DNA of 64,000 nt from positions 60,819 through 124,818 of the forward strand of contig CAZZFK010000003.1 of NCBI GenBank assembly GCA_964653455.1, written 5' to 3'. The translations under genes were made by a program, and so were the position numbers. Position 1 is the first letter of the stretch, and every line of letters starts with the position of its first letter. The stretch comes from an uncultured bacterium. GTDB lineage: Bacteria; Margulisbacteria; Termititenacia; CAZZFK01. The notes under the pieces are model-generated. The model was not told the origin of the DNA. It saw nothing but the letters and a program-made list of their open reading frames with translations, and made no database searches. Positions 1 to 64,000 of this stretch are shown piece after piece.

Positions 1-1706
1 ATCAGATCTCTCAACTGAAGAATGATCTTTTCTTTAAGGGTCGTATTGAGGACCGGGGAGAAACGCAGGCTATCGATGTTCTCCTGCACGCTCAGTATGA
101 GCATGGTGTTATCTTCGGCGATCTTTAATTTCAAACACGCTTCCCGGACCTTTTGAGAGGAGAGCCCTTTCATGACGATCCCGTATCTTCGATGACAGAG
201 TTCGTGCAAAAAACGTTGCGCATGGGTCGAGAGTTCCGGGCCCGAAAGCGCTTTGAGCGCCTCCAGTTCTTTTAGAAGTCTTTTGCGTTCGAATACTGCC
301 AAAGAAGGGAGCTTTTTGAACACAATGAGGCCCAGTATACCGAAAAGAAGCATACCCGCTGCTATGAAAATGAACTTCAGGAATGAAACAAAACTGTTCT
401 TATTGACGGTGATCTGAAGTCCCTCCCCGTTCATTGAAAGGCTTCCGGTGCGCACTGCGGGGAGTACGGAGGATGGCTGGTCACTTACGGAGGTCACTTC
501 TATGTCCGGGACCTGGTGCGATAAGGTCCGATAGATGCCGGCATTAGGATCGAAATAACAGAATGTGAGTTCGGGGATGGTCAATTTCCCGGTTTTTTGA
601 GCAACGATGAGGTATTCAAGATATTTTGTGACAGAAATAATATCGCCTTGGATCGATTCCGTGTTGTTTATCTTGTTCAGATAGAAGAACGTTGAGCTCA
701 TGCTCTCGAGGCCGAGCGTATTGACCGGATCGAGATTCCCGGTGCCGAAGATATTGATCTTCAATACATACCCTGAACCGTTCGTGGTCTTGGTCTTATC
801 ACAGGTAACGGTCCACTTGAAATTGCCGACCGCACCTGAAAAGTCATCAGGAGCATTATCCGGAAGCTTTTTGACCTGGACCTCTATCGGTTTTGTATCC
901 GCTCTTTGAGCTCCTCCGAAAGGGCTTGTTGCATAGGCAAGTGAGGCAGGGGGAATAATGCTTTTTCCTGCACTTAACGGTGATGCGATCTGCCGTATCG
1001 TTTGACACTGATAGGTACGGCCATTGATGGTCTTTTGGCTCGGGACAGGACCTTTATCGACGCTCTTTAATAAGAAGTTGGTCACTTTCGGAGCGATATA
1101 CTGGGGTTGGCCGAAAAAACCGCCCTGATGATAGAGCATAAAGCTTAGAACGGTCTTTTCCCCGACATATAATGACCGTTTGCCGATCTGCATATCAACA
1201 CGAATATCACCGGCATTGAACGCTGTGTCATCAGAAAAACCGAACATGCTTTCGATACTGCGACGCTGCGGTGTCGGTTTTTGCGCGGTCTGTGCTACGG
1301 CAGGCCCGACCTTAAGGTTCAGCGGGTCGGTCGTATATGTTTTCCCGGAGAACTGAAAACTGGCTTTCTCGATGGTCAATGTGCCTTGTTTCTGCGGAAT
1401 AAGTACGAACGAAAAAGTCCGTGATTGGGATGAACGCCCGTTGATGAACTGTATCTGAGTGGATTGGGAACGGTTGGCGACCGAGAAACCTTCAAAAGAA
1501 GGTGTTCGTATCTGCGGGAGATCATTGATGTTCTCTCCGGAGACGGTCAAATTATAGACACAGGTCTCGTTGATCCCAAGCTCATTCCTGTCGAGCGAAG
1601 CGGTGAATTGCAGGTCACCCGCCAGAAGAGGGGATATGAGCGCGATGATGAAGAACATCGCAGGGAAAAGATATCTGAATATATAGTTACCAGTCTTTTT
1701 CGACAT
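1..1706 (-). CDS. batD: BatD family protein (oxygen-tolerance/Bat complex), 3' end runs off the window
   Basis: Not in the ORF track. Manual translation from ATG at 1706 gives MSKKTGNYIFRYLFPAMFFIIALISPLLAGDLQFTASLDRNELGINET...SQSTQIQFINGRSSQSRTFSFVLIPQKQGTLTI, a signal peptide plus a typical BatD N-terminus. The frame is open at both ends that I checked. Last gene of the bat cluster. Confidence 0.85.
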   Translation of the reverse strand, partial: MSKKTGNYIFRYLFPAMFFIIALISPLLAGDLQFTASLDRNELGINETCVYNLTVSGENINDLPQIRTPSFEGFSVANRSQSTQIQFINGRSSQSRTFSFVLIPQKQGTLTIEKASFQFSGKTYTTDPLNLKVGPAVAQTAQKPTPQRRSIESMFGFSDDTAFNAGDIRVDMQIGKRSLYVGEKTVLSFMLYHQGGFFGQPQYIAPKVTNFLLKSVDKGPVPSQKTINGRTYQCQTIRQIASPLSAGKSIIPPASLAYATSPFGGAQRADTKPIEVQVKKLPDNAPDDFSGAVGNFKWTVTCDKTKTTNGSGYVLKINIFGTGNLDPVNTLGLESMSSTFFYLNKINNTESIQGDIISVTKYLEYLIVAQKTGKLTIPELTFCYFDPNAGIYRTLSHQVPDIEVTSVSDQPSSVLPAVRTGSLSMNGEGLQITVNKNSFVSFLKFIFIAAGMLLFGILGLIVFKKLPSLAVFERKRLLKELEALKALSGPELSTHAQRFLHELCHRRYGIVMKGLSSQKVREACLKLKIAEDNTMLILSVQENIDSLRFSPVLNTTLKEKIILQLRDL

Positions 1707-2319
1707 TTTTCTTCCCTGAGCCTTGTGACTGGCGCCGCATATCCTGCTGTTCTTTTTGCTTGAACGAGTTCAGGACCTGTTCCGCCTGTTTTTTCTTTTG
1801 ATCTTTTTGCTTGTCTTTTTTATCTTTCTGGTCTTTTTTCTTGTCGTTGCTTTGTCCCTGTGATTGTTTACGGGCAGCGGGACGCATTTTTTCAAGGATA
1901 CGCGCCAGCTCAAGGTTATATTTTGCATCCCTGTTCTGAGGATCATTTTTTAATGCTTTGATGTAATAGTCAATGGCGTTCTGAATATCGCCCTGTTCAA
2001 GATACATGGTGCCGATATTGTAATCGTTCCTGGACATGGTCTTTTTGTCGTGAGCGGTCTCCGCATAGCGCTTGTGCATATTGAACTTTTCACGGGCGTT
2101 ATCCGTATTGCCCTTGGCGTATTCGAGCAGCCCCTGGTTATAGACAATGAAAGGCTTTTTGCTGTGTATCTTCTGGTAGCTCTCATCTGCTTTATCGATA
2201 TTGCCTTTAAGCAAATACGCGTTCGCCTGCCGAATGCGCTGGTTATCCAGTATGCCGGCATGGGCATGGGTAGTGAACATCGTAATGAGCAGGATAGTGA
2301 TGAGCGCTGTTCTTTTCAT
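1687..2319 (-). CDS. batC: TPR protein, BatC-like
   Basis: Signal peptide MKRTALITILL (GAGG upstream), TPR motifs (YNQG, YNIG, ALKNDP..AKYNLELA), K/D/Q-rich linker, located between batB and batD. Confidence 0.8.
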   Translation of the reverse strand: MKRTALITILLITMFTTHAHAGILDNQRIRQANAYLLKGNIDKADESYQKIHSKKPFIVYNQGLLEYAKGNTDNAREKFNMHKRYAETAHDKKTMSRNDYNIGTMYLEQGDIQNAIDYYIKALKNDPQNRDAKYNLELARILEKMRPAARKQSQGQSNDKKKDQKDKKDKQKDQKKKQAEQVLNSFKQKEQQDMRRQSQGSGKKNVEKDW

Positions 2320-2330
2320 GTTCGTTATCC

Positions 2331-3299
2331 TCACAGTATGAACGAGATGCACAACATCAATATGCCGATGAAAAGAAAGACCTGGAACCGTTCGCTGTAC
2401 ATGGTCGAAACAGTGTTCTTGATCCCTACGCGTTTATAGTATTGCAGTTCCTGTATGATCTCTGAGAGCGGCTCACTGTTCTGGTTAAGCAGATAGACCT
2501 TGGATGTGGCCAGCGGTTGCAGGTTCTCAGGATGGATGCGGCTCACCACAACGGACCCTTTTTTATCTTTCTTGTACCCATGTACCGTACCGTTCTCGTC
2601 CAGCAACGGTATCGGTTGGCCGCCTTCAGTACCTACGCACACGGGCATGATCACTGCGCCTATTTCTGAGGCATCATCTTTTAACCCGTTCAGACCGCCT
2701 TCATGATCTTCCCCGTCGGTGAATATCATGATGACCTTATCCTGCGGGACTTTCGGATCGAAGGTCTCGAGGCATTTGGCGACCGCCGCATGGAGGTTCG
2801 TCCCTGCAGTGTTCTCTCGGGAGCCGACTATGGTCGTCATAAAAAGTTTCAGGGCTTCATAGTCGGTTGTGAGGGGTGTGATGGTCGTGGCCGAACCCGC
2901 GAAGGTCACCAGACTTACCCTGTCTCCCTGCAGTGTATCCAGCAGGCGGTTCACTTCCATGATGGTCTTTTCAAGGCGGGACGGATAGATATCCGGCGTG
3001 TACATACTGCTCGAAGTATCGATCGCAATGACAAGGTCCAGCCCTTTTTGCATGAACGGTTCCTGTTTGATACCCCATTGTGGGCGGAGCAGGGCGAGAA
3101 CGATGAATACCAGTCCCCCTACGAACAGAAGGCGGGCATTTCTTTTCGTCCCGGGTCCTCGTATCACTTTTTTGAGCGTATCCGCGCTCCCCAGCTTTTT
3201 TAGTCCTATATCGGAGGTGCGGTCAAAATGACCGAACGCGAACCACACCCCGGCAGGGATAAGGAGCAGCCACCATAATTTCAGTAACGCGATATTCAT
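2331..3299 (-). CDS. batB: vWA domain protein, BatB-like
   Basis: ALLRPQWG, MIDAS motif DTSSSM, FTDGEDHEG, N- and C-terminal TM segments. Confidence 0.85.
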   Translation of the reverse strand: MNIALLKLWWLLLIPAGVWFAFGHFDRTSDIGLKKLGSADTLKKVIRGPGTKRNARLLFVGGLVFIVLALLRPQWGIKQEPFMQKGLDLVIAIDTSSSMYTPDIYPSRLEKTIMEVNRLLDTLQGDRVSLVTFAGSATTITPLTTDYEALKLFMTTIVGSRENTAGTNLHAAVAKCLETFDPKVPQDKVIMIFTDGEDHEGGLNGLKDDASEIGAVIMPVCVGTEGGQPIPLLDENGTVHGYKKDKKGSVVVSRIHPENLQPLATSKVYLLNQNSEPLSEIIQELQYYKRVGIKNTVSTMYSERFQVFLFIGILMLCISFIL

Positions 3300-3315
3300 C
3301 GTATATTCCCTATGT

Positions 3316-4362
3316 TCATGGCCATATCTTTAGCACGGTGTTCGACAATACGAATTCCAGAATGAGCAGGCAAAGTCCGAACAGAACGAATCCGAAATAT
3401 CTTTCATCAAAACGGGTATGTACCACGTCCTTGATCTTGATCTTCTCCAGTGCGTTGATCTTTTTGAAGACTTCTCGCAGTTCTCCTGTATTCTTGGCCA
3501 GGAAATATTCACCTTGGGTCAGCCCTGCTATCTGTATCAATGCGTCCTGGTTGAGCTTTGTTAGCGCAAGGGAACCGTCCGGATTACGGGCGTACAGTTT
3601 CCCCTGACCGGGCACATATACCGGCATAGGGGCCCCCTCAGGTGAGCCGATACCGATAGTGTATATCTTCACGTTCATGTCGTTGGCCAGTTTTGCCGCA
3701 TCGATCGGATCGATCTCACCGCTGTTGCTTTCTCCGTCCGTGATCAGGATGATGACCTTGCTCTTTGCTTCCGACCTGCGTAAGCGGTTAAGGGCCGTGA
3801 CCTCTGCAAGTCCGATAGCCGTTGCTTCACCGGCCATACCGACCTTTATCCTTGAAAGCAGGTCCAGCAGTATGTCGTGGTCCAGTGTCAGCGGGCATTG
3901 GGTAAAACTGGTGCTGCCGAATACCACAAGGCCGAGGCGATCGTTCTTGCGGTCATAAATGAACTCTTTTACGACGTTCTTTGCCGCGGTCATGCGGTCA
4001 GGCTTCAGGTCCTCCGCCCACATGCTGCCAGAGGTATCCAGTGCGATCATCATATCGATACCTTCTTTATACAGAGGATCTGCACGTCCCGGGACCTGGG
4101 GCCGGGCCAGCGCTAATATAAGGAAGGCGAGCGCGAGAAGTTTGAGACCATCCAATATATAGTCTATCCATTGGAGATCCTGTTGTGATGAACGGGAGAT
4201 GGTATCGACGTTCGAATGTCCGAATACAGCACGCTGTTTTCGGTAATGAAGAAATTTCCATAAGCCGTGTCCGGGAAGTTTTGAACTTTTGCCGTACCAG
4301 ATATACCAGAGCACAGGCAGTATCAACAGGAAAAATAAAGCAAGAGGGTTCGCGAATTTCAT
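3316..4362 (-). CDS. batA: vWA domain protein, BatA-like
   Basis: MKFANP start, ALARPQ, DTSGSM, TAIG, ITDGESN, KIYTIGIG. Confidence 0.88.
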   Translation of the reverse strand: MKFANPLALFFLLILPVLWYIWYGKSSKLPGHGLWKFLHYRKQRAVFGHSNVDTISRSSQQDLQWIDYILDGLKLLALAFLILALARPQVPGRADPLYKEGIDMMIALDTSGSMWAEDLKPDRMTAAKNVVKEFIYDRKNDRLGLVVFGSTSFTQCPLTLDHDILLDLLSRIKVGMAGEATAIGLAEVTALNRLRRSEAKSKVIILITDGESNSGEIDPIDAAKLANDMNVKIYTIGIGSPEGAPMPVYVPGQGKLYARNPDGSLALTKLNQDALIQIAGLTQGEYFLAKNTGELREVFKKINALEKIKIKDVVHTRFDERYFGFVLFGLCLLILEFVLSNTVLKIWP

Positions 4363-5291
4363 GGTACGCGCTCCTCTTGCGGGTCAGTGATGGTCTGCGC
4401 AGGCTTCATTCGTTCGATAATATCCTGAGCATGTCTGATATATTCACGATCGTCATTAGCCTCGGGCCGGTATTTGGCGAATTTAACAAGATCTGCTTCG
4501 TTCAAAAGTCCGATCAAATGATCTTTGACGGGAATGTCTTTTATGTCGATCATCTTTGCTATTTCGCTCGTCGTGCGGTCCATGAGGTCCCGTCCTGAAA
4601 GGTCTAAAAAGAACTTCTTCAGTTTTTCCGAGGTCTCGATATAGAACATTTTGACATCGGCCTGTGCCGGAGGGACCAGTGTGCTGAAGTAGTCATGATA
4701 TTCCTGCCATATCTCGAGCGGTGTGCGGTGCTTTTTTATAAAGGGCAGTGAAAGAGCTCCGGTATCAAGCTGGTCTTTTAAATAGTGATAGAGAAAGAGG
4801 TTCCCAGCGATAAAGAAGAACAGTGTTGCGAGAATAAATATGTCCGAATAGGGGTTGATCGGTCTTTTCATCGGACGCGCATTGGGCGTTCCTGTGATCA
4901 GCGAGGATATGGTACAGGATAATGAACGGACGACATTTTCTTGGATATTGAACGTGGGGAACGTGATCGCCCCGGTCTGGAATGGTGTGATCCTGGTCAT
5001 ATATTTGAGCTTATTACCGTGAACCGTCACGGATGGCGTTATGATCTCAAATGAGTTGTTGTTTGAATTCCCGCCCGAAGTAAAAGAAAGCATAGGTATC
5101 GATAATGATGTTGTGCGGTCATAGGGTACAGTGACCTTGTACGTGATCATATCCCCGATATAGATCTTTTTTGGGGTCAGATGGGGTTGATATGCTATGT
5201 CCGCAAGACAGGAGAAAGCATGAAGCATAAAGCAGATGACATATAGCAGCATGTGAAGCACGTTCAGTGTACGTATCGTTTTCATGCTCAA
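4359..5291 (-). CDS. Bat-cluster membrane protein (BatD-like N-terminus, DUF4381-like C-terminus)
   Basis: Signal peptide, IGDxITY motif, central TM helix, C-terminal ADLVKFAKYRP typical of this operon position. Confidence 0.6.
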   Translation of the reverse strand: MSMKTIRTLNVLHMLLYVICFMLHAFSCLADIAYQPHLTPKKIYIGDMITYKVTVPYDRTTSLSIPMLSFTSGGNSNNNSFEIITPSVTVHGNKLKYMTRITPFQTGAITFPTFNIQENVVRSLSCTISSLITGTPNARPMKRPINPYSDIFILATLFFFIAGNLFLYHYLKDQLDTGALSLPFIKKHRTPLEIWQEYHDYFSTLVPPAQADVKMFYIETSEKLKKFFLDLSGRDLMDRTTSEIAKMIDIKDIPVKDHLIGLLNEADLVKFAKYRPEANDDREYIRHAQDIIERMKPAQTITDPQEERVP

Positions 5292-6169
5292 AACCTCTTG
5301 CGCGATGTGCGGCGTTTAAAAAAGGATATGATCTTCTCAAGATATGGTTCCCCGCAGGTCAGGTGAATGAAATCGCCCGTATTCTTGAGAAAAAGCTCTT
5401 TGAGCGACAGGAAGTTCTTTTGCGCTGCTTCTGCATATGCTTTGCGGAAGTTCGTATCTCTCGTATCGATGATGCGAGAAGCATCATGCTCCAGGTCCTT
5501 GATACGGAGATAGCCGAAGGAGGGTATGGTCTTTTCGAACGGATCGCCGATCAGGACCGGGATGACATCATGTTTTCGTGCCGTGATCTCGAAGGTCTTT
5601 TTATAATCGTCCGCGATGAAGTCCGAGAGTATAAAGACCACAGAACGGCGCTTGGTGATCAGGTTCAGATGTTCTAACGCGGCTTTGATATTTGTCTTTT
5701 TGTTAACCGGGGTGAAACTAATGACATCGCGTAGCAAGCGAAGTACATGTTTCCTCCCTTTTTTTGCAGGAATGAACTTCTCCACTTTGTCCGTAAAAAG
5801 CATCAGACCTGCCCGGTCATTGTTCTTGAGCGCTGTCAGGGAGAGCAGTGCCGCTATCTTTTGTGTCAGTTCTTTCTTGGTCCCGTCTTTTGTCCCCAGG
5901 TCCTGTGAGGCGCTCATATCCACCAGGATATATATATGAAGTTCACGCTCTTCCCGGAATATCTTCACGTGCGGGGTGCCGGTGCGCGCGGTCACGTTCC
6001 AGTCGATGAACTTGATATCATCGCCGACCTGATAGGGACGTACTTCCTGGAACTCTATCCCAAGGCCCCGGAACGCGGATTGATATTCTCCGGAGACCGT
6101 TGAATTGATGATACGGTTGGTCTGTATTTCGAGCTTTTTTACTTGGGCAAGTATATCTTTTGTGATCAT
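5288..6169 (-). CDS. DUF58 family protein
   Basis: GEYQSAFRGLGIEFQEVRPYQVGDDIKFIDWNVTAR, FREERE, DMSAS. Start moved to MITKDI. Confidence 0.92.
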   Translation of the reverse strand: MITKDILAQVKKLEIQTNRIINSTVSGEYQSAFRGLGIEFQEVRPYQVGDDIKFIDWNVTARTGTPHVKIFREERELHIYILVDMSASQDLGTKDGTKKELTQKIAALLSLTALKNNDRAGLMLFTDKVEKFIPAKKGRKHVLRLLRDVISFTPVNKKTNIKAALEHLNLITKRRSVVFILSDFIADDYKKTFEITARKHDVIPVLIGDPFEKTIPSFGYLRIKDLEHDASRIIDTRDTNFRKAYAEAAQKNFLSLKELFLKNTGDFIHLTCGEPYLEKIISFFKRRTSRKRF

Positions 6170-6177
6170 GGTGTTCT

Positions 6178-6283
6178 TGACCCCTCCCACCGCTTTCAGC
6201 GGTTCCCCCTCCCCAATGCCCTTACTAGCTTGCCCCGAGCAATGCCGAGGGGTATTGGGGAGGGGGCTAGGGGGTGAGGTTTG
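6178..6283. repeat. GC-rich REP-like palindromic element (family member 1)
   Basis: Stem CCCCCTCCCCAATGCCC...GGGTATTGGGGAGGGGG. Its left end GACCCCTCCCACC (6179-6191) is identical to 20653-20665. The inner 22-mer matches the 25.4 kb element at 18/22 positions. Confidence 0.75.
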
Positions 6284-7279
6284 TTACGGTACCTCGATCG
6301 TATCCAGTATCTTCTGGATAACGTCTTCAGAGGTCATATTTTCTGCTTCCGCTTCATAACTGATGATGACACGATGGCGGAGCACGTCCATGACGATCGA
6401 TTTCACATCATCTGGAGAGACGAAACCGCGGCCCTGCAGGAAGGCATGGGCCTTAGCGGCTTTGGTCAAATAGATGGAAGCGCGAGGAGAAGCTCCATAG
6501 GTGATGAGATTCTTGATGTTCAATTTATATTCTTCAGGTTCTCTGGTCGCAAGGACGATATCGAGGATATAGTCTTTGATCTTTTCATCGACATAAATAT
6601 CGTCAATGACACCTTGAACACGAATGATATCGGCAGGAGTTATGACCTTTTTGAGGTCCGCCGAATCAATGGACCGCTGAATGTCGATGATCTGTCGCTC
6701 TTCTTTACGTGAAGGATAGGATATCAAGAGCTTTAGCATGAAGCGGTCCACCTGCGCTTCGGGCAGAGGGTAGGTTCCTTCCTGTTCGATAGGGTTCTGG
6801 GTCGCAAGTACCAGGAACGGCTCGTTCAATCGATATGTCTCTTCACCCAGTGTCACCTGTTTTTCCTGCATGGCTTCAAGGAGTGCGCTCTGGACCTTGG
6901 CGGGTGCGCGATTGATCTCGTCGGCAAGTATTATATTATGGAAGACAGGCCCTTTTTTTATGGAAAAGTTCGTTGTCGCGGGGTTATAGATCATGGTCCC
7001 GATGATATCGGCAGGAAGCAAGTCGGGAGTGAACTGGATGCGTTTGAAAGAGCAATCGATGATCTGCGAAAGCGTTCTGATGATAAGCGTTTTGGCGAGA
7101 CCGGGGACCCCTTCGAGCAATATGTGACCTTTGCAGAAGAGCCCGATGAGTATCTTCTCGATGATGGTACGTTGCCCGACGATCACCTTGTTGAATTCTT
7201 TCATGACGTCAGCGATGAAGGCGGATTCTTTTTGTATGCGTGCGTTCAATTCCTGAATAGAGATGTCGTTAGTGCTCAT
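6284..7279 (-). CDS. moxR: MoxR family AAA+ ATPase
   Basis: LLEGVPGLAKT, RIQFTPDLLPAD, LADEINRAPAKVQSALLEAMQE, ATQNPIEQEGTYPLPEAQVDRF. Confidence 0.95.
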   Translation of the reverse strand: MSTNDISIQELNARIQKESAFIADVMKEFNKVIVGQRTIIEKILIGLFCKGHILLEGVPGLAKTLIIRTLSQIIDCSFKRIQFTPDLLPADIIGTMIYNPATTNFSIKKGPVFHNIILADEINRAPAKVQSALLEAMQEKQVTLGEETYRLNEPFLVLATQNPIEQEGTYPLPEAQVDRFMLKLLISYPSRKEERQIIDIQRSIDSADLKKVITPADIIRVQGVIDDIYVDEKIKDYILDIVLATREPEEYKLNIKNLITYGASPRASIYLTKAAKAHAFLQGRGFVSPDDVKSIVMDVLRHRVIISYEAEAENMTSEDVIQKILDTIEVP

Positions 7280-7447
7280 GTTAGTAACAGCCTCCGTTCC
7301 GGGTCATTTTTGCCATATTTTAAAAAAACAGTCAAAAAAATCAAGTGCCCACATCCATCATACCATATGACCAAGTCACACATACAATTCCTGCACAGAG
7401 ACCATTCGATGTCAATCTTTTGTTGATGAATGAATGTCGATAAATAT

Positions 7448-7475
7448 TTGACGCGCAAGTCCTGCGTGTTATAAT
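7448..7475 (+). promoter_or_regulatory. sigma70-type promoter for hppA
   Basis: TTGACG-16 nt-TATAAT with extended -10 TG. Confidence 0.7.
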
Positions 7476-7566
7476 TCGCCGCATTGTTTCCGTAAGTTTC
7501 TAGTCGGGCTGAGTTAATTCCGGGCGACCGGGTAACAGGTCGCAGAAAGAAAAAAGGAGCAGTGTA

Positions 7567-9765
7567 ATGGAGATATTGTCGAAGTTCGGTAAGTTCCTCG
7601 CTGATGTTTTTGTCGGTAGCGGTCTTCAGCTTCATCTCAATCCGGGTCTGCTTGTTATCGTAACGTTCGGGTGTTCTGTTCTGGCCCTGCTGTTCGCTCT
7701 CTATCTCGGGCTTATGGTCATGCATCAGGATGAGGGTTCGGATAAAATGAAAAAAATATCCTCATCGATCCGTACCGGTGCTAAAGCATATTTGAAGCGT
7801 CAGTATTCGGTCATTGCGGTCTTCTTTCTGGTCGTTTTCTTCATCCTGTTGGCTATGGCATTAAAGGGCTATCTGACGATATTCGTACCGTTCGCCTTTT
7901 TGACCGGCGGTTTTTTCTCCGGTCTTTCCGGTTTCATCGGTATGACCATGGCCACATGCTCAAATGCCAGGACCGCTTCCGGGGCCATGAAAAGCCTTAA
8001 CTCCGGCCTGCGCATAGCGTTCTCGGCCGGTGCGGTCATGGGCCTTGTTGTTGTCGGTCTCGGGCTTTTTGATCTCAGTGTATGGTACGCGATATTGAAC
8101 AAGGTCTATGAGCATCTTCCGGTCGCAGAGAAGATCAAGAACATCACCGGAGCAATGCTGACCTTCGGCATGGGCGCATCCTCGATGGCGCTTTTTGCCC
8201 GTCTTGGCGGCGGTATCTTCACGAAAGCTGCTGACGTTGGAGCCGATCTTGTCGGTAAAGTTGAGGCTGGTATTCCTGAAGATGACCCGCGTAATCCTGC
8301 TGTTATCGCGGACAACGTCGGTGATAACGTCGGTGACGTTGCCGGCATGGGTGCAGATCTGTATGAATCTTATGTCGGTTCTATCGTAGCGACCATGGCT
8401 CTCGGTGCCGCGGCTTTTGCTCAGTACGGGATGTCTTTCCAGAGCGTTACGGTGCCCCTGGCCATGGCTGCTGTCGGAGTCATCGCTTCTATTCTTGGTA
8501 CGTTCTTTGTACGTTCCGGTGAAAAAGCGGATCAGGGCGTGTTATTGTGGGCTCTTCGCAAGGGAACGTTCATGACAGCGTTCCTCGTGCTTGTATTCTC
8601 CTATCTGGTGATCAAGTTCACTCTGGGCATGGCCTTTATCGGGATATACGGTTCGGTACTTTCCGGGCTGCTTGCGGGTATAATCATCGGTCTGGTGACG
8701 GAATATTTCACTTCGGATAAATATGCTCCGACCCAGCATCTTGCCGCTTCTGCGACAACAGGTCCTGCAACGGTCATCATCGCAGGCATCTCTCTGGGCA
8801 TGAGTTCCACGGTCGTTCCGGTCATCACCGTTTGTGTAGCCACTGTTGCCGCATATGTGTTCGCCGGCGGTCTGGCGAACTATGCGTTGGGATTGTACGG
8901 TGTCGGTATCTCTGCGGTCGGCATGCTTTCAACGCTCGGTATCACGTTGGCGACAGATGCCTATGGTCCGGTCGCTGATAATGCCGGCGGAATAGCACAG
9001 ATGAGCAAATTGCCTCCGAAGGTGCGTGAACGTACGGATGCTCTTGATTCCCTCGGGAATACGACCGCTGCGACCGGTAAAGGGTTCGCTATCGGTTCAG
9101 CTGCTTTGACGGCAATGGCGTTGATAGCTGCTTATCAGGAAGAGATCCAGTTCGCGGCGCACCGCATGGGTTTGCATGATTTCACCATGAACATCAGTAT
9201 CATGAACTTGCCGGTACTTATCGGTCTGTTCATCGGCGCGATGATGCCGTTCGTTTTCTCCGGTCTTACCATGGCCGCGGTCGGTCGTGCCGCTCAGCAG
9301 ATCGTTGTTGAGGTGCGCCGTCAATTCAAACAGATCAAAGGATTGATGCAGGGCAAAGCTGAGGCCGATTACGCACGTTGCGTGGCGATCTCGACCGGTG
9401 CTGCTCAAAAGGAAATGGTATTCCCGTCGCTCCTGGCGATCATCGTTCCTATCCTTGTGGGATACTTGCTCGGTCCGAGCGCTGTTGTCGGCCTGCTCGG
9501 CGGGGCAATGGCCAGCGGTTTCGTGCTCGCGGTATTCATGGCCAATGCGGGCGGTGCCTGGGATAACGCCAAGAAGTATATTGAGTCCGGTAAGTTCGGC
9601 GGAAAAGGTTCAGATGCTCATAAAGCAGCTGTGACCGGTGATACGGTCGGTGATCCTTTCAAAGATACGTCCGGTCCTTCACTGAACATCCTGATCAAGC
9701 TTATGTCCATGGTCTCCATTGTTTTCGCTGCGTTCCTTGCTGCGAACTCATTGAAGCTGTTCTAA
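7567..9765 (+). CDS. hppA: Membrane-integral K+-dependent pyrophosphatase with Na+,H+-PPase signature
   Basis: [26 protein letters not shown] (K+-dependent Ala), [20 protein letters not shown], plus [13 protein letters not shown] and TFGMGAS. Confidence 0.95.
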
Positions 9766-9792
9766 GCATAGACAGGGTAATAGTCAGATATA

Positions 9793-9829
9793 AAGCACCC
9801 CACGGCAGATAGCTGTGGGGTGTTTTTTT
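9793..9829 (+). terminator. Intrinsic terminator after hppA
   Basis: CACCCCACGGC-AGATA-GCTGTGGGGTG stem followed by a T run. Confidence 0.85.
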
Positions 9830-9838
9830 ATATTTGTT

Positions 9839-9867
9839 TTTACTTGCTTAATGATATTTGCTATACT
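9839..9867 (+). promoter_or_regulatory. Promoter upstream of riboswitch copy 1
   Basis: TTTACT-17 nt-TATACT with extended -10 TG. Confidence 0.55.
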
Positions 9868-9891
9868 GGCCATGTTGGTAAGTTAATTAAC

Positions 9892-9939
9892 GGGTCCAAT
9901 TGCACTAAGCGATTGGAGGCATTTGATGGTCGGGCCGCC
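9892..9939 (+). ncRNA. Riboswitch aptamer, nhaA-I-like (Li+/Na+ class), copy 1
   Basis: GGG-[TCCAATTGC ACTAA GCGATTGGA hairpin]-GGC-ATTTG-ATGGTCGGGCC-GCC. It lies between a promoter and a terminator, and a covarying second copy is at 16502-16547. The class assignment is from my recollection of the nhaA-I consensus, not a search. Confidence 0.75.
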
Positions 9940-9967
9940 ATCTGAACACATTCAGATGGTTTTTTTT
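9938..9967 (+). terminator. Riboswitch expression-platform terminator
   Basis: CCATCTGAA-CACA-TTCAGATGG perfect 9-bp stem + T8. The first two C residues belong to the aptamer 3' end. Confidence 0.85.
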
Positions 9968-10009
9968 GTTCAAAAAGCCACCTGAATACTATTTCAAGGA
10001 GGCTTGATC

Positions 10010-10156
10010 ATGGACGAAAATAACATTCCAGTAAAAACACAAAAAGAAGAAGAACGATCCAGGCGCGGTTTTGATTATAATTGGTTCGCGGTCCTGGGCG
10101 TTGTTTTATATATTATTTTGATCATTGTGTTGCAGCGTGTTTTCCATATCATATAG
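10010..10156 (+). CDS. Small single-TM membrane protein, 48 aa (unannotated)
   Basis: AAGGAGG RBS, then MDENNIPVKTQKEEERSRRGFDYNWFAVLGVVLYIILIIVLQRVFHII*. Its stop overlaps the AGGAG RBS of the next gene. Confidence 0.7.
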   Translation: MDENNIPVKTQKEEERSRRGFDYNWFAVLGVVLYIILIIVLQRVFHII

Positions 10157-10165
10157 GAGCGGCTG

Positions 10166-12481
10166 TTGCTCAATAGTATGAAACTGCCAATTTTTTTAAA
10201 AAATGCGCTCAATACGGTACGTGCATTATACAGATATATATTTGATCTCACGGAGGTTTCTGCTCAGCATCGAGGGCATAATGATCCCGGACGTCTCCTG
10301 ATCGTTTCGAACCGTCTGCCGGTAACTGTTTCTATCAGTAGCAGCAACGTTGCGTATGAACCGAGCTCCGGAGGTCTGGCGACCGGGCTTGCTTCATATA
10401 TCAAAAATAGTGAACACAAGAACAGTTCCCTCTGGATAGGGTGGCCCGGCAGCACGATATGCGAAGAGAAAAAACTCCAGGTCCAGACCGATCTCTTTCA
10501 TGACCATGCCTGTGTTCCTGTATATCTTGATGAGACTGCAATGGATCAGTTCTATCATGGGTTCTGCAATAAAACGCTCTGGCCCCTTTTCCATTATTTT
10601 CAGGTATTCACTGAATTCCGTGATGATTTTTGGAAGAATTATGAGGAGGTCAATCAACGTTTCTGTGACGCGGTACTGGAACATGCCGGACCGAACGATA
10701 CGGTATGGGTGCATGACTATCATCTGATGCTTTTACCAAAAATGCTGCGGGAAAAAATCCCCAAATTGAAAATAGTGTTCTTTCTGCACATCCCGTTCCC
10801 GACCTATGAGATATTCCGGTTATTGCCCAAGAACTGGCGCGAATCGATCCTGTCCGGTCTTTTGGGTGCGGATGTTATTGGGTTCCATACGCATAGCGAT
10901 GTTCAGTATTTCCTGAGCTCGGCGCTGCGTATCCTTGGTATTGAACATACAACAGGACAATTGCGCTATGACGGACGTCTTATAAAGGTCGACGCGTTCC
11001 CTATGGGGATAGATTTTCAGAAATTCAACTCTGCGGCCAGCTCCTCCGCGGTCACAGCTGAAAAGGATACGATCCGTAATAGCTTTGGGAACAGAAAGCT
11101 CGTTCTTTCTCTTGACAGGCTGGATTATACAAAGGGGATCAAACAACGGCTGCTCGGGTTTGAACGGTTCATTGATGAGCATCCTGAGTGGGTCGGTAAC
11201 GTGTCACTGATGATGGTCATTATCCCGTCGCGTATCGCGGTCGGCTCCTATCAGGACATGAAAAAACAGCTTGATGAAGAGATCGGGCGTATAAACGGCC
11301 GGTTCACGAAACTTGATTGGACCCCGATCATATACCGATATAAGAGCATTCCTTTTACGGAGCTTGTCGCGCTGTACGCCGCGGCAGATGTCGCATTGGT
11401 CACACCCTTGAGGGACGGGATGAACCTTATAGCCAAGGAGTATCTGGCCAGCAAGGCTGATGCGACCGGAGTCCTGATCTTAAGCGAGATGGCGGGGGCT
11501 GCGAAAGAATTAACTGAAGCGATCATCATCAATCCGAACAACACTGAAGAAATGTCGGCCGCTATCCATACAGCCCTGAATATGCCCGTTGAGGAGCAGC
11601 GACGTCGCAATGAACACTTGCGCTCACGGCTTGAGCGCTATGATGTGGCGCGTTGGGCAAAGAACATACTGGATAAGGTGAATGAGGTCTTTGATATACG
11701 TATACGGTCCACTTCTGCGGTATTTTTGGGCAATGAACAGCGTGAATTCGTCAAACGAGCGCTCCGCATGTCCGTCAAAAAGCTCATACTGCTCGACCAT
11801 GACGGCACGTTGGTCCCTTTTATGGATGATCCGATACTTGCAGAACCAGGACCGAATGTTATCTCGCTGCTCTCAAAGTTATGCAACGTGACGGGAACAG
11901 ATGTGGTCATTATCAGTGGACGTGACAAGGCGACCCTTGAATCGTGGTATGGAGGATCGCCCGTGCAGCTGGTAGCCGAGCATGGTGCGTCTGTCAGGAA
12001 TAAAAATGGTGTTTGGCGAACGAAAAAACACCTGCATAGCGGATGGAAACAGGACCTTCGCCCGATATTCGAGAAATATGCCGATGCACTCCCGGGGTCA
12101 TTTGTGGAGGAAAAAGAACATTCACTTGTCTGGCATTATCGTATGGCGGACCTGGAACATGGGGCCATGAAGAAGAAAGAGCTGATAGATGATCTGGTAC
12201 ACTTTACCGCGAACGTTGATCTGAGCGTGCTGCAGGGGAACAAGATCGTTGAGATACGCAATAGTACAGTGAACAAAGGCTCGACGGTAGGTGAGTTAGT
12301 GAGCAAGAAAGCGTATGACCTTTGTATCGCGATCGGGGATGATGTCACCGATGAAGACATGTTCAGGGCCGTTCCCAAAGGCTCCATCACAATAAAGGTC
12401 GGCACGGGAGATACGGCCGCTGCTTATTATACAAAAAGCTATCGTGATGTTATTGACCTGATAAAGAATTTGACGGATTGA
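10166..12481 (+). CDS. otsAB: Bifunctional trehalose-6-phosphate synthase/phosphatase (GT20 + HAD-IIB)
   Basis: LLIVSNRLP, SSGGLA, WVHDYHL, FFLHIPFP, DRLDYTKGI, TPLRDGMNLIAKEY, LSEMAGAA, then DHDGTL and IGDDVTDEDMF. Confidence 0.95.
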   Translation: MLNSMKLPIFLKNALNTVRALYRYIFDLTEVSAQHRGHNDPGRLLIVSNRLPVTVSISSSNVAYEPSSGGLATGLASYIKNSEHKNSSLWIGWPGSTICEEKKLQVQTDLFHDHACVPVYLDETAMDQFYHGFCNKTLWPLFHYFQVFTEFRDDFWKNYEEVNQRFCDAVLEHAGPNDTVWVHDYHLMLLPKMLREKIPKLKIVFFLHIPFPTYEIFRLLPKNWRESILSGLLGADVIGFHTHSDVQYFLSSALRILGIEHTTGQLRYDGRLIKVDAFPMGIDFQKFNSAASSSAVTAEKDTIRNSFGNRKLVLSLDRLDYTKGIKQRLLGFERFIDEHPEWVGNVSLMMVIIPSRIAVGSYQDMKKQLDEEIGRINGRFTKLDWTPIIYRYKSIPFTELVALYAAADVALVTPLRDGMNLIAKEYLASKADATGVLILSEMAGAAKELTEAIIINPNNTEEMSAAIHTALNMPVEEQRRRNEHLRSRLERYDVARWAKNILDKVNEVFDIRIRSTSAVFLGNEQREFVKRALRMSVKKLILLDHDGTLVPFMDDPILAEPGPNVISLLSKLCNVTGTDVVIISGRDKATLESWYGGSPVQLVAEHGASVRNKNGVWRTKKHLHSGWKQDLRPIFEKYADALPGSFVEEKEHSLVWHYRMADLEHGAMKKKELIDDLVHFTANVDLSVLQGNKIVEIRNSTVNKGSTVGELVSKKAYDLCIAIGDDVTDEDMFRAVPKGSITIKVGTGDTAAAYYTKSYRDVIDLIKNLTD

Positions 12482-12509
12482 CAAGCGGTCATCTGAGGGA
12501 GCGTGAGAT

Positions 12510-12629
12510 ATGACATTAGCAGGATGGATATTTATGATCTCATACTGGACACTGATCTTTGCTGTTTTGATCTTTTGTTTCGGATATATCTTTGTTCAAG
12601 AGCGAGCGAAATACAAGAAAAAGCGATAA
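12510..12629 (+). CDS. Small membrane protein, 39 aa (unannotated)
   Basis: GAGGGAG RBS, then MTLAGWIFMISYWTLIFAVLIFCFGYIFVQERAKYKKKR*: a hydrophobic helix with a basic tail. Confidence 0.7.
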   Translation: MTLAGWIFMISYWTLIFAVLIFCFGYIFVQERAKYKKKR

Positions 12630-12724
12630 TCGCCCGGGCATAAGATATGTATTCCGTATCCTTTCAAAAACAACCCCTACGGCTTATAATGAGTTCGGCA
12701 AGATAGACATTGGGGGTATATGCT

Positions 12725-14188
12725 ATGGTCTCCATTCAACGAAAGTCCTTAAGGATGAGCCCCGACCCCAAAAGGGTCGTTGCGCGCCATTATATGACGT
12801 ACGACAGTGCGTGTGTCAGAACGGTCGCCGAGCAGGTCCTGAATATGTCTGCCGATGAAGTGAGCAAAATGTTCAGGGATATTTTGGAGCACTATTCTTC
12901 CCGTCATCGTAGTATCACGAAGGTGCTGAAATACCATTTTGAAAGAGCCATGAGCGACGGCAATACCGGACTTTCTCCGGATGCTTTCAGCGAACAGCAG
13001 CAACTGGTGTTGGGGGCCTATTTCACGATGGAATACTCTATCGAATCCGCGGCCTTTTTCAATCCTTCCATCGTTGAAGCTCCGGACCAGAGCGGACTCT
13101 CTGCCGGTGAGAAAAAGGTCATAGTAAGTTTTCGGGCTGTCGGGGAGGGCCATATTTCTTCCCTAGTGTTCAGAGAAGGTATTATCAACAGAAGAAATGA
13201 CCTGAAAATAAACCCCAATCGCAACAATATCGTAGATATGCCCGAAAAGATAACCAGGTTCATCTATGAAAAGGAAAAATTCGTTCAAAAGATGAAGGAG
13301 ATGGCACTGCCTGAAAAGATCTGTCTACTTGCCGAAAAAAAACTGAAGGATACCTTTGTGTATGGAAAGCTGCGTGATTGGCTGGAGGCCTGTTCTCTCG
13401 ATCCCGCATTGGATGAAAAGGAAAAAGAAGTGTTGCCTCAGGTGCTGTGGCTGGCAAAGTCGCACTACGAAGTATCTTTTTCTTTAGATACATCCATATC
13501 GGAACGGGTCCTTTTCCCGATCTCATACCGGGAAACGAACGGGATCGAAGATGTTCGTTTTGTGCGTTTTATTGAAGATACCGGAGAGCCCGTCTACTAT
13601 GGTACCTACACGGCATATAATGGCAGTTCGATACTCCCCAAACTTTTGAGAACAAAAGATTTTTACACGTTCACGATATTGCCGATACATGGTCCGCACG
13701 TACAGAACAAAGGTTTAGCACTGTTCCCCAGAAAGATAAACGGTAAATATGTCATGTTGTCGCGCCTGGACGGCATCAATAATTACCTTATGTATTCCGA
13801 TGATATCTATGTCTGGCCGGAAAAAGCGGTCTTGCTCCAAAGACCCGAATTTCCCTGGGAGTTCATGAAGGTCGGCAACTGCGGCTCTCCGCTGGAGACA
13901 CCTCAGGGCTGGCTTTTGATCACACATGGAGTAGGCCCAATGCGCCAGTATTGTCTGGGTGCGACGCTGCTAGACCTGAAAGACCCCTCAAGAACGATCG
14001 GACGGTTAAAACAACCGCTATTGATCCCGAATTCCGAAGAAAGAGAAGGGTATGTCCCGAACGTGGTCTATTCCTGCGGGAGCATGATACACGGAGATGA
14101 TCTGATCATTCCCTACGGGATGGCGGATCAATGCTCCACCTATGCGGTCGTTCCGCTCAAAAAGCTTCTACAAGAATTGACCGCGTAA
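12725..14188 (+). CDS. GH130-like glycosidase/phosphorylase (PH1107-related, five-bladed propeller)
   Basis: EYSIESAAFFNPSIV, YYGTYTAYNG, NKGLALFPRKING, VGNCGSP, THGVGP, REGYVPNVVYSCG. A separate promoter-like TTTCAA-17 nt-TATAAT lies upstream. Confidence 0.8.
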   Translation: MVSIQRKSLRMSPDPKRVVARHYMTYDSACVRTVAEQVLNMSADEVSKMFRDILEHYSSRHRSITKVLKYHFERAMSDGNTGLSPDAFSEQQQLVLGAYFTMEYSIESAAFFNPSIVEAPDQSGLSAGEKKVIVSFRAVGEGHISSLVFREGIINRRNDLKINPNRNNIVDMPEKITRFIYEKEKFVQKMKEMALPEKICLLAEKKLKDTFVYGKLRDWLEACSLDPALDEKEKEVLPQVLWLAKSHYEVSFSLDTSISERVLFPISYRETNGIEDVRFVRFIEDTGEPVYYGTYTAYNGSSILPKLLRTKDFYTFTILPIHGPHVQNKGLALFPRKINGKYVMLSRLDGINNYLMYSDDIYVWPEKAVLLQRPEFPWEFMKVGNCGSPLETPQGWLLITHGVGPMRQYCLGATLLDLKDPSRTIGRLKQPLLIPNSEEREGYVPNVVYSCGSMIHGDDLIIPYGMADQCSTYAVVPLKKLLQELTA

Positions 14189-14193
14189 CGTCA

Positions 14194-16446
14194 TTATTTC
14201 TTTGAAAGATCGTACAATAGTTCTTCATGTGCGATCAATACGGTCATGTGCGCAATAGAGAAGGCCAGCGTGCTTTCAGCCCCCTGGTTTCGGCTGACCC
14301 TGTCTTTCTCCAGTCCATCATTACAGCCTTTCGTTTCAAAGTCGTATAACGGCATGCGTAAAAAATTCTCACCCAGGAACCAGTTGTAGGCCAGGTACAT
14401 TTTTTCCAGAAAAGAGCGGTCTTTGGTCAGCGAGTAGGCCGTGTGATACAGCAGCACCATGCCCATAGCATTGACCGGCTGTTGCGCCGCAAGCGCGGGT
14501 TTCCCGTCTTTCGGATACCAGCCGTTACTGCCAATGACAGAAAGATAGTCGTTCTTGAACTTCGTTCTTTCCAGAAAAGCGAGCGCTTCCAGCGCAATGG
14601 TCTTATACTCTTCATTACGCAATACTTTGTAGGAATGCAGTAAGGCCAGGGGGATCATGCCGTTGGCATAGGCGATGACAGATTCGAACCAGTGCCAATC
14701 TTCGGTGCGTTCGCTCTTATATGCGCTCACGAGGAGCTGTGCCTGTTTTTTCATGATCTGTGCGCAGCGTTCGTTGTCCGGATATCTGTACAGGAAAAAA
14801 GCCAGCCCAATGATGCAGAACGCAATGGCCCGGATGCTTTTGATGTTGTCTATGTTCGGAAGGGCTTTTTCGAACATCTCCCGGCCTATCTGGAACAACA
14901 CTTCATTGGGCGGATAATGTATGAGATAGCCCAGGGCCCAAACGGACCTCCCGAATGAATCCTCTGTCCCTTTTTCATCAAGGAATTTCCGGTCAAAGCT
15001 CAGGAAATTCCGGAACGTGCCGTCCTCGTTCTGCATGTACATGAGGAATTTCAGATATATGCCTATCAGCCGGAATGCTTCGGGGTCCTCTTCCTGCCGG
15101 TAGGCCATGATCGTTGTGATGAGCGCCCGCGCGTTATCGTCCGTGCAATAACCTTCCTTGAGATTTGGGATGCTATAGCGCGCGTGCTGTACGATGCCGG
15201 TATCATCGGTCAGCCGGATGATATGTTCCAGGCTGAACTCAGGCATACCTGTGGGCGTGAAAGGAAGGGGACTGTCGATGTTCTTGACCTGCTTGGACTG
15301 CTGCTTTAAACAGCGATTGAACTCAGAAAGATATTCTTTTCCGATCACAGACCATGTCGTTCTTCTGCCATAGGCATAGGCAAGCCTGCGGGTATGTTCA
15401 AGTTGCCTCGGATTATCCAGCAGCTGCATGAGAATACCAGATAATTGCTGGGAATTATTAAAATCGAACAGGTATCCTCGGTCATCGGCCAGGACCTCCT
15501 CGGCATGCCAGTAGGGCGTGGAAATGACCGCGGCGCCGGAACCGATGGCATATGAGAGCGTCCCGCTGGTGATCTGGCGTTTGTTCAGATAGGGCGTGAT
15601 ATAGATGTCCGCAGCGGAAAGATACAGGACCAATTCTTTCTCGCTCACGAATTCATCATGAAAATGGACATGATCTTCCAGCTCCAGTTTCTCCACAAGC
15701 CTGATGAGATAGTTGCGGTATTCCTCCCCGGAATATTTAAGGACATGCGGATGGGTCTTGCCGAGGATGATATAGGTAAGGTTCGGATGTTTTTTTATGA
15801 GGTCCGGCAGCGCACGTATCACGGTCTCTATCCCCTTATTACGGTTCAAGAGGCCGAAGGTCAGGAGCGTTTTTTTATCCTCCAGATTGAGCGCCTGTTT
15901 GCAGCGCAGCCCATGCTTATAATTGATGTCCGGGACACCATGTTGTATGAGCTTGATCTTTTCTGCGGGTACACCGTAGGTGTTTGTCAAGAATTGGATC
16001 GCTTTATTGCTCATGACGATAAGTTTCTCCGCTTTTGCGGCTATCTCCTGAATGATTATCTTTTCATTGAATGACGGAGCTTCAAGGACCGTATGCAGTG
16101 TGGCATAGACCGGGATCTTTAGATTATGGATCAGCGAGAGGAGATATATACCGCTTTCTCCGCCATAGATACCATATTCGTGTTGAATGAGGCAGATATC
16201 CGCTCCGCTATAGTTTATATAGCCCGCCGCTTCGATATAGTCGCGTTGATGTTCCTGGCGTATGACACATTCCACGATCTCGGGATATGAATACCTGTCC
16301 ATCGGAGATTGCATGGCGGTAACGAACACATCTGCCTTAGGCAAATGCTGTTTGACGAGAGCTTTGAGCAGATTTTGAGAGAAGGTCGCGATACCGCATT
16401 CTCGGGGAGGGTAGGTACAGATAAGGGCTATTTTGAGCTTTTTCAT
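14194..16446 (-). CDS. GT4 glycosyltransferase fused to a C-terminal (alpha/alpha)6-like domain
   Basis: TYPPRECGIATFS, IQHEYGIYGG, FGLLNRNKGIE, YITPYLN..QITSGTL, STPYWHAEE, then TDDTGIVQHA, YCTDDNARAL, NQGAESTL. Start MKKLKIA follows an AAGGA RBS. Confidence 0.85.
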   Translation of the reverse strand: MKKLKIALICTYPPRECGIATFSQNLLKALVKQHLPKADVFVTAMQSPMDRYSYPEIVECVIRQEHQRDYIEAAGYINYSGADICLIQHEYGIYGGESGIYLLSLIHNLKIPVYATLHTVLEAPSFNEKIIIQEIAAKAEKLIVMSNKAIQFLTNTYGVPAEKIKLIQHGVPDINYKHGLRCKQALNLEDKKTLLTFGLLNRNKGIETVIRALPDLIKKHPNLTYIILGKTHPHVLKYSGEEYRNYLIRLVEKLELEDHVHFHDEFVSEKELVLYLSAADIYITPYLNKRQITSGTLSYAIGSGAAVISTPYWHAEEVLADDRGYLFDFNNSQQLSGILMQLLDNPRQLEHTRRLAYAYGRRTTWSVIGKEYLSEFNRCLKQQSKQVKNIDSPLPFTPTGMPEFSLEHIIRLTDDTGIVQHARYSIPNLKEGYCTDDNARALITTIMAYRQEEDPEAFRLIGIYLKFLMYMQNEDGTFRNFLSFDRKFLDEKGTEDSFGRSVWALGYLIHYPPNEVLFQIGREMFEKALPNIDNIKSIRAIAFCIIGLAFFLYRYPDNERCAQIMKKQAQLLVSAYKSERTEDWHWFESVIAYANGMIPLALLHSYKVLRNEEYKTIALEALAFLERTKFKNDYLSVIGSNGWYPKDGKPALAAQQPVNAMGMVLLYHTAYSLTKDRSFLEKMYLAYNWFLGENFLRMPLYDFETKGCNDGLEKDRVSRNQGAESTLAFSIAHMTVLIAHEELLYDLSKK

Positions 16447-16485
16447 GGCCTGGTATCCTTTTTTGATGATCATTAAGAACCATCT

Positions 16486-16510
16486 AAAAAAAACGGCACA
16501 TGGTGGCCCG
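16486..16510 (-). terminator. Putative expression-platform terminator of riboswitch copy 2
   Basis: Minus strand CGGGCCAC-CAT-GTGCCG bulged hairpin + T8, built partly from aptamer nucleotides. Confidence 0.55.
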
Positions 16511-16547
16511 ACCATCTGCAAACCTCTAGTACCGGAATACTAGACCC
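16502..16547 (-). ncRNA. Riboswitch aptamer, nhaA-I-like (Li+/Na+ class), copy 2
   Basis: GGG-[TCTAGTA TTCCGG TACTAGA hairpin]-GGT-TTGCAG-ATGGTCGGGCC-ACC. Same architecture as copy 1 with a compensatory GGC/GCC to GGT/ACC change. Located in the 5' UTR of the GT4 gene. Confidence 0.75.
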
Positions 16548-16622
16548 TTGAAAACGTTAATGTATTGATATCAATATATCATACTGAAGGGAAATGAACA
16601 GCTTTTATTTGATCGAAAGTGC

Positions 16623-17705
16623 TTAGGCTCTTGTTCCGTACACTTTCCAGAACGTCACAATAACAGAAACGATCGGTATCGCGAGGACCATCCCCCAAAG
16701 ACCGAAGACCTCACCGCCGCACAGCAGTATCATGAAAATAACGAGCGGGGAGAAGGCGGTCGCCTTACTGAACACCTGCGGCGCGATGATGTTCGCCAGA
16801 ATGACCTGACGTATCGCAAAAAAGATCACTATTGGCATGACCAATGCCGGGGAATGCAGCCACGTGATCAGAAGGATAGGGACTATCGCGATGATCGGTC
16901 CGAACAAGGGGATGAACTCCATGAGCCCCGTGAGCACGCCGAAGATGAGCGAGAACTTAAGCCCGATAATGACCATGAAAAGGAACGTTGAGAACCCGCT
17001 AATGAACGCCAGGAACATGAGCCCTCCGAAATAATTGACGAGCTGGGTATATGCCGACGTAAGGAATTTCTTTTCACGCAGGGAAGCTTCCTGTTCCATG
17101 AATTTCTGTATCTTTTCCAGTATCGAATGGCGTTCCGAAAGAAGATAGATGCACATGATGAACGCTATCAGAAAATTAAAGAGGAAAGAAGTGATGCTCG
17201 AAGCGGACTTGATCACACCGTCGAACAGCGAGGAAAAGAACTGTCCGCTTTGGGCGACGTATTTCGACGTCAACTCGCTGAAAGAAACGTGTGTGAGGTC
17301 TTCTATGACCTTTTGTATCGAAGCGGAGTTCGTCTGGATCTCGGCAACTTTTACCGCAAATCCTTTTTCAAAGGCCGGTATCGCGCTGGAAAGGTCCATC
17401 CCCTGGGTGAGCACCTTTGGCAGGAAGAGCACGGTGAGTACAAGCATAATGGATATGCACGCCAACAGGATGAGTATCGACGCGATATGTGAATGGGTCA
17501 TCTTTTCAAGACGCGCAGCAGCGGGACGTAAGAACAAGTACAGGACGCAGGCGGTCATTGTTATGGAAAACGCGGTCGGGGCAAAGAATTTAAGCCCGAG
17601 AATAGCGATAAGAATGAAGAACCATCGACGTTTGGATATTATCAACGATACCAGTTCCTGAAACAGTTGTGAAATATTCCCTGCTGTTCTTTTTTGCTTT
17701 GCCAT
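16623..17705 (-). CDS. AI-2E family transporter
   Basis: Multi-TM protein with GLMEFIPLFGPIIA and GGEVFGLWGMVLAIP motifs. Start moved to MAKQK. Confidence 0.85.
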   Translation of the reverse strand: MAKQKRTAGNISQLFQELVSLIISKRRWFFILIAILGLKFFAPTAFSITMTACVLYLFLRPAAARLEKMTHSHIASILILLACISIMLVLTVLFLPKVLTQGMDLSSAIPAFEKGFAVKVAEIQTNSASIQKVIEDLTHVSFSELTSKYVAQSGQFFSSLFDGVIKSASSITSFLFNFLIAFIMCIYLLSERHSILEKIQKFMEQEASLREKKFLTSAYTQLVNYFGGLMFLAFISGFSTFLFMVIIGLKFSLIFGVLTGLMEFIPLFGPIIAIVPILLITWLHSPALVMPIVIFFAIRQVILANIIAPQVFSKATAFSPLVIFMILLCGGEVFGLWGMVLAIPIVSVIVTFWKVYGTRA

Positions 17706-17748
17706 GACCGTTCCTTTCTGTATCTGTAGAACGTGGGTGTCTGGGCTG

Positions 17749-18483
17749 TTACTGCAAAAGATCGATATTATTGACAAGGCCTTCTCCGATCAAGACCGCG
17801 TTCACTCCCTGAGTAATGTCCCCCCGCGTTTTGATACCGCTCTCACTGACAATGACCTTGCCTTCCGGGATCATTTTCATCAGGCGTGGCGTTGTGGTGA
17901 GGTCCATCGTGAAATCCTTCAGGTCGCGGTTATTGATGCCGATGATCGAAGCTCCTGCCGCCAGCGCTTGTTCCAATTCCTGTTCATTATGGACCTCGAC
18001 CAGTGCGCTCATGGTGAGGTCATGCGCGGTCTTCTGGAAGGTCCTCAATTGTTCGGGGGTCAGGATCGCTGCGATAAGTAATACGGCATCCGCACCGATG
18101 GCACGTGCTTCATAGATCTGCAGTTCATCGATGATGAAATCCTTGCGCAGGAGCGGAAGGGGGGATATCTGTTTGATGCGCGTCAGGTAGTCCTTGTGCC
18201 CCTGGAAGAACTGCTCGTCGGTCAGAACGGAGAGAGCTGCGGCGCCAAGGGACGTATAATCGAGGGCGATACGGACGGGATCGAAATCGTTGACGATGAT
18301 ACCGCGGGAAGGGGATGCTTTTTTCACTTCGGCGATGACGTTCACTTTGCCGGGACGTGAAATGGCCGTCTTGAAGTCACGGGTCGTGGTGCCGTCAATT
18401 TTAACGATGAGAGACTCGATGGTCTCACGAGCCTTTAGCTCTGCGACCTCGATCTTTTTTCTCTCAATGATAGTGTTCAGCAT
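17749..18483 (-). CDS. trpC: Indole-3-glycerol phosphate synthase
   Basis: IAEVKKASPSRG, LSVLTD, LRKDFIID, GINNRDL, VSESGI. Confidence 0.97.
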   Translation of the reverse strand: MLNTIIERKKIEVAELKARETIESLIVKIDGTTTRDFKTAISRPGKVNVIAEVKKASPSRGIIVNDFDPVRIALDYTSLGAAALSVLTDEQFFQGHKDYLTRIKQISPLPLLRKDFIIDELQIYEARAIGADAVLLIAAILTPEQLRTFQKTAHDLTMSALVEVHNEQELEQALAAGASIIGINNRDLKDFTMDLTTTPRLMKMIPEGKVIVSESGIKTRGDITQGVNAVLIGEGLVNNIDLLQ

Positions 18484-19496
18484 GTTTTGGAGAAAGCAAT
18501 GAGTTCTTGAAGCTTTTTAAGCGCTGCTCCATCCCGCAGTGAGCTCTTGGCGAGAACTATTCCTTCCTCAAGATCTTTCGCCCTATTTCCGGCGACTATC
18601 GCCGCTGCGGCGTTCATGACAGCGACATCGGTGCATGGACCTTCATATTTATTGTTGAGGATATTGAGCAGTATCTCTGAGTTCTGTTTCGGGTCCCCGC
18701 CTTTTATAGCGTCGAGGGTGACCTTTTTGAAGCCGAACGCTTCGGGCGTGAAACGCATCTCGGTAATGATGCCGTCCTTTAGGTGGGCGACGACGGTATC
18801 GCCGGTTATTGATATTTCATCAAGCCCGTCCGCGCCATGCACGATGAACGCGTGCTGCACCCCGAGGTTCCTAAGGACCTTGGCCATGGTGTCCACCAGT
18901 TGCGGAGAAAAAACACCCATCAGATGCCCGGTAGCGTTCGCGGGGTTCGTGAGCGGCCCCAGGATATTGAACACGGTCCTGATCCCGACCTCTTTTCTCG
19001 GGCCGATCGCATGTTTCATGGCCCCGTGGAACGCGGGTGCGAACATGAAGCCGATACCGACCTTATTTATGCATTCGGTGACCTTTTCATGGGGCATGTC
19101 GAGCTTTACGCCCAATATCTCAAGGACATCGGCACTGCCTGTTCTGCTGGTCACGGAGCGATTGCCGTGCTTGGCGATGGCGACACCGGCGCCGGCCGCG
19201 ATAAGTGCTGCAGTGGTTGATATATTGAAGGTCCCGGACCTGTCGCCGCCGGTCCCGCAGGTATCAACAAGGTTCTTGGGGGACGGAGCGATCGTGTGCG
19301 CGTGTTTCCTCATGGACTTTGCCATGCCGGTTATCTCTTCTATGGTCTCGCCCTTCATACGCAAGGCTGTGATAAAGGCGCCGATCTGCGCGGGAGTTGC
19401 AGTTCCTCCCATGATGTCATCCATCACCTCGAACGCTTCTTGTTCTGTGAGGTTGAGCCTGTCTACGACTTTCTGGAGGGCTTCACGAGTGTTCAT
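18477..19496 (-). CDS. trpD: Anthranilate phosphoribosyltransferase
   Basis: DTCGTGGD, NIST, KHGNRSVTSRTGSAD, GIRTVFNILGPLTNP, DGLDEIS. Confidence 0.97.
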   Translation of the reverse strand: MNTREALQKVVDRLNLTEQEAFEVMDDIMGGTATPAQIGAFITALRMKGETIEEITGMAKSMRKHAHTIAPSPKNLVDTCGTGGDRSGTFNISTTAALIAAGAGVAIAKHGNRSVTSRTGSADVLEILGVKLDMPHEKVTECINKVGIGFMFAPAFHGAMKHAIGPRKEVGIRTVFNILGPLTNPANATGHLMGVFSPQLVDTMAKVLRNLGVQHAFIVHGADGLDEISITGDTVVAHLKDGIITEMRFTPEAFGFKKVTLDAIKGGDPKQNSEILLNILNNKYEGPCTDVAVMNAAAAIVAGNRAKDLEEGIVLAKSSLRDGAALKKLQELIAFSKTC

Positions 19497-19544
19497 ATAT
19501 AAATATTACCATAGCCGCTGTATTAAAAAAATGGATCAGTTGCT

Positions 19545-19662
19545 GACCCCACCAACAGAGCTGCGAACCTTTAACTCGAGCTATATACCCGAACCTCCCC
19601 AGATCTGGGGAGGTTCGGGTACGTTAACAGTATTCTGCATCAATTGCTGTGGTGGTGGGGTC
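19545..19662. repeat. About 118-bp REP/MITE-like element with a central perfect 36-bp palindrome (member 2)
   Basis: Terminal IR GACCCCACCA...TGGTGGGGTC. Central TACCCGAACCTCCCCAGATCTGGGGAGGTTCGGGTA at 19586-19621 sits exactly at the midpoint. Confidence 0.8.
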
Positions 19663-19672
19663 TAAGGCAGTT

Positions 19673-20212
19673 TCAATACGCAATCTTATCTTTCGATAGC
19701 GTCCACTTCTTGAGAACGTCTGTCGCAGATGGCATAGGCTTATGTACCAGGGGTAGCTCTCTTTTATCGACAGGAAGAGCTATTTCTTTATATATGAAGC
19801 TGTCATCAAATCCGATCGAAGCCGCGTCTTTCCTCGTATTTGCGAAATATACTTTGGAAATACCTGCCCAATAAATAGCGCTCAGGCACATAGGGCAGGG
19901 CTCGCAGCTGGAATAGAGTGCCGCGCCGTTCAATTGGAACGTACCGAGATGCCGGCAGGCGTCACGTATGGCCACTATCTCTGCATGTGCGGTAGGGTCA
20001 TTGTTCTTGGTCACTCGATTGGTCCCTGTGCCTATCACAGCACCATCTTTGATGATAACTGCGCCGAAAGGTCCGCCTTGTTTTTTTGTGACATTTTCCA
20101 GGGCCATCGCTATGGCCTGTTCCATGAAATGGTGCTGATAGTCAGTATTGTGTTGCGTGTGACGTGCTTTTGAGCGTTCTGTTGCCGGGGTATCACTGTG
20201 TTCTCGGGTCAT
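19673..20212 (-). CDS. guaD: Guanine deaminase (Bacillus GuaD type, CDA fold)
   Basis: GGPFGAVI, DPTAHAEIVAIR, SCEPCPMC, GFDDSFIY, C-terminal Tyr. GGAGG RBS before MTREH. Confidence 0.8.
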   Translation of the reverse strand: MTREHSDTPATERSKARHTQHNTDYQHHFMEQAIAMALENVTKKQGGPFGAVIIKDGAVIGTGTNRVTKNNDPTAHAEIVAIRDACRHLGTFQLNGAALYSSCEPCPMCLSAIYWAGISKVYFANTRKDAASIGFDDSFIYKEIALPVDKRELPLVHKPMPSATDVLKKWTLSKDKIAY

Positions 20213-20290
20213 AAAGCCTCCGTGTGTTTGAAATACTATCATGTAGATGAGAGGGCACAAAATGAATAGTTCATACGTCTTTATGAGTAT

Positions 20291-20668
20291 ATGGAACGTT
20301 ATGGTATTACCTATGGTCAATATATTGATAAAGAAAAAATGCAGCAGGCAAAAGCATTACGAAAGACTATGACCAAAGCTGAACGTGTTTTTTGGGAACA
20401 TGTTCGAAGAAGGAGATATCCGGGATATCGGTTCAGAAGACAGCAGGTCATTGATGGCTTTATAGTTGATTTCTATTGTTCAAAGTTAAGACTTGCCATA
20501 GAAATTGATGGAGAAGTTCATAATGATAGAAAAATATATGACAGGGATCGTGATGCTATCTTGGAGCAGCATGGGATAAAAGTATTAAGGTTTTCGAATA
20601 CAGATGTCATTCATGATATTGAAAAGGTTATGTGGAAAGTATTCACCTTCAAGACCCCTCCCACCTGA
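20291..20668 (+). CDS. DUF559 (Vsr-like) endonuclease domain protein
   Basis: AKALRKTMTKAERVFW, FRRQQVIDGFIVDFYC, AIEIDGEVH, DRDRD, VLRFSN. The C-terminus (KTPPT*) reads into the adjacent palindromic element. Confidence 0.9.
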   Translation: MERYGITYGQYIDKEKMQQAKALRKTMTKAERVFWEHVRRRRYPGYRFRRQQVIDGFIVDFYCSKLRLAIEIDGEVHNDRKIYDRDRDAILEQHGIKVLRFSNTDVIHDIEKVMWKVFTFKTPPT

Positions 20669-20771
20669 AGCTTATAATAATGATATCTGCGCTACCCAAA
20701 CCTCCCCGGATCCGGGGAGGTTTGGGTACTCTAGCCGAATTGGTTAGTGCTGTATATTGTTGGAGGGGTCT
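20652..20771. repeat. About 120-bp REP/MITE-like element with a central perfect 36-bp palindrome (member 3)
   Basis: Terminal IR AGACCCCTCC...GGAGGGGTCT. Central TACCCAAACCTCCCCGGATCCGGGGAGGTTTGGGTA at 20693-20728. Confidence 0.8.
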
Positions 20772-20817
20772 GGTGAGCGAAGGTACAAGCTGTTAATTTT
20801 CATATATAATTCAATTC

Positions 20818-21495
20818 ATGCAGAATATCACCTACACCACCATCCGTTCCCGCAGACGCAGTATCGGTATCGAGATCACGATGAGCGGGGATGTCATTGT
20901 CCGTATGCCGTTACGTGCCAAAGAACAGCTTGCAGCGGAGTTTATCCGCAAAAAAAGTCCTTGGATCATCAAGACGATCGAAAAGGTCAGGACATATTCT
21001 GAAAAATATCGTCCAAAACAATTCCTTGATGGGGAAGAATTCACGTATTTGAACATGAAATATCCGTTGCGCTATGTCGAGTCAGGCGCGCCGACCCTGC
21101 AGTTCAGGGACGGCATGTTCCTGTTGAACCGTTCAAAACAAGGCAGCGCTTCCCGCCAGTTCATTTCCTGGTACCGAAAAGCCGTGCGTACTGTTCTTGA
21201 AGAAAGGCTGTTGTATTTCTCGCAACGTGCAGGTCTTCGGTACGGCCGCGTGACCATAACCGCTGCCAAGAGACGCTGGGGGTCCTGCAGTCACCGCAAT
21301 GACCTGAGTTTTTCCTGGCGTCTGGTCCTTGCCCCAATAGAGATCGTTGATTACGTCGTATTGCATGAATTGGTCCATGTCATCGAGAAGAACCATTCCC
21401 GTGACAGGTTCTGGGCGGTAGTTGCGAGATATATGCCGGACTATAAAGAACGTAGAAATTGGCTTAAGAAGAACGGAGTGTCCTTGGACCTGTAA
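20818..21495 (+). CDS. YgjP/SprT-like (DUF45, M48-annotated) metal-dependent hydrolase
   Basis: RSRRRSIGI, RRWGSCS, LSFSWRL, DYVVLHELVH (HExxH). Confidence 0.85.
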   Translation: MQNITYTTIRSRRRSIGIEITMSGDVIVRMPLRAKEQLAAEFIRKKSPWIIKTIEKVRTYSEKYRPKQFLDGEEFTYLNMKYPLRYVESGAPTLQFRDGMFLLNRSKQGSASRQFISWYRKAVRTVLEERLLYFSQRAGLRYGRVTITAAKRRWGSCSHRNDLSFSWRLVLAPIEIVDYVVLHELVHVIEKNHSRDRFWAVVARYMPDYKERRNWLKKNGVSLDL

Positions 21496-21615
21496 CTCAC
21501 CCCCAGTATAGTTTTTTCTTCATGAACACAGCAGCTATATGCTCCCCCTCTCTCAAGAGAGAGGGGGAGCGATCAATATGCATTTTAGATGAATAGCTCT
21601 GCTTGGGGGGAGTTA
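21493..21615. repeat. About 123-bp element with a central 14-bp-arm palindrome (member 4)
   Basis: Terminal IR TAACTCACCCCCA...TGGGGGGAGTTA. Central GCTCCCCCTCTCTC-AA-GAGAGAGGGGGAGC at 21541-21570. Its termini contain the stop codons of both convergent neighbours. Confidence 0.7.
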
Positions 21616-22269
21616 TTTAACTATCGATATAAGTTCATCGTATGAATCAATGATGAATTCCGGTCGTGCAGCTTCGAGCTCATTTCTGAGCCCGATACCG
21701 AACGTTACCCCGCAGGTATGGACCCCTGCCGCTTTTCCGGCCTGAATATCTACGGCCATATCTCCGACCATGAGCACATGGGCTTTATCTGTGACCTTGA
21801 GCGCTGTGATCGCTTTTATGACCGGGCAGGGCAGCGGTTTTAAACAGTCAACGTCATCGCCGCCGACGATCTCTTTGAAGTAGTGCCGAATGTTCAATTG
21901 AGCGAGCGTTCTGTCCGCGGACTTCCGGCTGCGGTTGGTGACGATCCCCATGTGCTTATCCTTGAGCCGTTCCAGCATGTCCGCGGCCCCGGGCATCAAT
22001 GTCGTTCTTTCCATGGCATGGTCGCGATAGTGCTCGGAATAAAGCAGGAGCGCAGTCTCACCATCTTTATATATTTCCGGGGGTATGGTGTTCTTTATCA
22101 GGTCGCGGACCCCGAACCCGATGAAAGGACGGACCTCGTCAAGGGGCTTTTCCGGCAAAGCGAGCGTACGGCGAACATGATTGACCGATGCAACGATCGC
22201 ACGGACAGAGTCGAGCAAGGTCCCGTCCAGGTCAAAGAAAATATACTTGAATTTTCCGGAATGCCCCAT
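21613..22269 (-). CDS. HAD-IA hydrolase, phosphoglycolate phosphatase-like
   Basis: FDLDGTLLDS, IVTN, KPLP, MVGDMAVDIQAGKAAG. Confidence 0.88.
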   Translation of the reverse strand: MGHSGKFKYIFFDLDGTLLDSVRAIVASVNHVRRTLALPEKPLDEVRPFIGFGVRDLIKNTIPPEIYKDGETALLLYSEHYRDHAMERTTLMPGAADMLERLKDKHMGIVTNRSRKSADRTLAQLNIRHYFKEIVGGDDVDCLKPLPCPVIKAITALKVTDKAHVLMVGDMAVDIQAGKAAGVHTCGVTFGIGLRNELEAARPEFIIDSYDELISIVK

Positions 22270-22961
22270 TAATCCCGACGTTTTCCGAATATGCGCAGCA
22301 GCATCAGGAACAGATTGATGAAGTCCAGGTACAGCGTGAGGGCGCCGATAATGGCCTCTTTTTTGTCCTCATCCGTCTCTTCATTGCCGATAATGTTCAA
22401 TTTCTTTATTTTCTGTGTGTCATAGGCGATGAGCCCTACGAACACCAGTACACCGATGTACGCGGTAACAAGGTTAACGATAGAGTTGTTCAGGAACATG
22501 TTGATGAACGTGGCCATAATGATGCCCAGAAGCGACATGATGCAGAGATTCCCGATACTGGTAAGATCTTTCTTGGTCGTAAAGCCATAGAAGCTCATGA
22601 GCGCGAACGTCCCTGCAGTGATGTAGAACGTCATAGCGAGCGACTCGGTCGTAAAGACAAGAAATACGGACGCGAGCGTCAGGCCGTTGAGGGCAGAGTA
22701 AGCAAGGAACGTCAGCCTTCCCGTGGTGACGCTCATTTTTTCTATCGCGATGACCAGATACGCGACCATGATGAATTCCAGAAAAAGCATGACGATGAAC
22801 AGCAGCGGATGACCGAAAATAAAATTAGCCAGAGGCAGATTGCTCGCGGTGTACATGGCTACAAGACCGGTAACGACGAGCGCTGCGGACATCCACCCGA
22901 ACACCTTCGTGATGTAATGCTGGTTCTCGATATCTGCGCGGGACAGGTTCTTGCTTGCCAT
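22269..22961 (-). CDS. Bax inhibitor-1/YccA family membrane protein
   Basis: Seven TM segments, YDTQKIK, GALTLYLDFINLFL. Confidence 0.92.
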   Translation of the reverse strand: MASKNLSRADIENQHYITKVFGWMSAALVVTGLVAMYTASNLPLANFIFGHPLLFIVMLFLEFIMVAYLVIAIEKMSVTTGRLTFLAYSALNGLTLASVFLVFTTESLAMTFYITAGTFALMSFYGFTTKKDLTSIGNLCIMSLLGIIMATFINMFLNNSIVNLVTAYIGVLVFVGLIAYDTQKIKKLNIIGNEETDEDKKEAIIGALTLYLDFINLFLMLLRIFGKRRD

Positions 22962-23029
22962 AGTGAGCCTCCTTGTTCAGATGGAAGTTATTATACAACG
23001 AATGAGGTGTGTTTTCTTGAAATATCGCT

Positions 23030-24796
23030 TCAGGCCGTCTTGTTGCCGGGAACAACATCCTGTGTCTGGTATGCTCCGGCCTCAAGTTCTTTGATGACGT
23101 CACGGACAATGACCTTCTGTGTTGAGGTCTTCGGCAACGGATCGAACGTAAGCGCGAACATGCCGATGATCTTGTATGTCGGCAGCCCGTGGTTCATCTT
23201 TTTCAGCTCTGCCTTTATCTTTTTGTACGCATCCACGGTCTTTTCGAACGCAGGCTTGATGACGCTGTATACGACCTCTTTACCGTTGACCTTTTTCCCG
23301 AAGATGACCAGGTCCTCGAACAGGTCAGATTGCATATAGTACGATTCAAGTTCTTCAGGATAGACGTTCTTGCCGGAATCCAGGACGATCACGTTCTTCT
23401 TGCGTCCGCGGATATGCAGGTCACGGTTCTTGTCCAGAAAGCCCATATCTCCCGTATCGAACCAGCCTTCATTATCGAACACCAGATCATTAGCTGCATC
23501 ATTATTGTAGTATCCGGGCATGACGGACACACCACGCAGCCATATCTCGCCGATACCTTCACGGTTGATGTTCCGTATCTGGACCTCATTGCCCGGGCAC
23601 GGTTTGGAGACACAGATCAGCTGCGGGCGTTCCAGCATGTTCCCGGCGATAGGGCCGACCGTCTCGGTCAGTCCATACCCTTCGACGACACACAGCCCCA
23701 TGTTCCGATAGTACACGCCGGTACGCAAACGGAGACGAGCGCCGCCGCTCAGGAAGAACTTGAATTCCTTGCCGAACACGGCACGGACCGGCGCGCATAC
23801 CTTTCGCACAAGGAACCCGAGCCCGATATGGTGAAGGGACGGTGCGTTCTCGACGATGAACGTGAACAGATTGTATTTGAACGTCGATTCTTCTTTTATT
23901 TTTTTTATGATCTTGTCCAGGAATATCTCCAATATTTGAGGGACGACAGGGAACATATGTATATTGGCCGTCTTGAGCGTGTTCAGCAGATCAGAACTTT
24001 TGAACGAGGTCTGGAACACGATACGTAATCCGCCGCAGAAAGGGGCCATGAACGTCGTCGTGAACCCGTACACATGATACAGGGGAAGAAGGCCGAGTAC
24101 GTTCATCGGTGTGCCTCGATACACGTTCGTGAGCACTCCGATACCGGTCTTGTAGATGTTCGCGTGGGTCAACTGGACGACCTTCGGGACGGCGGTCGTG
24201 CCTGAGGTATAGATAAGGGAGGCGATAGTGGTGTCCGGGACCTGTACGGGGGTGAAAGATCCGTTGTCTCCCATATTGACCGAGAGGCCGATGTCATATT
24301 TTTTAACGCCGGGGAACGTATACTCGAAAGCAGAGGACATGAAAATAGCTTTTGCATTGACACCGGAAAGCATCGGTCCGTAGAAAGACTCTCTTAGATT
24401 GAAGTCGAGCACGAGCGCTGTGGCACCGATACTGGTGATCGCCATATAGGTGATGCACCACTCCTCCGAATTATGAGCGAGAATGGCGATGACATCGTCC
24501 TTTTTGAAACCTTCGCTCAGCAGGAACGCGGCGCGTGAACGAACGAGCGGTAATACCTGGGCATAGGTCAAATTCTTGTTGGCAAAAAGCACTAACGCAC
24601 CGTATTTATTGCATATGTGTTCATAGAGTTGATACAGGTCGTGCACCCCTTCAGGGAGCAACGGTTCGAGAGGTATCTCGCTCGCACAGTACGTATTGCG
24701 GCGGAACCTGTTCGGGGTATCAATAAAAAGTCCTCTGAAATTCCTTAAGGAACGGACGAATCGTATCTGAAAACGGGATAATCTTTTTCTTCTCAT
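23030..24796 (-). CDS. AMP-binding protein (long-chain acyl-CoA synthetase-like)
   Basis: YTSGTTAVPK, EGYGLTET, WFDTGD, RGRKKNVIVLDSGKNVYPEELE. Confidence 0.88.
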   Translation of the reverse strand: MRRKRLSRFQIRFVRSLRNFRGLFIDTPNRFRRNTYCASEIPLEPLLPEGVHDLYQLYEHICNKYGALVLFANKNLTYAQVLPLVRSRAAFLLSEGFKKDDVIAILAHNSEEWCITYMAITSIGATALVLDFNLRESFYGPMLSGVNAKAIFMSSAFEYTFPGVKKYDIGLSVNMGDNGSFTPVQVPDTTIASLIYTSGTTAVPKVVQLTHANIYKTGIGVLTNVYRGTPMNVLGLLPLYHVYGFTTTFMAPFCGGLRIVFQTSFKSSDLLNTLKTANIHMFPVVPQILEIFLDKIIKKIKEESTFKYNLFTFIVENAPSLHHIGLGFLVRKVCAPVRAVFGKEFKFFLSGGARLRLRTGVYYRNMGLCVVEGYGLTETVGPIAGNMLERPQLICVSKPCPGNEVQIRNINREGIGEIWLRGVSVMPGYYNNDAANDLVFDNEGWFDTGDMGFLDKNRDLHIRGRKKNVIVLDSGKNVYPEELESYYMQSDLFEDLVIFGKKVNGKEVVYSVIKPAFEKTVDAYKKIKAELKKMNHGLPTYKIIGMFALTFDPLPKTSTQKVIVRDVIKELEAGAYQTQDVVPGNKTA

Positions 24797-24847
24797 GTAG
24801 CGGCAATTTCCTCAGACGTATTTGACCTTAATTGTACGACTTTACTG

Positions 24848-25411
24848 TCACAGTGCAATGAAGTTCTTGAGAAGTGTCAACCCATGCTCCGTCAGTATCG
24901 ATTCAGGATGGAATTGAACTCCTTCGACAGGAAATTCCTTATGCCGCAGGCCCATGATCTCGCCTGAATCCGTTTCTGCCGATATTTCCAGACAATCGGG
25001 AAGGCTCTTTCGTTCAACGATCAGCGAGTGATAGCGGGTCGCGGTAAAAGGGGAGGGGATGTCCTTAAAAATGGTCCGACCGTCATGTTTTATCTCAGAG
25101 GTTTTTCCATGCATGAGATACGGGGCACGGATGACCTTTCCTCCGAACACTTCTCCGATAGCCTGATGCCCGAGACAGACCCCGAACAGGGGGACCTTTC
25201 CGGCAAAATACTTCATGACACTCTTGCTGATACCTGCCTGTTGCGGTGTCCCTGGTCCCGGGGAAATGACGATGTGCGAGGGTTTGAGCGCTTCGATCTT
25301 TTCACAGGTGATCGCATCGTTCCGATAGACCTCGACCTCCTGGCCGAGCATGCCGAAATACTGTACCAGGTTGTACGTGAACGAATCATAGTTATCTATC
25401 ATTACTATCAT
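24848..25411 (-). CDS. trpG: Anthranilate synthase component II (glutamine amidotransferase)
   Basis: [34 protein letters not shown]. Confidence 0.95.
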
Positions 25412-25422
25412 GATCGTACTCC

Positions 25423-25501
25423 TGAACCCCTCCCCGAACCCCTCCCTGGCCTGCCCCGAGCATAGTCGAGGGGATCTGGGGAGGGGCCGAGGGTGGGGTC
25501 A
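25423..25501. repeat. GC-rich REP-like element between trpE and trpG (member 5)
   Basis: Ends TGAACCCC...GGGGTCA. Contains GATCTGGGGAGG shared with member 2 and the CCCCGAGCATAGTCGAGGGG insert shared with member 1. Confidence 0.7.
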
Positions 25502-25509
25502 TGACGGGC

Positions 25510-26913
25510 TTATCCCAAGCACTTGAGCATTGCCATCGCTTTATTGACCGATTCCTCATATTCCTTTGACGGGTCAGAATCCGCAACGATACCGGCCCCG
25601 GCCTGAACATGTGCCTGGCCGTCCTTTACGACGATGGTCCTGATGGCGATACAGGTGTCCATATTGCCTGAAAAATCAAAATAACCGACTGATCCGGCGT
25701 ACATGCCCCGGCGTGTGTTCTCCAGTTCATCGATGATCTCCATGGCCCGGACCTTCGGCGCTCCACTGACCGTACCCGCCGGGAATGTGGCCCGCAGCAG
25801 GTCAAAAGCATCTTTATCCTTCTGCAGCTCGCCTTCAACGTTGGAAACGATGTGCATCACGTGTGAATAGCGTTCGATGATCATCTGCTCTGTGGGTTTA
25901 ACGCTCCCTGGTCTGCAGACACGACCCAGGTCATTTCGGCCAAGGTCCACCAGCATGATGTGTTCGGCCCGTTCTTTTTGGTCGGAGAGCAGTTCTGCTG
26001 CGAGCTTTTGATCGGCATCGTTGGTCTTCCCTCGGGGACGCGTGCCGGCAATAGGCCGTACCGTCGCTGTTCTGTTCTCAAGCCGTACAAGTATCTCGGG
26101 GGACGAACCGATGACGGTGGTCTTCCCGAATTTGAGATAGAACATATAGGGTGACGGGTTCACGCAACGCAGGCGCCTGTAGATCTCAAAAGCATCACCT
26201 TTGAATTTTTTAGAGAATCGTTGTGACGGCACGACCTGGAAAATGTCACCCGCCCTGATGTATTCCTTGGCCTTATCCACGACATGTTCGAATTCTTCAC
26301 GTGAGAAGTTGGACGAGATCCCTTCAACGGGAGCCTGTTGTTCCAGGTCAATGAGGTTCTGTCGGGAAAGCGGTTCTTGCAGCTTCTTGATCAATGCCGT
26401 TATTTTCTTCTTGGCATCACGATAAGCCTTTTTCGGATCACGACCGACCCGGGCATTTGAGAGCACAATGATACGATGTTTGACGTGGTCGAACGCCAGG
26501 AGCGTATCGGTCAGCAGGAATTGGGCCAGCGGAAGCTTGAGCTCGTCCGGGTTCTTGTCCGGGATGGCCTCGATGCAACGTATGCTGTCGTAACTGAAAT
26601 AGCCGACAGCACCGCCATGAAATGGTGGCACCCCTTCATACGTCACCGGCTTGAACTTCTTCATGATCTTTTGCAGTTCCCTGAACGGGTCCTTTTTGCC
26701 GGTGAATTTCAGGAACGGTTCGCTGCCGATGAAGGAATAACGGGCGATGTTCTCGCCGTTCTCCACGCTCTCGAGCAGAAAAGAATCCTCCGTCTCGATC
26801 TTCAGATATGCGGATACGGGCGTTTCAAGATCAGCGACGATCTCGGTATAGACCGGGATGAGGTTCCCTTTTTTGGACAATGCGATGAACTCGGCTTCTG
26901 ACGGATAGAACAT
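25510..26913 (-). CDS. trpE: Anthranilate synthase component I
   Basis: FLLESVE, GDIFQVVPS, NPSPYM, SPE, RPIAGTRPRG, EHIMLVDLGRND, GTVSGAPK, QAGAGIVADS. Confidence 0.96.
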   Translation of the reverse strand: MFYPSEAEFIALSKKGNLIPVYTEIVADLETPVSAYLKIETEDSFLLESVENGENIARYSFIGSEPFLKFTGKKDPFRELQKIMKKFKPVTYEGVPPFHGGAVGYFSYDSIRCIEAIPDKNPDELKLPLAQFLLTDTLLAFDHVKHRIIVLSNARVGRDPKKAYRDAKKKITALIKKLQEPLSRQNLIDLEQQAPVEGISSNFSREEFEHVVDKAKEYIRAGDIFQVVPSQRFSKKFKGDAFEIYRRLRCVNPSPYMFYLKFGKTTVIGSSPEILVRLENRTATVRPIAGTRPRGKTNDADQKLAAELLSDQKERAEHIMLVDLGRNDLGRVCRPGSVKPTEQMIIERYSHVMHIVSNVEGELQKDKDAFDLLRATFPAGTVSGAPKVRAMEIIDELENTRRGMYAGSVGYFDFSGNMDTCIAIRTIVVKDGQAHVQAGAGIVADSDPSKEYEESVNKAMAMLKCLG

Positions 26914-26916
26914 ATG

Positions 26917-27276
26917 TTATGCGCCTTTTTCGAACAGCATCTTGAGCCCGAAGAACACCAAGATACAGGAGAAGATCTTGCGCAGAAGTATACCATCGAT
27001 ATGGGTCGCGATAGTAGCGCCGAACGTGGCACCGATGACACTGCCGATCATGAGCTCGAACAGGAGCTCTTTCTGGACGCTGCCTTTGCGAAGGTATGCA
27101 TATCCACCGATAAGTGACATGGGGATCATGACCGCTAAGGCGACCCCTTGGGCCATGTGCTGCGACATATGATAGAAGATGACCAGTATCGGGATATAGA
27201 TGGTCCCCCCGCCGATCCCGAGAAGACCTCCGAGCGCTCCCCCGATGATACCTAATAACAGTAATTGAGAGGACAT
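26917..27276 (-). CDS. Half-size TauE/SafE (TSUP) membrane protein
   Basis: GGLLGIGGGTIYIP, QHMAQG, about 4 TM segments. Confidence 0.8.
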   Translation of the reverse strand: MSSQLLLLGIIGGALGGLLGIGGGTIYIPILVIFYHMSQHMAQGVALAVMIPMSLIGGYAYLRKGSVQKELLFELMIGSVIGATFGATIATHIDGILLRKIFSCILVFFGLKMLFEKGA

Positions 27277-27286
27277 ATATTCTCCT

Positions 27287-27673
27287 TCAGCCGAGGAACA
27301 TCTTTACCGCGGCGACCAGCATAAGCATGCCGAACAACTTACGCAGTACTTTGGGTGAAAGTTCATGTGCGACGTTCGAGCCGAGCAGTACGCCGAGCAT
27401 TGAACCCGAGGCTATCCAGACAAGATACTCAAGGTTCAGGTACCCGGCAGTGTAATAGTGCAGGGCACCGCTCAAAGCGGTCGGCAAAATGACGAGCAAT
27501 GCGGTCCCTTGCGCAGTGTGTTGCGGAACATCGAGGAGATAGACCATGGCGGGAATGAAGATAACGCCCCCGCCGATACCAAAAAGACCGCTGGCGAGCC
27601 CGGCGATGATACCTATGATGACAGTCTTTAGTGGCACGTGGCATGTGACAGGCGAATTGTCAGCTTTCACCAT
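27287..27673 (-). CDS. Half-size TauE/SafE (TSUP) membrane protein
   Basis: SGLFGIGGGVIFIP, QHTAQGTAL, about 4 TM segments. Confidence 0.8.
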   Translation of the reverse strand: MVKADNSPVTCHVPLKTVIIGIIAGLASGLFGIGGGVIFIPAMVYLLDVPQHTAQGTALLVILPTALSGALHYYTAGYLNLEYLVWIASGSMLGVLLGSNVAHELSPKVLRKLFGMLMLVAAVKMFLG

Positions 27674-27683
27674 GTCTTTTCCT

Positions 27684-28832
27684 TTATGACAGTTTTAGCC
27701 GGGCGAACTTACGTTTGCCGACCTTGAGGACCGCTCCGTTCTTGATGTTCACGATATCTTTGTCAGAAGATATGACCGTACCATCAATAGAAACAGCGTT
27801 CTGTTGCACCAAACGGCGTGCTTCGTTCTTGCTCGGAGCAAGTTTACAGGTAAGCACCAGGTCAACGATGTTCAGCTTGTCCGAGGATATTGCGATCGTC
27901 GGAGTGTCGTTCGGAACACCGCCGCCGGCGAACACGTTCTCGAAGTTCGCTGCCGCTTCATCCGCTGCTTTTTCCCCGTGATAGAACGAGACGATGTTCT
28001 TGGCGAGGATGACCTTCGACTCCTTTGGATGACGACCCGCATCGAATGTCAGGTCCGTCAGCAGCTGATAATAACGGGGCATGAGGGCATCAGGTATCGA
28101 CATCAGTTTCCCGAACATCTCATTGGCAGGTTCGGTGATCCCGACATGGTTCCCCAGCGATTTCGACATCTTTTGTACGCCATCGAGCCCTTCGAGGATC
28201 GGCATCGTGATAACGACCTGCGGTTCCTGTCCCCAATCGGCCTGCAGCTGCCGGCCCATGAGCAGATTGAACTTCTGGTCCGTACCGCCGATCTCGATAT
28301 CGGACTTGAGCTCGACCGAATCATACCCCTGAAAAAGAGGGTAGAGAAATTCGTGGATGGAGATGGCCTGCCCGCTCTTATAGCGTTTTTCAAAATCATC
28401 GCGTTCAAGCATGCGGGCAACGGTCTGTTTGCCGGTCAGGTGGACCAGGTCGCTCGCCGTCATCTTGTTGAGCCAGTGGCTGTTGTAGACGACCTTGGTC
28501 TTATGACGGTCCAGGATTTTGAACACCTGTTCCTGGTAGGTCTTCGCGTTCTTGTCGACCTGTTCGGCGGAGAGAGGTTTACGTGTCTCGGATTTTCCGG
28601 TCGGATCACCGATGCGCGCAGTGAAATCACCGATCAGGAAGATGATCTCATGCCCCATGTCCTGGAACTGCTTGAGCTTGCGGATAACGACCGTGTGCCC
28701 GAGATGCAGGTCCGGCGCTGAGGGGTCCGCACCCCATTTTATCTTGAGAGGTTTTCCCTTTTTAAGACGTTCCAGTAGCTCTTTTTCGGATATGAGCTCT
28801 TCGATGCCCTTTGTAATGATGTTCAGGTCCAT
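27684..28832 (-). CDS. tyrS: Tyrosine--tRNA ligase
   Basis: [45 protein letters not shown]-terminal S4 domain. Start moved to MDLNII. Confidence 0.97.
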
Positions 28833-28971
28833 TGCCGGGTTCCTTTGTTCACAAGAGGTGTGCATCAAGTCCTTCACGAGGAAAATACTCAATGCTATAA
28901 TTTCACGGTCAATTGTATCAATAATTTTTGAAATCAGTAAGTAGCATGAGCTGGTCGGCATGTTTTTTTCT

Positions 28972-28992
28972 TGCCACTTGTCTCTTGCCACT
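28972..28992. repeat. Heptamer-built repeat TGCCACTTGTCTCTTGCCACT, copy A
   Basis: Exact 21-bp match to 52935-52955. Confidence 0.8.
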
Positions 28993-29012
28993 TTGTATTA
29001 CCAGGGAGCACC

Positions 29013-31316
29013 GTGTTCAAGAAAAAATTCAGTGATATTTCCCTGTTCGGCAGAAGCATCGGAAACGGCGGTTTTCTTCCTTCCGCCCTCCGCCAGCAGC
29101 GTGATGTGCTGTTGCAGAAAGCGATACGCTACGGCACGATCGGCGGCGGGTTCCTTTTTGTCGTGATACTGCTCGTCACTATACAGATCGCCTATCAGCT
29201 TCCGGATGTTGAATCGATCAATACATACGTGCCTAACGAGACCACAAAGATCTATTCTGCCGACAATACGGTCATTGCCGAACTTCATAGAGAAGAGAAC
29301 CGCATGGTGATACCGCTTAATAGGATGTCCGACTATGTAAAAGCGGCGATCATCGCGTCGGAAGATTCGAACTTCTACAAACATCACGGCATCTCTATAC
29401 GCGGTATATTCAGAAGTCTTTTTGCCAACGTGAAAGCCGGTGGCGCAGCACAGGGCGGCAGCACCATCACTCAGCAGCTGGCGCGTAACGTCTTCCTGTA
29501 CAAACGGAAGAAGGTCGTTCGTAAGATCGCAGAGATACTGTTATCCCTGCAGTTAGAACGGCGGTATACAAAGGACGAGATACTTGAACTATATTTGAAC
29601 CAGATCTACTGGGGCCATAATGCGTACGGTATAGAAGCCGCTGCTCAGTTATATTATAACAAGCATGCAGGCGAGCTCACACTTCCCGAAGCGGCCGTAC
29701 TTTCCGGTATCCTCCGCGCCCCGGAATATTTCTCACCATACCGTAACCCTGAGGGAGCACGGCTCAGAAAAGATGTCGTGCTCAATCGAATGGCTGAGCT
29801 CGGCTATATCACGGCTGAGGAGTATTTCAAGGCCAAAGAAGTGCCTATCATCCTGTCGGAACGAAAGAAGCTCAAATATAAAGCTCCGTACTTCACCAGC
29901 TATGTCGTCAAACAGCTTGTTCAGATGTACGGCGAAGATGTGGTCTATAACGAAGGGCTCAAGGTCTATACCACACTGGAGTGGAATTTACAGAAGCGTG
30001 CTGAGGATGTCATTGATAAATACATAGAGGAAGGACAGAAGCCTCATTGGGTGACCAAAGGACAGGTCCCTTCCTTGAACTACAGTCAGGCAGCTCTTTT
30101 GAGCCTTGATCCGCGTACGGGATATGTCAAAGCGTGGGTCGGAGGATATGATTTCCTCAAGAACGAGTTCGATCATATCTACCAGGCCCAGCGGCAGCCC
30201 GGGTCCGGGTTCAAACCCTTCACCTATTTAACGGCGCTCAGTATGGGATTTTCTCCAGGGACCGTCGTTGAAGATATGCCTGTTACGTTCAACACGATAG
30301 AGGGGCCGTACAGTCCGCAGAACTATACCAAGACGTTCCTGGGAGGGCTCACATTGCGTAAGGCGCTGGAAAAATCAGAGAACGTTGTCGCGGTCAAGGT
30401 CATCGACCTCATCGATCCGAGCAATGTTATCGTGACCTGCCGCAAATTCGGCATAAAGAGCTACCTGGCACCAATACTGTCCCTTTCTCTCGGATCTGTT
30501 GAAGTGAACATGCTGGAGATGGCGACGGCATATTCAGTTATCGCCAACTCAGGCGTTAAAGTAGAGCCCGTCACCATCATTCGTATCGAAGACCGCAACG
30601 GTAATGAGCTCTTCAAACACTCCATAACACAGACCCGCGTATTTGACGCCAACGTCGTGAACACACTGGTCGATATGATGAAAGGTGTCGTGCTGTACGG
30701 TACGGGCACAGCGGCGCTCATCAATCGCCCGATGGCCGGCAAGACCGGTACCACCAGCGATTACCGTGACGCCTGGTTCTTCGGTTTTATACCGCAAATG
30801 CTCACGATCACATGGGTAGGGAACAACGACAACAGTCCGATGAACGATGTCACCGGCGGTTTCATCCCGGCACAGATGTGGCATGATTATATGGCCTATG
30901 CGGTCAAGGACCTTCCGGTAGCCTATTTCCCGTCACCGTACGGTTTTGCATCTCAAGCTGTGTGCCTTGACAGCGGCGAGCAGGCGACCCCTCTGTGCCC
31001 TCGGGAGCGTGTCGTGGAGGACCTCTTCTGGAAGAACCATATGCTCTCAAACGCCTGTCATGTCCATAACGTGTTCGCCTTTAATAAGAGCGGGCAACAG
31101 AGCGGCACGAATTTCAATACGGACCAGAAATCCGGCGGCCTGTTCAGTTCAGGACGTCCGGATTGGGAACAAACGTTCTTCCCGGATGCGAACAAGATCG
31201 TCAATATCAGCGACACAGTAAAGAAAGAAGAAAAGGTCGCTCCGGCCGCTCCGACAGCTTCTTCCGATAATGACCGAGCAAAAAAAGTCCTTCAAAACTC
31301 GTCAAAAGGCATCTGA
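29013..31316 (+). CDS. Class A penicillin-binding protein (PBP1A family)
   Basis: Transglycosylase EDxxFYxHxG, GGSTITQQL and ILELYLN; transpeptidase SGFK (SxxK), SEN and KTG. GTG start after a GGAG RBS. Confidence 0.92.
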   Translation: MFKKKFSDISLFGRSIGNGGFLPSALRQQRDVLLQKAIRYGTIGGGFLFVVILLVTIQIAYQLPDVESINTYVPNETTKIYSADNTVIAELHREENRMVIPLNRMSDYVKAAIIASEDSNFYKHHGISIRGIFRSLFANVKAGGAAQGGSTITQQLARNVFLYKRKKVVRKIAEILLSLQLERRYTKDEILELYLNQIYWGHNAYGIEAAAQLYYNKHAGELTLPEAAVLSGILRAPEYFSPYRNPEGARLRKDVVLNRMAELGYITAEEYFKAKEVPIILSERKKLKYKAPYFTSYVVKQLVQMYGEDVVYNEGLKVYTTLEWNLQKRAEDVIDKYIEEGQKPHWVTKGQVPSLNYSQAALLSLDPRTGYVKAWVGGYDFLKNEFDHIYQAQRQPGSGFKPFTYLTALSMGFSPGTVVEDMPVTFNTIEGPYSPQNYTKTFLGGLTLRKALEKSENVVAVKVIDLIDPSNVIVTCRKFGIKSYLAPILSLSLGSVEVNMLEMATAYSVIANSGVKVEPVTIIRIEDRNGNELFKHSITQTRVFDANVVNTLVDMMKGVVLYGTGTAALINRPMAGKTGTTSDYRDAWFFGFIPQMLTITWVGNNDNSPMNDVTGGFIPAQMWHDYMAYAVKDLPVAYFPSPYGFASQAVCLDSGEQATPLCPRERVVEDLFWKNHMLSNACHVHNVFAFNKSGQQSGTNFNTDQKSGGLFSSGRPDWEQTFFPDANKIVNISDTVKKEEKVAPAAPTASSDNDRAKKVLQNSSKGI

Positions 31317-32829
31317 CCGCATGGGGATGCGGCTGCCTCACGACCTTTCTCCGAACGCGTCCGAAAAAGGGCTTGGATATGTCGTAAAGGACGGTATCAC
31401 CAGTCAGGCCATGATCACACTGACCAGTGGTGTGTTCCTGACGGCTTTTGCGCTTCAGCTCGGTGCTCCTATGATCGTTCTAGGCATCATCGCAGCGATA
31501 TCGCCCCTCGCACAGCTTTTGCAAATACCGACCGTATCGCTTGTTGAACGGTTGCGCAACAGAAAAATGGTCACATTGTTCTCCGCCACCACATCGCGCA
31601 CTTTATTGCTCCTGATCGCGGCGATCCCGTTCATCGCGCGCGGAACGAGTGCGATCATCGCCTTGCTCATAGGTCTTATTGCTTATTCTGCGGCAGGTGC
31701 TGTCGGCAATTGCAGCTGGAACTCATGGATGCGGGACCTGATACCGGAAAAACGTCTTGGCTGGTTCTTCTCCCGAAGACTTGGATATGCCGTCGGGGTC
31801 AGTATCATTGTGAGCATCGCAGCCGGTTGGCTGATCGACCATATGCGGACCGCAGGGAGCGGACACGCAGTATATGCCTATAGTATTCTGTTCTTTTCCG
31901 CAATGATATTCGGGTATATCGGACTGTATTTCATATATCGTATCCCTGAACCGAAGATGGGTGCCCCTGAGAAGATACCTTTCAAACATATGCTCTCAGG
32001 CCCGTGGAGGGACACTAATTTCCGCAATACCATGATGTATCTGGGGGTATGGAACTTTGCGACCAACTTGGCTGTCCCGTTCTTTGCCGTTTATATGCTG
32101 GGCTTCATGAAGCTCAATGTCCTCCTGGTCACCGTACTTACGATAGTGAGCCAGGCGATAAATGTCTGGTCCTTTCATCTGTGGGGTTCCTTTTCCGACC
32201 GGTACAGCAACAGGGCAGTTCTTGCAGTGAGCGGACCCATGCTGCTTGCGGCCATCCTTGCCTGGACATTTGTCATGCTCCCGGGACCCCATGCGCTTTC
32301 CATTCCATTGCTCGTATTGATCCATGTGCTGACCGGACTTGCTCAATCAGGGATATTGCTTGCAACAGGGAACATTACGCTCAAGCTGGCGCCAAAAGGC
32401 AAAGCGACGGCCTATCTGACCTCCAGCAGTATCGTCAATTCGCTCGCGACAGGAGGAGCCCCTGTCATCGGGGGGGCATTAGCGGACCTTTTCGCACGCA
32501 TGCAATTATCCCTGACGTTCAACTGGCAAAGTCCGTTCAGATCATTTTCATTCAACACATTGGACTTTCAAGGATGGGATTTCCTGTTCTTCTTCGCATT
32601 TTTAATAGGGCTGTACGCCTTGCATTTGCTTTCAAAGGTACAGGAAGAAGGCGATGTCCATGAACGCGTCGTTTGGCAGGAGTTCATGGCGGCATCGGGC
32701 AGAGAACTGCGCACGTTCACGGTGAGCGGACTTACCGGGCTGATCAGTTTTCCGGTCATGACCTTGAAACGAACACTGCATACCCGACCTTTTGATGTTT
32801 TTCGCGGACTATTTCGGCAAAGGCGCTGA
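31270..32829 (+). CDS. MFS transporter
   Basis: About 12 TM segments, WGSFSDRYSNR motif. Start may be 31321. Confidence 0.8.
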   Translation: MTEQKKSFKTRQKASDRMGMRLPHDLSPNASEKGLGYVVKDGITSQAMITLTSGVFLTAFALQLGAPMIVLGIIAAISPLAQLLQIPTVSLVERLRNRKMVTLFSATTSRTLLLLIAAIPFIARGTSAIIALLIGLIAYSAAGAVGNCSWNSWMRDLIPEKRLGWFFSRRLGYAVGVSIIVSIAAGWLIDHMRTAGSGHAVYAYSILFFSAMIFGYIGLYFIYRIPEPKMGAPEKIPFKHMLSGPWRDTNFRNTMMYLGVWNFATNLAVPFFAVYMLGFMKLNVLLVTVLTIVSQAINVWSFHLWGSFSDRYSNRAVLAVSGPMLLAAILAWTFVMLPGPHALSIPLLVLIHVLTGLAQSGILLATGNITLKLAPKGKATAYLTSSSIVNSLATGGAPVIGGALADLFARMQLSLTFNWQSPFRSFSFNTLDFQGWDFLFFFAFLIGLYALHLLSKVQEEGDVHERVVWQEFMAASGRELRTFTVSGLTGLISFPVMTLKRTLHTRPFDVFRGLFRQRR

Positions 32830-33471
32830 ACGGCGTTCTATTTCCTGTTCGATATGCTGATGCAAATATCTGCTCACGGCAAGGCTCAGGATGAGCGCGA
32901 TAATGATCGCTATCCAGACGAACATCGTCGTACGTCTGTAAGAGGCCTGTATCAGGTGTTCCGATACCTGCATTTGAGATGTGATATATGCTTCCTGAGG
33001 TACCGCCTGTGCAACGAGCGATTCATACGCGATATGAAGACGATGCTGCACATCAACGGTCTGTATCCAGGGCTGTCCTTTTTCGATCATGGTCACGACA
33101 GTCGTTGCGAGCGTTATGACCTTCATGGTCTGTTCTTTGAACCTTCGGGACTCGTGCACTTTTTCAGGACCTAAATATCTCGAATAGTGGATATAGTTCT
33201 GTAATTGTTTGTTCGCGTCCTGAAATTGCGGGGCCAGCTCTTTCATGGTCAGCGGTCGTTTTCTGGCGAGCGAGGTGTCTATAGTGCTGATGATCGTTGC
33301 CAGCGATGATTTAACGGGGATTATCGAGAGCAGGGCAGGACTTATCTCTTCCTTAAGTTTTGAGAACTCTCTGAAGACCGACGCATACTGTCCGACGGTA
33401 AAAATGCCCAAAAGCACGGTGGAGAGGGTCATGATCAAAAGGCCGATGGTGATACGGTCTCGAAGATGCAT
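32809..33471 (-). CDS. Hypothetical TM-helical bundle-TM protein (sensor-like, no output domain)
   Basis: N-terminal TM, about 150-aa helical region, second TM, short tail HIEQEIERRS. Confidence 0.6.
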   Translation of the reverse strand: MHLRDRITIGLLIMTLSTVLLGIFTVGQYASVFREFSKLKEEISPALLSIIPVKSSLATIISTIDTSLARKRPLTMKELAPQFQDANKQLQNYIHYSRYLGPEKVHESRRFKEQTMKVITLATTVVTMIEKGQPWIQTVDVQHRLHIAYESLVAQAVPQEAYITSQMQVSEHLIQASYRRTTMFVWIAIIIALILSLAVSRYLHQHIEQEIERRSAPLPK

Positions 33472-33474
33472 GGT

Positions 33475-33960
33475 TCAACGCTTCTTGATGAAGAACTGAT
33501 AGACGGCCCACATGCCAAGACCGAGCATCAGGCAGAACATACCGAATGCAGCACGGAACGGGGATATTTTTTCAGGAGTGAGATAGCCTGGTGCTGTCAC
33601 AAGGACTGAATCCGCAACGATCGCTGTTTCACCCCCTTGTTCCTTATAGAATCGATGGAATACTCCGTTCACAAGGACCGTATCACCATGCTGTTTGTAA
33701 TTCCCGACCATTTTTATCCCGCGTGTATCGTTCATGGAACACAACACGCCAATGGCGACCCCTTCTTGGGAAAGCACATTGAGCCATGCGTTCATTCCAC
33801 GCTGCAGGACATCCCCGATAACTTCCCCTTGGATAACAACGGATCTGCCGTCATAGTACGTTCCGTTCTCTACAAGAGTTTGCACGGGGGTCGCATGGCA
33901 GATCAGCATATTGTTCACTGCAAGGACGATCGATAACAGGACATATTTAAGCGTTCGCAT
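33475..33960 (-). CDS. Trk-operon associated membrane-anchored protein (OB-fold-like)
   Basis: Signal peptide, YDGRSVVIQGEVIGD, C-terminal TM. Directly follows trkH. Confidence 0.65.
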   Translation of the reverse strand: MRTLKYVLLSIVLAVNNMLICHATPVQTLVENGTYYDGRSVVIQGEVIGDVLQRGMNAWLNVLSQEGVAIGVLCSMNDTRGIKMVGNYKQHGDTVLVNGVFHRFYKEQGGETAIVADSVLVTAPGYLTPEKISPFRAAFGMFCLMLGLGMWAVYQFFIKKR

Positions 33961-33961
33961 A

Positions 33962-35467
33962 TTATTTACCTCTGAATATAGAAATAGTAAAAGCAAGCAG
34001 ACCGAACACTGAAAGGAATTCAAGCCGGCCCGCCCACATGGCAAAAATATAGTACACTTTCAACGCTGTGGGCATCGCCGCGGAGGTGATGCCACAAGAT
34101 AGCCCCGTCGTGCTTCCTGCAGAGACCGACTCGAACAGGGAATCTACGAACGGATATCCATAGAACTGTCCGAGCACTCCGCCTGCCACATAGAGGCCGA
34201 TAAAGCAAATAATGATGATCCCGACCATCTTCAAGGTCTGATCGGTCACGTCAAGGTCTTTGATGTGGTGATATTTTGTATTGAATACAGCACTTTCAGG
34301 CAGGATGATACGCTTGATCTCATGGTACAGACCTTTGAACAAAAGGCCCATACGCAAGCCCTTGATCCCGCCGCAGGTCGAACAGGCGCTGCCGCCTATC
34401 ATCATCGCTATCGTGATCGCGATCATCGCGAAAGGGCCCCAATCACGGATGAACTGTATCGCATAGATGTTCTGCAAGCCTGTGCCCGTATGTCCGGAAA
34501 TAAGGATGAACGCGGCACGTCTGAAATAAGCAAGAGCATCCGCATAGATACCCGCCTTTATCAGAGCGAACATCAGGATACTGAATGTGACCGTTACCGT
34601 CACGGCAAAGGAAACCAGCTCTATGTTTTTGAACAGCTCGGTCCGCTTTCCGCTCCATACAGCATAGTGCAGTATGAAATTGAATGAGCCAAGTATCATG
34701 AACACCATGGCCACGGTCTCCATAAGCAGGCTATGATAATACATGATGTTCTGGGACTGAGGGGCAAAACCACCCGTGCTCCAGGCACTCATATATATCC
34801 ACATACCATGAAGAACGGCACGAACAGGTGACACAATGCCTTCCATATGTGCTATGACACTCAATACGATGGTTCCGAGCACGAGATATGCGACACTGAT
34901 TATCCAGATAGCACGAGCGGTCTGCACCACGTTCGGGAGCAGTTTTTCATCTTTGCCTTCACCGACATACATCATATAGGCACCGGCCGTTCCGCGGACC
35001 AGGAAGGTGATGACCATGGCGATCATGCCCTGGCCCCCGATAAAGGTCAGCAGATGCCTCCACATGTTCAAGGAGTCGGAGACATGGTCCAGGTCCTGAA
35101 TGATCGTAAGCCCTGTGGTCGTGAATCCGCTCATAACATCAAAACAGGCGTCCAGATATGAGAGAAAATGTCCGCTCAAGACATGAGGAAGTGCTGCCAA
35201 CATCATGCAGACGAGCCAGGAAAAGGCCGCAATGACCATGGCATGCAGCCACCGCAGCTGTGCTTTCCGTTCTCCCAGCATAAGGAATATCATGCCGATG
35301 ATGAGCGTAATTCCGCCCGATATCAGGAAGTCGAAGAACGATGCCCATTCACGACAGAACACTGCGGTCGCGAGCGGGACGAGCATGAGCATGGCTACAC
35401 CGCTCACGATCTTCCCGGTATAGAAGCTTATCAGACGATAATCCGATATATATGGTCTGGAGATCAT
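33962..35467 (-). CDS. trkH: Trk K+ uptake membrane subunit
   Basis: SGFTTTGLT pore loop, STGGFAP, CGGIK, FESVSAGSTTGLSCG, GRLEF. Confidence 0.92.
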   Translation of the reverse strand: MISRPYISDYRLISFYTGKIVSGVAMLMLVPLATAVFCREWASFFDFLISGGITLIIGMIFLMLGERKAQLRWLHAMVIAAFSWLVCMMLAALPHVLSGHFLSYLDACFDVMSGFTTTGLTIIQDLDHVSDSLNMWRHLLTFIGGQGMIAMVITFLVRGTAGAYMMYVGEGKDEKLLPNVVQTARAIWIISVAYLVLGTIVLSVIAHMEGIVSPVRAVLHGMWIYMSAWSTGGFAPQSQNIMYYHSLLMETVAMVFMILGSFNFILHYAVWSGKRTELFKNIELVSFAVTVTVTFSILMFALIKAGIYADALAYFRRAAFILISGHTGTGLQNIYAIQFIRDWGPFAMIAITIAMMIGGSACSTCGGIKGLRMGLLFKGLYHEIKRIILPESAVFNTKYHHIKDLDVTDQTLKMVGIIIICFIGLYVAGGVLGQFYGYPFVDSLFESVSAGSTTGLSCGITSAAMPTALKVYYIFAMWAGRLEFLSVFGLLAFTISIFRGK

Positions 35468-35604
35468 CGGGCGGACATAAAGCAAAGAACGGTAACGCCA
35501 TAGAGAAAAGCCAGGAACAGTATAATGCTCATCAACTCAGCGAACATGCCGAGCACAGAATCAACCAATAATCGGGGGGTTACCTTGATCTTGAATAGTT
35601 CCAT
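35464..35604 (-). CDS. Small hydrophobic protein, 46 aa, inside the trk operon (unannotated)
   Basis: MELFKIKVTPRLLVDSVLGMFAELMSIILFLAFLYGVTVLCFMSAR*. It starts 5 nt after the trkA stop and overlaps the trkH start (ATGA). Confidence 0.65.
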   Translation of the reverse strand: MELFKIKVTPRLLVDSVLGMFAELMSIILFLAFLYGVTVLCFMSAR

Positions 35605-35609
35605 GTGGT

Positions 35610-36266
35610 TCACCCGATGAGAAGTTTATAGAATTGCTTTTCGTTCTCCGGTGTCGTAACGGCAAGTATCTCGTCATTGAGCTCGAGCTTGGTATCGCCT
35701 TGCGGAACGATGATATCGTCCTTACGCATGACTGAGGCGATGATACAGTTCTTCGGCAAGTGGATATCCTTGAGCTGTTTATGACAGAACGCGGACTTCT
35801 TGGATATCTTTCCCTGCACGATGGAGACCTTGCCCTGCTTGAGCTTGAGCAGTGTGCTCAATTCATCCAGCGAGACCTCCTGATTTATCACTTGAGCGAT
35901 GACATTGGTCGCGTTGACCGGCACATCGACCCCGAGCTGCAGGAACGTGAACTCATTGCGGGGATCGTTCACTCGCGCGACGGTGCGCGGGATATTGTAA
36001 TAGGTCTTTGCCAGCTGGCAGATAACGAGATTATCCTCATCATCACCCGTGACCGCGACTATGACATCCGCCTTTTCCGGTTGCGCTTCTTTGAGGTCGC
36101 GAGGCTCACAGGCATCGCCGTTCAGGACGATGATGTTCAGCTGTTTCGAGATGCGGTCACAGAGCTCGCTGTTGCGTTCAATGAGCACGACCTTGTGTTT
36201 TTCCTCGGACATACGTTTGGCGAGCGAGAACCCGACCTTACCGCCGCCGCAAATGATCATGAACAT
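35610..36266 (-). CDS. trkA: TrkA family K+ uptake regulatory subunit (RCK N+C)
   Basis: ICGGGKVG, GDAC, VTGDDEDNL, TVARVNDP, VPQGDT. Confidence 0.92.
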   Translation of the reverse strand: MFMIICGGGKVGFSLAKRMSEEKHKVVLIERNSELCDRISKQLNIIVLNGDACEPRDLKEAQPEKADVIVAVTGDDEDNLVICQLAKTYYNIPRTVARVNDPRNEFTFLQLGVDVPVNATNVIAQVINQEVSLDELSTLLKLKQGKVSIVQGKISKKSAFCHKQLKDIHLPKNCIIASVMRKDDIIVPQGDTKLELNDEILAVTTPENEKQFYKLLIG

Positions 36267-36271
36267 GGGCC

Positions 36272-36922
36272 TTACTCCTTAACGTCGAACAGCTTCTTGA
36301 TCTTCTTGACGCTTTCGGTCTTTACGATACCGACGATAACATCACCTTTATCGAGCACGGTCGCAGGGCCGGGAATGACCGCGCCTGTTCTTTTGATGAT
36401 AGTGGCCACAATGAACTCACCCGTCCTGTTGACCTGGGATACTTTCTTTCCGGCGAACTTCTCGGAAATATTTATTTCGATCACACCCATGCCTTTTGTT
36501 TCGATAAGATAACTGGAGAACCGGCTTTCGATCAGTTTGTCGCGGATCATGGATGCGACAAGTGTCGTCCCGCTCAAAATATCAAGGCCAAGCCGTTGAT
36601 ATATCTCCGCACGACGTGCATCATACAGACGGGCGATGACCTTTGGTATCTTGAATATCTTCCTGGCGACCTGGGAAGCCATAATGTTGGTATTATCGCC
36701 GTTGGTAACAACGACAAATGCGTCCGCGGTGCTTGCCCCGGCCTTTGTCAGGGTATCCAGATCGAACCCGTTACCAGTGATAGTAAGTCCGTTGAACGTT
36801 TTACCTAAGCGTCTGAAGGAATCATGTTTTTTGTCGATAACGGTGACGTTATGACCTTCTTCTGAAAGAAGTACGGCAAGCTCTGCTCCGACACGTCCGC
36901 ATCCTACGATGATCGTTTCCAT
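36272..36922 (-). CDS. trkA: TrkA family K+ uptake regulatory subunit (RCK N+C)
   Basis: IVGCGRVG, VTNGDNTN, VIARLYD. GGAG RBS before METII. Confidence 0.92.
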   Translation of the reverse strand: METIIVGCGRVGAELAVLLSEEGHNVTVIDKKHDSFRRLGKTFNGLTITGNGFDLDTLTKAGASTADAFVVVTNGDNTNIMASQVARKIFKIPKVIARLYDARRAEIYQRLGLDILSGTTLVASMIRDKLIESRFSSYLIETKGMGVIEINISEKFAGKKVSQVNRTGEFIVATIIKRTGAVIPGPATVLDKGDVIVGIVKTESVKKIKKLFDVKE

Positions 36923-37105
36923 TTGTGTGCCGCTCCGTATATGTAAGACGGCCATGATTATACAACGGCAGCTTGTGAAAAGTAAGTATATATGAGCGTT
37001 CTGTACGGGTTCATTATTGAATTGACCTGAAATTTTCGGTTCAGACTGTCGATATGCTTATGGTATCTGTCATATCCAGATATACTCTTTTTATTAAGGG
37101 CGCCT

Positions 37106-39301
37106 ATGATGTGGCATCAGAAGTTCATTGCACAACGCCCCTTGAGAGACCTTGAACTCGGGCGGCTGATCGACAGCGAACACGCACGCATCTTATACAT
37201 CGAGGATGAACGCATTACTGCTGTGTCCACGAAAAAAATATTGACCGAAGAAGGATACCAGGTAACACATGTATCCTCAGGGGAGGAAGCGCTCTCGCTC
37301 ATCGATTCCGGAGAGCACTTCGACCTTATCCTCTCGGACATCGATCTTGGTAGCGGTATCGACGGTCCGAATACCGCACGCGCGATCCTTGAAAAGCAGC
37401 ATATTGCCGTGGTGTTCCTTACCGCGCATACGGAAAAAGAAACCGTTTCCAAGGTCCGAAGCATCAGCAATTATGGGTATATCATAAAGAACTCAGGCGA
37501 AGCCGTTCTTTTGGACTCCCTTCAGCGAGCCCTGACCCTCTATGCGGCAGAACATAAATATGCCGTGGCCTTTGAACTAAGTCCGGCAGCGATAAGCATC
37601 AACAGGCTCAGTGACGGCCAATATTTAAAGACTAACCAGGCATTCGTGGATTTTCTGGGATATACGAAAGAGGAGATCCAGGGCCGTTTCTTCGAGTCAC
37701 AGGGTTTCCTGGTCTGGACCGACGACGAACAAAGACATGCGTACAAAAAAGCCATACGGGAACATGGTGAGATCAAAGATATGATCACGACCTTCAGGCA
37801 CAAGGACGGGTCCTTACGGTACGGTTCGATCTCTTCAAATCTCATCATCTGGAACAATGAACTCTGCCTGACATCCGTAGTGTCCGATATCACGGAAAAG
37901 GTGGCAGCTGATGTGGCATTGAAGTACAGTGAAGAGAACCATCGTCTGATATTCGAACATGCCCCGCTCGGTATTTTTTCTGTCGATACGGCAGGACGGC
38001 TCGTTACCTGCAATGAACAGCATGCGGATATCATTGGTACGACAGCATCGGAGCTGATAGGCGTCAACATGCTCGAGCTCCCGGACCAACAGCTCGTACA
38101 AGCGACCCGTGACGCCTTGAACGGTCACATGAGCTCATATGAAGGGGAATACCGTTCTGTGGGCACGGGCAAAGTGACGCCGGTGCGCGGAAGATTCGCG
38201 CCGATTACCGGCACGGATAACAGAGTGATCGGTTGTGTCGGTATCTTTGAGGATTTTTCGGCACGTATTGAAGTTGAACGCAGACTCTCCGAAAGTGAAG
38301 AAAAATACCGAACGCTGGTAGAAAAAGCGAATGAGGGTATCTTCATTGCCCAGAACAATACCTTGGTCTTTGCGAATCGCAAGATCTCTGAACTTATCAA
38401 TGTGCCGGAATCTGAACTTGAGGGACTGTCATTCCTTGATTTTTTGCACCCGGATGACAAAACGACCATCCTTGATAACTATTCCAGACGTATCCGGGGA
38501 GAGAACGTGCAGAGCTCCTACGATTTCCGCATCATCAGCCGGGACGGCGCGGTGAAATGGGTATTGCTCGCAGTGGCCGTGATACAGTGGAAAGGGATGC
38601 CGGCCACACTGAATCTTTTGACCGATATCACTGAACGGAAAAATGCAGAGAATAATATCAAGCAACTGCTCGCAGAAAAGGACCTGCTCCTTCATGAAGT
38701 ACATCACCGTCTCAAGAACAATATGGCCATGCTCATAGGTCTTTTATCCCTGCATGCCGATACTCTTACGCCTGACGATCACAAGGCGATCGCTGCGCTC
38801 GAAGATGCCCAGCAACGCATACGCACCATGGGTATTCTCTATGACAAGCTCTATCGTTCGGAACATATCAATGAGCTCTATGTAAAGGAATATATCCCTA
38901 TGCTCGTCAAGGGCATCATACAGGCAAGTTCGATCTCAACGCCGCCGAGCGTTTCTTTTGATACCCTTGATGATATTATCCTGCCTCCGGAGATAGTATC
39001 GACGCTTGGCATCATCCTGAATGAGCTCATGACCAATACCCTGAAATATTCCTTCCCTCAAGACCATGCGCTCCCGGAACCGCCCCATATCTCGCTAACG
39101 CTTAAACGGATCGAAAATGAGATGATCGAACTGGTCATCGCTGATAATGGGGTTGGTATGCCTGAGGGATTCGATATGGCCCACTCCACCGGGTTCGGCA
39201 TGACCCTTGTGAGATTACTGACCGATCAATTGGCCGGTACCGTATCATTAACGAGCGGGCCGGGACGCGGGACACGCTTCACTATCTTGTTCGGGCTATA
39301 A
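37106..39301 (+). CDS. REC-PAS-PAS-PAS-HisKA_2/HATPase sensor histidine kinase
   Basis: Receiver (ILYIED, LSDIDL), three PAS repeats, EVHHRLKNN, NELMTN, DNGVG, GFG. Confidence 0.9.
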   Translation: MMWHQKFIAQRPLRDLELGRLIDSEHARILYIEDERITAVSTKKILTEEGYQVTHVSSGEEALSLIDSGEHFDLILSDIDLGSGIDGPNTARAILEKQHIAVVFLTAHTEKETVSKVRSISNYGYIIKNSGEAVLLDSLQRALTLYAAEHKYAVAFELSPAAISINRLSDGQYLKTNQAFVDFLGYTKEEIQGRFFESQGFLVWTDDEQRHAYKKAIREHGEIKDMITTFRHKDGSLRYGSISSNLIIWNNELCLTSVVSDITEKVAADVALKYSEENHRLIFEHAPLGIFSVDTAGRLVTCNEQHADIIGTTASELIGVNMLELPDQQLVQATRDALNGHMSSYEGEYRSVGTGKVTPVRGRFAPITGTDNRVIGCVGIFEDFSARIEVERRLSESEEKYRTLVEKANEGIFIAQNNTLVFANRKISELINVPESELEGLSFLDFLHPDDKTTILDNYSRRIRGENVQSSYDFRIISRDGAVKWVLLAVAVIQWKGMPATLNLLTDITERKNAENNIKQLLAEKDLLLHEVHHRLKNNMAMLIGLLSLHADTLTPDDHKAIAALEDAQQRIRTMGILYDKLYRSEHINELYVKEYIPMLVKGIIQASSISTPPSVSFDTLDDIILPPEIVSTLGIILNELMTNTLKYSFPQDHALPEPPHISLTLKRIENEMIELVIADNGVGMPEGFDMAHSTGFGMTLVRLLTDQLAGTVSLTSGPGRGTRFTILFGL

Positions 39302-40169
39302 TATCTGCGATCATCCTGAACAATGCCGGTTCATATCTGTCCGTAAAAACGTGTCCTTTATCATGAAAGACGAGCTGTTTTTTTTCTGAAGCAACGTGGC
39401 TCAGAATGTATGTCGCACCGGAGGCTGATGCGGATGTATCGTTCTTATCTTGCATGATGAGAACAGGTTCGCTCACTTTAGAAATACGCGGTTTTACATG
39501 ACATATCAATTTGACCAGCTGATAGACCGTACGTACCGGATTTTTTCCGTAGAAATGGTCCTTATTCTCTGCTGTCTGTGCCACGGTAATATATCCGAGG
39601 TCTATGTGTAAAAGATCTGCGACAGGTACGAAGAACCTCGTCAAAAAGGCTTTCTTATCCCGAGGTTCAAGAGCAGGAGCAAGAAGTACGATACTGTTCA
39701 GTTCTTCTCGGGCAGCCAGCTCGAGCGTCAATAATCCGCCCATGGATATGCCGATACAATGTATCGACGCGACCTTTGGCCGCAGGTACAGATAGGCACG
39801 CTCGAGCGACGCGTACCAATCCTGCCAGTTCGTTCTTTTCAGGTCCGAAGGCGTTGTCCCATGGCCTTCAAGGCGCACGCCATAGACAGTATATCCCTTC
39901 TGATAAAGATATCTCCCCAGAATGATCGTATCGGCAGGATTTGCCGTATAGCCGTGAACGAGCAGAATACCTGTCTTTTGGGCCGTAGGGACACCTTGAT
40001 GGTCGAAAAAATACGGCTGGCCGGCCCGTGAACACCCCTTGCGTATGCTGTGCTCAAGGTCCGCACGAAAACCATCCTGCACCGCGAAAGCATGAGACCC
40101 CAGGGCAGCTGCAATAAGTACCGCAATGAAAATAAGACGTTGAGGGAGACCTTTAATCAAAAAGTTCAC
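39282..40169 (-). CDS. Alpha/beta-hydrolase carboxylesterase/lipase (exported)
   Basis: LLVHGYTA, GHGT, GISMGG nucleophile elbow, N-terminal signal peptide. Confidence 0.85.
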   Translation of the reverse strand: MNFLIKGLPQRLIFIAVLIAAALGSHAFAVQDGFRADLEHSIRKGCSRAGQPYFFDHQGVPTAQKTGILLVHGYTANPADTIILGRYLYQKGYTVYGVRLEGHGTTPSDLKRTNWQDWYASLERAYLYLRPKVASIHCIGISMGGLLTLELAAREELNSIVLLAPALEPRDKKAFLTRFFVPVADLLHIDLGYITVAQTAENKDHFYGKNPVRTVYQLVKLICHVKPRISKVSEPVLIMQDKNDTSASASGATYILSHVASEKKQLVFHDKGHVFTDRYEPALFRMIADIIARTR

Positions 40170-41124
40170 TGATCGAGGAGTTCTCGTGTATGCGCTTTAT
40201 GGCCTCGCCGAGCAAAGGCGAAGAAGAAATGATCTTCAAGTTCGGCCAGCGTTTTTCTTTAGGGATCGGTACGGAATTCGTTACGACCACTTCTTTGAAA
40301 TCCGCCTTACTAAGACGTTCTATTGCCGGTCCGGAGAAAATAGGATGCGTCGCCGCCAGATATACCTCTTTGACCCCGTTCTTCTTCAAGGTCTCAAGAC
40401 CATTGATGACGCTGCCTCCGGTATCAACGATATCATCATACAAGATAGCGATCTTGTCCTTTACATTACCTATGAGATGCAGCGATTCGGACTGATTGTG
40501 CTTGAAGGGGTCGCGCTGTTTGTGGATGATCGCCAGTTCTGTCCCATTCCCAAGCCTGTCGCTGAACTTCTTGGCAGCTTTGGCACGGCCGGTATCCGGA
40601 GCTACGATGACCACGTTCTCTCCGAACACGTTCTTGTTCTTGAAATACTTCGTGAACAGGGGCAGGGCGGCCATGTGGTCCACCGGGATATTGAAGAAGC
40701 CCTGGATCTGGTCAGCATGCAGGTCTATCGTGATGACACGGTCCGCTCCGGCTGTTTCCAGAAGGTTGGCGATGAGACGGGCGGATATCGGTTCACGAGA
40801 GGCGGATTTCTTGTCCTGCCGGGAGTAGGGGAAATGAGGCAGAACAACGTGAATGTTCTTTGCCGACGCACGGCGTGCCGCGTCGATCATGACCAGGAGT
40901 TCCATCATGGTACGATTGATATGTTCGGTCGTGGTCTGAACGATGAACACTTCCATACCGCGTATGTTCTCGACGAACCTTGCATAAATTTCACCGCAGC
41001 TGAACAGGGACAGTTTTATCTTCCCTAGTTCACAATTAAGATATGTTGAGATCTCCTCGGCAAGTTCGGGGTGGGACGATCCGGCAAATATCTTCATAAC
41101 ACCATTATTGGTAATCGGGTTCAC
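40153..41124 (-). CDS. prs: Ribose-phosphate pyrophosphokinase
   Basis: FSCGE, PYSRQDKK, DLHADQIQGFF, APDTG, DDIVDTGGS, ATHPIFS. Confidence 0.97.
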   Translation of the reverse strand: MNPITNNGVMKIFAGSSHPELAEEISTYLNCELGKIKLSLFSCGEIYARFVENIRGMEVFIVQTTTEHINRTMMELLVMIDAARRASAKNIHVVLPHFPYSRQDKKSASREPISARLIANLLETAGADRVITIDLHADQIQGFFNIPVDHMAALPLFTKYFKNKNVFGENVVIVAPDTGRAKAAKKFSDRLGNGTELAIIHKQRDPFKHNQSESLHLIGNVKDKIAILYDDIVDTGGSVINGLETLKKNGVKEVYLAATHPIFSGPAIERLSKADFKEVVVTNSVPIPKEKRWPNLKIISSSPLLGEAIKRIHENSSISELFD

Positions 41125-41217
41125 GTTGGACAGCTCCTTTGGGGTTAGGATCTTAAGTCATCAACTGGGCCGATTATAGAGGACTACGTACAGGGGGGCA
41201 AGGGGACCTGTCGAGCG

Positions 41218-42330
41218 TCAGGCCTTTTTAGCCCAGCGCTCTGCCAGGACCTCATCCACGACCTTCATCAACCCCTGCAGCCGTTCCTCCCGTAGTGTGG
41301 CCGGCAATTGACCAGGGAGCTCCGCAGCTTTCGTGCCGGGGCGAGGGGAGAAAGCGTTCGTTATCGTCCGATGGAATTTTATTTCGCGTACTGCACGCAG
41401 CGTATCCTCGAACTCTGCGTCTGTTTCTGAAGGGAACCCGACAATGAGGTCCGTGGAAATGACCGCACTCGGTACTTTCTTCCGTATCTTATCTACCAGT
41501 TCTTTATACTGTTCATATGTATATCCTCGATTCATAAGTTGTAATATCCTGTTATTCCCGTTCTGCAGAGGAAAATGGATCTCTTTCCCCATTTTTTCAC
41601 ATATTCCCAGGGTATCGATGAGCTTCTCTGACATATCTTTGGGATGTGAGGTCAAAAAGTCTATTTGCTTGATACCCGGGATCATGTTCACAACGGCTAA
41701 CAGATCAGCAAAATCTTTGACAGGCGTGACAGCAGCAGTAATGCCGAGCTTTTCGATGAGCGCTTGCGGAATATCTGTCTCAGCATTCATATATGAATTG
41801 ACGTTCTGCCCGAGCAGCATGATCTTCGGGAACCGGGCGAAGTCTATTTCTGATATCTCTTTTAATATCTCAAGGAAGGGTCTGGAACGCTCACGGCCGC
41901 GGGTATACGGAACGATACAGTATGAACAAAAATTGTTACAGCCGTACATAACGGATATCCATGCGTGTTCGGAATCCTCCCGTTTGGGCGGATATAGCCG
42001 CGCATCTTCTATATCAATGATATGGTCAAGAAAGGGGAGGGTCTTTTGTATATAGGCCTTGTCACGCTTTGGCATGCAACCTGTAATGCCCAGCTCCATG
42101 GGGAGCTTCATAGTGTTACGCAGGTAATTCAGCTCATGTAATTTGCCGATGACCTTGCGTTCTGAGCGGTCACGCACAGAACACGTGTTCAATACGACCA
42201 GGTCGGCATCGTCACGGGTGACGGCCTTTTTCATGCCCTGGGACTCGAACATGCCGGCCAGATGTTCGGAATCGTTCCTGTTCATCTGGCAGCCGTAGGT
42301 AAGTATAAAATACGTGCGTTGCTTCTGCAT
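41218..42330 (-). CDS. miaB: tRNA methylthiotransferase MiaB-like (no C-terminal TRAM domain)
   Basis: TYGCQMN, NTCSVR, GCNNFCSYC, RGRERSR, LLGQNVNSY, TSHPKD, DLIVGFPSET. Confidence 0.85.
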   Translation of the reverse strand: MQKQRTYFILTYGCQMNRNDSEHLAGMFESQGMKKAVTRDDADLVVLNTCSVRDRSERKVIGKLHELNYLRNTMKLPMELGITGCMPKRDKAYIQKTLPFLDHIIDIEDARLYPPKREDSEHAWISVMYGCNNFCSYCIVPYTRGRERSRPFLEILKEISEIDFARFPKIMLLGQNVNSYMNAETDIPQALIEKLGITAAVTPVKDFADLLAVVNMIPGIKQIDFLTSHPKDMSEKLIDTLGICEKMGKEIHFPLQNGNNRILQLMNRGYTYEQYKELVDKIRKKVPSAVISTDLIVGFPSETDAEFEDTLRAVREIKFHRTITNAFSPRPGTKAAELPGQLPATLREERLQGLMKVVDEVLAERWAKKA

Positions 42331-42381
42331 AATAGAGACCTACATTAGCAGAGAATTGCGCACCCGAACAATGGGGGAAAG

Positions 42382-44874
42382 CTATTTTAACCTTCGTGTG
42401 AGGTACTTATTGTATTCCGATGGCGTTGTCAGGGTCCTTATCAGGAACATGTAATATGCGATCTGTTTGCTCCCCCCAGGATACCGCTTCATCTGGTCCT
42501 CGAAAGTATTTGCCAACTCGCTCCGAAAACGACCATCCTTAAAATAGACGCGAGGTATATAGATGGTCGATGGATATGTGTCAGTATCCTTCAGCAGAAG
42601 ATCGTTCGGTACGGCAAGCCGGACAATATTCGCTGATTCCGTGAAGGTCGTTTCGACCAGTTTAGCGATATCCTCCGTCGATATCTCTTTTTTGCCGATA
42701 GCTGCTTTTATCTTTGGGACCAGGGCCTTGATGTCTTTTAATTCAGATACTGTGGTCAGGATATCCCTGTGACTGATAAGTTTACTGAGCGTATCACCCT
42801 TCTGCGCCTTTTCATTCAGGGTCAATGCTTTGAGCACTTTATTTGCCAGTTCGCCCCGGAACTCCTTGTTCTTATCATTGGTGGTTGTGGTCTTCGTTGA
42901 TGATACCTGCGTTACGGTACTGACCGAGCTCTTCGGCCTCTTAGTCGAAGGAACGGGCCCCGCTTCGGTATGCCCATTACCCGTACCCTGACGAACAGCT
43001 TCTGCAGAACGAACGATGTTCTTCCCTGTACTGCCGTTCAATATATGATCTTTGACCGGAGGCAGAAATAGTTCGCGTATCGTTCTTGCGGTCGGAACAT
43101 TGAGATACATGACCAGTGCCGAAAGAACGCCAATGCCCGCAACGGCTATCCCTGCGGGAAGGGACGATAGCATGAACAGTAGTCCGGCGCTGAAAAGCGC
43201 TATCGGCAGGTATTTGCGTATGCGGTCCTGATTGCGTTTTTTACGCTCAAAACGCTCCCGGTCCTTGATATATTCCATCTCGTTTTTCTGTATGTCGGCG
43301 GAAATGATCTTTATGACCTTGAGCAATTCCTGGTCCTTCTCCGCGTCTTTGTGTCTGTCCAGGTCACCTTCGATCGCCTTCACGAGCTGGTAATAGCGTT
43401 CTATACGCTGATCTTCGCGTCTATAGAATGAAAGCTTTTTCTTTATGGCCGACATATACCGTTTATCCAGGAAATAGAACACGTCGCCTTCGCGATGGAA
43501 AGTGATGAACGTAGGGACATACTCCGCAATATCATCTATCTTGGATATGGCACTTTCATTGATCTTGCGCAATTCAATACGCATATCCCGTATGGTCATT
43601 CCCTCCCCGCGCAAACCTTTGAATTCATCGTACGCGCCCTTGAACTCGTACTTTTCGTTCCTGCTGTTCTCTGTGATCTTCTTCGATAACCCTTCGAAGA
43701 ATTTCACGATATGCTCCTTCTGCCTTTGTTTTTCGATCAAGGTAAGTTCACGTATAAGTCCGGAAAGGACCTGCACTCCTGCAGAGATGATCTGTAAGCG
43801 ATGGTCTTCCAGGACCGTAGCAGGGCTGAACGGTCTTAAGAATTTTTCCAGGATCCCTTTGAGCTCGGTGCTGCCGGTCAGTATCTTGTCTGCAGGATCA
43901 TTCTCGTTCTTTTGAGGACCCAGATATGCATCTATCTGTTCCAGAAAATTCTGCCATTCATGTTTCTCGCTGATGTTCCTGATCATCGGGAGCGCGTACT
44001 CTTCCAGCGTACGTACATATGCTTTGAGCAGGATCAAAGCCACGGGTTCTTCCTTGAATTGCCCGTCATCATTAACTGCAGGCACATGATGCACAATATG
44101 GTATCCGGGAGATATCTCTGTGATCATCCCGTTGCGGGCCAGATAAGAGATATACGAACGTTCAAAATAGGGTACAGGTACTGGGTCATATTGGTGCGCA
44201 TCATCGATGATGAAGCCTTTTTGAACGATATTCCTTAGGACGCGCTCCACACTGTACGGATCAGCTAGATGTTCTTTTTGTTTTGTATCCTGTATAGCTT
44301 TGAGTAGTTGAGGACCGTGCGCCGAGGACATCGCCTTGAGTACCACCGTCTTGCAATAGTGAACGAACAATGTAGCTATCCCTGCATCCTGTGCATAGGA
44401 GCGAAGCCCTTGTATATATCCGCCAATGTTCCCCTTGTGGTCAACATCAGGCACAGGTCGGAGCAATACGGGGACGAATTTGATGATCGTTCTGTTATCC
44501 TTGTTCTTGCCTGTTGTGATATAACCATCAATATGCAGATATGGAAGTTTTGAAGCCGCATCACGGCGCAACATAGCACGCACTATCTCATTGATCGCGC
44601 GCACCGGATGTGGCGCGTCGTTGTTGATCTTTATATCGTACAGGTGCTTTTCATAGGAATAATACAGGTCCTTGGGTATCTGATCAGCTTGATACCGAAG
44701 GCGGAGCTCCCTCATATGATCATCAAGCTTAGTGATGAACGTATACTGTTCAGAAGTCGCATGATACAGCTTTTCTTCAATATATAAATCTTCAGGAAAG
44801 GTCGACAGGTCAACGGACAATAGTTCTGCCGAACTATCCGGGCTACCGATGACCTTGTGAACAAGTTGTTTCAT
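42382..44874 (-). CDS. Hypothetical 830-aa protein with a TM hairpin
   Basis: Long ORF with no recognised motif. Two hydrophobic segments near aa 555-595, then a Ser/Thr-rich linker. Confidence 0.7.
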   Translation of the reverse strand: MKQLVHKVIGSPDSSAELLSVDLSTFPEDLYIEEKLYHATSEQYTFITKLDDHMRELRLRYQADQIPKDLYYSYEKHLYDIKINNDAPHPVRAINEIVRAMLRRDAASKLPYLHIDGYITTGKNKDNRTIIKFVPVLLRPVPDVDHKGNIGGYIQGLRSYAQDAGIATLFVHYCKTVVLKAMSSAHGPQLLKAIQDTKQKEHLADPYSVERVLRNIVQKGFIIDDAHQYDPVPVPYFERSYISYLARNGMITEISPGYHIVHHVPAVNDDGQFKEEPVALILLKAYVRTLEEYALPMIRNISEKHEWQNFLEQIDAYLGPQKNENDPADKILTGSTELKGILEKFLRPFSPATVLEDHRLQIISAGVQVLSGLIRELTLIEKQRQKEHIVKFFEGLSKKITENSRNEKYEFKGAYDEFKGLRGEGMTIRDMRIELRKINESAISKIDDIAEYVPTFITFHREGDVFYFLDKRYMSAIKKKLSFYRREDQRIERYYQLVKAIEGDLDRHKDAEKDQELLKVIKIISADIQKNEMEYIKDRERFERKKRNQDRIRKYLPIALFSAGLLFMLSSLPAGIAVAGIGVLSALVMYLNVPTARTIRELFLPPVKDHILNGSTGKNIVRSAEAVRQGTGNGHTEAGPVPSTKRPKSSVSTVTQVSSTKTTTTNDKNKEFRGELANKVLKALTLNEKAQKGDTLSKLISHRDILTTVSELKDIKALVPKIKAAIGKKEISTEDIAKLVETTFTESANIVRLAVPNDLLLKDTDTYPSTIYIPRVYFKDGRFRSELANTFEDQMKRYPGGSKQIAYYMFLIRTLTTPSEYNKYLTRRLK

Positions 44875-44979
44875 ATATATGGATATCGAAGGGGGTGTCC
44901 CGGGATTTCATCTAACTGTACGTAACGTTAGGACAGGGCTTCTGTGTTATAATCACCCGTCATTTTTTAAGGAGCATTT

Positions 44980-46692
44980 GTGAAAGTACCCCGAAGATAT
45001 GTCGTACCGCTCACCACCAAACGCCGCGTTGACCATGAAGGTGCCGACCTGAACTTCAAGCGCTCATACCCCACGGGTATCGAGAGCTTTTTCCGCCTCT
45101 ATGCTGGAGAGAAGGTCCGTATCGCCGTGGACGTCCTTGACGATATCAATTGCTTCAATGTTCAGATGCAGCTGCACAGTAACATCAATACGGCGGATTT
45201 CGCCGTCTGGGAAGATGTCCCTTTCGAACGCAAGGGTAAGTCCTTCTTCCTTGAACTGAAGATCGACCGACCGGGACCGTATCGCTTCAAGATGCGCTAT
45301 TCGCTCGATGACGGCAAGACCTGGCTTTGGGACCGCGTTTCACACACCTATATCATCGTTGATCCCGCGCACATGAAGAACCTCAAGCTCTATACCTTGA
45401 TACCTACGCGTTCCGGTCATATCGGTAACTGGGCCGATATTCTGTACTATATCAAGGACCTTGGTTTCAATGCGGTGCATCTTCTGCCGATCACCAAAAT
45501 GGGCATCAGCGAAAGCCCGTACGCGGCAAAATGCGTGCTCGATATCGACGAATCCTACGCGATTCCAGGGGATAAAAGACCTATCCTGGACCAGTTCGAG
45601 CAGGATTTTGTACAGACCGCAAAGGACCTCGATATTCGGTTATGTTTTGATATCGTCCTGAACCATATCGGCGTGGACAGCGAGATCGTACGACGTCGCC
45701 CGGAGTGGATCAAGAACGATAACAGCCAAAACGATAAATTGAAGCGGGCAGGGTGCTGGGATTACGATAAATGGGTCGTATGGGGCGATCTGGTGCTCCT
45801 GAATTACGATCATCCCGACGAAGGTATCAAAGCCGAGATGTGGGAGTTCATGAAAGAATATGCCCTTTTCTGGGCGAACTATGCGGCCTATACCGGGGGA
45901 TTGGTGCGCCTTGATAACATGCATTCGACGAATCACGATTTCCTGCGTTTCGTGTTCCGGGAAATGAGGGATGCCTTTCCGAACATACTGATCTTTTCCG
46001 AATTATTCTCTGACTTTGATACCGTCAAAAAATTATCCGTTGAGTGCGGCGTTAATCTTCTGCTCGGTACTCCCTGGGGCGAGAAGTATGTTCCGGGATT
46101 GCGTAAATATATCGCGCATCTTCACCGCGTCGGCGGTCATGTGCGATATCTGACCCCGCTCAACTCGCATGACAGTGGGTCTCCAGCCGAAGAATTCGGC
46201 GATGCACGGTCGACCGTTCCTCGTTATATCGCGGCTGCGCTCATGGGATTGCCGTATACCGGGCTCACTGAAGGCGCGGAGATCGGTGTCCCTAAAAAGG
46301 TCATGTTCATCGGGCGTAACGCCGAACCCCCGGTGAACCTTAAAAAGCCGTTCGTTGATTTTCGTGAATTCATCAAGAAGATCAACCATATCCAGGACCA
46401 ATATCCTGCGTTCGGAGAGATCAATAATCTTACGTTCATCGATAATGAGCATGTCGCTGTGCTGGCAGCGTTCAAGAGGTCCCCGGCCCCGGAAAGACCG
46501 GATTTTATCGTTCTGGCGAACTTCGATATCTTCCAAGAGCAGCATATCACGCTCGACCTCCCGGCCTGCGGGATCTATCTGGATAAAAAAAACTATATCG
46601 TCACGAACGTACTGACCGACGTCAGTTTTTCGCTGGTGACGACGCTCACGCTCAAGGCCGGAGAAGGCATGGTCCTGCGCATAGAACGCTAG
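44980..46692 (+). CDS. GH13 enzyme resembling the transferase domain of glycogen debranching enzyme
   Basis: GFNAVHLLPI, SPYA, DIVLNH, RLDNMHST, SELF, NSHD. AAGGAG RBS with GTG start. Confidence 0.75.
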   Translation: MKVPRRYVVPLTTKRRVDHEGADLNFKRSYPTGIESFFRLYAGEKVRIAVDVLDDINCFNVQMQLHSNINTADFAVWEDVPFERKGKSFFLELKIDRPGPYRFKMRYSLDDGKTWLWDRVSHTYIIVDPAHMKNLKLYTLIPTRSGHIGNWADILYYIKDLGFNAVHLLPITKMGISESPYAAKCVLDIDESYAIPGDKRPILDQFEQDFVQTAKDLDIRLCFDIVLNHIGVDSEIVRRRPEWIKNDNSQNDKLKRAGCWDYDKWVVWGDLVLLNYDHPDEGIKAEMWEFMKEYALFWANYAAYTGGLVRLDNMHSTNHDFLRFVFREMRDAFPNILIFSELFSDFDTVKKLSVECGVNLLLGTPWGEKYVPGLRKYIAHLHRVGGHVRYLTPLNSHDSGSPAEEFGDARSTVPRYIAAALMGLPYTGLTEGAEIGVPKKVMFIGRNAEPPVNLKKPFVDFREFIKKINHIQDQYPAFGEINNLTFIDNEHVAVLAAFKRSPAPERPDFIVLANFDIFQEQHITLDLPACGIYLDKKNYIVTNVLTDVSFSLVTTLTLKAGEGMVLRIER

Positions 46693-46699
46693 TTGATGT

Positions 46700-47305
46700 T
46701 CAGAGCGACTGCTTCGTTAAGACATGAAGGTCTGTTGCAAAACAATAGACGATCGGGACTCCAGTCGGTATCTCCAATTCGGTCACTTGTTCCGGTGAAA
46801 GATTGTCCAGCCTCATGACAATGGACCGTAGACTATTCCCATGCGCGGTCACCAGAACATTCTTGCCGTCCATAAGGTCTTTTTTGATATGTGAATCGAA
46901 GTAGGGCAGTGTCCGGTCCGCAGTATCCTTAAGACTCTCTCCTCCGGGAGGTGCTACGGCATAACTACGTCTCCAGAGATGGACCTGCTCCTCTCCGAAC
47001 TTGATCGCGGTCTCTGCCTTGTTCAACCCCTGCAGGTCGCCATAATGGCGTTCGTTCAATGCTACGTTCTGTATGACGGGAATATTCGGCTGACCTATCT
47101 CCTCGAGCACGATATCCAGTGTCTTTTGGGCACGTACGAGTTCTGAAGTGTACGCTATATCAAAATGATGACCGTGCAGTTTTTTTCCTGCCGCATGTGC
47201 TTCTTGTTCACCATGGGGAGATAAAGGAACGTCCGTCCATCCTGTGAACCGGTTCTCAAGGTTCCAGACCGACTCCCCGTGACGTAAAAGGACAAGGATA
47301 GACAT
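46700..47305 (-). CDS. gpmA: 2,3-bisphosphoglycerate-dependent phosphoglycerate mutase
   Basis: LRHGESVWN, FTGWTDVPL, LNERHYGDLQG, WRRSY, AHGNSLR, IPTG. Confidence 0.96.
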   Translation of the reverse strand: MSILVLLRHGESVWNLENRFTGWTDVPLSPHGEQEAHAAGKKLHGHHFDIAYTSELVRAQKTLDIVLEEIGQPNIPVIQNVALNERHYGDLQGLNKAETAIKFGEEQVHLWRRSYAVAPPGGESLKDTADRTLPYFDSHIKKDLMDGKNVLVTAHGNSLRSIVMRLDNLSPEQVTELEIPTGVPIVYCFATDLHVLTKQSL

Positions 47306-47467
47306 GAAGGGATTATACCAGATAGCAAAACGAACGTACGCGCGCAGGGATCTTTCTCTATTCCACTCTGTATATTCAATATTCAGCAAGCTTTCGCCTG
47401 GAATCCCTCGCTCACAGTGTTCCCCGGGAAGTGCGGATTGATACGTTCAAACAAAAAGGAGCGTCAT

Positions 47468-47869
47468 ATGCTGTTCCAAAAGATCATCGCGAACAATGAG
47501 CTGCCAAGAATGCTTATCGTCGATGATAACGCACAGATACGTGATATGCTCACCTGTTTTTTTGAGGACCAGTTCCAGATATGTACTGCACCCAACGGCA
47601 AGGAAGGTCTCGCGCATTTCATGTACTCACGCTTTCCCGTTGTTCTCACGGACCTTAATATGCCTGTTATGAACGGTCTCGAATTCCTGAAAAAGCTCAA
47701 TGAATTGCCGGAAACGATACGGCCGCGCGTGATAGCCATGTCCGCGAGCACCGACCGCAATGAATTGGATGAAGTGCGCAAGAGCAACGGGGCCTTTGTG
47801 CAAAAGCCATTCGATATGACCGTACTGTACAGTACGGTCGAAGCCGCTTGGAAAACTTTTCAGGACTGA
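47468..47869 (+). CDS. Single-domain response regulator
   Basis: LIVDDN, LTDLNMPVMNG, QKPF. AAGGAG RBS. Confidence 0.9.
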   Translation: MLFQKIIANNELPRMLIVDDNAQIRDMLTCFFEDQFQICTAPNGKEGLAHFMYSRFPVVLTDLNMPVMNGLEFLKKLNELPETIRPRVIAMSASTDRNELDEVRKSNGAFVQKPFDMTVLYSTVEAAWKTFQD

Positions 47870-47889
47870 TCTACTGTTCCGGTCGTTCG

Positions 47890-49620
47890 TTACTTATTAC
47901 GGACCACACGGAACAAGCAAAGCAGTTTTAAGAACTCCGAAGGGACATCGAACACCGTATAACGCGCAAATCCCTTCTCGTTACGGGGATCATCCGATAG
48001 GGAGTCCTCGATCTGTTGTTGGTCCTTATCCGGATAGTTCCGCTCGAATTTACTGATGTAGCTGTCCGCACACCATTCAACAGTGCCATTTTTCTGCATT
48101 AAAGCGGTCCCCTTCTTCTGTGTTTCGGCCAATTCAAGCATGGTCGGTAAGCGATACAGCCCCTGTCCGTCCTTGCTGAGCGCGTACGAGATATATGCCT
48201 TCATTGCTGTACGATATTCTTCGCTATCCCTGCCGAAATCAGCGACAGTCCTCAATAATTGTTCAATAAAGGCCTTCTGTTCGCGGCTAGCGACCCCTTC
48301 CTGTACGCTCAATCTGGCACAATACTCAACAGCTTCTTCCCATGTTATTTTGTTCACCATTCCCAGATAGTTGTCATAGAGATGCACCGGCGTATATCCC
48401 ATCAAGAACTTGAATTGCCAGTGGGTCACCGTATCCTCAGAAATAGAAGTGTTCTGAGAGAGGACCGACATCCTGGGAATGACATGCATACCGTGTTCAT
48501 ACGCGGCGATGATAAGGGCATTATCTCCAATGATGATATGGTCATACAGGTCCACGACCCGTTCGTAATGCAACTGGTTCAGGCTGGCCATGAACCAGAC
48601 AGTTCTGCCGAAGCGCTCGGTACGTTCAGGCGTTGTACAATAGTTCGAGATGAGCTCATCCCTTTCGATGTTCTTATCGCCGACATTGTCATTGAATTTT
48701 GTCAGGTCATCATATATGTCACGGATGCCAAGTTTGTCCATGATCAGATCGCGCATTGGCTTATCCTTGAACTGTGCTCTCAGCACGTCCAGAAGGATAT
48801 CATCCGTGCTCGAAGCGTTCCCACTGTTCCGTGAAACTGCGAGCAAATTGACCAGTTGTCCAAGTTCCAGTTTTTTCCCATCTCCTGTCCGCTCGCCGTC
48901 ATACAATAGTGAAGCGACATACTGATTCAAACGGTCGCTACCGGCATAGTTCGTGAGCAGGAATTGATAGGCTGCCTGTCTCTTTTGTGTATCTTTCAGA
49001 TACATATCCCATACCTTATAGAAACGCTCGGCATTCAGACGTTCAAGTTCTTTCCTTGCCGAGGCACGTTCTTCCACGGTCGGTGCCCCCCCATCAGCCT
49101 CTCCGGACAAAAGATAGTCCAATATATTCCCCGCGGCATCCTCATAGCTCACTGTCGGCAGGGAAAGTACGATCCCCTCGCGCATGGAGTAGAGACGGAC
49201 CGTGGCTTTCTCGTTCATCGGAGCGGAGATCTCCAGGATATATTGGGTATATGACATTTTTTCTGTGACCGACTTCCCGTCCTCCTGAAAGAGCGAGGAT
49301 ACCCCCGCATTGCCCATCTCCTTCTGTGTAAGCCATTGGACCGAAACAGTGTCTGAGGGATCACCGGAGATCATGATCATTTTTTTACGGACATCCGCCG
49401 GCAAGGCCTTACGCAAGACAATGCTCTCACGTATAAGTCGGACTACCTTGTCCTCATTCCCTTTTGGCGCGACCACGGTGATAAGGACCGTGCCGGTATC
49501 TATCGGACTACCTTTCGCTACCAGCTTTGCTTTTACGTTCTTCTGGTCCGATATCTTTGCAGAAGCATACAAGAGCATCGTTCCTTTTGTTGTTACATCA
49601 ATGATCTGAACGTTGTCCAT
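47890..49620 (-). CDS. Hypothetical protein with a degenerate FGE-sulfatase/CLec-like C-terminal domain
   Basis: VTHWQF..MG, ITWEEAVEYC.RLS, YRLPT..E, GTVEWCAD, terminal FRVV. Confidence 0.55.
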   Translation of the reverse strand: MDNVQIIDVTTKGTMLLYASAKISDQKNVKAKLVAKGSPIDTGTVLITVVAPKGNEDKVVRLIRESIVLRKALPADVRKKMIMISGDPSDTVSVQWLTQKEMGNAGVSSLFQEDGKSVTEKMSYTQYILEISAPMNEKATVRLYSMREGIVLSLPTVSYEDAAGNILDYLLSGEADGGAPTVEERASARKELERLNAERFYKVWDMYLKDTQKRQAAYQFLLTNYAGSDRLNQYVASLLYDGERTGDGKKLELGQLVNLLAVSRNSGNASSTDDILLDVLRAQFKDKPMRDLIMDKLGIRDIYDDLTKFNDNVGDKNIERDELISNYCTTPERTERFGRTVWFMASLNQLHYERVVDLYDHIIIGDNALIIAAYEHGMHVIPRMSVLSQNTSISEDTVTHWQFKFLMGYTPVHLYDNYLGMVNKITWEEAVEYCARLSVQEGVASREQKAFIEQLLRTVADFGRDSEEYRTAMKAYISYALSKDGQGLYRLPTMLELAETQKKGTALMQKNGTVEWCADSYISKFERNYPDKDQQQIEDSLSDDPRNEKGFARYTVFDVPSEFLKLLCLFRVVRNK

Positions 49621-49835
49621 TATGATCACCCTTTCATGTCGTTTTTTTATCATCAATACATCTGCTGACACTTATTTGTCGAAAGTACAGATATATAAGG
49701 TTCAAATATCTGGGGGGTGTTCTATAGCATAAAACACTTCTTTTTGAGCATGGTCCTCAATTGTTTTAGTGCATCACAGGAACAACTGCACATATGATTT
49801 ACATTTTTTCTGCTTACATCTATAGTGGTGGTCTC

Positions 49836-50312
49836 ATGTACAAGTTCTTTATATATGCTATCGCCACTGTATGCGGAGCAGGATATTTCCCTAAGATGCC
49901 CGGAACGTTCACTTCCCTTATTGCCGGCCTTGCTGCGCTCTATTTGCTCTCGCTCTCACCATTCATGTTCGTGTTCATCATCGTTCTGACAACTCTTCTT
50001 GGCATCTTCGTGACAGGGGAGGCCAATAGACTCGCCGGAACAAAGGACAAGACCATGTTCTCGCTCGATGAGGTCCCTGGACAATGGATAGCCCTGCTGC
50101 CTTTATTCACGATCGAACGAAACCACGTGCTCTTCATGCTCATCGGGTTCGCTCTTTTCCGCTTCTTTGACATCAAAAAACCAGGCATCATCGGCAGGTC
50201 GGAGTCCGTCCCCGGAGGTCTTGGGGTCATGCTGGACGATATCATCTCCGGTGTTCTTGCCGGCATTTGTTTGCAAATTATCATCTTCTTTTTTACAATT
50301 ACGCACATATGA
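49836..50312 (+). CDS. pgpA: Phosphatidylglycerophosphatase A
   Basis: GYFPKMPGTF, LDEVPGQW, FALFRFFDIKKP, GGLGVMLDD. Confidence 0.92.
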   Translation: MYKFFIYAIATVCGAGYFPKMPGTFTSLIAGLAALYLLSLSPFMFVFIIVLTTLLGIFVTGEANRLAGTKDKTMFSLDEVPGQWIALLPLFTIERNHVLFMLIGFALFRFFDIKKPGIIGRSESVPGGLGVMLDDIISGVLAGICLQIIIFFFTITHI

Positions 50313-50950
50313 ACTTCCAGATAAAACTTGTAAGTGCCAGGCTGGAAAAGCGCGCAAAAGAAGAAGCACTTCATTTTGCCCAAAAATTACTGTCTTTCGG
50401 GATCACGCCTAATGGTCTTACGACAATAGGACTGTTGGTCAATTTGACCGCGGCATACTGCGTGCTGCGCTCACAACTGGCGCTTGCGGCATTGTTCCTG
50501 GCGCTCGGCGGGTTCATCGATCTGCTCGACGGAACACTTGCACGTATCGCCAATACAAGCACAAAGTTCGGAATGTTCTGGGACCAGGTCGCGGACCGTA
50601 TCGCAGAAGCGTTCTTTTATATAACGCTCGTCATCTATTTCGTCACTTCATACAACTATTTCTCTGTCGTGTTCGCGCTGTTCGCGATGGCAGGGAGCTG
50701 GCTGGTCACCTATACACGCAGTTGTGCCGATAATTTGAAGATCAAACCGACCGAAGATCTGCTCCCCCAGCCTGAGCGCATCATCATCCTGGCGGTCACA
50801 CTACTGTTCAATCGTGTCATCTTTGGTCTGTTCATCATCGCCATCCTTACCGTGCTGACCGTTATATGGCGGATACTTGCCATCTATCGTCATTTCCAGG
50901 CAAAAATGCTCACGGAAAAGGCAGCGCAAAGAATTAAAAAAGCGGAATAG
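50309..50950 (+). CDS. CDP-alcohol phosphatidyltransferase
   Basis: TPNGLT, DLLDGTLAR...G..WD..AD motif. ATGA overlap with pgpA. Confidence 0.88.
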   Translation: MNFQIKLVSARLEKRAKEEALHFAQKLLSFGITPNGLTTIGLLVNLTAAYCVLRSQLALAALFLALGGFIDLLDGTLARIANTSTKFGMFWDQVADRIAEAFFYITLVIYFVTSYNYFSVVFALFAMAGSWLVTYTRSCADNLKIKPTEDLLPQPERIIILAVTLLFNRVIFGLFIIAILTVLTVIWRILAIYRHFQAKMLTEKAAQRIKKAE

Positions 50951-50952
50951 CG

Positions 50953-51813
50953 ATGCCAGGAGACCTGCATATCCATACGACATTCTCTGACGGTTTTCTT
51001 GCACCTGCGCAGGTCGTTGAGGTCGCAAAAAAGGTCGGACTGACAACGATATCAATAACTGACCATGATGCTGTCGGCGGGGTCGGCCCGGCGATAGAAG
51101 CAGGCAGGACCTGCGGCATCACTGTGATCCCGGGCATTGAGATCAATACCAAGATGGATGACGCAGAGATCCATATCCTCGGTTATTACATAGACCATAA
51201 CGACCATCAATTCCATCAGGCCATCAACGAGAGCAGAAGTACCCGCACTCTCCGTGCCCAGAAGATCGTGGAAAAACTCAATGCTCTCAACATCGATATT
51301 GAATTTGAGGAAGTAGAACGGTTGGCCGGGCACAGTACCATCGGGCGCCCGCATATTTCCAGAGTGCTGTGCGAGCACGGATATACTGATTCCGTCCAGG
51401 AAGCTTTTAACCGGTATCTGAAGATAGGAGCCCCGGCCTATGTGGACCTTGTAAAATGGAGCCCTTTTGATGCGATAACCATCATCAAGGATGCCGGGGG
51501 CATCCCCGTGCTTGCTCATCCCGGCTGTCACAAAATAGATGACCGTATCCCTGCGCTCGTCAAACAGGGGCTGATGGGTATCGAAGTATATTGCCTGAAA
51601 CATTCTTCATCGCAGATCAAACACTACGAAGAGATCGCAAAAGAAAAAGGATTGCTTATGACCGGAGGATCTGATTTTCACAACGCGCTGGACGCCATGT
51701 ATGATACGGTCTTGGGTTCTATACCGCTCGCCGATGAACATGTTCAGGCACTGAAAGACCGTGCAGCCCTTCTTTCCCACACACAGGCCCCGCTCACAGG
51801 AAAACACCAGTGA
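50953..51813 (+). CDS. PHP domain phosphoesterase (TrpH/YciV-like)
   Basis: DLHIHTTFSDG, ITDHD, GIEI, HILGY, GRPH, LAHP, TGGSDFH. Confidence 0.9.
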   Translation: MPGDLHIHTTFSDGFLAPAQVVEVAKKVGLTTISITDHDAVGGVGPAIEAGRTCGITVIPGIEINTKMDDAEIHILGYYIDHNDHQFHQAINESRSTRTLRAQKIVEKLNALNIDIEFEEVERLAGHSTIGRPHISRVLCEHGYTDSVQEAFNRYLKIGAPAYVDLVKWSPFDAITIIKDAGGIPVLAHPGCHKIDDRIPALVKQGLMGIEVYCLKHSSSQIKHYEEIAKEKGLLMTGGSDFHNALDAMYDTVLGSIPLADEHVQALKDRAALLSHTQAPLTGKHQ

Positions 51814-52880
51814 AAAGAGCGTTCGAAGAGGTCTATCTTCAGCGGTTAGCGGAGAATGTACAGACCGTCCGGTCCCTGATCGGTCCCACGACCAAGATCA
51901 TGGGGATAGTTAAAGCTGATGCGTACGGACACGGCGCGGTCGAGGTCGCGGACACCATATTGTCCCAAGGCGTTGAATACCTCGGTGTGGCATGTATAAC
52001 GGAAGCGATGCAGCTCAGACAAGCAGGTATCTCCGCGCCCATACTCGTGCTGAGCGAGCCGGTCAGCAATGTTGTCGACGATATCCTGAACCTGGACGTG
52101 ACCCAAACAGTGTATTCGCTGCCTTTTGCCCGCATGCTCTCCAACGCAGCTCTTTCACGCAATAAGAAAGTTAATGTCCATATCAAGGTCGATACCGGTA
52201 TGAGCCGTATCGGCGTGCACCCCGATGACGCAGTACAGCTCATTGCCAGCATCACTCATATGGAAGGGATCAATGTGGAAGGCTTGTTCACCCATTTTGC
52301 CCGTGCTGATGAACCGGAGAGCGGCTTTACCGAGGTCCAGTTCGAGCGTTTCATGCAGGTCGTCCAGGCCTTGAAGAATGAAAAGATACCGGTCCCTCCG
52401 CTCCTCCATACTGCGAATTCCGCCGCGATCCGGTCCTTCCCCAGAACGCATTTGAACATGGTGCGGGCAGGGATCATGCTCTACGATGATGTGCTCATGT
52501 TCAAAGCACATGTCGCCCACCTGAAAAAAGTACCGGCAGGCACCCCGATCAGCTACGGTTCCACGTTCGTCACGGAAAAAGTTTCCGAAATAGCGACGAT
52601 ATCCGTAGGCTATGCGGACGGATACGACCGGGCCTTATCGAACAAAGGTACCGTTCTCATTAAAGGGAAGCGGTATCCGATCGTCGGCAGAATTTGCATG
52701 GACATGTGCATGTCGGATATCACCGGGGCAGAGGATGTTCAGGTCGGAGATGAGGTCGTGCTCATCGGCGCTCAAGGGGCCGAACAGATCAAGATCGATG
52801 AGCTCAGCGCACAGCTGGGTACCATTACGTATGAGGTCATGTGCGGGATAGGGAAGAGGGTACCGCGGATATATAAATAA
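51810..52880 (+). CDS. alr: Alanine racemase
   Basis: VKADAYGHG, HIKVDTGMSRIG, THFA, ANSAA, GYADG, GRICMDM, TITYE. Confidence 0.97.
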   Translation: MKRAFEEVYLQRLAENVQTVRSLIGPTTKIMGIVKADAYGHGAVEVADTILSQGVEYLGVACITEAMQLRQAGISAPILVLSEPVSNVVDDILNLDVTQTVYSLPFARMLSNAALSRNKKVNVHIKVDTGMSRIGVHPDDAVQLIASITHMEGINVEGLFTHFARADEPESGFTEVQFERFMQVVQALKNEKIPVPPLLHTANSAAIRSFPRTHLNMVRAGIMLYDDVLMFKAHVAHLKKVPAGTPISYGSTFVTEKVSEIATISVGYADGYDRALSNKGTVLIKGKRYPIVGRICMDMCMSDITGAEDVQVGDEVVLIGAQGAEQIKIDELSAQLGTITYEVMCGIGKRVPRIYK

Positions 52881-52934
52881 CATAGAATAAGTGCTACGTG
52901 ACCAGCTGGACATGTTGATAATGCCCCGTTCACA

Positions 52935-52955
52935 TGCCACTTGTCTCTTGCCACT
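52935..52955. repeat. Heptamer-built repeat TGCCACTTGTCTCTTGCCACT, copy B
   Basis: Exact 21-bp match to 28972-28992. Upstream of dnaX. Confidence 0.8.
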
Positions 52956-52990
52956 CCTAACGTGTACTATGTGATTTGAGGTTTCAATAA

Positions 52991-54748
52991 ATGTCATATC
53001 TTGCTCTCTACAGAAAATACCGACCACAGACCTTTGATGATGTTATTGGCCAGGAAGCGGTCGTACGAACGCTCAAGAACGCCATCACCAATAATATGCT
53101 CGCTCATGCCTATGTTTTTTCCGGTCCTCGCGGTACGGGAAAGACCAGCATGGCACGTATCCTGGCAAAGGCGCTCAATTGCCGCGAAGGGCTTTCTGTC
53201 TCCCCCTGCCTGAAATGCGACCTCTGTTCTCGTATCACCAGCGGCGACGCGCTCGATGTGTTCGAGATCGATGCCGCATCAAATCGCCGCATCGATGATA
53301 TCCGTGACCTGAGAGACAAGATCATGTTCGCTCCGGTCGAAGGCCGCTACAAGGTCTATATCATCGACGAAGCGCACATGCTTACGGATGAAGCGTTCAA
53401 TGCACTGCTGAAGACCCTTGAAGAGCCTCCCGCACAGACCTTGTTCATTTTAGCCACGACCGATGCCCATAAGATACCGGTGACGATACTTTCCCGCTGC
53501 CAGCGCATCGAATTCAAGCGCATCACCATCCCGCACATCCTTACGCAACTGAAGAAGATATCGGCACAGGAGAACATCACCATCGATGATAAGGCATTAT
53601 CGCTCATCGCCAAGTCCTCGGAAGGGGGCATGAGAGATTCCGTATCGCTCCTCGATCAGATCGTATCTTTCAAGGGGGCTGTCATTACGGCCGATGATGT
53701 TCTGACCGTGCTCGGGTCTTCGGACAGCACCGCCTTATTCACTATGATCGAACATGTGAGCACCGAAAATGCAGGACAAGCGCTCGCATACCTTGAAGAG
53801 CTCGTTATTTCCGGAAAGAACATCCCGCAGCTCACCAAAGACCTGCTCATGCACATCAGACATGTGATCCTCTCAAAAGCCGGGGCGGAAGCGGCGATAG
53901 ATCTTCCTGCCGACATGATAGCTCAGGTACATGCACAGGCATCCCGCTTCACGTTGCCCGAGCTCAAGGAGATCGTCCGTATCATATCCAAAGCTGATAG
54001 CGATATGCGCTGGTATCCGAACGCCAGACTGCTACTGGAGATAGCACTTGTTGAGATATGCTCGTTGAAAAAGAACGTCCAGAACGCGACCACACCCCGT
54101 ACCGTGACCGCCACACCGCAGCTTCCGTCCGCACAGTCCTCTGCATCGCAGAACGTGCGTTCTGTCACGATACAAAAAGCTTCTGTCCCTGCGGAACCTG
54201 TGCCTGAACTGCGTTCCAGCATCGCCACACAGCCCGTAGTACCTCCGCAGCCAACCTCAAGACCACCGGTCGCTGAACCGGTCGAGATAGCTGCGCACCC
54301 CCCCGAACCAGTATCACCGCCACCATCTGTCACGCACAGCAGCACTCAGGAGATCCGCTCCCTTGCAGAGATAAAGCATCACTGGCAGGATATCCTCAAT
54401 CAGATCAAGGAACGCAAAAAGTTCACATATCTCATATTATGTGAAAGCGAACCTGTTGAGCTTTCGGGCGGAAAATTGATATTACGGTTCAAAAAGAACT
54501 CGACGTTCCATAAAGAGAAATTCCTTGATAAAGAACATCAAGATATCTTTCAACAAATACTGAAACAGTACATTTCAGGCCCCATAGAGGTCACGGCGGA
54601 TGTCCAGGGGCTCATGCACGGGGAAATAGAAGGTTCGGGGACCACTACACACGCTGCGAACAAGGGCCCGCAGGGCGGACCGCCGCCGGCTTCCGTTGAA
54701 CGCACTCTCGCTTCCATGTTCGACGGAAAACTGATGTACGGTAAATAG
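52991..54748 (+). CDS. dnaX: DNA polymerase III subunit gamma/tau
   Basis: YRKYRPQTF, GPRGTGKT, EIDAASN, IIDEAHML, NALLKTLEEPP, SRCQ, Pro-rich linker. Confidence 0.97.
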   Translation: MSYLALYRKYRPQTFDDVIGQEAVVRTLKNAITNNMLAHAYVFSGPRGTGKTSMARILAKALNCREGLSVSPCLKCDLCSRITSGDALDVFEIDAASNRRIDDIRDLRDKIMFAPVEGRYKVYIIDEAHMLTDEAFNALLKTLEEPPAQTLFILATTDAHKIPVTILSRCQRIEFKRITIPHILTQLKKISAQENITIDDKALSLIAKSSEGGMRDSVSLLDQIVSFKGAVITADDVLTVLGSSDSTALFTMIEHVSTENAGQALAYLEELVISGKNIPQLTKDLLMHIRHVILSKAGAEAAIDLPADMIAQVHAQASRFTLPELKEIVRIISKADSDMRWYPNARLLLEIALVEICSLKKNVQNATTPRTVTATPQLPSAQSSASQNVRSVTIQKASVPAEPVPELRSSIATQPVVPPQPTSRPPVAEPVEIAAHPPEPVSPPPSVTHSSTQEIRSLAEIKHHWQDILNQIKERKKFTYLILCESEPVELSGGKLILRFKKNSTFHKEKFLDKEHQDIFQQILKQYISGPIEVTADVQGLMHGEIEGSGTTTHAANKGPQGGPPPASVERTLASMFDGKLMYGK

Positions 54749-54779
54749 AACGCTCCGGTATCTCTCTTATCCGATCGAT

Positions 54780-55517
54780 CTACCTTGTCCCGTTCCTGAT
54801 ACCGTTACGGATCTCGTTTATCTCAGCGTCCATCGTTGCAAGCCTTTTTGCCATACGTTCGTCCTGATCATTACTTTTTATCACTTTTTGGATCCCCCCC
54901 GACTTGAAGACCAGTCGAACATCTGTCCTGAGCGCGATCAAAGGATCGTGGGTCGCTATGAAGGTGATCGTTCTTTTTTTCAGCAAGAACTCAAGGGCCT
55001 TCTGCCTGTCGATACCGGCGTTCTCTATCTCATCGATCAAAAGAATTGGGGCAGCGCTTATCAGCACTGCGTCCGCGACCATGAGCGCACGAGCCTGTCC
55101 GCCGCTGAGAGAGCACAACGGTTGATCGGCTGAGAACGGTTCACCCGCGAGATTGTTCGCGGCCTCAAGGACCGAAGGAACGATACGCGATGCCTTCTTT
55201 TCGTACAGCAACGCATGCATCTCTATGAATTCGCGTACCGTCAGATCCAGAAAGAACTGCATGGTCTGTGATATCCGGGTGACGGACATGATCTTTCTGG
55301 GCGTATGTCCGCTGATACTGATATGCCGGCCGGTCGGAGAATCGGACTGCGCCAATCTTTCGATATCATCAAGGAACCGTGTCTTTCCCGAACCGGTAGG
55401 GCCGACGACCGCTACAACAGAACCGCTCGAAAAGACCAGTTCACGGATGTTCTCTTTTTTCCCGTTCTTATCCGTTCCGGGCTTAATGATCAGAGCTCTT
55501 GTTGCTGCCTTACTCAT
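54780..55517 (-). CDS. Stand-alone ABC-type ATPase
   Basis: GPTGSGKT, LSGGQ, ILLIDE, ATHD, N-terminal PGTDKNGKKE motif. ATGAGTAA overlap with the upstream gene. Confidence 0.85.
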   Translation of the reverse strand: MSKAATRALIIKPGTDKNGKKENIRELVFSSGSVVAVVGPTGSGKTRFLDDIERLAQSDSPTGRHISISGHTPRKIMSVTRISQTMQFFLDLTVREFIEMHALLYEKKASRIVPSVLEAANNLAGEPFSADQPLCSLSGGQARALMVADAVLISAAPILLIDEIENAGIDRQKALEFLLKKRTITFIATHDPLIALRTDVRLVFKSGGIQKVIKSNDQDERMAKRLATMDAEINEIRNGIRNGTR

Positions 55518-56154
55518 GGCCGGATCCTTTCCCCTGACAAAAATGACAATATCCCTTTGGTAGGGTATATCGCAGGAATTCATAATCGGTCAAGGTAATA
55601 TCCTGCAGATGCTCGATCATCTGCACAAGTTCGTTCGTCCCTTCCCCGGTAAGGCCGTTGCCGTACAGAACGGTACCGTGCGGGTTGATGGTCTTCAGAT
55701 TATTGAGCAACAATTGCCGTTCGGCATGACTGAGGAGCTCGGCCTTCGTGAGCACCAGAACATCCGCGGCGGTGATAAGGGCGCTCAATTTCAGCTGATG
55801 TCCGATATTGGACAATCCGCTGACAACAGCGACCGCAGCAGCCCGGCTCAAATAAGGAGAACAACGCAGACATAACCCGGCTGTCTCAATGATGAGAACC
55901 TCCGCTTTCTGCTGTTGTGCCCATACCCACACCTGTCCAAAGACCATCATCGTCTCATGGTCAGGACACATCGTACCGACACAATGATAGTTCACAGGAA
56001 CACCCAGTGCTGTATACCGTTGTTCCCGCTTTGCAGAAAGTGACAGGACGGAGATGCAGGAACGAATCCCTTTTGTCGTGAGCTGAGCGATCGCATGACG
56101 TATGATAGCGGTCTTTCCCGCACCGGCAGTGCCTGCGACAATGATGATCTTCAT
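55510..56154 (-). CDS. HypB/UreG/CobW-like GTPase paralog (degenerate G motifs)
   Basis: GTAGAGKT, MCPDH, ETAGLCLRCSPY, TKAE, NGLTGEG, C-terminal YCHFC. ATGA overlap with the radical SAM gene. Confidence 0.8.
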   Translation of the reverse strand: MKIIIVAGTAGAGKTAIIRHAIAQLTTKGIRSCISVLSLSAKREQRYTALGVPVNYHCVGTMCPDHETMMVFGQVWVWAQQQKAEVLIIETAGLCLRCSPYLSRAAAVAVVSGLSNIGHQLKLSALITAADVLVLTKAELLSHAERQLLLNNLKTINPHGTVLYGNGLTGEGTNELVQMIEHLQDITLTDYEFLRYTLPKGYCHFCQGKGSGHE

Positions 56155-57473
56155 ATGGCCGGCACCTTCTTCCTGATAGGCTTCAGTTCGTTCATACCAT
56201 AGAGCTGGGCATAGCCCCGTGAGACACCGACACATTCACGATAGAAGCAACAGTGCCGGCATTGAGGCGCTTTTACTCTCCTGATAAGATCGAGGAACAG
56301 CCGATCAAAGACGGGGCCTGAACCGGTCCGGTATAATCGAAAAGGCATCGCGTGTATCTCCATACAATACTTCTCCATGCCCTTGAATAAACACAGAGGA
56401 AATGACCCGTAGGTCATCGGTATGCCTGCCGCATGACAGATACGCAAAGCCTCCTTGACGAACGGGACCACGTCCGTAAATCGAGGTACGAGACTGTGTC
56501 TGTTCTCCCATGCATTCTCTTCCGGGCACACGATCTCCAGGAACGGAAAGAACCTGTGCCGGGCTTTTTTTCCCACCCGGACAAGATACCGTGCAAGCTC
56601 CGGAAGTGTACGATAGTTCTGTGCCGTGACCGTGGTCCAGACCTTGAGCGGTACATCGGGCAGATGCAGTACCCGCTCCAGCCCTTCCCGGACAAGCTCA
56701 TATGAAGGGGACCTCCATAATCTTTCCGAAAGCTCCTTTTCACATGCATCAAAAGAAATCCCGAACCCCGTCGCACCGCAGCTGATCAGGCTTTCAAGAT
56801 ATCCGGCAGAAGAGAGCCTGGCCCCGTTCGTGGCGATGAGGATCTGCCTGAACCCCAGGTCCTTGGAGAATTTTATCAAGGCGAACAGGTCCGGGTGTAT
56901 GGTCGGTTCTCCCCCGGAAAAAGATATCTTTTCGATACCGTTCTTTTTCCCGTAAAGGATATCATCCGTTATGTCCTTTAACGGACGAGCATGTTTCTTT
57001 TCATGTCCGACACAACAGTACAGACAATTGAAATTACAACAAGACCCGATATTCACTTCCAGAGAAGGCAGATACTCGGTGCAATATCTGTTGATCTCAG
57101 GGATGAGCAAGGGGCTGTTCCGTATCTCGCGACTGCCCGTGACGGTAATGAAAGAATGATCTTTTAGGTACAGGATCCTCTCGAGCAGCTTTATCTCGAC
57201 ATCCAACCGTTCAGTATGCCGGCTTGCTGTCCGGGAGATCGCTCCCGTCAACTCTTTCGTTATCGTGTATTTTTTGCCTCGATCGGCGGGTACTTCCCGG
57301 ACCAACCCCTTCTTGAGCAAGGCGGGAATGACACGGCGAACGTTCTTCTCCTCCATCTGACAGAGATGAGGGAGCTGCTCGAACGGTTCTTCTCGAAGTA
57401 ATATGAAATTCTCTAATAAGGACCACTGGTCCGGGGTCAAGGCTAATGCCGCGGGGATATCAATGAATTCCAT
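56151..57473 (-). CDS. Radical SAM enzyme with an N-terminal winged-helix-like domain and a C-terminal Cys cluster
   Basis: CNFNCLYC (CxxxCxxC), SGGEPTIHP, TNG, C-terminal CRHCCFYREC. Confidence 0.88.
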   Translation of the reverse strand: MEFIDIPAALALTPDQWSLLENFILLREEPFEQLPHLCQMEEKNVRRVIPALLKKGLVREVPADRGKKYTITKELTGAISRTASRHTERLDVEIKLLERILYLKDHSFITVTGSREIRNSPLLIPEINRYCTEYLPSLEVNIGSCCNFNCLYCCVGHEKKHARPLKDITDDILYGKKNGIEKISFSGGEPTIHPDLFALIKFSKDLGFRQILIATNGARLSSAGYLESLISCGATGFGISFDACEKELSERLWRSPSYELVREGLERVLHLPDVPLKVWTTVTAQNYRTLPELARYLVRVGKKARHRFFPFLEIVCPEENAWENRHSLVPRFTDVVPFVKEALRICHAAGIPMTYGSFPLCLFKGMEKYCMEIHAMPFRLYRTGSGPVFDRLFLDLIRRVKAPQCRHCCFYRECVGVSRGYAQLYGMNELKPIRKKVPAI

Positions 57474-58143
57474 AGGGACCTTGTTGTGAAAATGCCATAT
57501 CCACGATCACATTACCAAAACAGTAGGTACAGTACATTTGAGGCAAGGGAGTGCGCAACCGGACCGCTGCCCCTGATCTTTTTTTTCGGGACATGATGCT
57601 CCTGACGGTCCGGGCAAGCACCTGTGTCCCTTCACCGGTAATACCGTTGAACCAGACGATCGTCGCAGCAGGGTGTTCGGACAGCACACGTACCGTGAAC
57701 ACTTCGCGTTCAGCAGGAGAAATGAGATCGCCCTTGGTAATGACGCAGCAGTCCGCACTTTTCAGCACCGGACCGAGTCGCGAGGGACCATGCATCCCAC
57801 AGGTACAGTCAATAACGCAGATATTCACCGTTGAGAAAAGATATGGGGAGCATCTGCCGCAAAGTCCTGCGGTCTCAATGACCACCGTATCTAACGCGTG
57901 CCCGGCGGCCCATGTTCGGACCTCAGGGATATTCTCAGCCAGAAAATGATCGGGACATATATCATTTGAAATGAATTTTATCGACGGTATCGAATGTTCA
58001 GCGAAGAACGTGTCATCCTGGGTCGCACTGCAATCGACCTTAACGACCCCCGTTGAACTCATATGTTCTTGAGACTTGAGCAACGATACTATGACCCTCG
58101 TTTTTCCCGAGGACGGAGGCCCACCCACAATGATCATTTTCAT
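57460..58143 (-). CDS. HypB/UreG/CobW-like GTP-binding protein
   Basis: GPPSSGKT, KVDC, ICPDH, ETAGLCGRCSPY, TKGD, NGITGEG, C-terminal YCTYC. Confidence 0.85.
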   Translation of the reverse strand: MKMIIVGGPPSSGKTRVIVSLLKSQEHMSSTGVVKVDCSATQDDTFFAEHSIPSIKFISNDICPDHFLAENIPEVRTWAAGHALDTVVIETAGLCGRCSPYLFSTVNICVIDCTCGMHGPSRLGPVLKSADCCVITKGDLISPAEREVFTVRVLSEHPAATIVWFNGITGEGTQVLARTVRSIMSRKKRSGAAVRLRTPLPQMYCTYCFGNVIVDMAFSQQGPYGIH

Positions 58144-58154
58144 GTAATGCGCCA

Positions 58155-58191
58155 ATTATACGTTCACCCGTATCAATTATCAATTTATCAT
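58155..58191 (-). promoter_or_regulatory. Promoter of the radical SAM/GTPase cassette with a repeated TGATAA/TTGATA array
   Basis: TTGATA (58183-58178)-17 nt-TATAAT (58160-58155). ATGATAAATTGATAATTGATA overlaps the -35. Confidence 0.6.
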
Positions 58192-58284
58192 GGTCTTCGC
58201 ACCCGCGCCGTGCCACCTCACATTTTTTCTGCCCTGTGCTATAATCGCCATGCTTTCGCATCATGTAACAAAGGAGCATGCACT

Positions 58285-58596
58285 ATGTTCGGCGATATCG
58301 GCAAAATGATGAAACAGGTCAATGAAATGAAAGCAAAGATGAAGGATGTTGAAAAAGAATTGAACTCAATGGTCATCAAAGGTACGTCCTCAGATGCCAT
58401 GGTGGAAGTAGAAATGACAGGAAAAATGGACCTCAAGACCCTTACCATAAATCCTCAGCTTATTGCACAAAATGACCCTAAAAAACTTGAAAAAAGCGTG
58501 TTCGATGCTTTTTCAAAGGTATTGAAAATAACAAAAGACACTGCCTCTTCAAAACTTGGTGCAGTTACCGGCGGCATGAAACTGCCGGGGATGTAA
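58285..58596 (+). CDS. ybaB: YbaB/EbfC nucleoid-associated protein
   Basis: MFGDIGKMMKQ, C-terminal GGMKLPGM, upstream of recR. AAGGAG RBS and its own TGnTATAAT at 58237-58245. Confidence 0.92.
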   Translation: MFGDIGKMMKQVNEMKAKMKDVEKELNSMVIKGTSSDAMVEVEMTGKMDLKTLTINPQLIAQNDPKKLEKSVFDAFSKVLKITKDTASSKLGAVTGGMKLPGM

Positions 58597-58602
58597 ATCC
58601 AG

Positions 58603-58660
58603 TGACGAATTTCGAATGACGAAGGTCGAATATTCGCCATTCGAAGTTCGGTATTCGACA
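58603..58660. repeat. Heptamer-built palindrome between ybaB and recR
   Basis: TGACGAA TTTCGAA TGACGAA GGTCGAA - TA - TTCGCCA TTCGAAG TTCGGTA TTCGACA. Confidence 0.8.
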
Positions 58661-58676
58661 TTGAGAAGGTTTGATA

Positions 58677-59279
58677 ATGATCGATGCATATCCTGAGCCG
58701 ATGAACGTGCTCATCAATGAATTCCAGAAGATGCCAAGCATCGGTCCTAAATCGGCGCAGCGGCTTGCGTTCTATATCCTTGGGTTGAGCGACCAAGAGG
58801 CCGGGAACCTCACCGATGCCATCAGCAAGGTCAAGGGAAGCATCAAACATTGCTCGGTCTGTCACAATATAACGGTCAGTGATCCCTGTACCTATTGTGC
58901 CGATGCATCACGGGACCATACCATGATATGTGTCGTTTCCGAACCGCGTGATATCATCGCCATGGAAAAGACGGGGGGGTTCAAAGGCGTCTATCATGTA
59001 CTGGGCGGGCTCCTTTCACCGCTTGAAGGCGTCACGCCGGAAACGCTGAGGATCAAGGAATTGCTACAACGGATATCAACGCAGAACGTAAGGGAATTGA
59101 TACTGGCGTTGAATCCGACCGTCGAAGGAGAGGCCACCGTGCTGTACCTTTCACGGCTCATAAAGCCGTCCGGGGTCAAAATGATGAGGATCGCCTACGG
59201 ATTGCCCATCGGGAGCGATATCGATTATGCCGATGAAGTGACATTGACGAAATCCTTCGAAGGCAGGATAGAGGTCTAG
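58677..59279 (+). CDS. recR: Recombination mediator RecR
   Basis: PSIGPKSAQRLA, C4 zinc finger, YHVLGG, ALNPTVEGEAT, IAYGLP, DYAD. Confidence 0.97.
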   Translation: MIDAYPEPMNVLINEFQKMPSIGPKSAQRLAFYILGLSDQEAGNLTDAISKVKGSIKHCSVCHNITVSDPCTYCADASRDHTMICVVSEPRDIIAMEKTGGFKGVYHVLGGLLSPLEGVTPETLRIKELLQRISTQNVRELILALNPTVEGEATVLYLSRLIKPSGVKMMRIAYGLPIGSDIDYADEVTLTKSFEGRIEV

Positions 59280-59281
59280 AT

Positions 59282-59369
59282 TTGTTACACGTTGAACGTT
59301 TGAAAGTTACGCGTTAGCATCACTACTGTTCCGGCAGCGAGTATCTTTCAAAAATTGAACATGTAACAA
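59282..59369. repeat. 25-bp-arm imperfect inverted repeat upstream of porC
   Basis: TTGTTACACGTTGAACGTTTGAAAG versus the reverse complement of CTTTCAAAAATTGAACATGTAACAA: 21/25 identical. Confidence 0.7.
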
Positions 59370-59389
59370 TAAAAAAGGAGGCAGTTGTA

Positions 59390-59962
59390 ATGAGCAAGAA
59401 TATGACTGAGATCAGATGGCACGGTCGGGGAGGTCAGGGCGCAAAGACGGCAGCATTGCTGGTAGCGGACGCTGCATTAGCGACAGGGAAGCAGGTCCAG
59501 GCGTTCCCGGAATACGGACCTGAACGTATGGGAGCTCCTGTGAAATCCTTTAACCGTATCTCTGACGACCATATCACTGTGCACTGTGCGGTCGAGAATC
59601 CTTCGATCGTTCTGGTGCTCGATGAAACCCTGTGCATCAGCGCTAACGTGACCGAGGGTGTTCCCGAGAACGGGACCATCGTTATCAATACGTCCAAGAC
59701 CGGTGCGGACTACAAGAAGATCCTGAACTTCAAAGGCACGGTCATGACGGTCAATGCCTCAAAGATCGCGATGGAAACGATCGGTATGAACAAACCGAAC
59801 ACGCCTATGCTCGGGGCGCTCGTTAAAGCGACAGGTATCCTTGATTTCAACAAGATGCTTGAAGATACGAGCCAAAAGCTGAAAAAGAAGTTCGCGAACA
59901 AGCCTGAGGTCGTTGAAGGCAATATCCAGGCCATCAAGCGCGCATATGAGGAGGTAGCATAA
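59390..59962 (+). CDS. porC: Pyruvate:ferredoxin oxidoreductase gamma subunit
   Basis: EIRWHGRGGQGAKTA, FPEYGPERMGAP, PNTPMLGA. Confidence 0.93.
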   Translation: MSKNMTEIRWHGRGGQGAKTAALLVADAALATGKQVQAFPEYGPERMGAPVKSFNRISDDHITVHCAVENPSIVLVLDETLCISANVTEGVPENGTIVINTSKTGADYKKILNFKGTVMTVNASKIAMETIGMNKPNTPMLGALVKATGILDFNKMLEDTSQKLKKKFANKPEVVEGNIQAIKRAYEEVA

Positions 59963-59964
59963 TC

Positions 59965-60258
59965 ATGGCACACGATTATTCAAAATTATTGAAAAAACAG
60001 GAACTCCCTCTCGGCGGTATCTGGCTGGAACCGGGGTCATCTGTCAACCGCAAAACAGGTGATTGGAAGACATTACAGCCGAAGTTCAATGACAAGAAAT
60101 GCATCAATTGTTCGTTCTGCTGGGCGTATTGCCCGGATTCCTGCATCCTGATGAAGGACGGAAAACAGACCGGTTTCGACCTCGAACATTGCAAAGGCTG
60201 CGGCATCTGTGCTTCGGTCTGTCCGGCTAAATGTATCGATATGGTCCCGGCACGCTAA
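59965..60258 (+). CDS. porD: Pyruvate:ferredoxin oxidoreductase delta subunit (2x[4Fe-4S])
   Basis: KTGDWK, CINCSFCWAYCPD, CKGCGICASVCP. Confidence 0.93.
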   Translation: MAHDYSKLLKKQELPLGGIWLEPGSSVNRKTGDWKTLQPKFNDKKCINCSFCWAYCPDSCILMKDGKQTGFDLEHCKGCGICASVCPAKCIDMVPAR

Positions 60259-60272
60259 GGAGGAAATATACA

Positions 60273-61475
60273 ATGACCACTGCAACTAAAGTAAAACAGA
60301 CCTATGTAGCCAAAACAGGCAATGAAGCGATGGCCGAGGCCATGCGCCAGATCAATCCCGATGTTGTCGCCGCCTATCCGATCACTCCGGCGACCGAAGT
60401 CGCGATGATATTCTCTCAGTTCGTCGCGGACGGTAAGGTCAATACAGAGATGGTGACCGTTGAATCCGAGCACAGCGCGATGAGCGCAACGCTCGGCGCC
60501 GCTGCTGCCGGGGCCCGGTCCATGACCGCGACCTCATCCCAGGGGCTCATGCTCATGGCGGAGATCCTGCCTATCGCGTCAGCGCTCAGGCTCCCGATCG
60601 TTATGCCTGAAGTGAACCGCGCCATATCCGGCCCGATCAATATCCACTGCGATCACTCCGATACGATGTTCTGCCGCGATGCCGGCTGGATACAGATATT
60701 CTCGGAGAACTCGCAGGAAGCCTATGATAACGTCCTGCAGGCGATCAAGATCTCCGAACATAAGGACGTGCTCCTGCCTTCAATGGTCACCACCGACGGG
60801 TTCATCATCAGTCACTTGATGGAAGGCATCAATGTCATAGATGATGCGGTCGTTAAGGATTATATCGGCGCATATAAAGCACCGTATGCCGTCCTGAACA
60901 CCGATAAGCCGATCACGGTCGGTTCCATCGATCTGCAGAATTATTATTTTGAGCACAAGCTGCCTGTCGTTGATGCCATGAACGCCGCCAAGAAGGTCAT
61001 TCTTGAGGTAGGCAAAGAGTTCGGCAAGCAATTCGGCCGTGAATACGGTTTCTTCGAAGCATATAAGCTCGATGATGCCGAGATTGCGATGGTCGCCCTT
61101 GGCTCGACGGCCGGCACCGCAAAAGTGGTCGTTGACGAATTGCGCGCAAAAGGCGTTAAAGCCGGGCTCCTGAAGATCCGCGTGTTCCGCCCGTTCCCGG
61201 CAGCTGAGCTCGCGGCCGCGCTCAAAGGTGTAAAAGCCATCGTCGTGATGGACCGTTCGGATTCATACAGTGCGAACGGCGGACCGGTCTATACGGAGCT
61301 GACCTCGGCACTGTATGACGCAGGGACGAATATCAATATGTTCGATGTCATTTATGGATTGGGCGGACGTGATATCGATCTGCATATGATCCGTTCGATC
61401 TTCGAACAGTTGCAGAAAATGCAGAAAGGCGAAAAGCCTGCGCAACGGGTACAGTATATCGGTGCCCGGTCATAA
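60273..61475 (+). CDS. porA: Pyruvate:ferredoxin oxidoreductase alpha subunit
   Basis: AAYPITPAT, ESEHSA, TATSSQG, NRAIS, IHCDHSD, RVFRPFP, YGLGGRD. Confidence 0.93.
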   Translation: MTTATKVKQTYVAKTGNEAMAEAMRQINPDVVAAYPITPATEVAMIFSQFVADGKVNTEMVTVESEHSAMSATLGAAAAGARSMTATSSQGLMLMAEILPIASALRLPIVMPEVNRAISGPINIHCDHSDTMFCRDAGWIQIFSENSQEAYDNVLQAIKISEHKDVLLPSMVTTDGFIISHLMEGINVIDDAVVKDYIGAYKAPYAVLNTDKPITVGSIDLQNYYFEHKLPVVDAMNAAKKVILEVGKEFGKQFGREYGFFEAYKLDDAEIAMVALGSTAGTAKVVVDELRAKGVKAGLLKIRVFRPFPAAELAAALKGVKAIVVMDRSDSYSANGGPVYTELTSALYDAGTNINMFDVIYGLGGRDIDLHMIRSIFEQLQKMQKGEKPAQRVQYIGARS

Positions 61476-61508
61476 CCATAAACGATACGTTCTTTAAGGA
61501 GGAACACC

Positions 61509-62471
61509 ATGGTAGTTTCATTGAAAGAATTAGCAAGTAAAGAAGACCTTCTGGCCCCAGGACATACGTCCTGTCCCGGCTGCGGATACCCCTCGGTCAT
61601 GAGGATGGTACTTGCGGTCGCCGGTAAAGATACCGTGGTCGGCGGCGCGACAGGTTGTTGTGAAGTGAATACGACCATTTTCCCGTACACGTCCTGGAAA
61701 GTGCCGTTCATTCATAACGCCTTCGAGAACGCGGCCGCAACAGTGAGCGGTGTTGAATCAGCATATAATTCGCTAAAAAAGCAGGGGAAGATCGCCGATA
61801 AAAAGATCAACTTCATCGCTTTCGGCGGCGACGGCGGCACCTACGATATCGGGTTCCAATCCCTTTCCGGCGCTATGGAACGCGGACATAATATGCTGTA
61901 TATCTGTTATGACAACGGCGCATACATGAACACCGGCATTCAGCGTTCAGGTGCCACACCGAAGTATGCGAACACAACAACGGCTCCGTCAGGTAAGGTC
62001 AGCCCCGGGAAAAAACAATGGCGTAAGGACCTGACCGCGGCGATGATCGCCCACGGGATCCCGTACGTCGCCCAGACCGTTTCCGGGAATTGGCGTGATC
62101 TGACCATGAAGATCGAAAAAGCATTGTCCATTGAAGGTCCCAAATTCATCAACGTTCTGTGCCCATGCCCTCTTGGTTGGGGTCACGACGGCAAAGAAAC
62201 AGTGAAACTCTCGCAAATGGCTGCGGATACCTGTTTCTGGCCGCTCTATGAGTTCGAGAACGGTAAATATACGCTCAACTACACGCCGAAGGAAAAAAAG
62301 AGCATGGCAGAATGGATGAAACAGCAGGCCCGCTTCAAGCATCTTTTCAAGCCCGGCAATGAAAAGCTCATTGAAGAAGTACAGCAGGAAGTCGACGCAC
62401 GCTGGGCGAGCATTTGTCGCCTGTGCGGAGTTGAAGCTGTTCAAAAAGCAGCAGCTCCTGTTAATTCATAG
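61509..62471 (+). CDS. porB: Pyruvate:ferredoxin oxidoreductase beta subunit
   Basis: GHTSCPGC, TGCCEV, GGDGGTYDIG, YDNGAYMNTGIQRS, CPCP.GW. Confidence 0.93.
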   Translation: MVVSLKELASKEDLLAPGHTSCPGCGYPSVMRMVLAVAGKDTVVGGATGCCEVNTTIFPYTSWKVPFIHNAFENAAATVSGVESAYNSLKKQGKIADKKINFIAFGGDGGTYDIGFQSLSGAMERGHNMLYICYDNGAYMNTGIQRSGATPKYANTTTAPSGKVSPGKKQWRKDLTAAMIAHGIPYVAQTVSGNWRDLTMKIEKALSIEGPKFINVLCPCPLGWGHDGKETVKLSQMAADTCFWPLYEFENGKYTLNYTPKEKKSMAEWMKQQARFKHLFKPGNEKLIEEVQQEVDARWASICRLCGVEAVQKAAAPVNS

Positions 62472-62487
62472 TTATAAGCCTGTAGTT

Positions 62488-62516
62488 TTGACGATTGGTA
62501 TCGTGTTTGATAGTAT
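62488..62516 (+). promoter_or_regulatory. sigma70-type promoter for the HU gene
   Basis: TTGACG-17 nt-TAGTAT. Confidence 0.65.
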
Positions 62517-62550
62517 ATGACACACGTACTGATAAGGAGGCTCTGTCCTT

Positions 62551-62895
62551 ATGAATAAAAAAGAACTGGTCAACTTTCTTGCCGACAAGACCAATAAAAG
62601 TAAGCAGGAAGTTCTGGAGATCATTGAGCTTATGCTTGAAAAGATCACAGAAAAACTGATCGCCGGCGAAAAAGTCCGTCTGGTCGGTTTCGGTGTGTTC
62701 GAGGTCAGGAAACGTGTTGCCCGCGAAGGTCGTAACCCGCAGACCGGCGAGCGTATCAAGATCTCAGAGACCAAAACGCCTTCTTTCCTGGCAGGCAAAG
62801 CGCTTAAAGATGCGGTCAAAGGCCGGATCTCCGCGGATGCCCTCAAAGCAGCCATGAAAAAAGACGATGCAGCAGATGAGACTGCGGGCAATTGA
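62551..62895 (+). CDS. hup: HU family DNA-binding protein with a short C-terminal extension
   Basis: MNKKEL, VRLVGFGVF, REGRNPQTGE, PSFLAGKALKDAV. Confidence 0.95.
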   Translation: MNKKELVNFLADKTNKSKQEVLEIIELMLEKITEKLIAGEKVRLVGFGVFEVRKRVAREGRNPQTGERIKISETKTPSFLAGKALKDAVKGRISADALKAAMKKDDAADETAGN

Positions 62896-64000
62896 TGGCC
62901 GGAAATCCTATCAACAAGATCACCGATAATCTTGATCAACTGATCGATCTTTTACCGATCGATCTGTGCGAGTATATACGCAGTCAGTCCGACGCTAAGG
63001 AACTTCGTGAGATCGTGCTGGACCTGGGGCGTATCGCAGAGTTCCGTTTTTCAGGCGAAAAACTCGCAGAACTTCCCGACCGTATCGTTACCCAAAGCGA
63101 CATAGATCATATCATCGGTAAAGTAGGGCATTTCACTTCCGATAATCGCGCCGGTATCGAACGTACGCTCCATCGCATATCCGCTATCAGGAACAGACAA
63201 GGGAAGATCATCGGGATCACCTGCCGTGTGGGACGTGCGGTATTCGGTACCGTGGATGTCATTTCAGATATCATCCAGAGCGGCAAGAACCTGTTGATAC
63301 TCGGAGGTCCGGGTGTCGGCAAGACCACCAAACTAAGAGAGATAGCACGCATTTTAAGTACGGACCATCATAAACGCGTCATCGTGATCGATACATCGAA
63401 CGAGATAGCAGGGGACGGCGATATCCCGCATCCGGGCATCGGCCGTGCGCGACGTATGCAGGTCTCGTCGCCTGACCAGCAGCATGCGGTCATGATCGAA
63501 GCGGTAGAGAACCACATGCCTCAGGTCATCATCGTGGACGAGATCGGGACAGAAGCTGAAGCGATCGCAGCGCGCACTATCGCAGAACGCGGTGTGCAGC
63601 TCGTCGGCACGGCACATGGCAATACGATAAAGAACCTCATCAAGAACCCGACATTGTCCGATCTGGTCGGCGGGGTCCAATCAGTCATCCTGGGCGATGA
63701 AGAGGCCCAGCGGCGTCAGACCCAGAAAACGATACTTGAACGAAAAGCGCCGCCCACCTTTGAGGTCCTGGTCGAGATACATGAACGTGATACCCTGACC
63801 ATCTATCATGATATCGCAACGGTCGTCGACAATATCCTTCGCGGTTCAGTCCCGCAGCCCGAGATCAGAAAGGTCGATCCGGACGGAGCTATTCGTGTCG
63901 TACAGGAGGCCGGACAGGAGGATTTTCCTCTGCCTGTGTTCGGCGTTGAAGCACCGGCAAAAAAACAGGAAAAAGCGATCACTATTTATCCGTTCGCTAT
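62895..64000 (+). CDS. Ycf45/SpoIIIAA-like AAA ATPase (runs off the window)
   Basis: Not in the ORF track. ATG overlaps the hup stop; translation gives EIVLDLGR, DNRAGIERTLHRISAIRNRQG, CRVGRAV, GGPGVGKTT, DTSNEIAGDGDIPH, MIEAVENHMP, IVDEIG. Confidence 0.85.
   Translation, partial: MAGNPINKITDNLDQLIDLLPIDLCEYIRSQSDAKELREIVLDLGRIAEFRFSGEKLAELPDRIVTQSDIDHIIGKVGHFTSDNRAGIERTLHRISAIRNRQGKIIGITCRVGRAVFGTVDVISDIIQSGKNLLILGGPGVGKTTKLREIARILSTDHHKRVIVIDTSNEIAGDGDIPHPGIGRARRMQVSSPDQQHAVMIEAVENHMPQVIIVDEIGTEAEAIAARTIAERGVQLVGTAHGNTIKNLIKNPTLSDLVGGVQSVILGDEEAQRRQTQKTILERKAPPTFEVLVEIHERDTLTIYHDIATVVDNILRGSVPQPEIRKVDPDGAIRVVQEAGQEDFPLPVFGVEAPAKKQEKAITIYPFA

What the first reader, a model, noticed from the sequence alone, without database searches (positions are those of the whole stretch)
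54780..58191. Radical SAM / twin HypB-like GTPase / orphan ABC-ATPase cassette inside dnaX-ybaB-recR
Seen in the sequence: four genes with overlapping stop/start junctions behind one consensus promoter, antisense between dnaX and ybaB-recR. The order is GTPase, wHTH-radical SAM, GTPase, ABC ATPase, with no permease or substrate-binding protein. Both GTPases are Cys/His-rich (CPDH, CxxC, terminal YCxxC), and the radical SAM has a C-terminal CxxCCxxxxC cluster. Established knowledge: dnaX-ybaB-recR is usually contiguous, and HypB/UreG/CobW GTPases deliver metals to enzymes. From memory, this GTPase + ABC-ATPase pair occurs in anaerobes without an assigned function. Inference: an inserted, self-contained metallocofactor-maturation or protein-modification machine. 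I know of no described system with this composition.
Basis: partly seen in the sequence, partly recalled or inferred. Interest (0 to 1): 0.75.

Follow-up and report, generated by a model that had tools for sequence, protein, structure and literature searches.

The report
Twin GTPase, radical SAM, ABC-ATPase operon
A real, rare four-gene operon (two nickel-chaperone-like GTPases, a radical SAM enzyme and a transporter-less ABC ATPase) recurs intact in unrelated anaerobe genomes; it most likely builds or delivers a metal or iron-sulfur centre, and I found no description of it.

Summary
Four translationally coupled genes lie on the minus strand at 54780-58143, between dnaX and ybaB-recR. They are G1 (G3E GTPase), a wHTH-like radical SAM enzyme, G2 (a degenerate G3E paralogue) and a 245-aa ABC ATPase with no permease.

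The same gene order recurs in at least five other lineages at 38-64% amino-acid identity. The flanks differ and there is no conserved fifth gene, so the module is self-contained. It is rare: one orthologue among 185,579 species genomes.

The GTPase + ABC-ATPase pair is a wider, uncharacterised core found in anaerobes. Its third partner varies: a PF04060 Fe-S protein, a cytoplasmic SBP-like protein, or radical SAM enzymes. GTPase-ABC, ABC-rSAM/SPASM and ABC-SBP fusions exist. Some contexts sit beside NifB and nitrogenase-like genes or a ZnuA-type metal importer.

G1's CPDH motif aligns with the Ni-binding CPH motif of UreG.

Best reading: a GTP- and ATP-driven metal or Fe-S centre handling machine, with the radical SAM enzyme as builder or client. 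The substrate and target are unknown. "Inserted" is not shown: composition is native. No curated family or paper that I could find describes the system.

The parts
58155..58183 (-). Sigma-70-like promoter TTGATA-17-TATAAT for the operon. It leaves a leader of about 5 nt with no Shine-Dalgarno sequence, so the first gene is near-leaderless.
   Evidence: (11/12 match) and the sequence. Function is inferred from position only; the site count in the region is not above shuffles.
57460..58143 (-). G1: canonical G3E (HypB/UreG-like) GTPase, 227 aa. It has a P-loop GGPPSSGKT, switch I VKVDCxxTxDD, CPDH (63-66), ETAGLCGRC (90-98), TKGD (136-139) and a C-terminal YCTYC (204-208).
   Evidence: PF02492 at 4e-12. 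HypB and UreG HMM hits are below their cut-offs. AF2 model pLDDT 85; best PDB folds are HypB 2hf8 (TM 0.64-0.75) and UreG. CPDH aligns with the CPH of UreG. Orthologues are 44-48% identical.
56151..57473 (-). Radical SAM enzyme, 440 aa. Residues 1-105 form a wHTH-like N-terminal domain. The core carries C146-x3-C150-x2-C153 and GGEPT. The motif PEENAW is invariant. A twitch-like auxiliary cluster site is formed by C361, C405, C408 and C414.
   Evidence: PF04055 at 8.8e-19. The best NCBIfam hit is HxsC4 at 99 bits against a cut-off of 500. AF2 model pLDDT 80.5. PDB fold hits are generic rSAM enzymes. wHTH evidence is.
55510..56154 (-). G2: divergent G3E paralogue, 214 aa. It keeps the P-loop, CPDH, ETAGLCLRC and the C-terminal GYCHFCQG. 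Its G4 motif is TKAE (aspartate lost), and in this genome switch I reads SVLSLSAKRE.
   Evidence: PF02492 at 6e-8. G2-type sequences form a separate short-form group; their G4 motif has lost the canonical TKGD form and most have lost the aspartate. The 8-nt overlap with the ABC start is conserved in 4 of 5 loci.
54780..55517 (-). Soluble ABC-type ATPase, 245 aa, single NBD. Motifs: Walker A GPTGSGKT, Q-loop ISQTMQF, signature LSGGQ, Walker B LLIDE + ENAGID, H-loop ATHDP. It also has an N-terminal PGTDKxGxxE motif and a C-terminal helix. There is no transmembrane domain.
   Evidence: PF00005 at 3e-12. It belongs to a distinct subfamily: 92 representatives at E<1e-30 among 1.84 billion. Members are fused to the GTPase, to rSAM/SPASM, to SBP_bac_6 or to a nitroreductase. 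Orthologues are 54-64% identical.

Best explanation
The locus is one operon that encodes a soluble, two-NTPase machine for handling a metal or iron-sulfur centre, coupled to a dedicated radical SAM enzyme.

Shown:
- G1 is a canonical G3E GTPase.
- G2 is a paralogue that keeps the P-loop and all Cys/His ligands but has a degenerate guanine-specificity motif.
- The ABC ATPase has every catalytic motif and no membrane partner.
- The rSAM has a complete SAM-cluster site plus a four-Cys auxiliary site.
- The four genes travel together.

Inferred:
- G1 and G2 form a heterodimer. It holds a metal ion or Fe-S unit on CPDH (the UreG CPH position), the G3-loop CxRC and the C-terminal CxxC.
- GTP hydrolysis in G1, together with ATP-driven closure of an ABC dimer, loads or releases that centre.
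- The rSAM either chemically elaborates the bound centre (as HydE/HydG do on HydF, or NifB for NifEN) or is the protein that receives it.
- The final client, if separate, is encoded elsewhere.

The GTPase + ABC pair is the conserved engine. The rSAM + G2 is one of several interchangeable third modules.
For: Synteny:
- The four genes occur in the same order in L001, L005/L006, L013, L173, L174 and the P0072 contig. Identities are 38-64%. The flanks differ (Tricorn/HEAT; glmU-ruvCAB; PGK; nitrogenase-like).
- None of about 160 loci holding more distant rSAM relatives carries the GTPase or the ABC.

G3E identity:
- Pfam cobW hits.
- HypB and UreG are the best folds.
- CPDH, switch I, ExxG and NKxD align with the CPH, switch I, ESGG and NKTD motifs of UreG.
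- CPDH, GLCxRC and the C-terminal CxxC are invariant in 28 family members.
- HypB and UreG use a CH/CPH motif plus a G3-loop Cys as Ni ligands (PMC11672702).

The pair as a unit:
- GTPase and ABC are adjacent in Desulfoscipio, Methanocaldococcus, Mangrovibacterium, Megalodesulfovibrio, Methanomassiliicoccus and Fusobacterium.
- Fusions exist: GTPase-ABC (P0211, P0244), ABC-rSAM/SPASM (P0202, P0238), ABC-SBP (P0255, P0262) and ABC-nitroreductase (P0207).

Metal and cluster context:
- A PF04060 Fe-S partner.
- NifB, NifH-like and nitrogenase-component-1-like neighbours in M. luminyensis and in cassette locus L013.
- A ZnuA-type importer directly downstream in Fusobacterium.
Against: - No metal, cluster, substrate or client has been identified, and there are no experimental data.
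- Nitrogenase-like neighbours occur in only 2-3 of about 12 contexts; the window itself has none within 64 kb.
- The SBP-like and nitroreductase partners do not obviously fit a cluster-delivery model.
- The heterodimer and the four-protein complex are not modelled, because no multimer tool was available.
- The rSAM's nearest named relatives (HxsC/HxsC4) are presumed peptide maturases, not cofactor builders.
- Fusion proteins come from metagenomic gene calls. P0244 reads as a continuous fusion, but I did not inspect the underlying DNA.
Confidence: 0.5

Rival explanations
1. Nucleotide-driven reductive activation. The GTPase dimer carries a bridging Fe-S cluster in the manner of NifH. Together with the ABC ATPase, it uses GTP/ATP hydrolysis to push low-potential electrons into the rSAM cluster. 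In sister systems the electrons would go into or through the PF04060 Fe-S or flavin partner. This is comparable to the ABC-type component A2 in methyl-coenzyme M reductase activation.
For: Most variable partners are redox proteins: rSAM, a PF04060 [4Fe-4S] domain and a nitroreductase. G3E proteins belong to the SIMIBI class together with NifH, and the Cys residues sit right after the switch II ExxG. The trio lies next to an McrD homologue and to methanogenesis marker 8/NifB.
Against: No G3E protein is known to transfer electrons. The CPDH site aligns with a Ni site, not a cluster site. SBP-like partners and the ZnuA neighbourhood point to metal traffic instead. Ordinary rSAM enzymes need no ATP-driven reductase.
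Confidence: 0.15
2. Protein or peptide modification. The rSAM modifies the invariant Cys/Tyr/His-rich C-terminal tail of G2 (GYCHFCQGxGSGHE) or G1 (LPQxYCxYCxG), for example by a thioether or another crosslink. The product would be a modified metal-binding protein or a released peptide. The wHTH-like domain would serve as the docking element.
For: The nearest named rSAM relatives are HxsC/HxsC4, with HxsD and a second rSAM as neighbours in L002 and L004. No separate precursor ORF fits in the tightly packed operon. The G2 tail is invariant in 5 of 5 orthologues.
Against: The C-terminal CxxC is invariant across the whole family, including systems that have no rSAM, so it is primarily a family feature. 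HxsC scores are far below the cut-offs (54 against 268; 99 against 500). There is no protease or exporter gene.
Confidence: 0.12
3. Metal-import accessory. The orphan ABC ATPase powers a permease encoded elsewhere. The GTPases act like COG0523 proteins, passing imported Zn, Ni, Co or Fe to clients under metal limitation. The rSAM is one such client.
For: In Fusobacterium the trio is followed by a ZnuA-type importer. In Desulfoscipio it lies among ABC transporter genes. SBP-like partners and ABC-SBP fusions exist.
Against: Those neighbouring importers carry their own ATPase. The SBP-like partners lack signal peptides. No permease is adjacent in any of the five cassette loci. Fusions of the ABC to cytoplasmic enzymes argue for a soluble role.
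Confidence: 0.1
4. Anti-phage defence cassette: a viperin-like rSAM working with NTPase sensors or effectors.
For: There are weak pVip-profile hits to the rSAM core (72 bits, residues 141-289) and generic ABC-type hits (mad3, AriA). The cassette interrupts a conserved operon.
Against: Only the generic rSAM half matches, and the NCBIfam viperin score is 60 against a cut-off of 180. The GTPases carry conserved metal-ligand motifs. The flanks are housekeeping genes in every locus. Composition is native. Relatives sit by metal-transport and nitrogenase-like genes.
Confidence: 0.03

Closest known systems
HypB / UreG (G3E Ni-inserting GTPases)
   Same: Same fold (TM 0.64-0.75 to HypB 2hf8). P-loop, switch I, ExxG and (N/T)KxD motifs are shared. 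The Cys-Pro-(Asp)-His motif lies at the position of UreG's Ni-binding CPH, and there is a Cys in the G3 loop as in HypB.
   Different: HMM scores are far below the equivalog cut-offs (36-50 bits against 121 for HypB; 25 against 204 for UreG). There are extra invariant Cys residues (CxRC and a C-terminal CxxC). The protein is paired with an ABC ATPase instead of HypA/SlyD or UreEFD. In the cassette it occurs as a canonical + degenerate paralogue pair. No hydrogenase or urease genes are nearby.
COG0523 metallochaperones (CobW, ZigA, YjiA, Zng1)
   Same: They belong to the same G3E superfamily. The Fusobacterium relative sits next to a ZnuA-type importer, as many Zur-regulated COG0523 genes do.
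   Different: The CxCC motif and the COG0523 C-terminal domain are both missing. CobW and ZigA models hit only at E of about 0.004.
HydE/HydF/HydG maturation of the [FeFe]-hydrogenase H-cluster
   Same: Both couple a GTPase carrying Cys/His cluster ligands to radical SAM chemistry, and both build a centre for a client encoded elsewhere. This is a functional analogy only.
   Different: HydF is a TRAFAC-class GTPase, not a G3E protein. The rSAM here is unrelated to HydE and HydG beyond the core fold. HydEFG has no ABC ATPase.
Soluble ABC ATPases in metallocentre biology: SufC (SufBC2D) and MCR activation component A2
   Same: Both are ABC NBDs without a permease that act on soluble protein partners. 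A2-like logic would fit the neighbours in methanogens.
   Different: There is no specific sequence affinity: the best PDB sequence matches are importer NBDs such as PotA at about 1e-12. There is no SufB/SufD partner. A2 has two NBDs, whereas this protein has one.
HxsC / HxsC4 radical SAM proteins (His-Xaa-Ser system)
   Same: They are the best-scoring named rSAM families (99 and 54 bits). The distant homologues P0003 and P0004 lie in Hxs-like clusters.
   Different: Scores are far below the cut-offs (500 and 268). There are no HxsA, HxsB or HxsD genes. Identity to those proteins is only 25-31% and is confined to the core. None of those loci has the GTPase or the ABC.
NifB / NifEN / NifH cofactor assembly
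   Same: An rSAM plus a SIMIBI-class NTPase is used to build a complex cluster. Nitrogenase-family genes and NifB neighbour the pair in M. luminyensis, and nitrogenase-component-1-like genes neighbour the cassette in L013.
   Different: The rSAM here lacks the extra cluster ligands and the NifX domain of NifB. The association appears in a minority of contexts.

Membership tests
G3E P-loop GTPase superfamily (HypB/UreG/MeaB/COG0523) | G1 P-loop GxxxxGK[ST] | tested here: met
   G1 has GGPPSSGKT and G2 has AGTAGAGKT. The motif is invariant in the family alignments.
G3E P-loop GTPase superfamily (HypB/UreG/MeaB/COG0523) | G3 motif ExxG, with Glu in place of Asp | tested here: met
   ETAG is present in G1 and G2 and is invariant (E90, G93). 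It aligns with ESGG of UreG. The definition is taken from PMC11672702.
G3E P-loop GTPase superfamily (HypB/UreG/MeaB/COG0523) | G4 base-specificity motif (N/T)KxD | tested here: inconclusive
   G1 has TKGD, as do 93 of 94 long-form relatives, so G1 meets the feature. G2 has TKAE, and most G2-type sequences have lost the aspartate (TRAE, ARAE, SRVE and similar), so G2 does not meet it.
G3E P-loop GTPase superfamily (HypB/UreG/MeaB/COG0523) | HypB/UreG-like fold | tested here: met
   The G1 AF2 model (pLDDT 85.4) has as top PDB hits HypB 2hf8 (E 3e-11, TM 0.64-0.75), UreG 4hi0 and 5xkt, and HypB 2wsm and 4lps.
HypB or UreG proper (orthologues) | Score above the curated equivalog cut-off, and a hydrogenase or urease accessory-gene context | tested here: not met
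   Against TIGR00073, G1 scores 36 bits and G2 scores 50 bits; the cut-off is 121. Against TIGR00101, G1 scores 25 bits; the cut-off is 204. There are no hyp or ure genes in the window.
HypB or UreG proper (orthologues) | Binding of a metal (Ni/Zn) at the Cys-His site, coupled to GTP | not testable with these tools
   The CPDH motif aligns with the CPH of UreG. Actual binding needs biochemistry.
Radical SAM superfamily | CxxxCxxC cluster motif, a GGE SAM-binding motif, and PF04055 above the gathering score | tested here: met
   C146-x3-C150-x2-C153 and GGEPT(187-191) are present. PF04055 scores 68.7 bits against a cut-off of 29.5.
SPASM/twitch radical SAM subgroup | A C-terminal Cys-rich auxiliary [4Fe-4S] domain | tested here: inconclusive
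   Four Cys are conserved (C361, C405, C408, C414; CxxCx5C), which fits a single-cluster twitch domain. There is no Pfam SPASM hit. The N_Twi_rSAM model scores 46 bits against a cut-off of 170.
HxsC / HxsC4 (His-Xaa-Ser system) | Score above the cut-off and HxsA/B/D neighbours | tested here: not met
   Scores are 99 against 500 and 54 against 268. No Hxs genes occur in any cassette locus.
Viperin / pVip | Full-length match that includes the C-terminal nucleotide-binding extension, and a defence context | tested here: not met
   NF038283 scores 60 bits against a cut-off of 180, and the match covers only core residues 144-289. The flanks are housekeeping genes.
ABC ATPase (NBD) superfamily | Walker A, Q-loop, LSGGQ signature, Walker B, D-loop and H-loop | tested here: met
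   GPTGSGKT, ISQTMQF, LSGGQARAL, LLIDEIENAGID and ATHDP are all invariant in 5 orthologues. PF00005 scores 47.7 bits against a cut-off of 25.
ABC transporter (membrane transport system) | A cognate permease (TMD), with or without an SBP, encoded with or fused to the NBD | tested here: not met
   The protein has no TM segment. No permease lies adjacent in any of the 5 cassette loci or in the archaeal and Bacteroidota trios. Fusions are to soluble domains.
wHTH domain (N-terminus of the rSAM) | Helix-turn-helix followed by a beta-hairpin wing, and a match to a wHTH family | tested here: inconclusive
   The AF2 model shows H14-25, H42-54, E58-62 and E67-71, with pLDDT 49-89. A TrmB wHTH hit at 3.7e-5 was found on the L174 orthologue only; window hits have E of about 0.1 or worse. 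No operator-like palindrome lies in the promoter region.

The most novel reading that the evidence does not exclude
The GTPase family is a fifth, undescribed G3E lineage whose obligate partner is a dedicated soluble ABC ATPase. Together they form a new class of two-NTPase metallocluster chaperone or scaffold in anaerobes. In this cassette the pair, with a degenerate paralogue and a twitch-type rSAM, synthesises or installs a so far unknown metallocofactor, analogous to HydEFG or NifB/NifEN and possibly serving nitrogenase-like or other complex Fe-S enzymes.
Probability: 0.25. Interest if true: 0.85.

Novelty: new variant of a known kind. Interest (0 to 1): 0.65.

Why it matters
G3E GTPases are the main nucleotide-dependent metallochaperones, and four subfamilies are recognised. 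This family carries the UreG/HypB ligand positions plus four more invariant cysteines. It always travels with a transporter-less ABC ATPase and has no assigned function. It is nevertheless present in methanogens, sulfate reducers, Bacteroidota and Fusobacterium.

Working out what it does could reveal a missing step in metal or Fe-S cluster delivery in anaerobes. The step may be linked to NifB and nitrogenase-like enzymes or to radical SAM enzymes.

The four-gene cassette offers a compact set for reconstitution. The Fusobacterium and methanogen relatives offer genetically tractable hosts.

Tried and rejected
1. The metagenome scan with the rSAM alignment was swamped by the generic CN[FL]NC[LV]YC pattern and returned no orthologue. 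None of its 80 loci holds the GTPase or the ABC.
2. The word-indexed protein search missed known orthologues such as the L005 rSAM, so counts are lower bounds.
3. I tested whether the roughly 75-aa N-terminal extension on many ABC homologues is a DUF1858 domain. Pfam gave no hit. hhalign against the Fusobacterium DUF1858 gave 21% probability. This is unresolved and I do not use it.
4. I tested whether the rSAM N-domain is related to that extension or to DUF1858. hhalign probability was below 1%, so I rejected the idea.
5. PADLOC gave only generic core hits, so I rejected a defence role.
6. I looked for an operator palindrome for the wHTH in the 141-nt divergent promoter region and found none.
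7. Rfam and tRNA scans found nothing in or next to the cassette.
8. A compositional test for horizontal insertion showed no signal (z = 1.0; GC3 0.54-0.61 against 0.45-0.66 in neighbouring genes).
9. Six full-text literature searches and two paper look-ups found no description of the pair or the cassette.
10. The rSAM domains fused to ABC homologues (P0202, P0238) are a different lineage: 19-23% identity, confined to the core. The link to rSAM enzymes is therefore recurrent rather than orthologous.
11. Taxonomic placement of the window failed. Its proteins are singletons at 90% identity and carry no source names.

Full report
ANATOMY

On the minus strand, between dnaX (52991-54748, +) and ybaB (58285-58596, +) / recR (58671-59279, +), lie four ORFs:
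- G1: 57460-58143, 227 aa.
- A radical SAM protein: 56151-57473, 440 aa.
- G2: 55510-56154, 214 aa.
- An ABC ATPase: 54780-55517, 245 aa.

Consecutive genes overlap by 14, 4 and 8 nt. The G1 and ABC starts I chose reproduce the sequences on record in the protein collection exactly.

A TTGATA-17-TATAAT site (11/12) at 58183-58155 is the only strong promoter-like match on that strand. Promoter-like sites are not enriched over shuffles in the region, so the site is supported by position only. It ends 11 nt before the G1 ATG and there is no Shine-Dalgarno sequence, so the first gene is probably near-leaderless. The three downstream genes have purine-rich sequences ahead of their starts.

Domain hits:
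- cobW/HypB/UreG (PF02492) for G1 (4e-12) and G2 (6e-8).
- Radical_SAM (8.8e-19).
- ABC_tran (3e-12).

The flanks are unambiguous dnaX, ybaB and recR. None of the four proteins has a membrane-spanning stretch.

IS IT A UNIT?

The rSAM is very rare. A word-indexed search of 5.8 billion clusters found only two full-length relatives at 40-44% identity. A scan of one genome from each of 185,579 species found one, in a Deltaproteobacteria MAG (L013).

Looking up contigs through G2-type GTPases recovered more copies. In every case where the contig is long enough, the order is G1-rSAM-G2-ABC:
- L001 (partial), L005/L006, L013, L173 and L174.
- The P0072 contig, for which only gene calls are available.

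Orthologue identities to the window are 44-48% (G1), 38-41% (rSAM), 41-46% (G2) and 54-64% (ABC). G1 and G2 are distinct lineages: G1 to G1 is about 48% identical, against 31-38% for G1 to G2.

The 8-nt G2/ABC overlap is conserved in 4 of 5 loci.

The flanks differ:
- Tricorn-like and HEAT genes in L005 and L173.
- An LPG synthase on one side and glmU-yebC-ruvCAB on the other in L174.
- PGK and glmU on the P0072 contig.
- A second HxsC-like rSAM plus two nitrogenase-component-1-like genes in L013.

No fifth gene is conserved. Conversely, none of about 160 loci that hold more distant rSAM relatives contains the GTPase or the ABC.

THE WIDER FAMILY

The GTPase search returned 427 clusters. About 27 are short G2-type sequences. 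The rest are 231-250-aa 'long' forms that are closer to G1 (38-42%) than to G2 (31-34%).

In every context examined, the long form sits beside an ABC ATPase of the same subfamily as the window's (39-45% identity):
- Desulfoscipio and Megalodesulfovibrio, with a signal-peptide-less SBP_bac_6 protein.
- Methanocaldococcus sp. FS406-22, Mangrovibacterium and Methanomassiliicoccus luminyensis, with a 211-219-aa protein that carries a PF04060 Fe-S domain.
- Fusobacterium vincentii, with a DUF1858-SBP_bac_6 protein and a divergent small rSAM upstream. Downstream lie DUF6162 and then a ZnuA-type metal importer that has its own ATPase and permease.

An exhaustive HMMER pass over 1.84 billion representatives shows the ABC subfamily is small: 92 representatives at E<1e-30. 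It includes proteins fused to:
- the GTPase (P0211, P0244);
- rSAM/SPASM domains (P0202, P0238);
- SBP_bac_6 (P0255, P0262);
- a nitroreductase (P0207).

The fused rSAM domains belong to a different rSAM lineage from the cassette's. The association with rSAM enzymes therefore arose more than once.

In M. luminyensis the trio lies next to methanogenesis marker 8, a bona fide NifB (454 bits against a cut-off of 344), a NifH-like gene and nitrogenase-component-1-like genes. In L013 the cassette lies next to nitrogenase-like genes. These links are suggestive but appear in a minority of contexts.

No NCBIfam model names any member.

THE PROTEINS

G1 has every G3E hallmark. Its model (pLDDT 85) is closest to HypB (2hf8, TM 0.64-0.75) and UreG. 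In the phmmer alignment to UreG:
- VKVDCxxTxDD aligns with switch I.
- CPDH aligns with the Ni-binding CPH.
- IETAG aligns with ESGG.
- ITKGD aligns with INKTD.

According to PMC11672702, HypB uses a CH motif plus a G3-loop Cys as Ni ligands, and G3E proteins are defined by ExxG.

Across 28 family members the following are invariant: CPDH, E-T-A-G-L-C-x-R-C-x-P, AER, NGLTG-G and a C-terminal P-x3-C-x2-C. That gives five Cys and one His per chain.

G2-type proteins keep the P-loop and all these ligands but have a degenerate G4 motif (TRAE, TKAE, ARAE, SRVE and similar). In contrast, 93 of 94 long forms have TKGD. The window's G2 has also lost the switch-I K-x-D...D residues. G2 therefore looks like a nucleotide-binding but catalytically altered partner, and a G1/G2 heterodimer is the natural inference.

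The ABC ATPase has intact Walker A, Q-loop, LSGGQ, Walker B/D-loop and H-loop motifs. It also carries a subfamily-specific N-terminal P-G-x-D-K-x-G-x2-E motif and a C-terminal helix. Its best PDB sequence matches are ordinary importer NBDs (PotA, about 1e-12), so it has no specific affinity to SufC or similar proteins.

The rSAM model (pLDDT 80.5) shows three parts:
- An N-terminal helix/helix/beta-hairpin domain. It is wHTH-like; the only Pfam support is a TrmB hit at 3.7e-5 on one orthologue.
- A standard partial TIM-barrel core.
- A C-terminal region with four conserved Cys (C361, C405, C408, C414), which fits a twitch-type auxiliary cluster.

Fold and sequence matches are generic: GDGT-MAS, BlsE, DesII, SuiB, viperin and MoaA. 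The best named families, HxsC4 and HxsC, score far below their cut-offs.

WHAT IT MOST LIKELY DOES

Shown: this is a conserved operon of a canonical G3E GTPase, a degenerate paralogue, a soluble ABC ATPase and an apparently active rSAM with one auxiliary cluster. The GTPase + ABC pair is a conserved core with interchangeable third partners and is sometimes fused.

Inferred: the GTPase dimer binds a metal ion or Fe-S unit at the UreG/HypB-type interface site, which is enlarged here by CxRC and CxxC. GTP and ATP hydrolysis drive loading and release. The rSAM either elaborates the bound centre (by analogy with HydE/HydG on HydF, or NifB) or receives it. I put about 0.5 on this general reading.

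Rivals:
- Nucleotide-driven electron delivery to the rSAM or other redox partner (0.15).
- rSAM modification of the GTPase tails (0.12).
- An accessory role to a membrane importer (0.10).
- Phage defence (0.03; only generic PADLOC hits).

'INSERTED'?

dnaX-ybaB-recR is normally contiguous (established knowledge, as in the E. coli operon), and here it is split. However:
- The tetranucleotide distance of the cassette from the window mean is z = 1.0, and GC3 is within the local range.
- There are no repeats or mobile-element genes.
- No sister genome could be retrieved.

In other genomes the cassette sits at unrelated positions. The split is real. A recent insertion is not demonstrated.

NOVELTY

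Six full-text searches and two paper look-ups found no description. No curated family covers any of the components as a system.

It belongs to a known kind, nucleotide-dependent metallocentre maturation with rSAM chemistry. It differs in three ways: it uses an undescribed G3E lineage, it has an obligate soluble ABC ATPase partner, and it has a canonical/degenerate GTPase pair. I therefore rate it a new variant of a known kind.

Noticed in passing
window 9892-9943 (+): An nhaA-I Na+ riboswitch (RF03057, 48.9 bits against a gathering score of 37). It lies between a membrane pyrophosphatase gene (7567-9765) and a fused trehalose-6-phosphate synthase/phosphatase gene (10166-12481; OtsA PDB hits at 1e-123 plus T6P phosphatase hits). 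This suggests sodium-sensing control of compatible-solute synthesis.
   Followed up: partly
window 58143-58183 (-): The operon's first gene appears near-leaderless. The -10 box ends 11 nt before the ATG and no Shine-Dalgarno sequence is present. ybaB, now separated from dnaX, has its own divergent promoter-like site (CTCACA-17-TATAAT with TG, 58217-58245) and a GGAG Shine-Dalgarno sequence.
   Followed up: partly
L175 (Methanomassiliicoccus luminyensis CAJE01000024), 5294-12753: An ABC ATPase / G3E GTPase / PF04060 Fe-S protein trio lies directly beside methanogenesis marker 8, a NifB scoring above its cut-off, a NifH-like gene and two nitrogenase-component-1-like genes.
   Followed up: partly
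L013 (Deltaproteobacteria MAG JAADHL010000255), 125-7349: Upstream of the cassette copy lie two further HxsC/HxsC4-like radical SAM genes and a divergent pair of nitrogenase-component-1-like genes (PF00148, 2e-42 and 4e-24) that match no named Nif/Bch/Cfb subunit.
   Followed up: partly
L178 (Fusobacterium vincentii CP084075, a 2.1-Mb record filed as a plasmid), 5737-15116: The gene order is: small divergent rSAM, DUF1858-SBP_bac_6 fusion, GTPase, ABC ATPase, DUF6162, two ZnuA-type SBPs, ABC ATPase, ABC-3 permease. The record is evidently a chromosome and carries essentially no annotation in PLSDB.
   Followed up: partly
P0198-P0248 (ABC homologues), N-terminal ~75 residues: Many ABC ATPases of this subfamily are about 330-345 aa long. 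They carry a conserved helical N-terminal extension that the window protein lacks. The extension resembles DUF1858 only weakly (hhalign probability 21%).
   Followed up: partly
L179 (IMG/VR UViG_3300025308_000147), 208-1154: A long-form GTPase is followed by a PF04060-like ORF that abuts phage genes (DNA methyltransferase, tail-fibre-like genes). This is probably a prophage border rather than a viral copy of the system.
   Followed up: no
window 1-7279 (-): A MoxR-type ATPase gene is followed by a run of genes for signal-peptide or TM-bearing proteins. The arrangement looks like a Bat/aerotolerance-type operon. I judged this by eye from the translations only.
   Followed up: no
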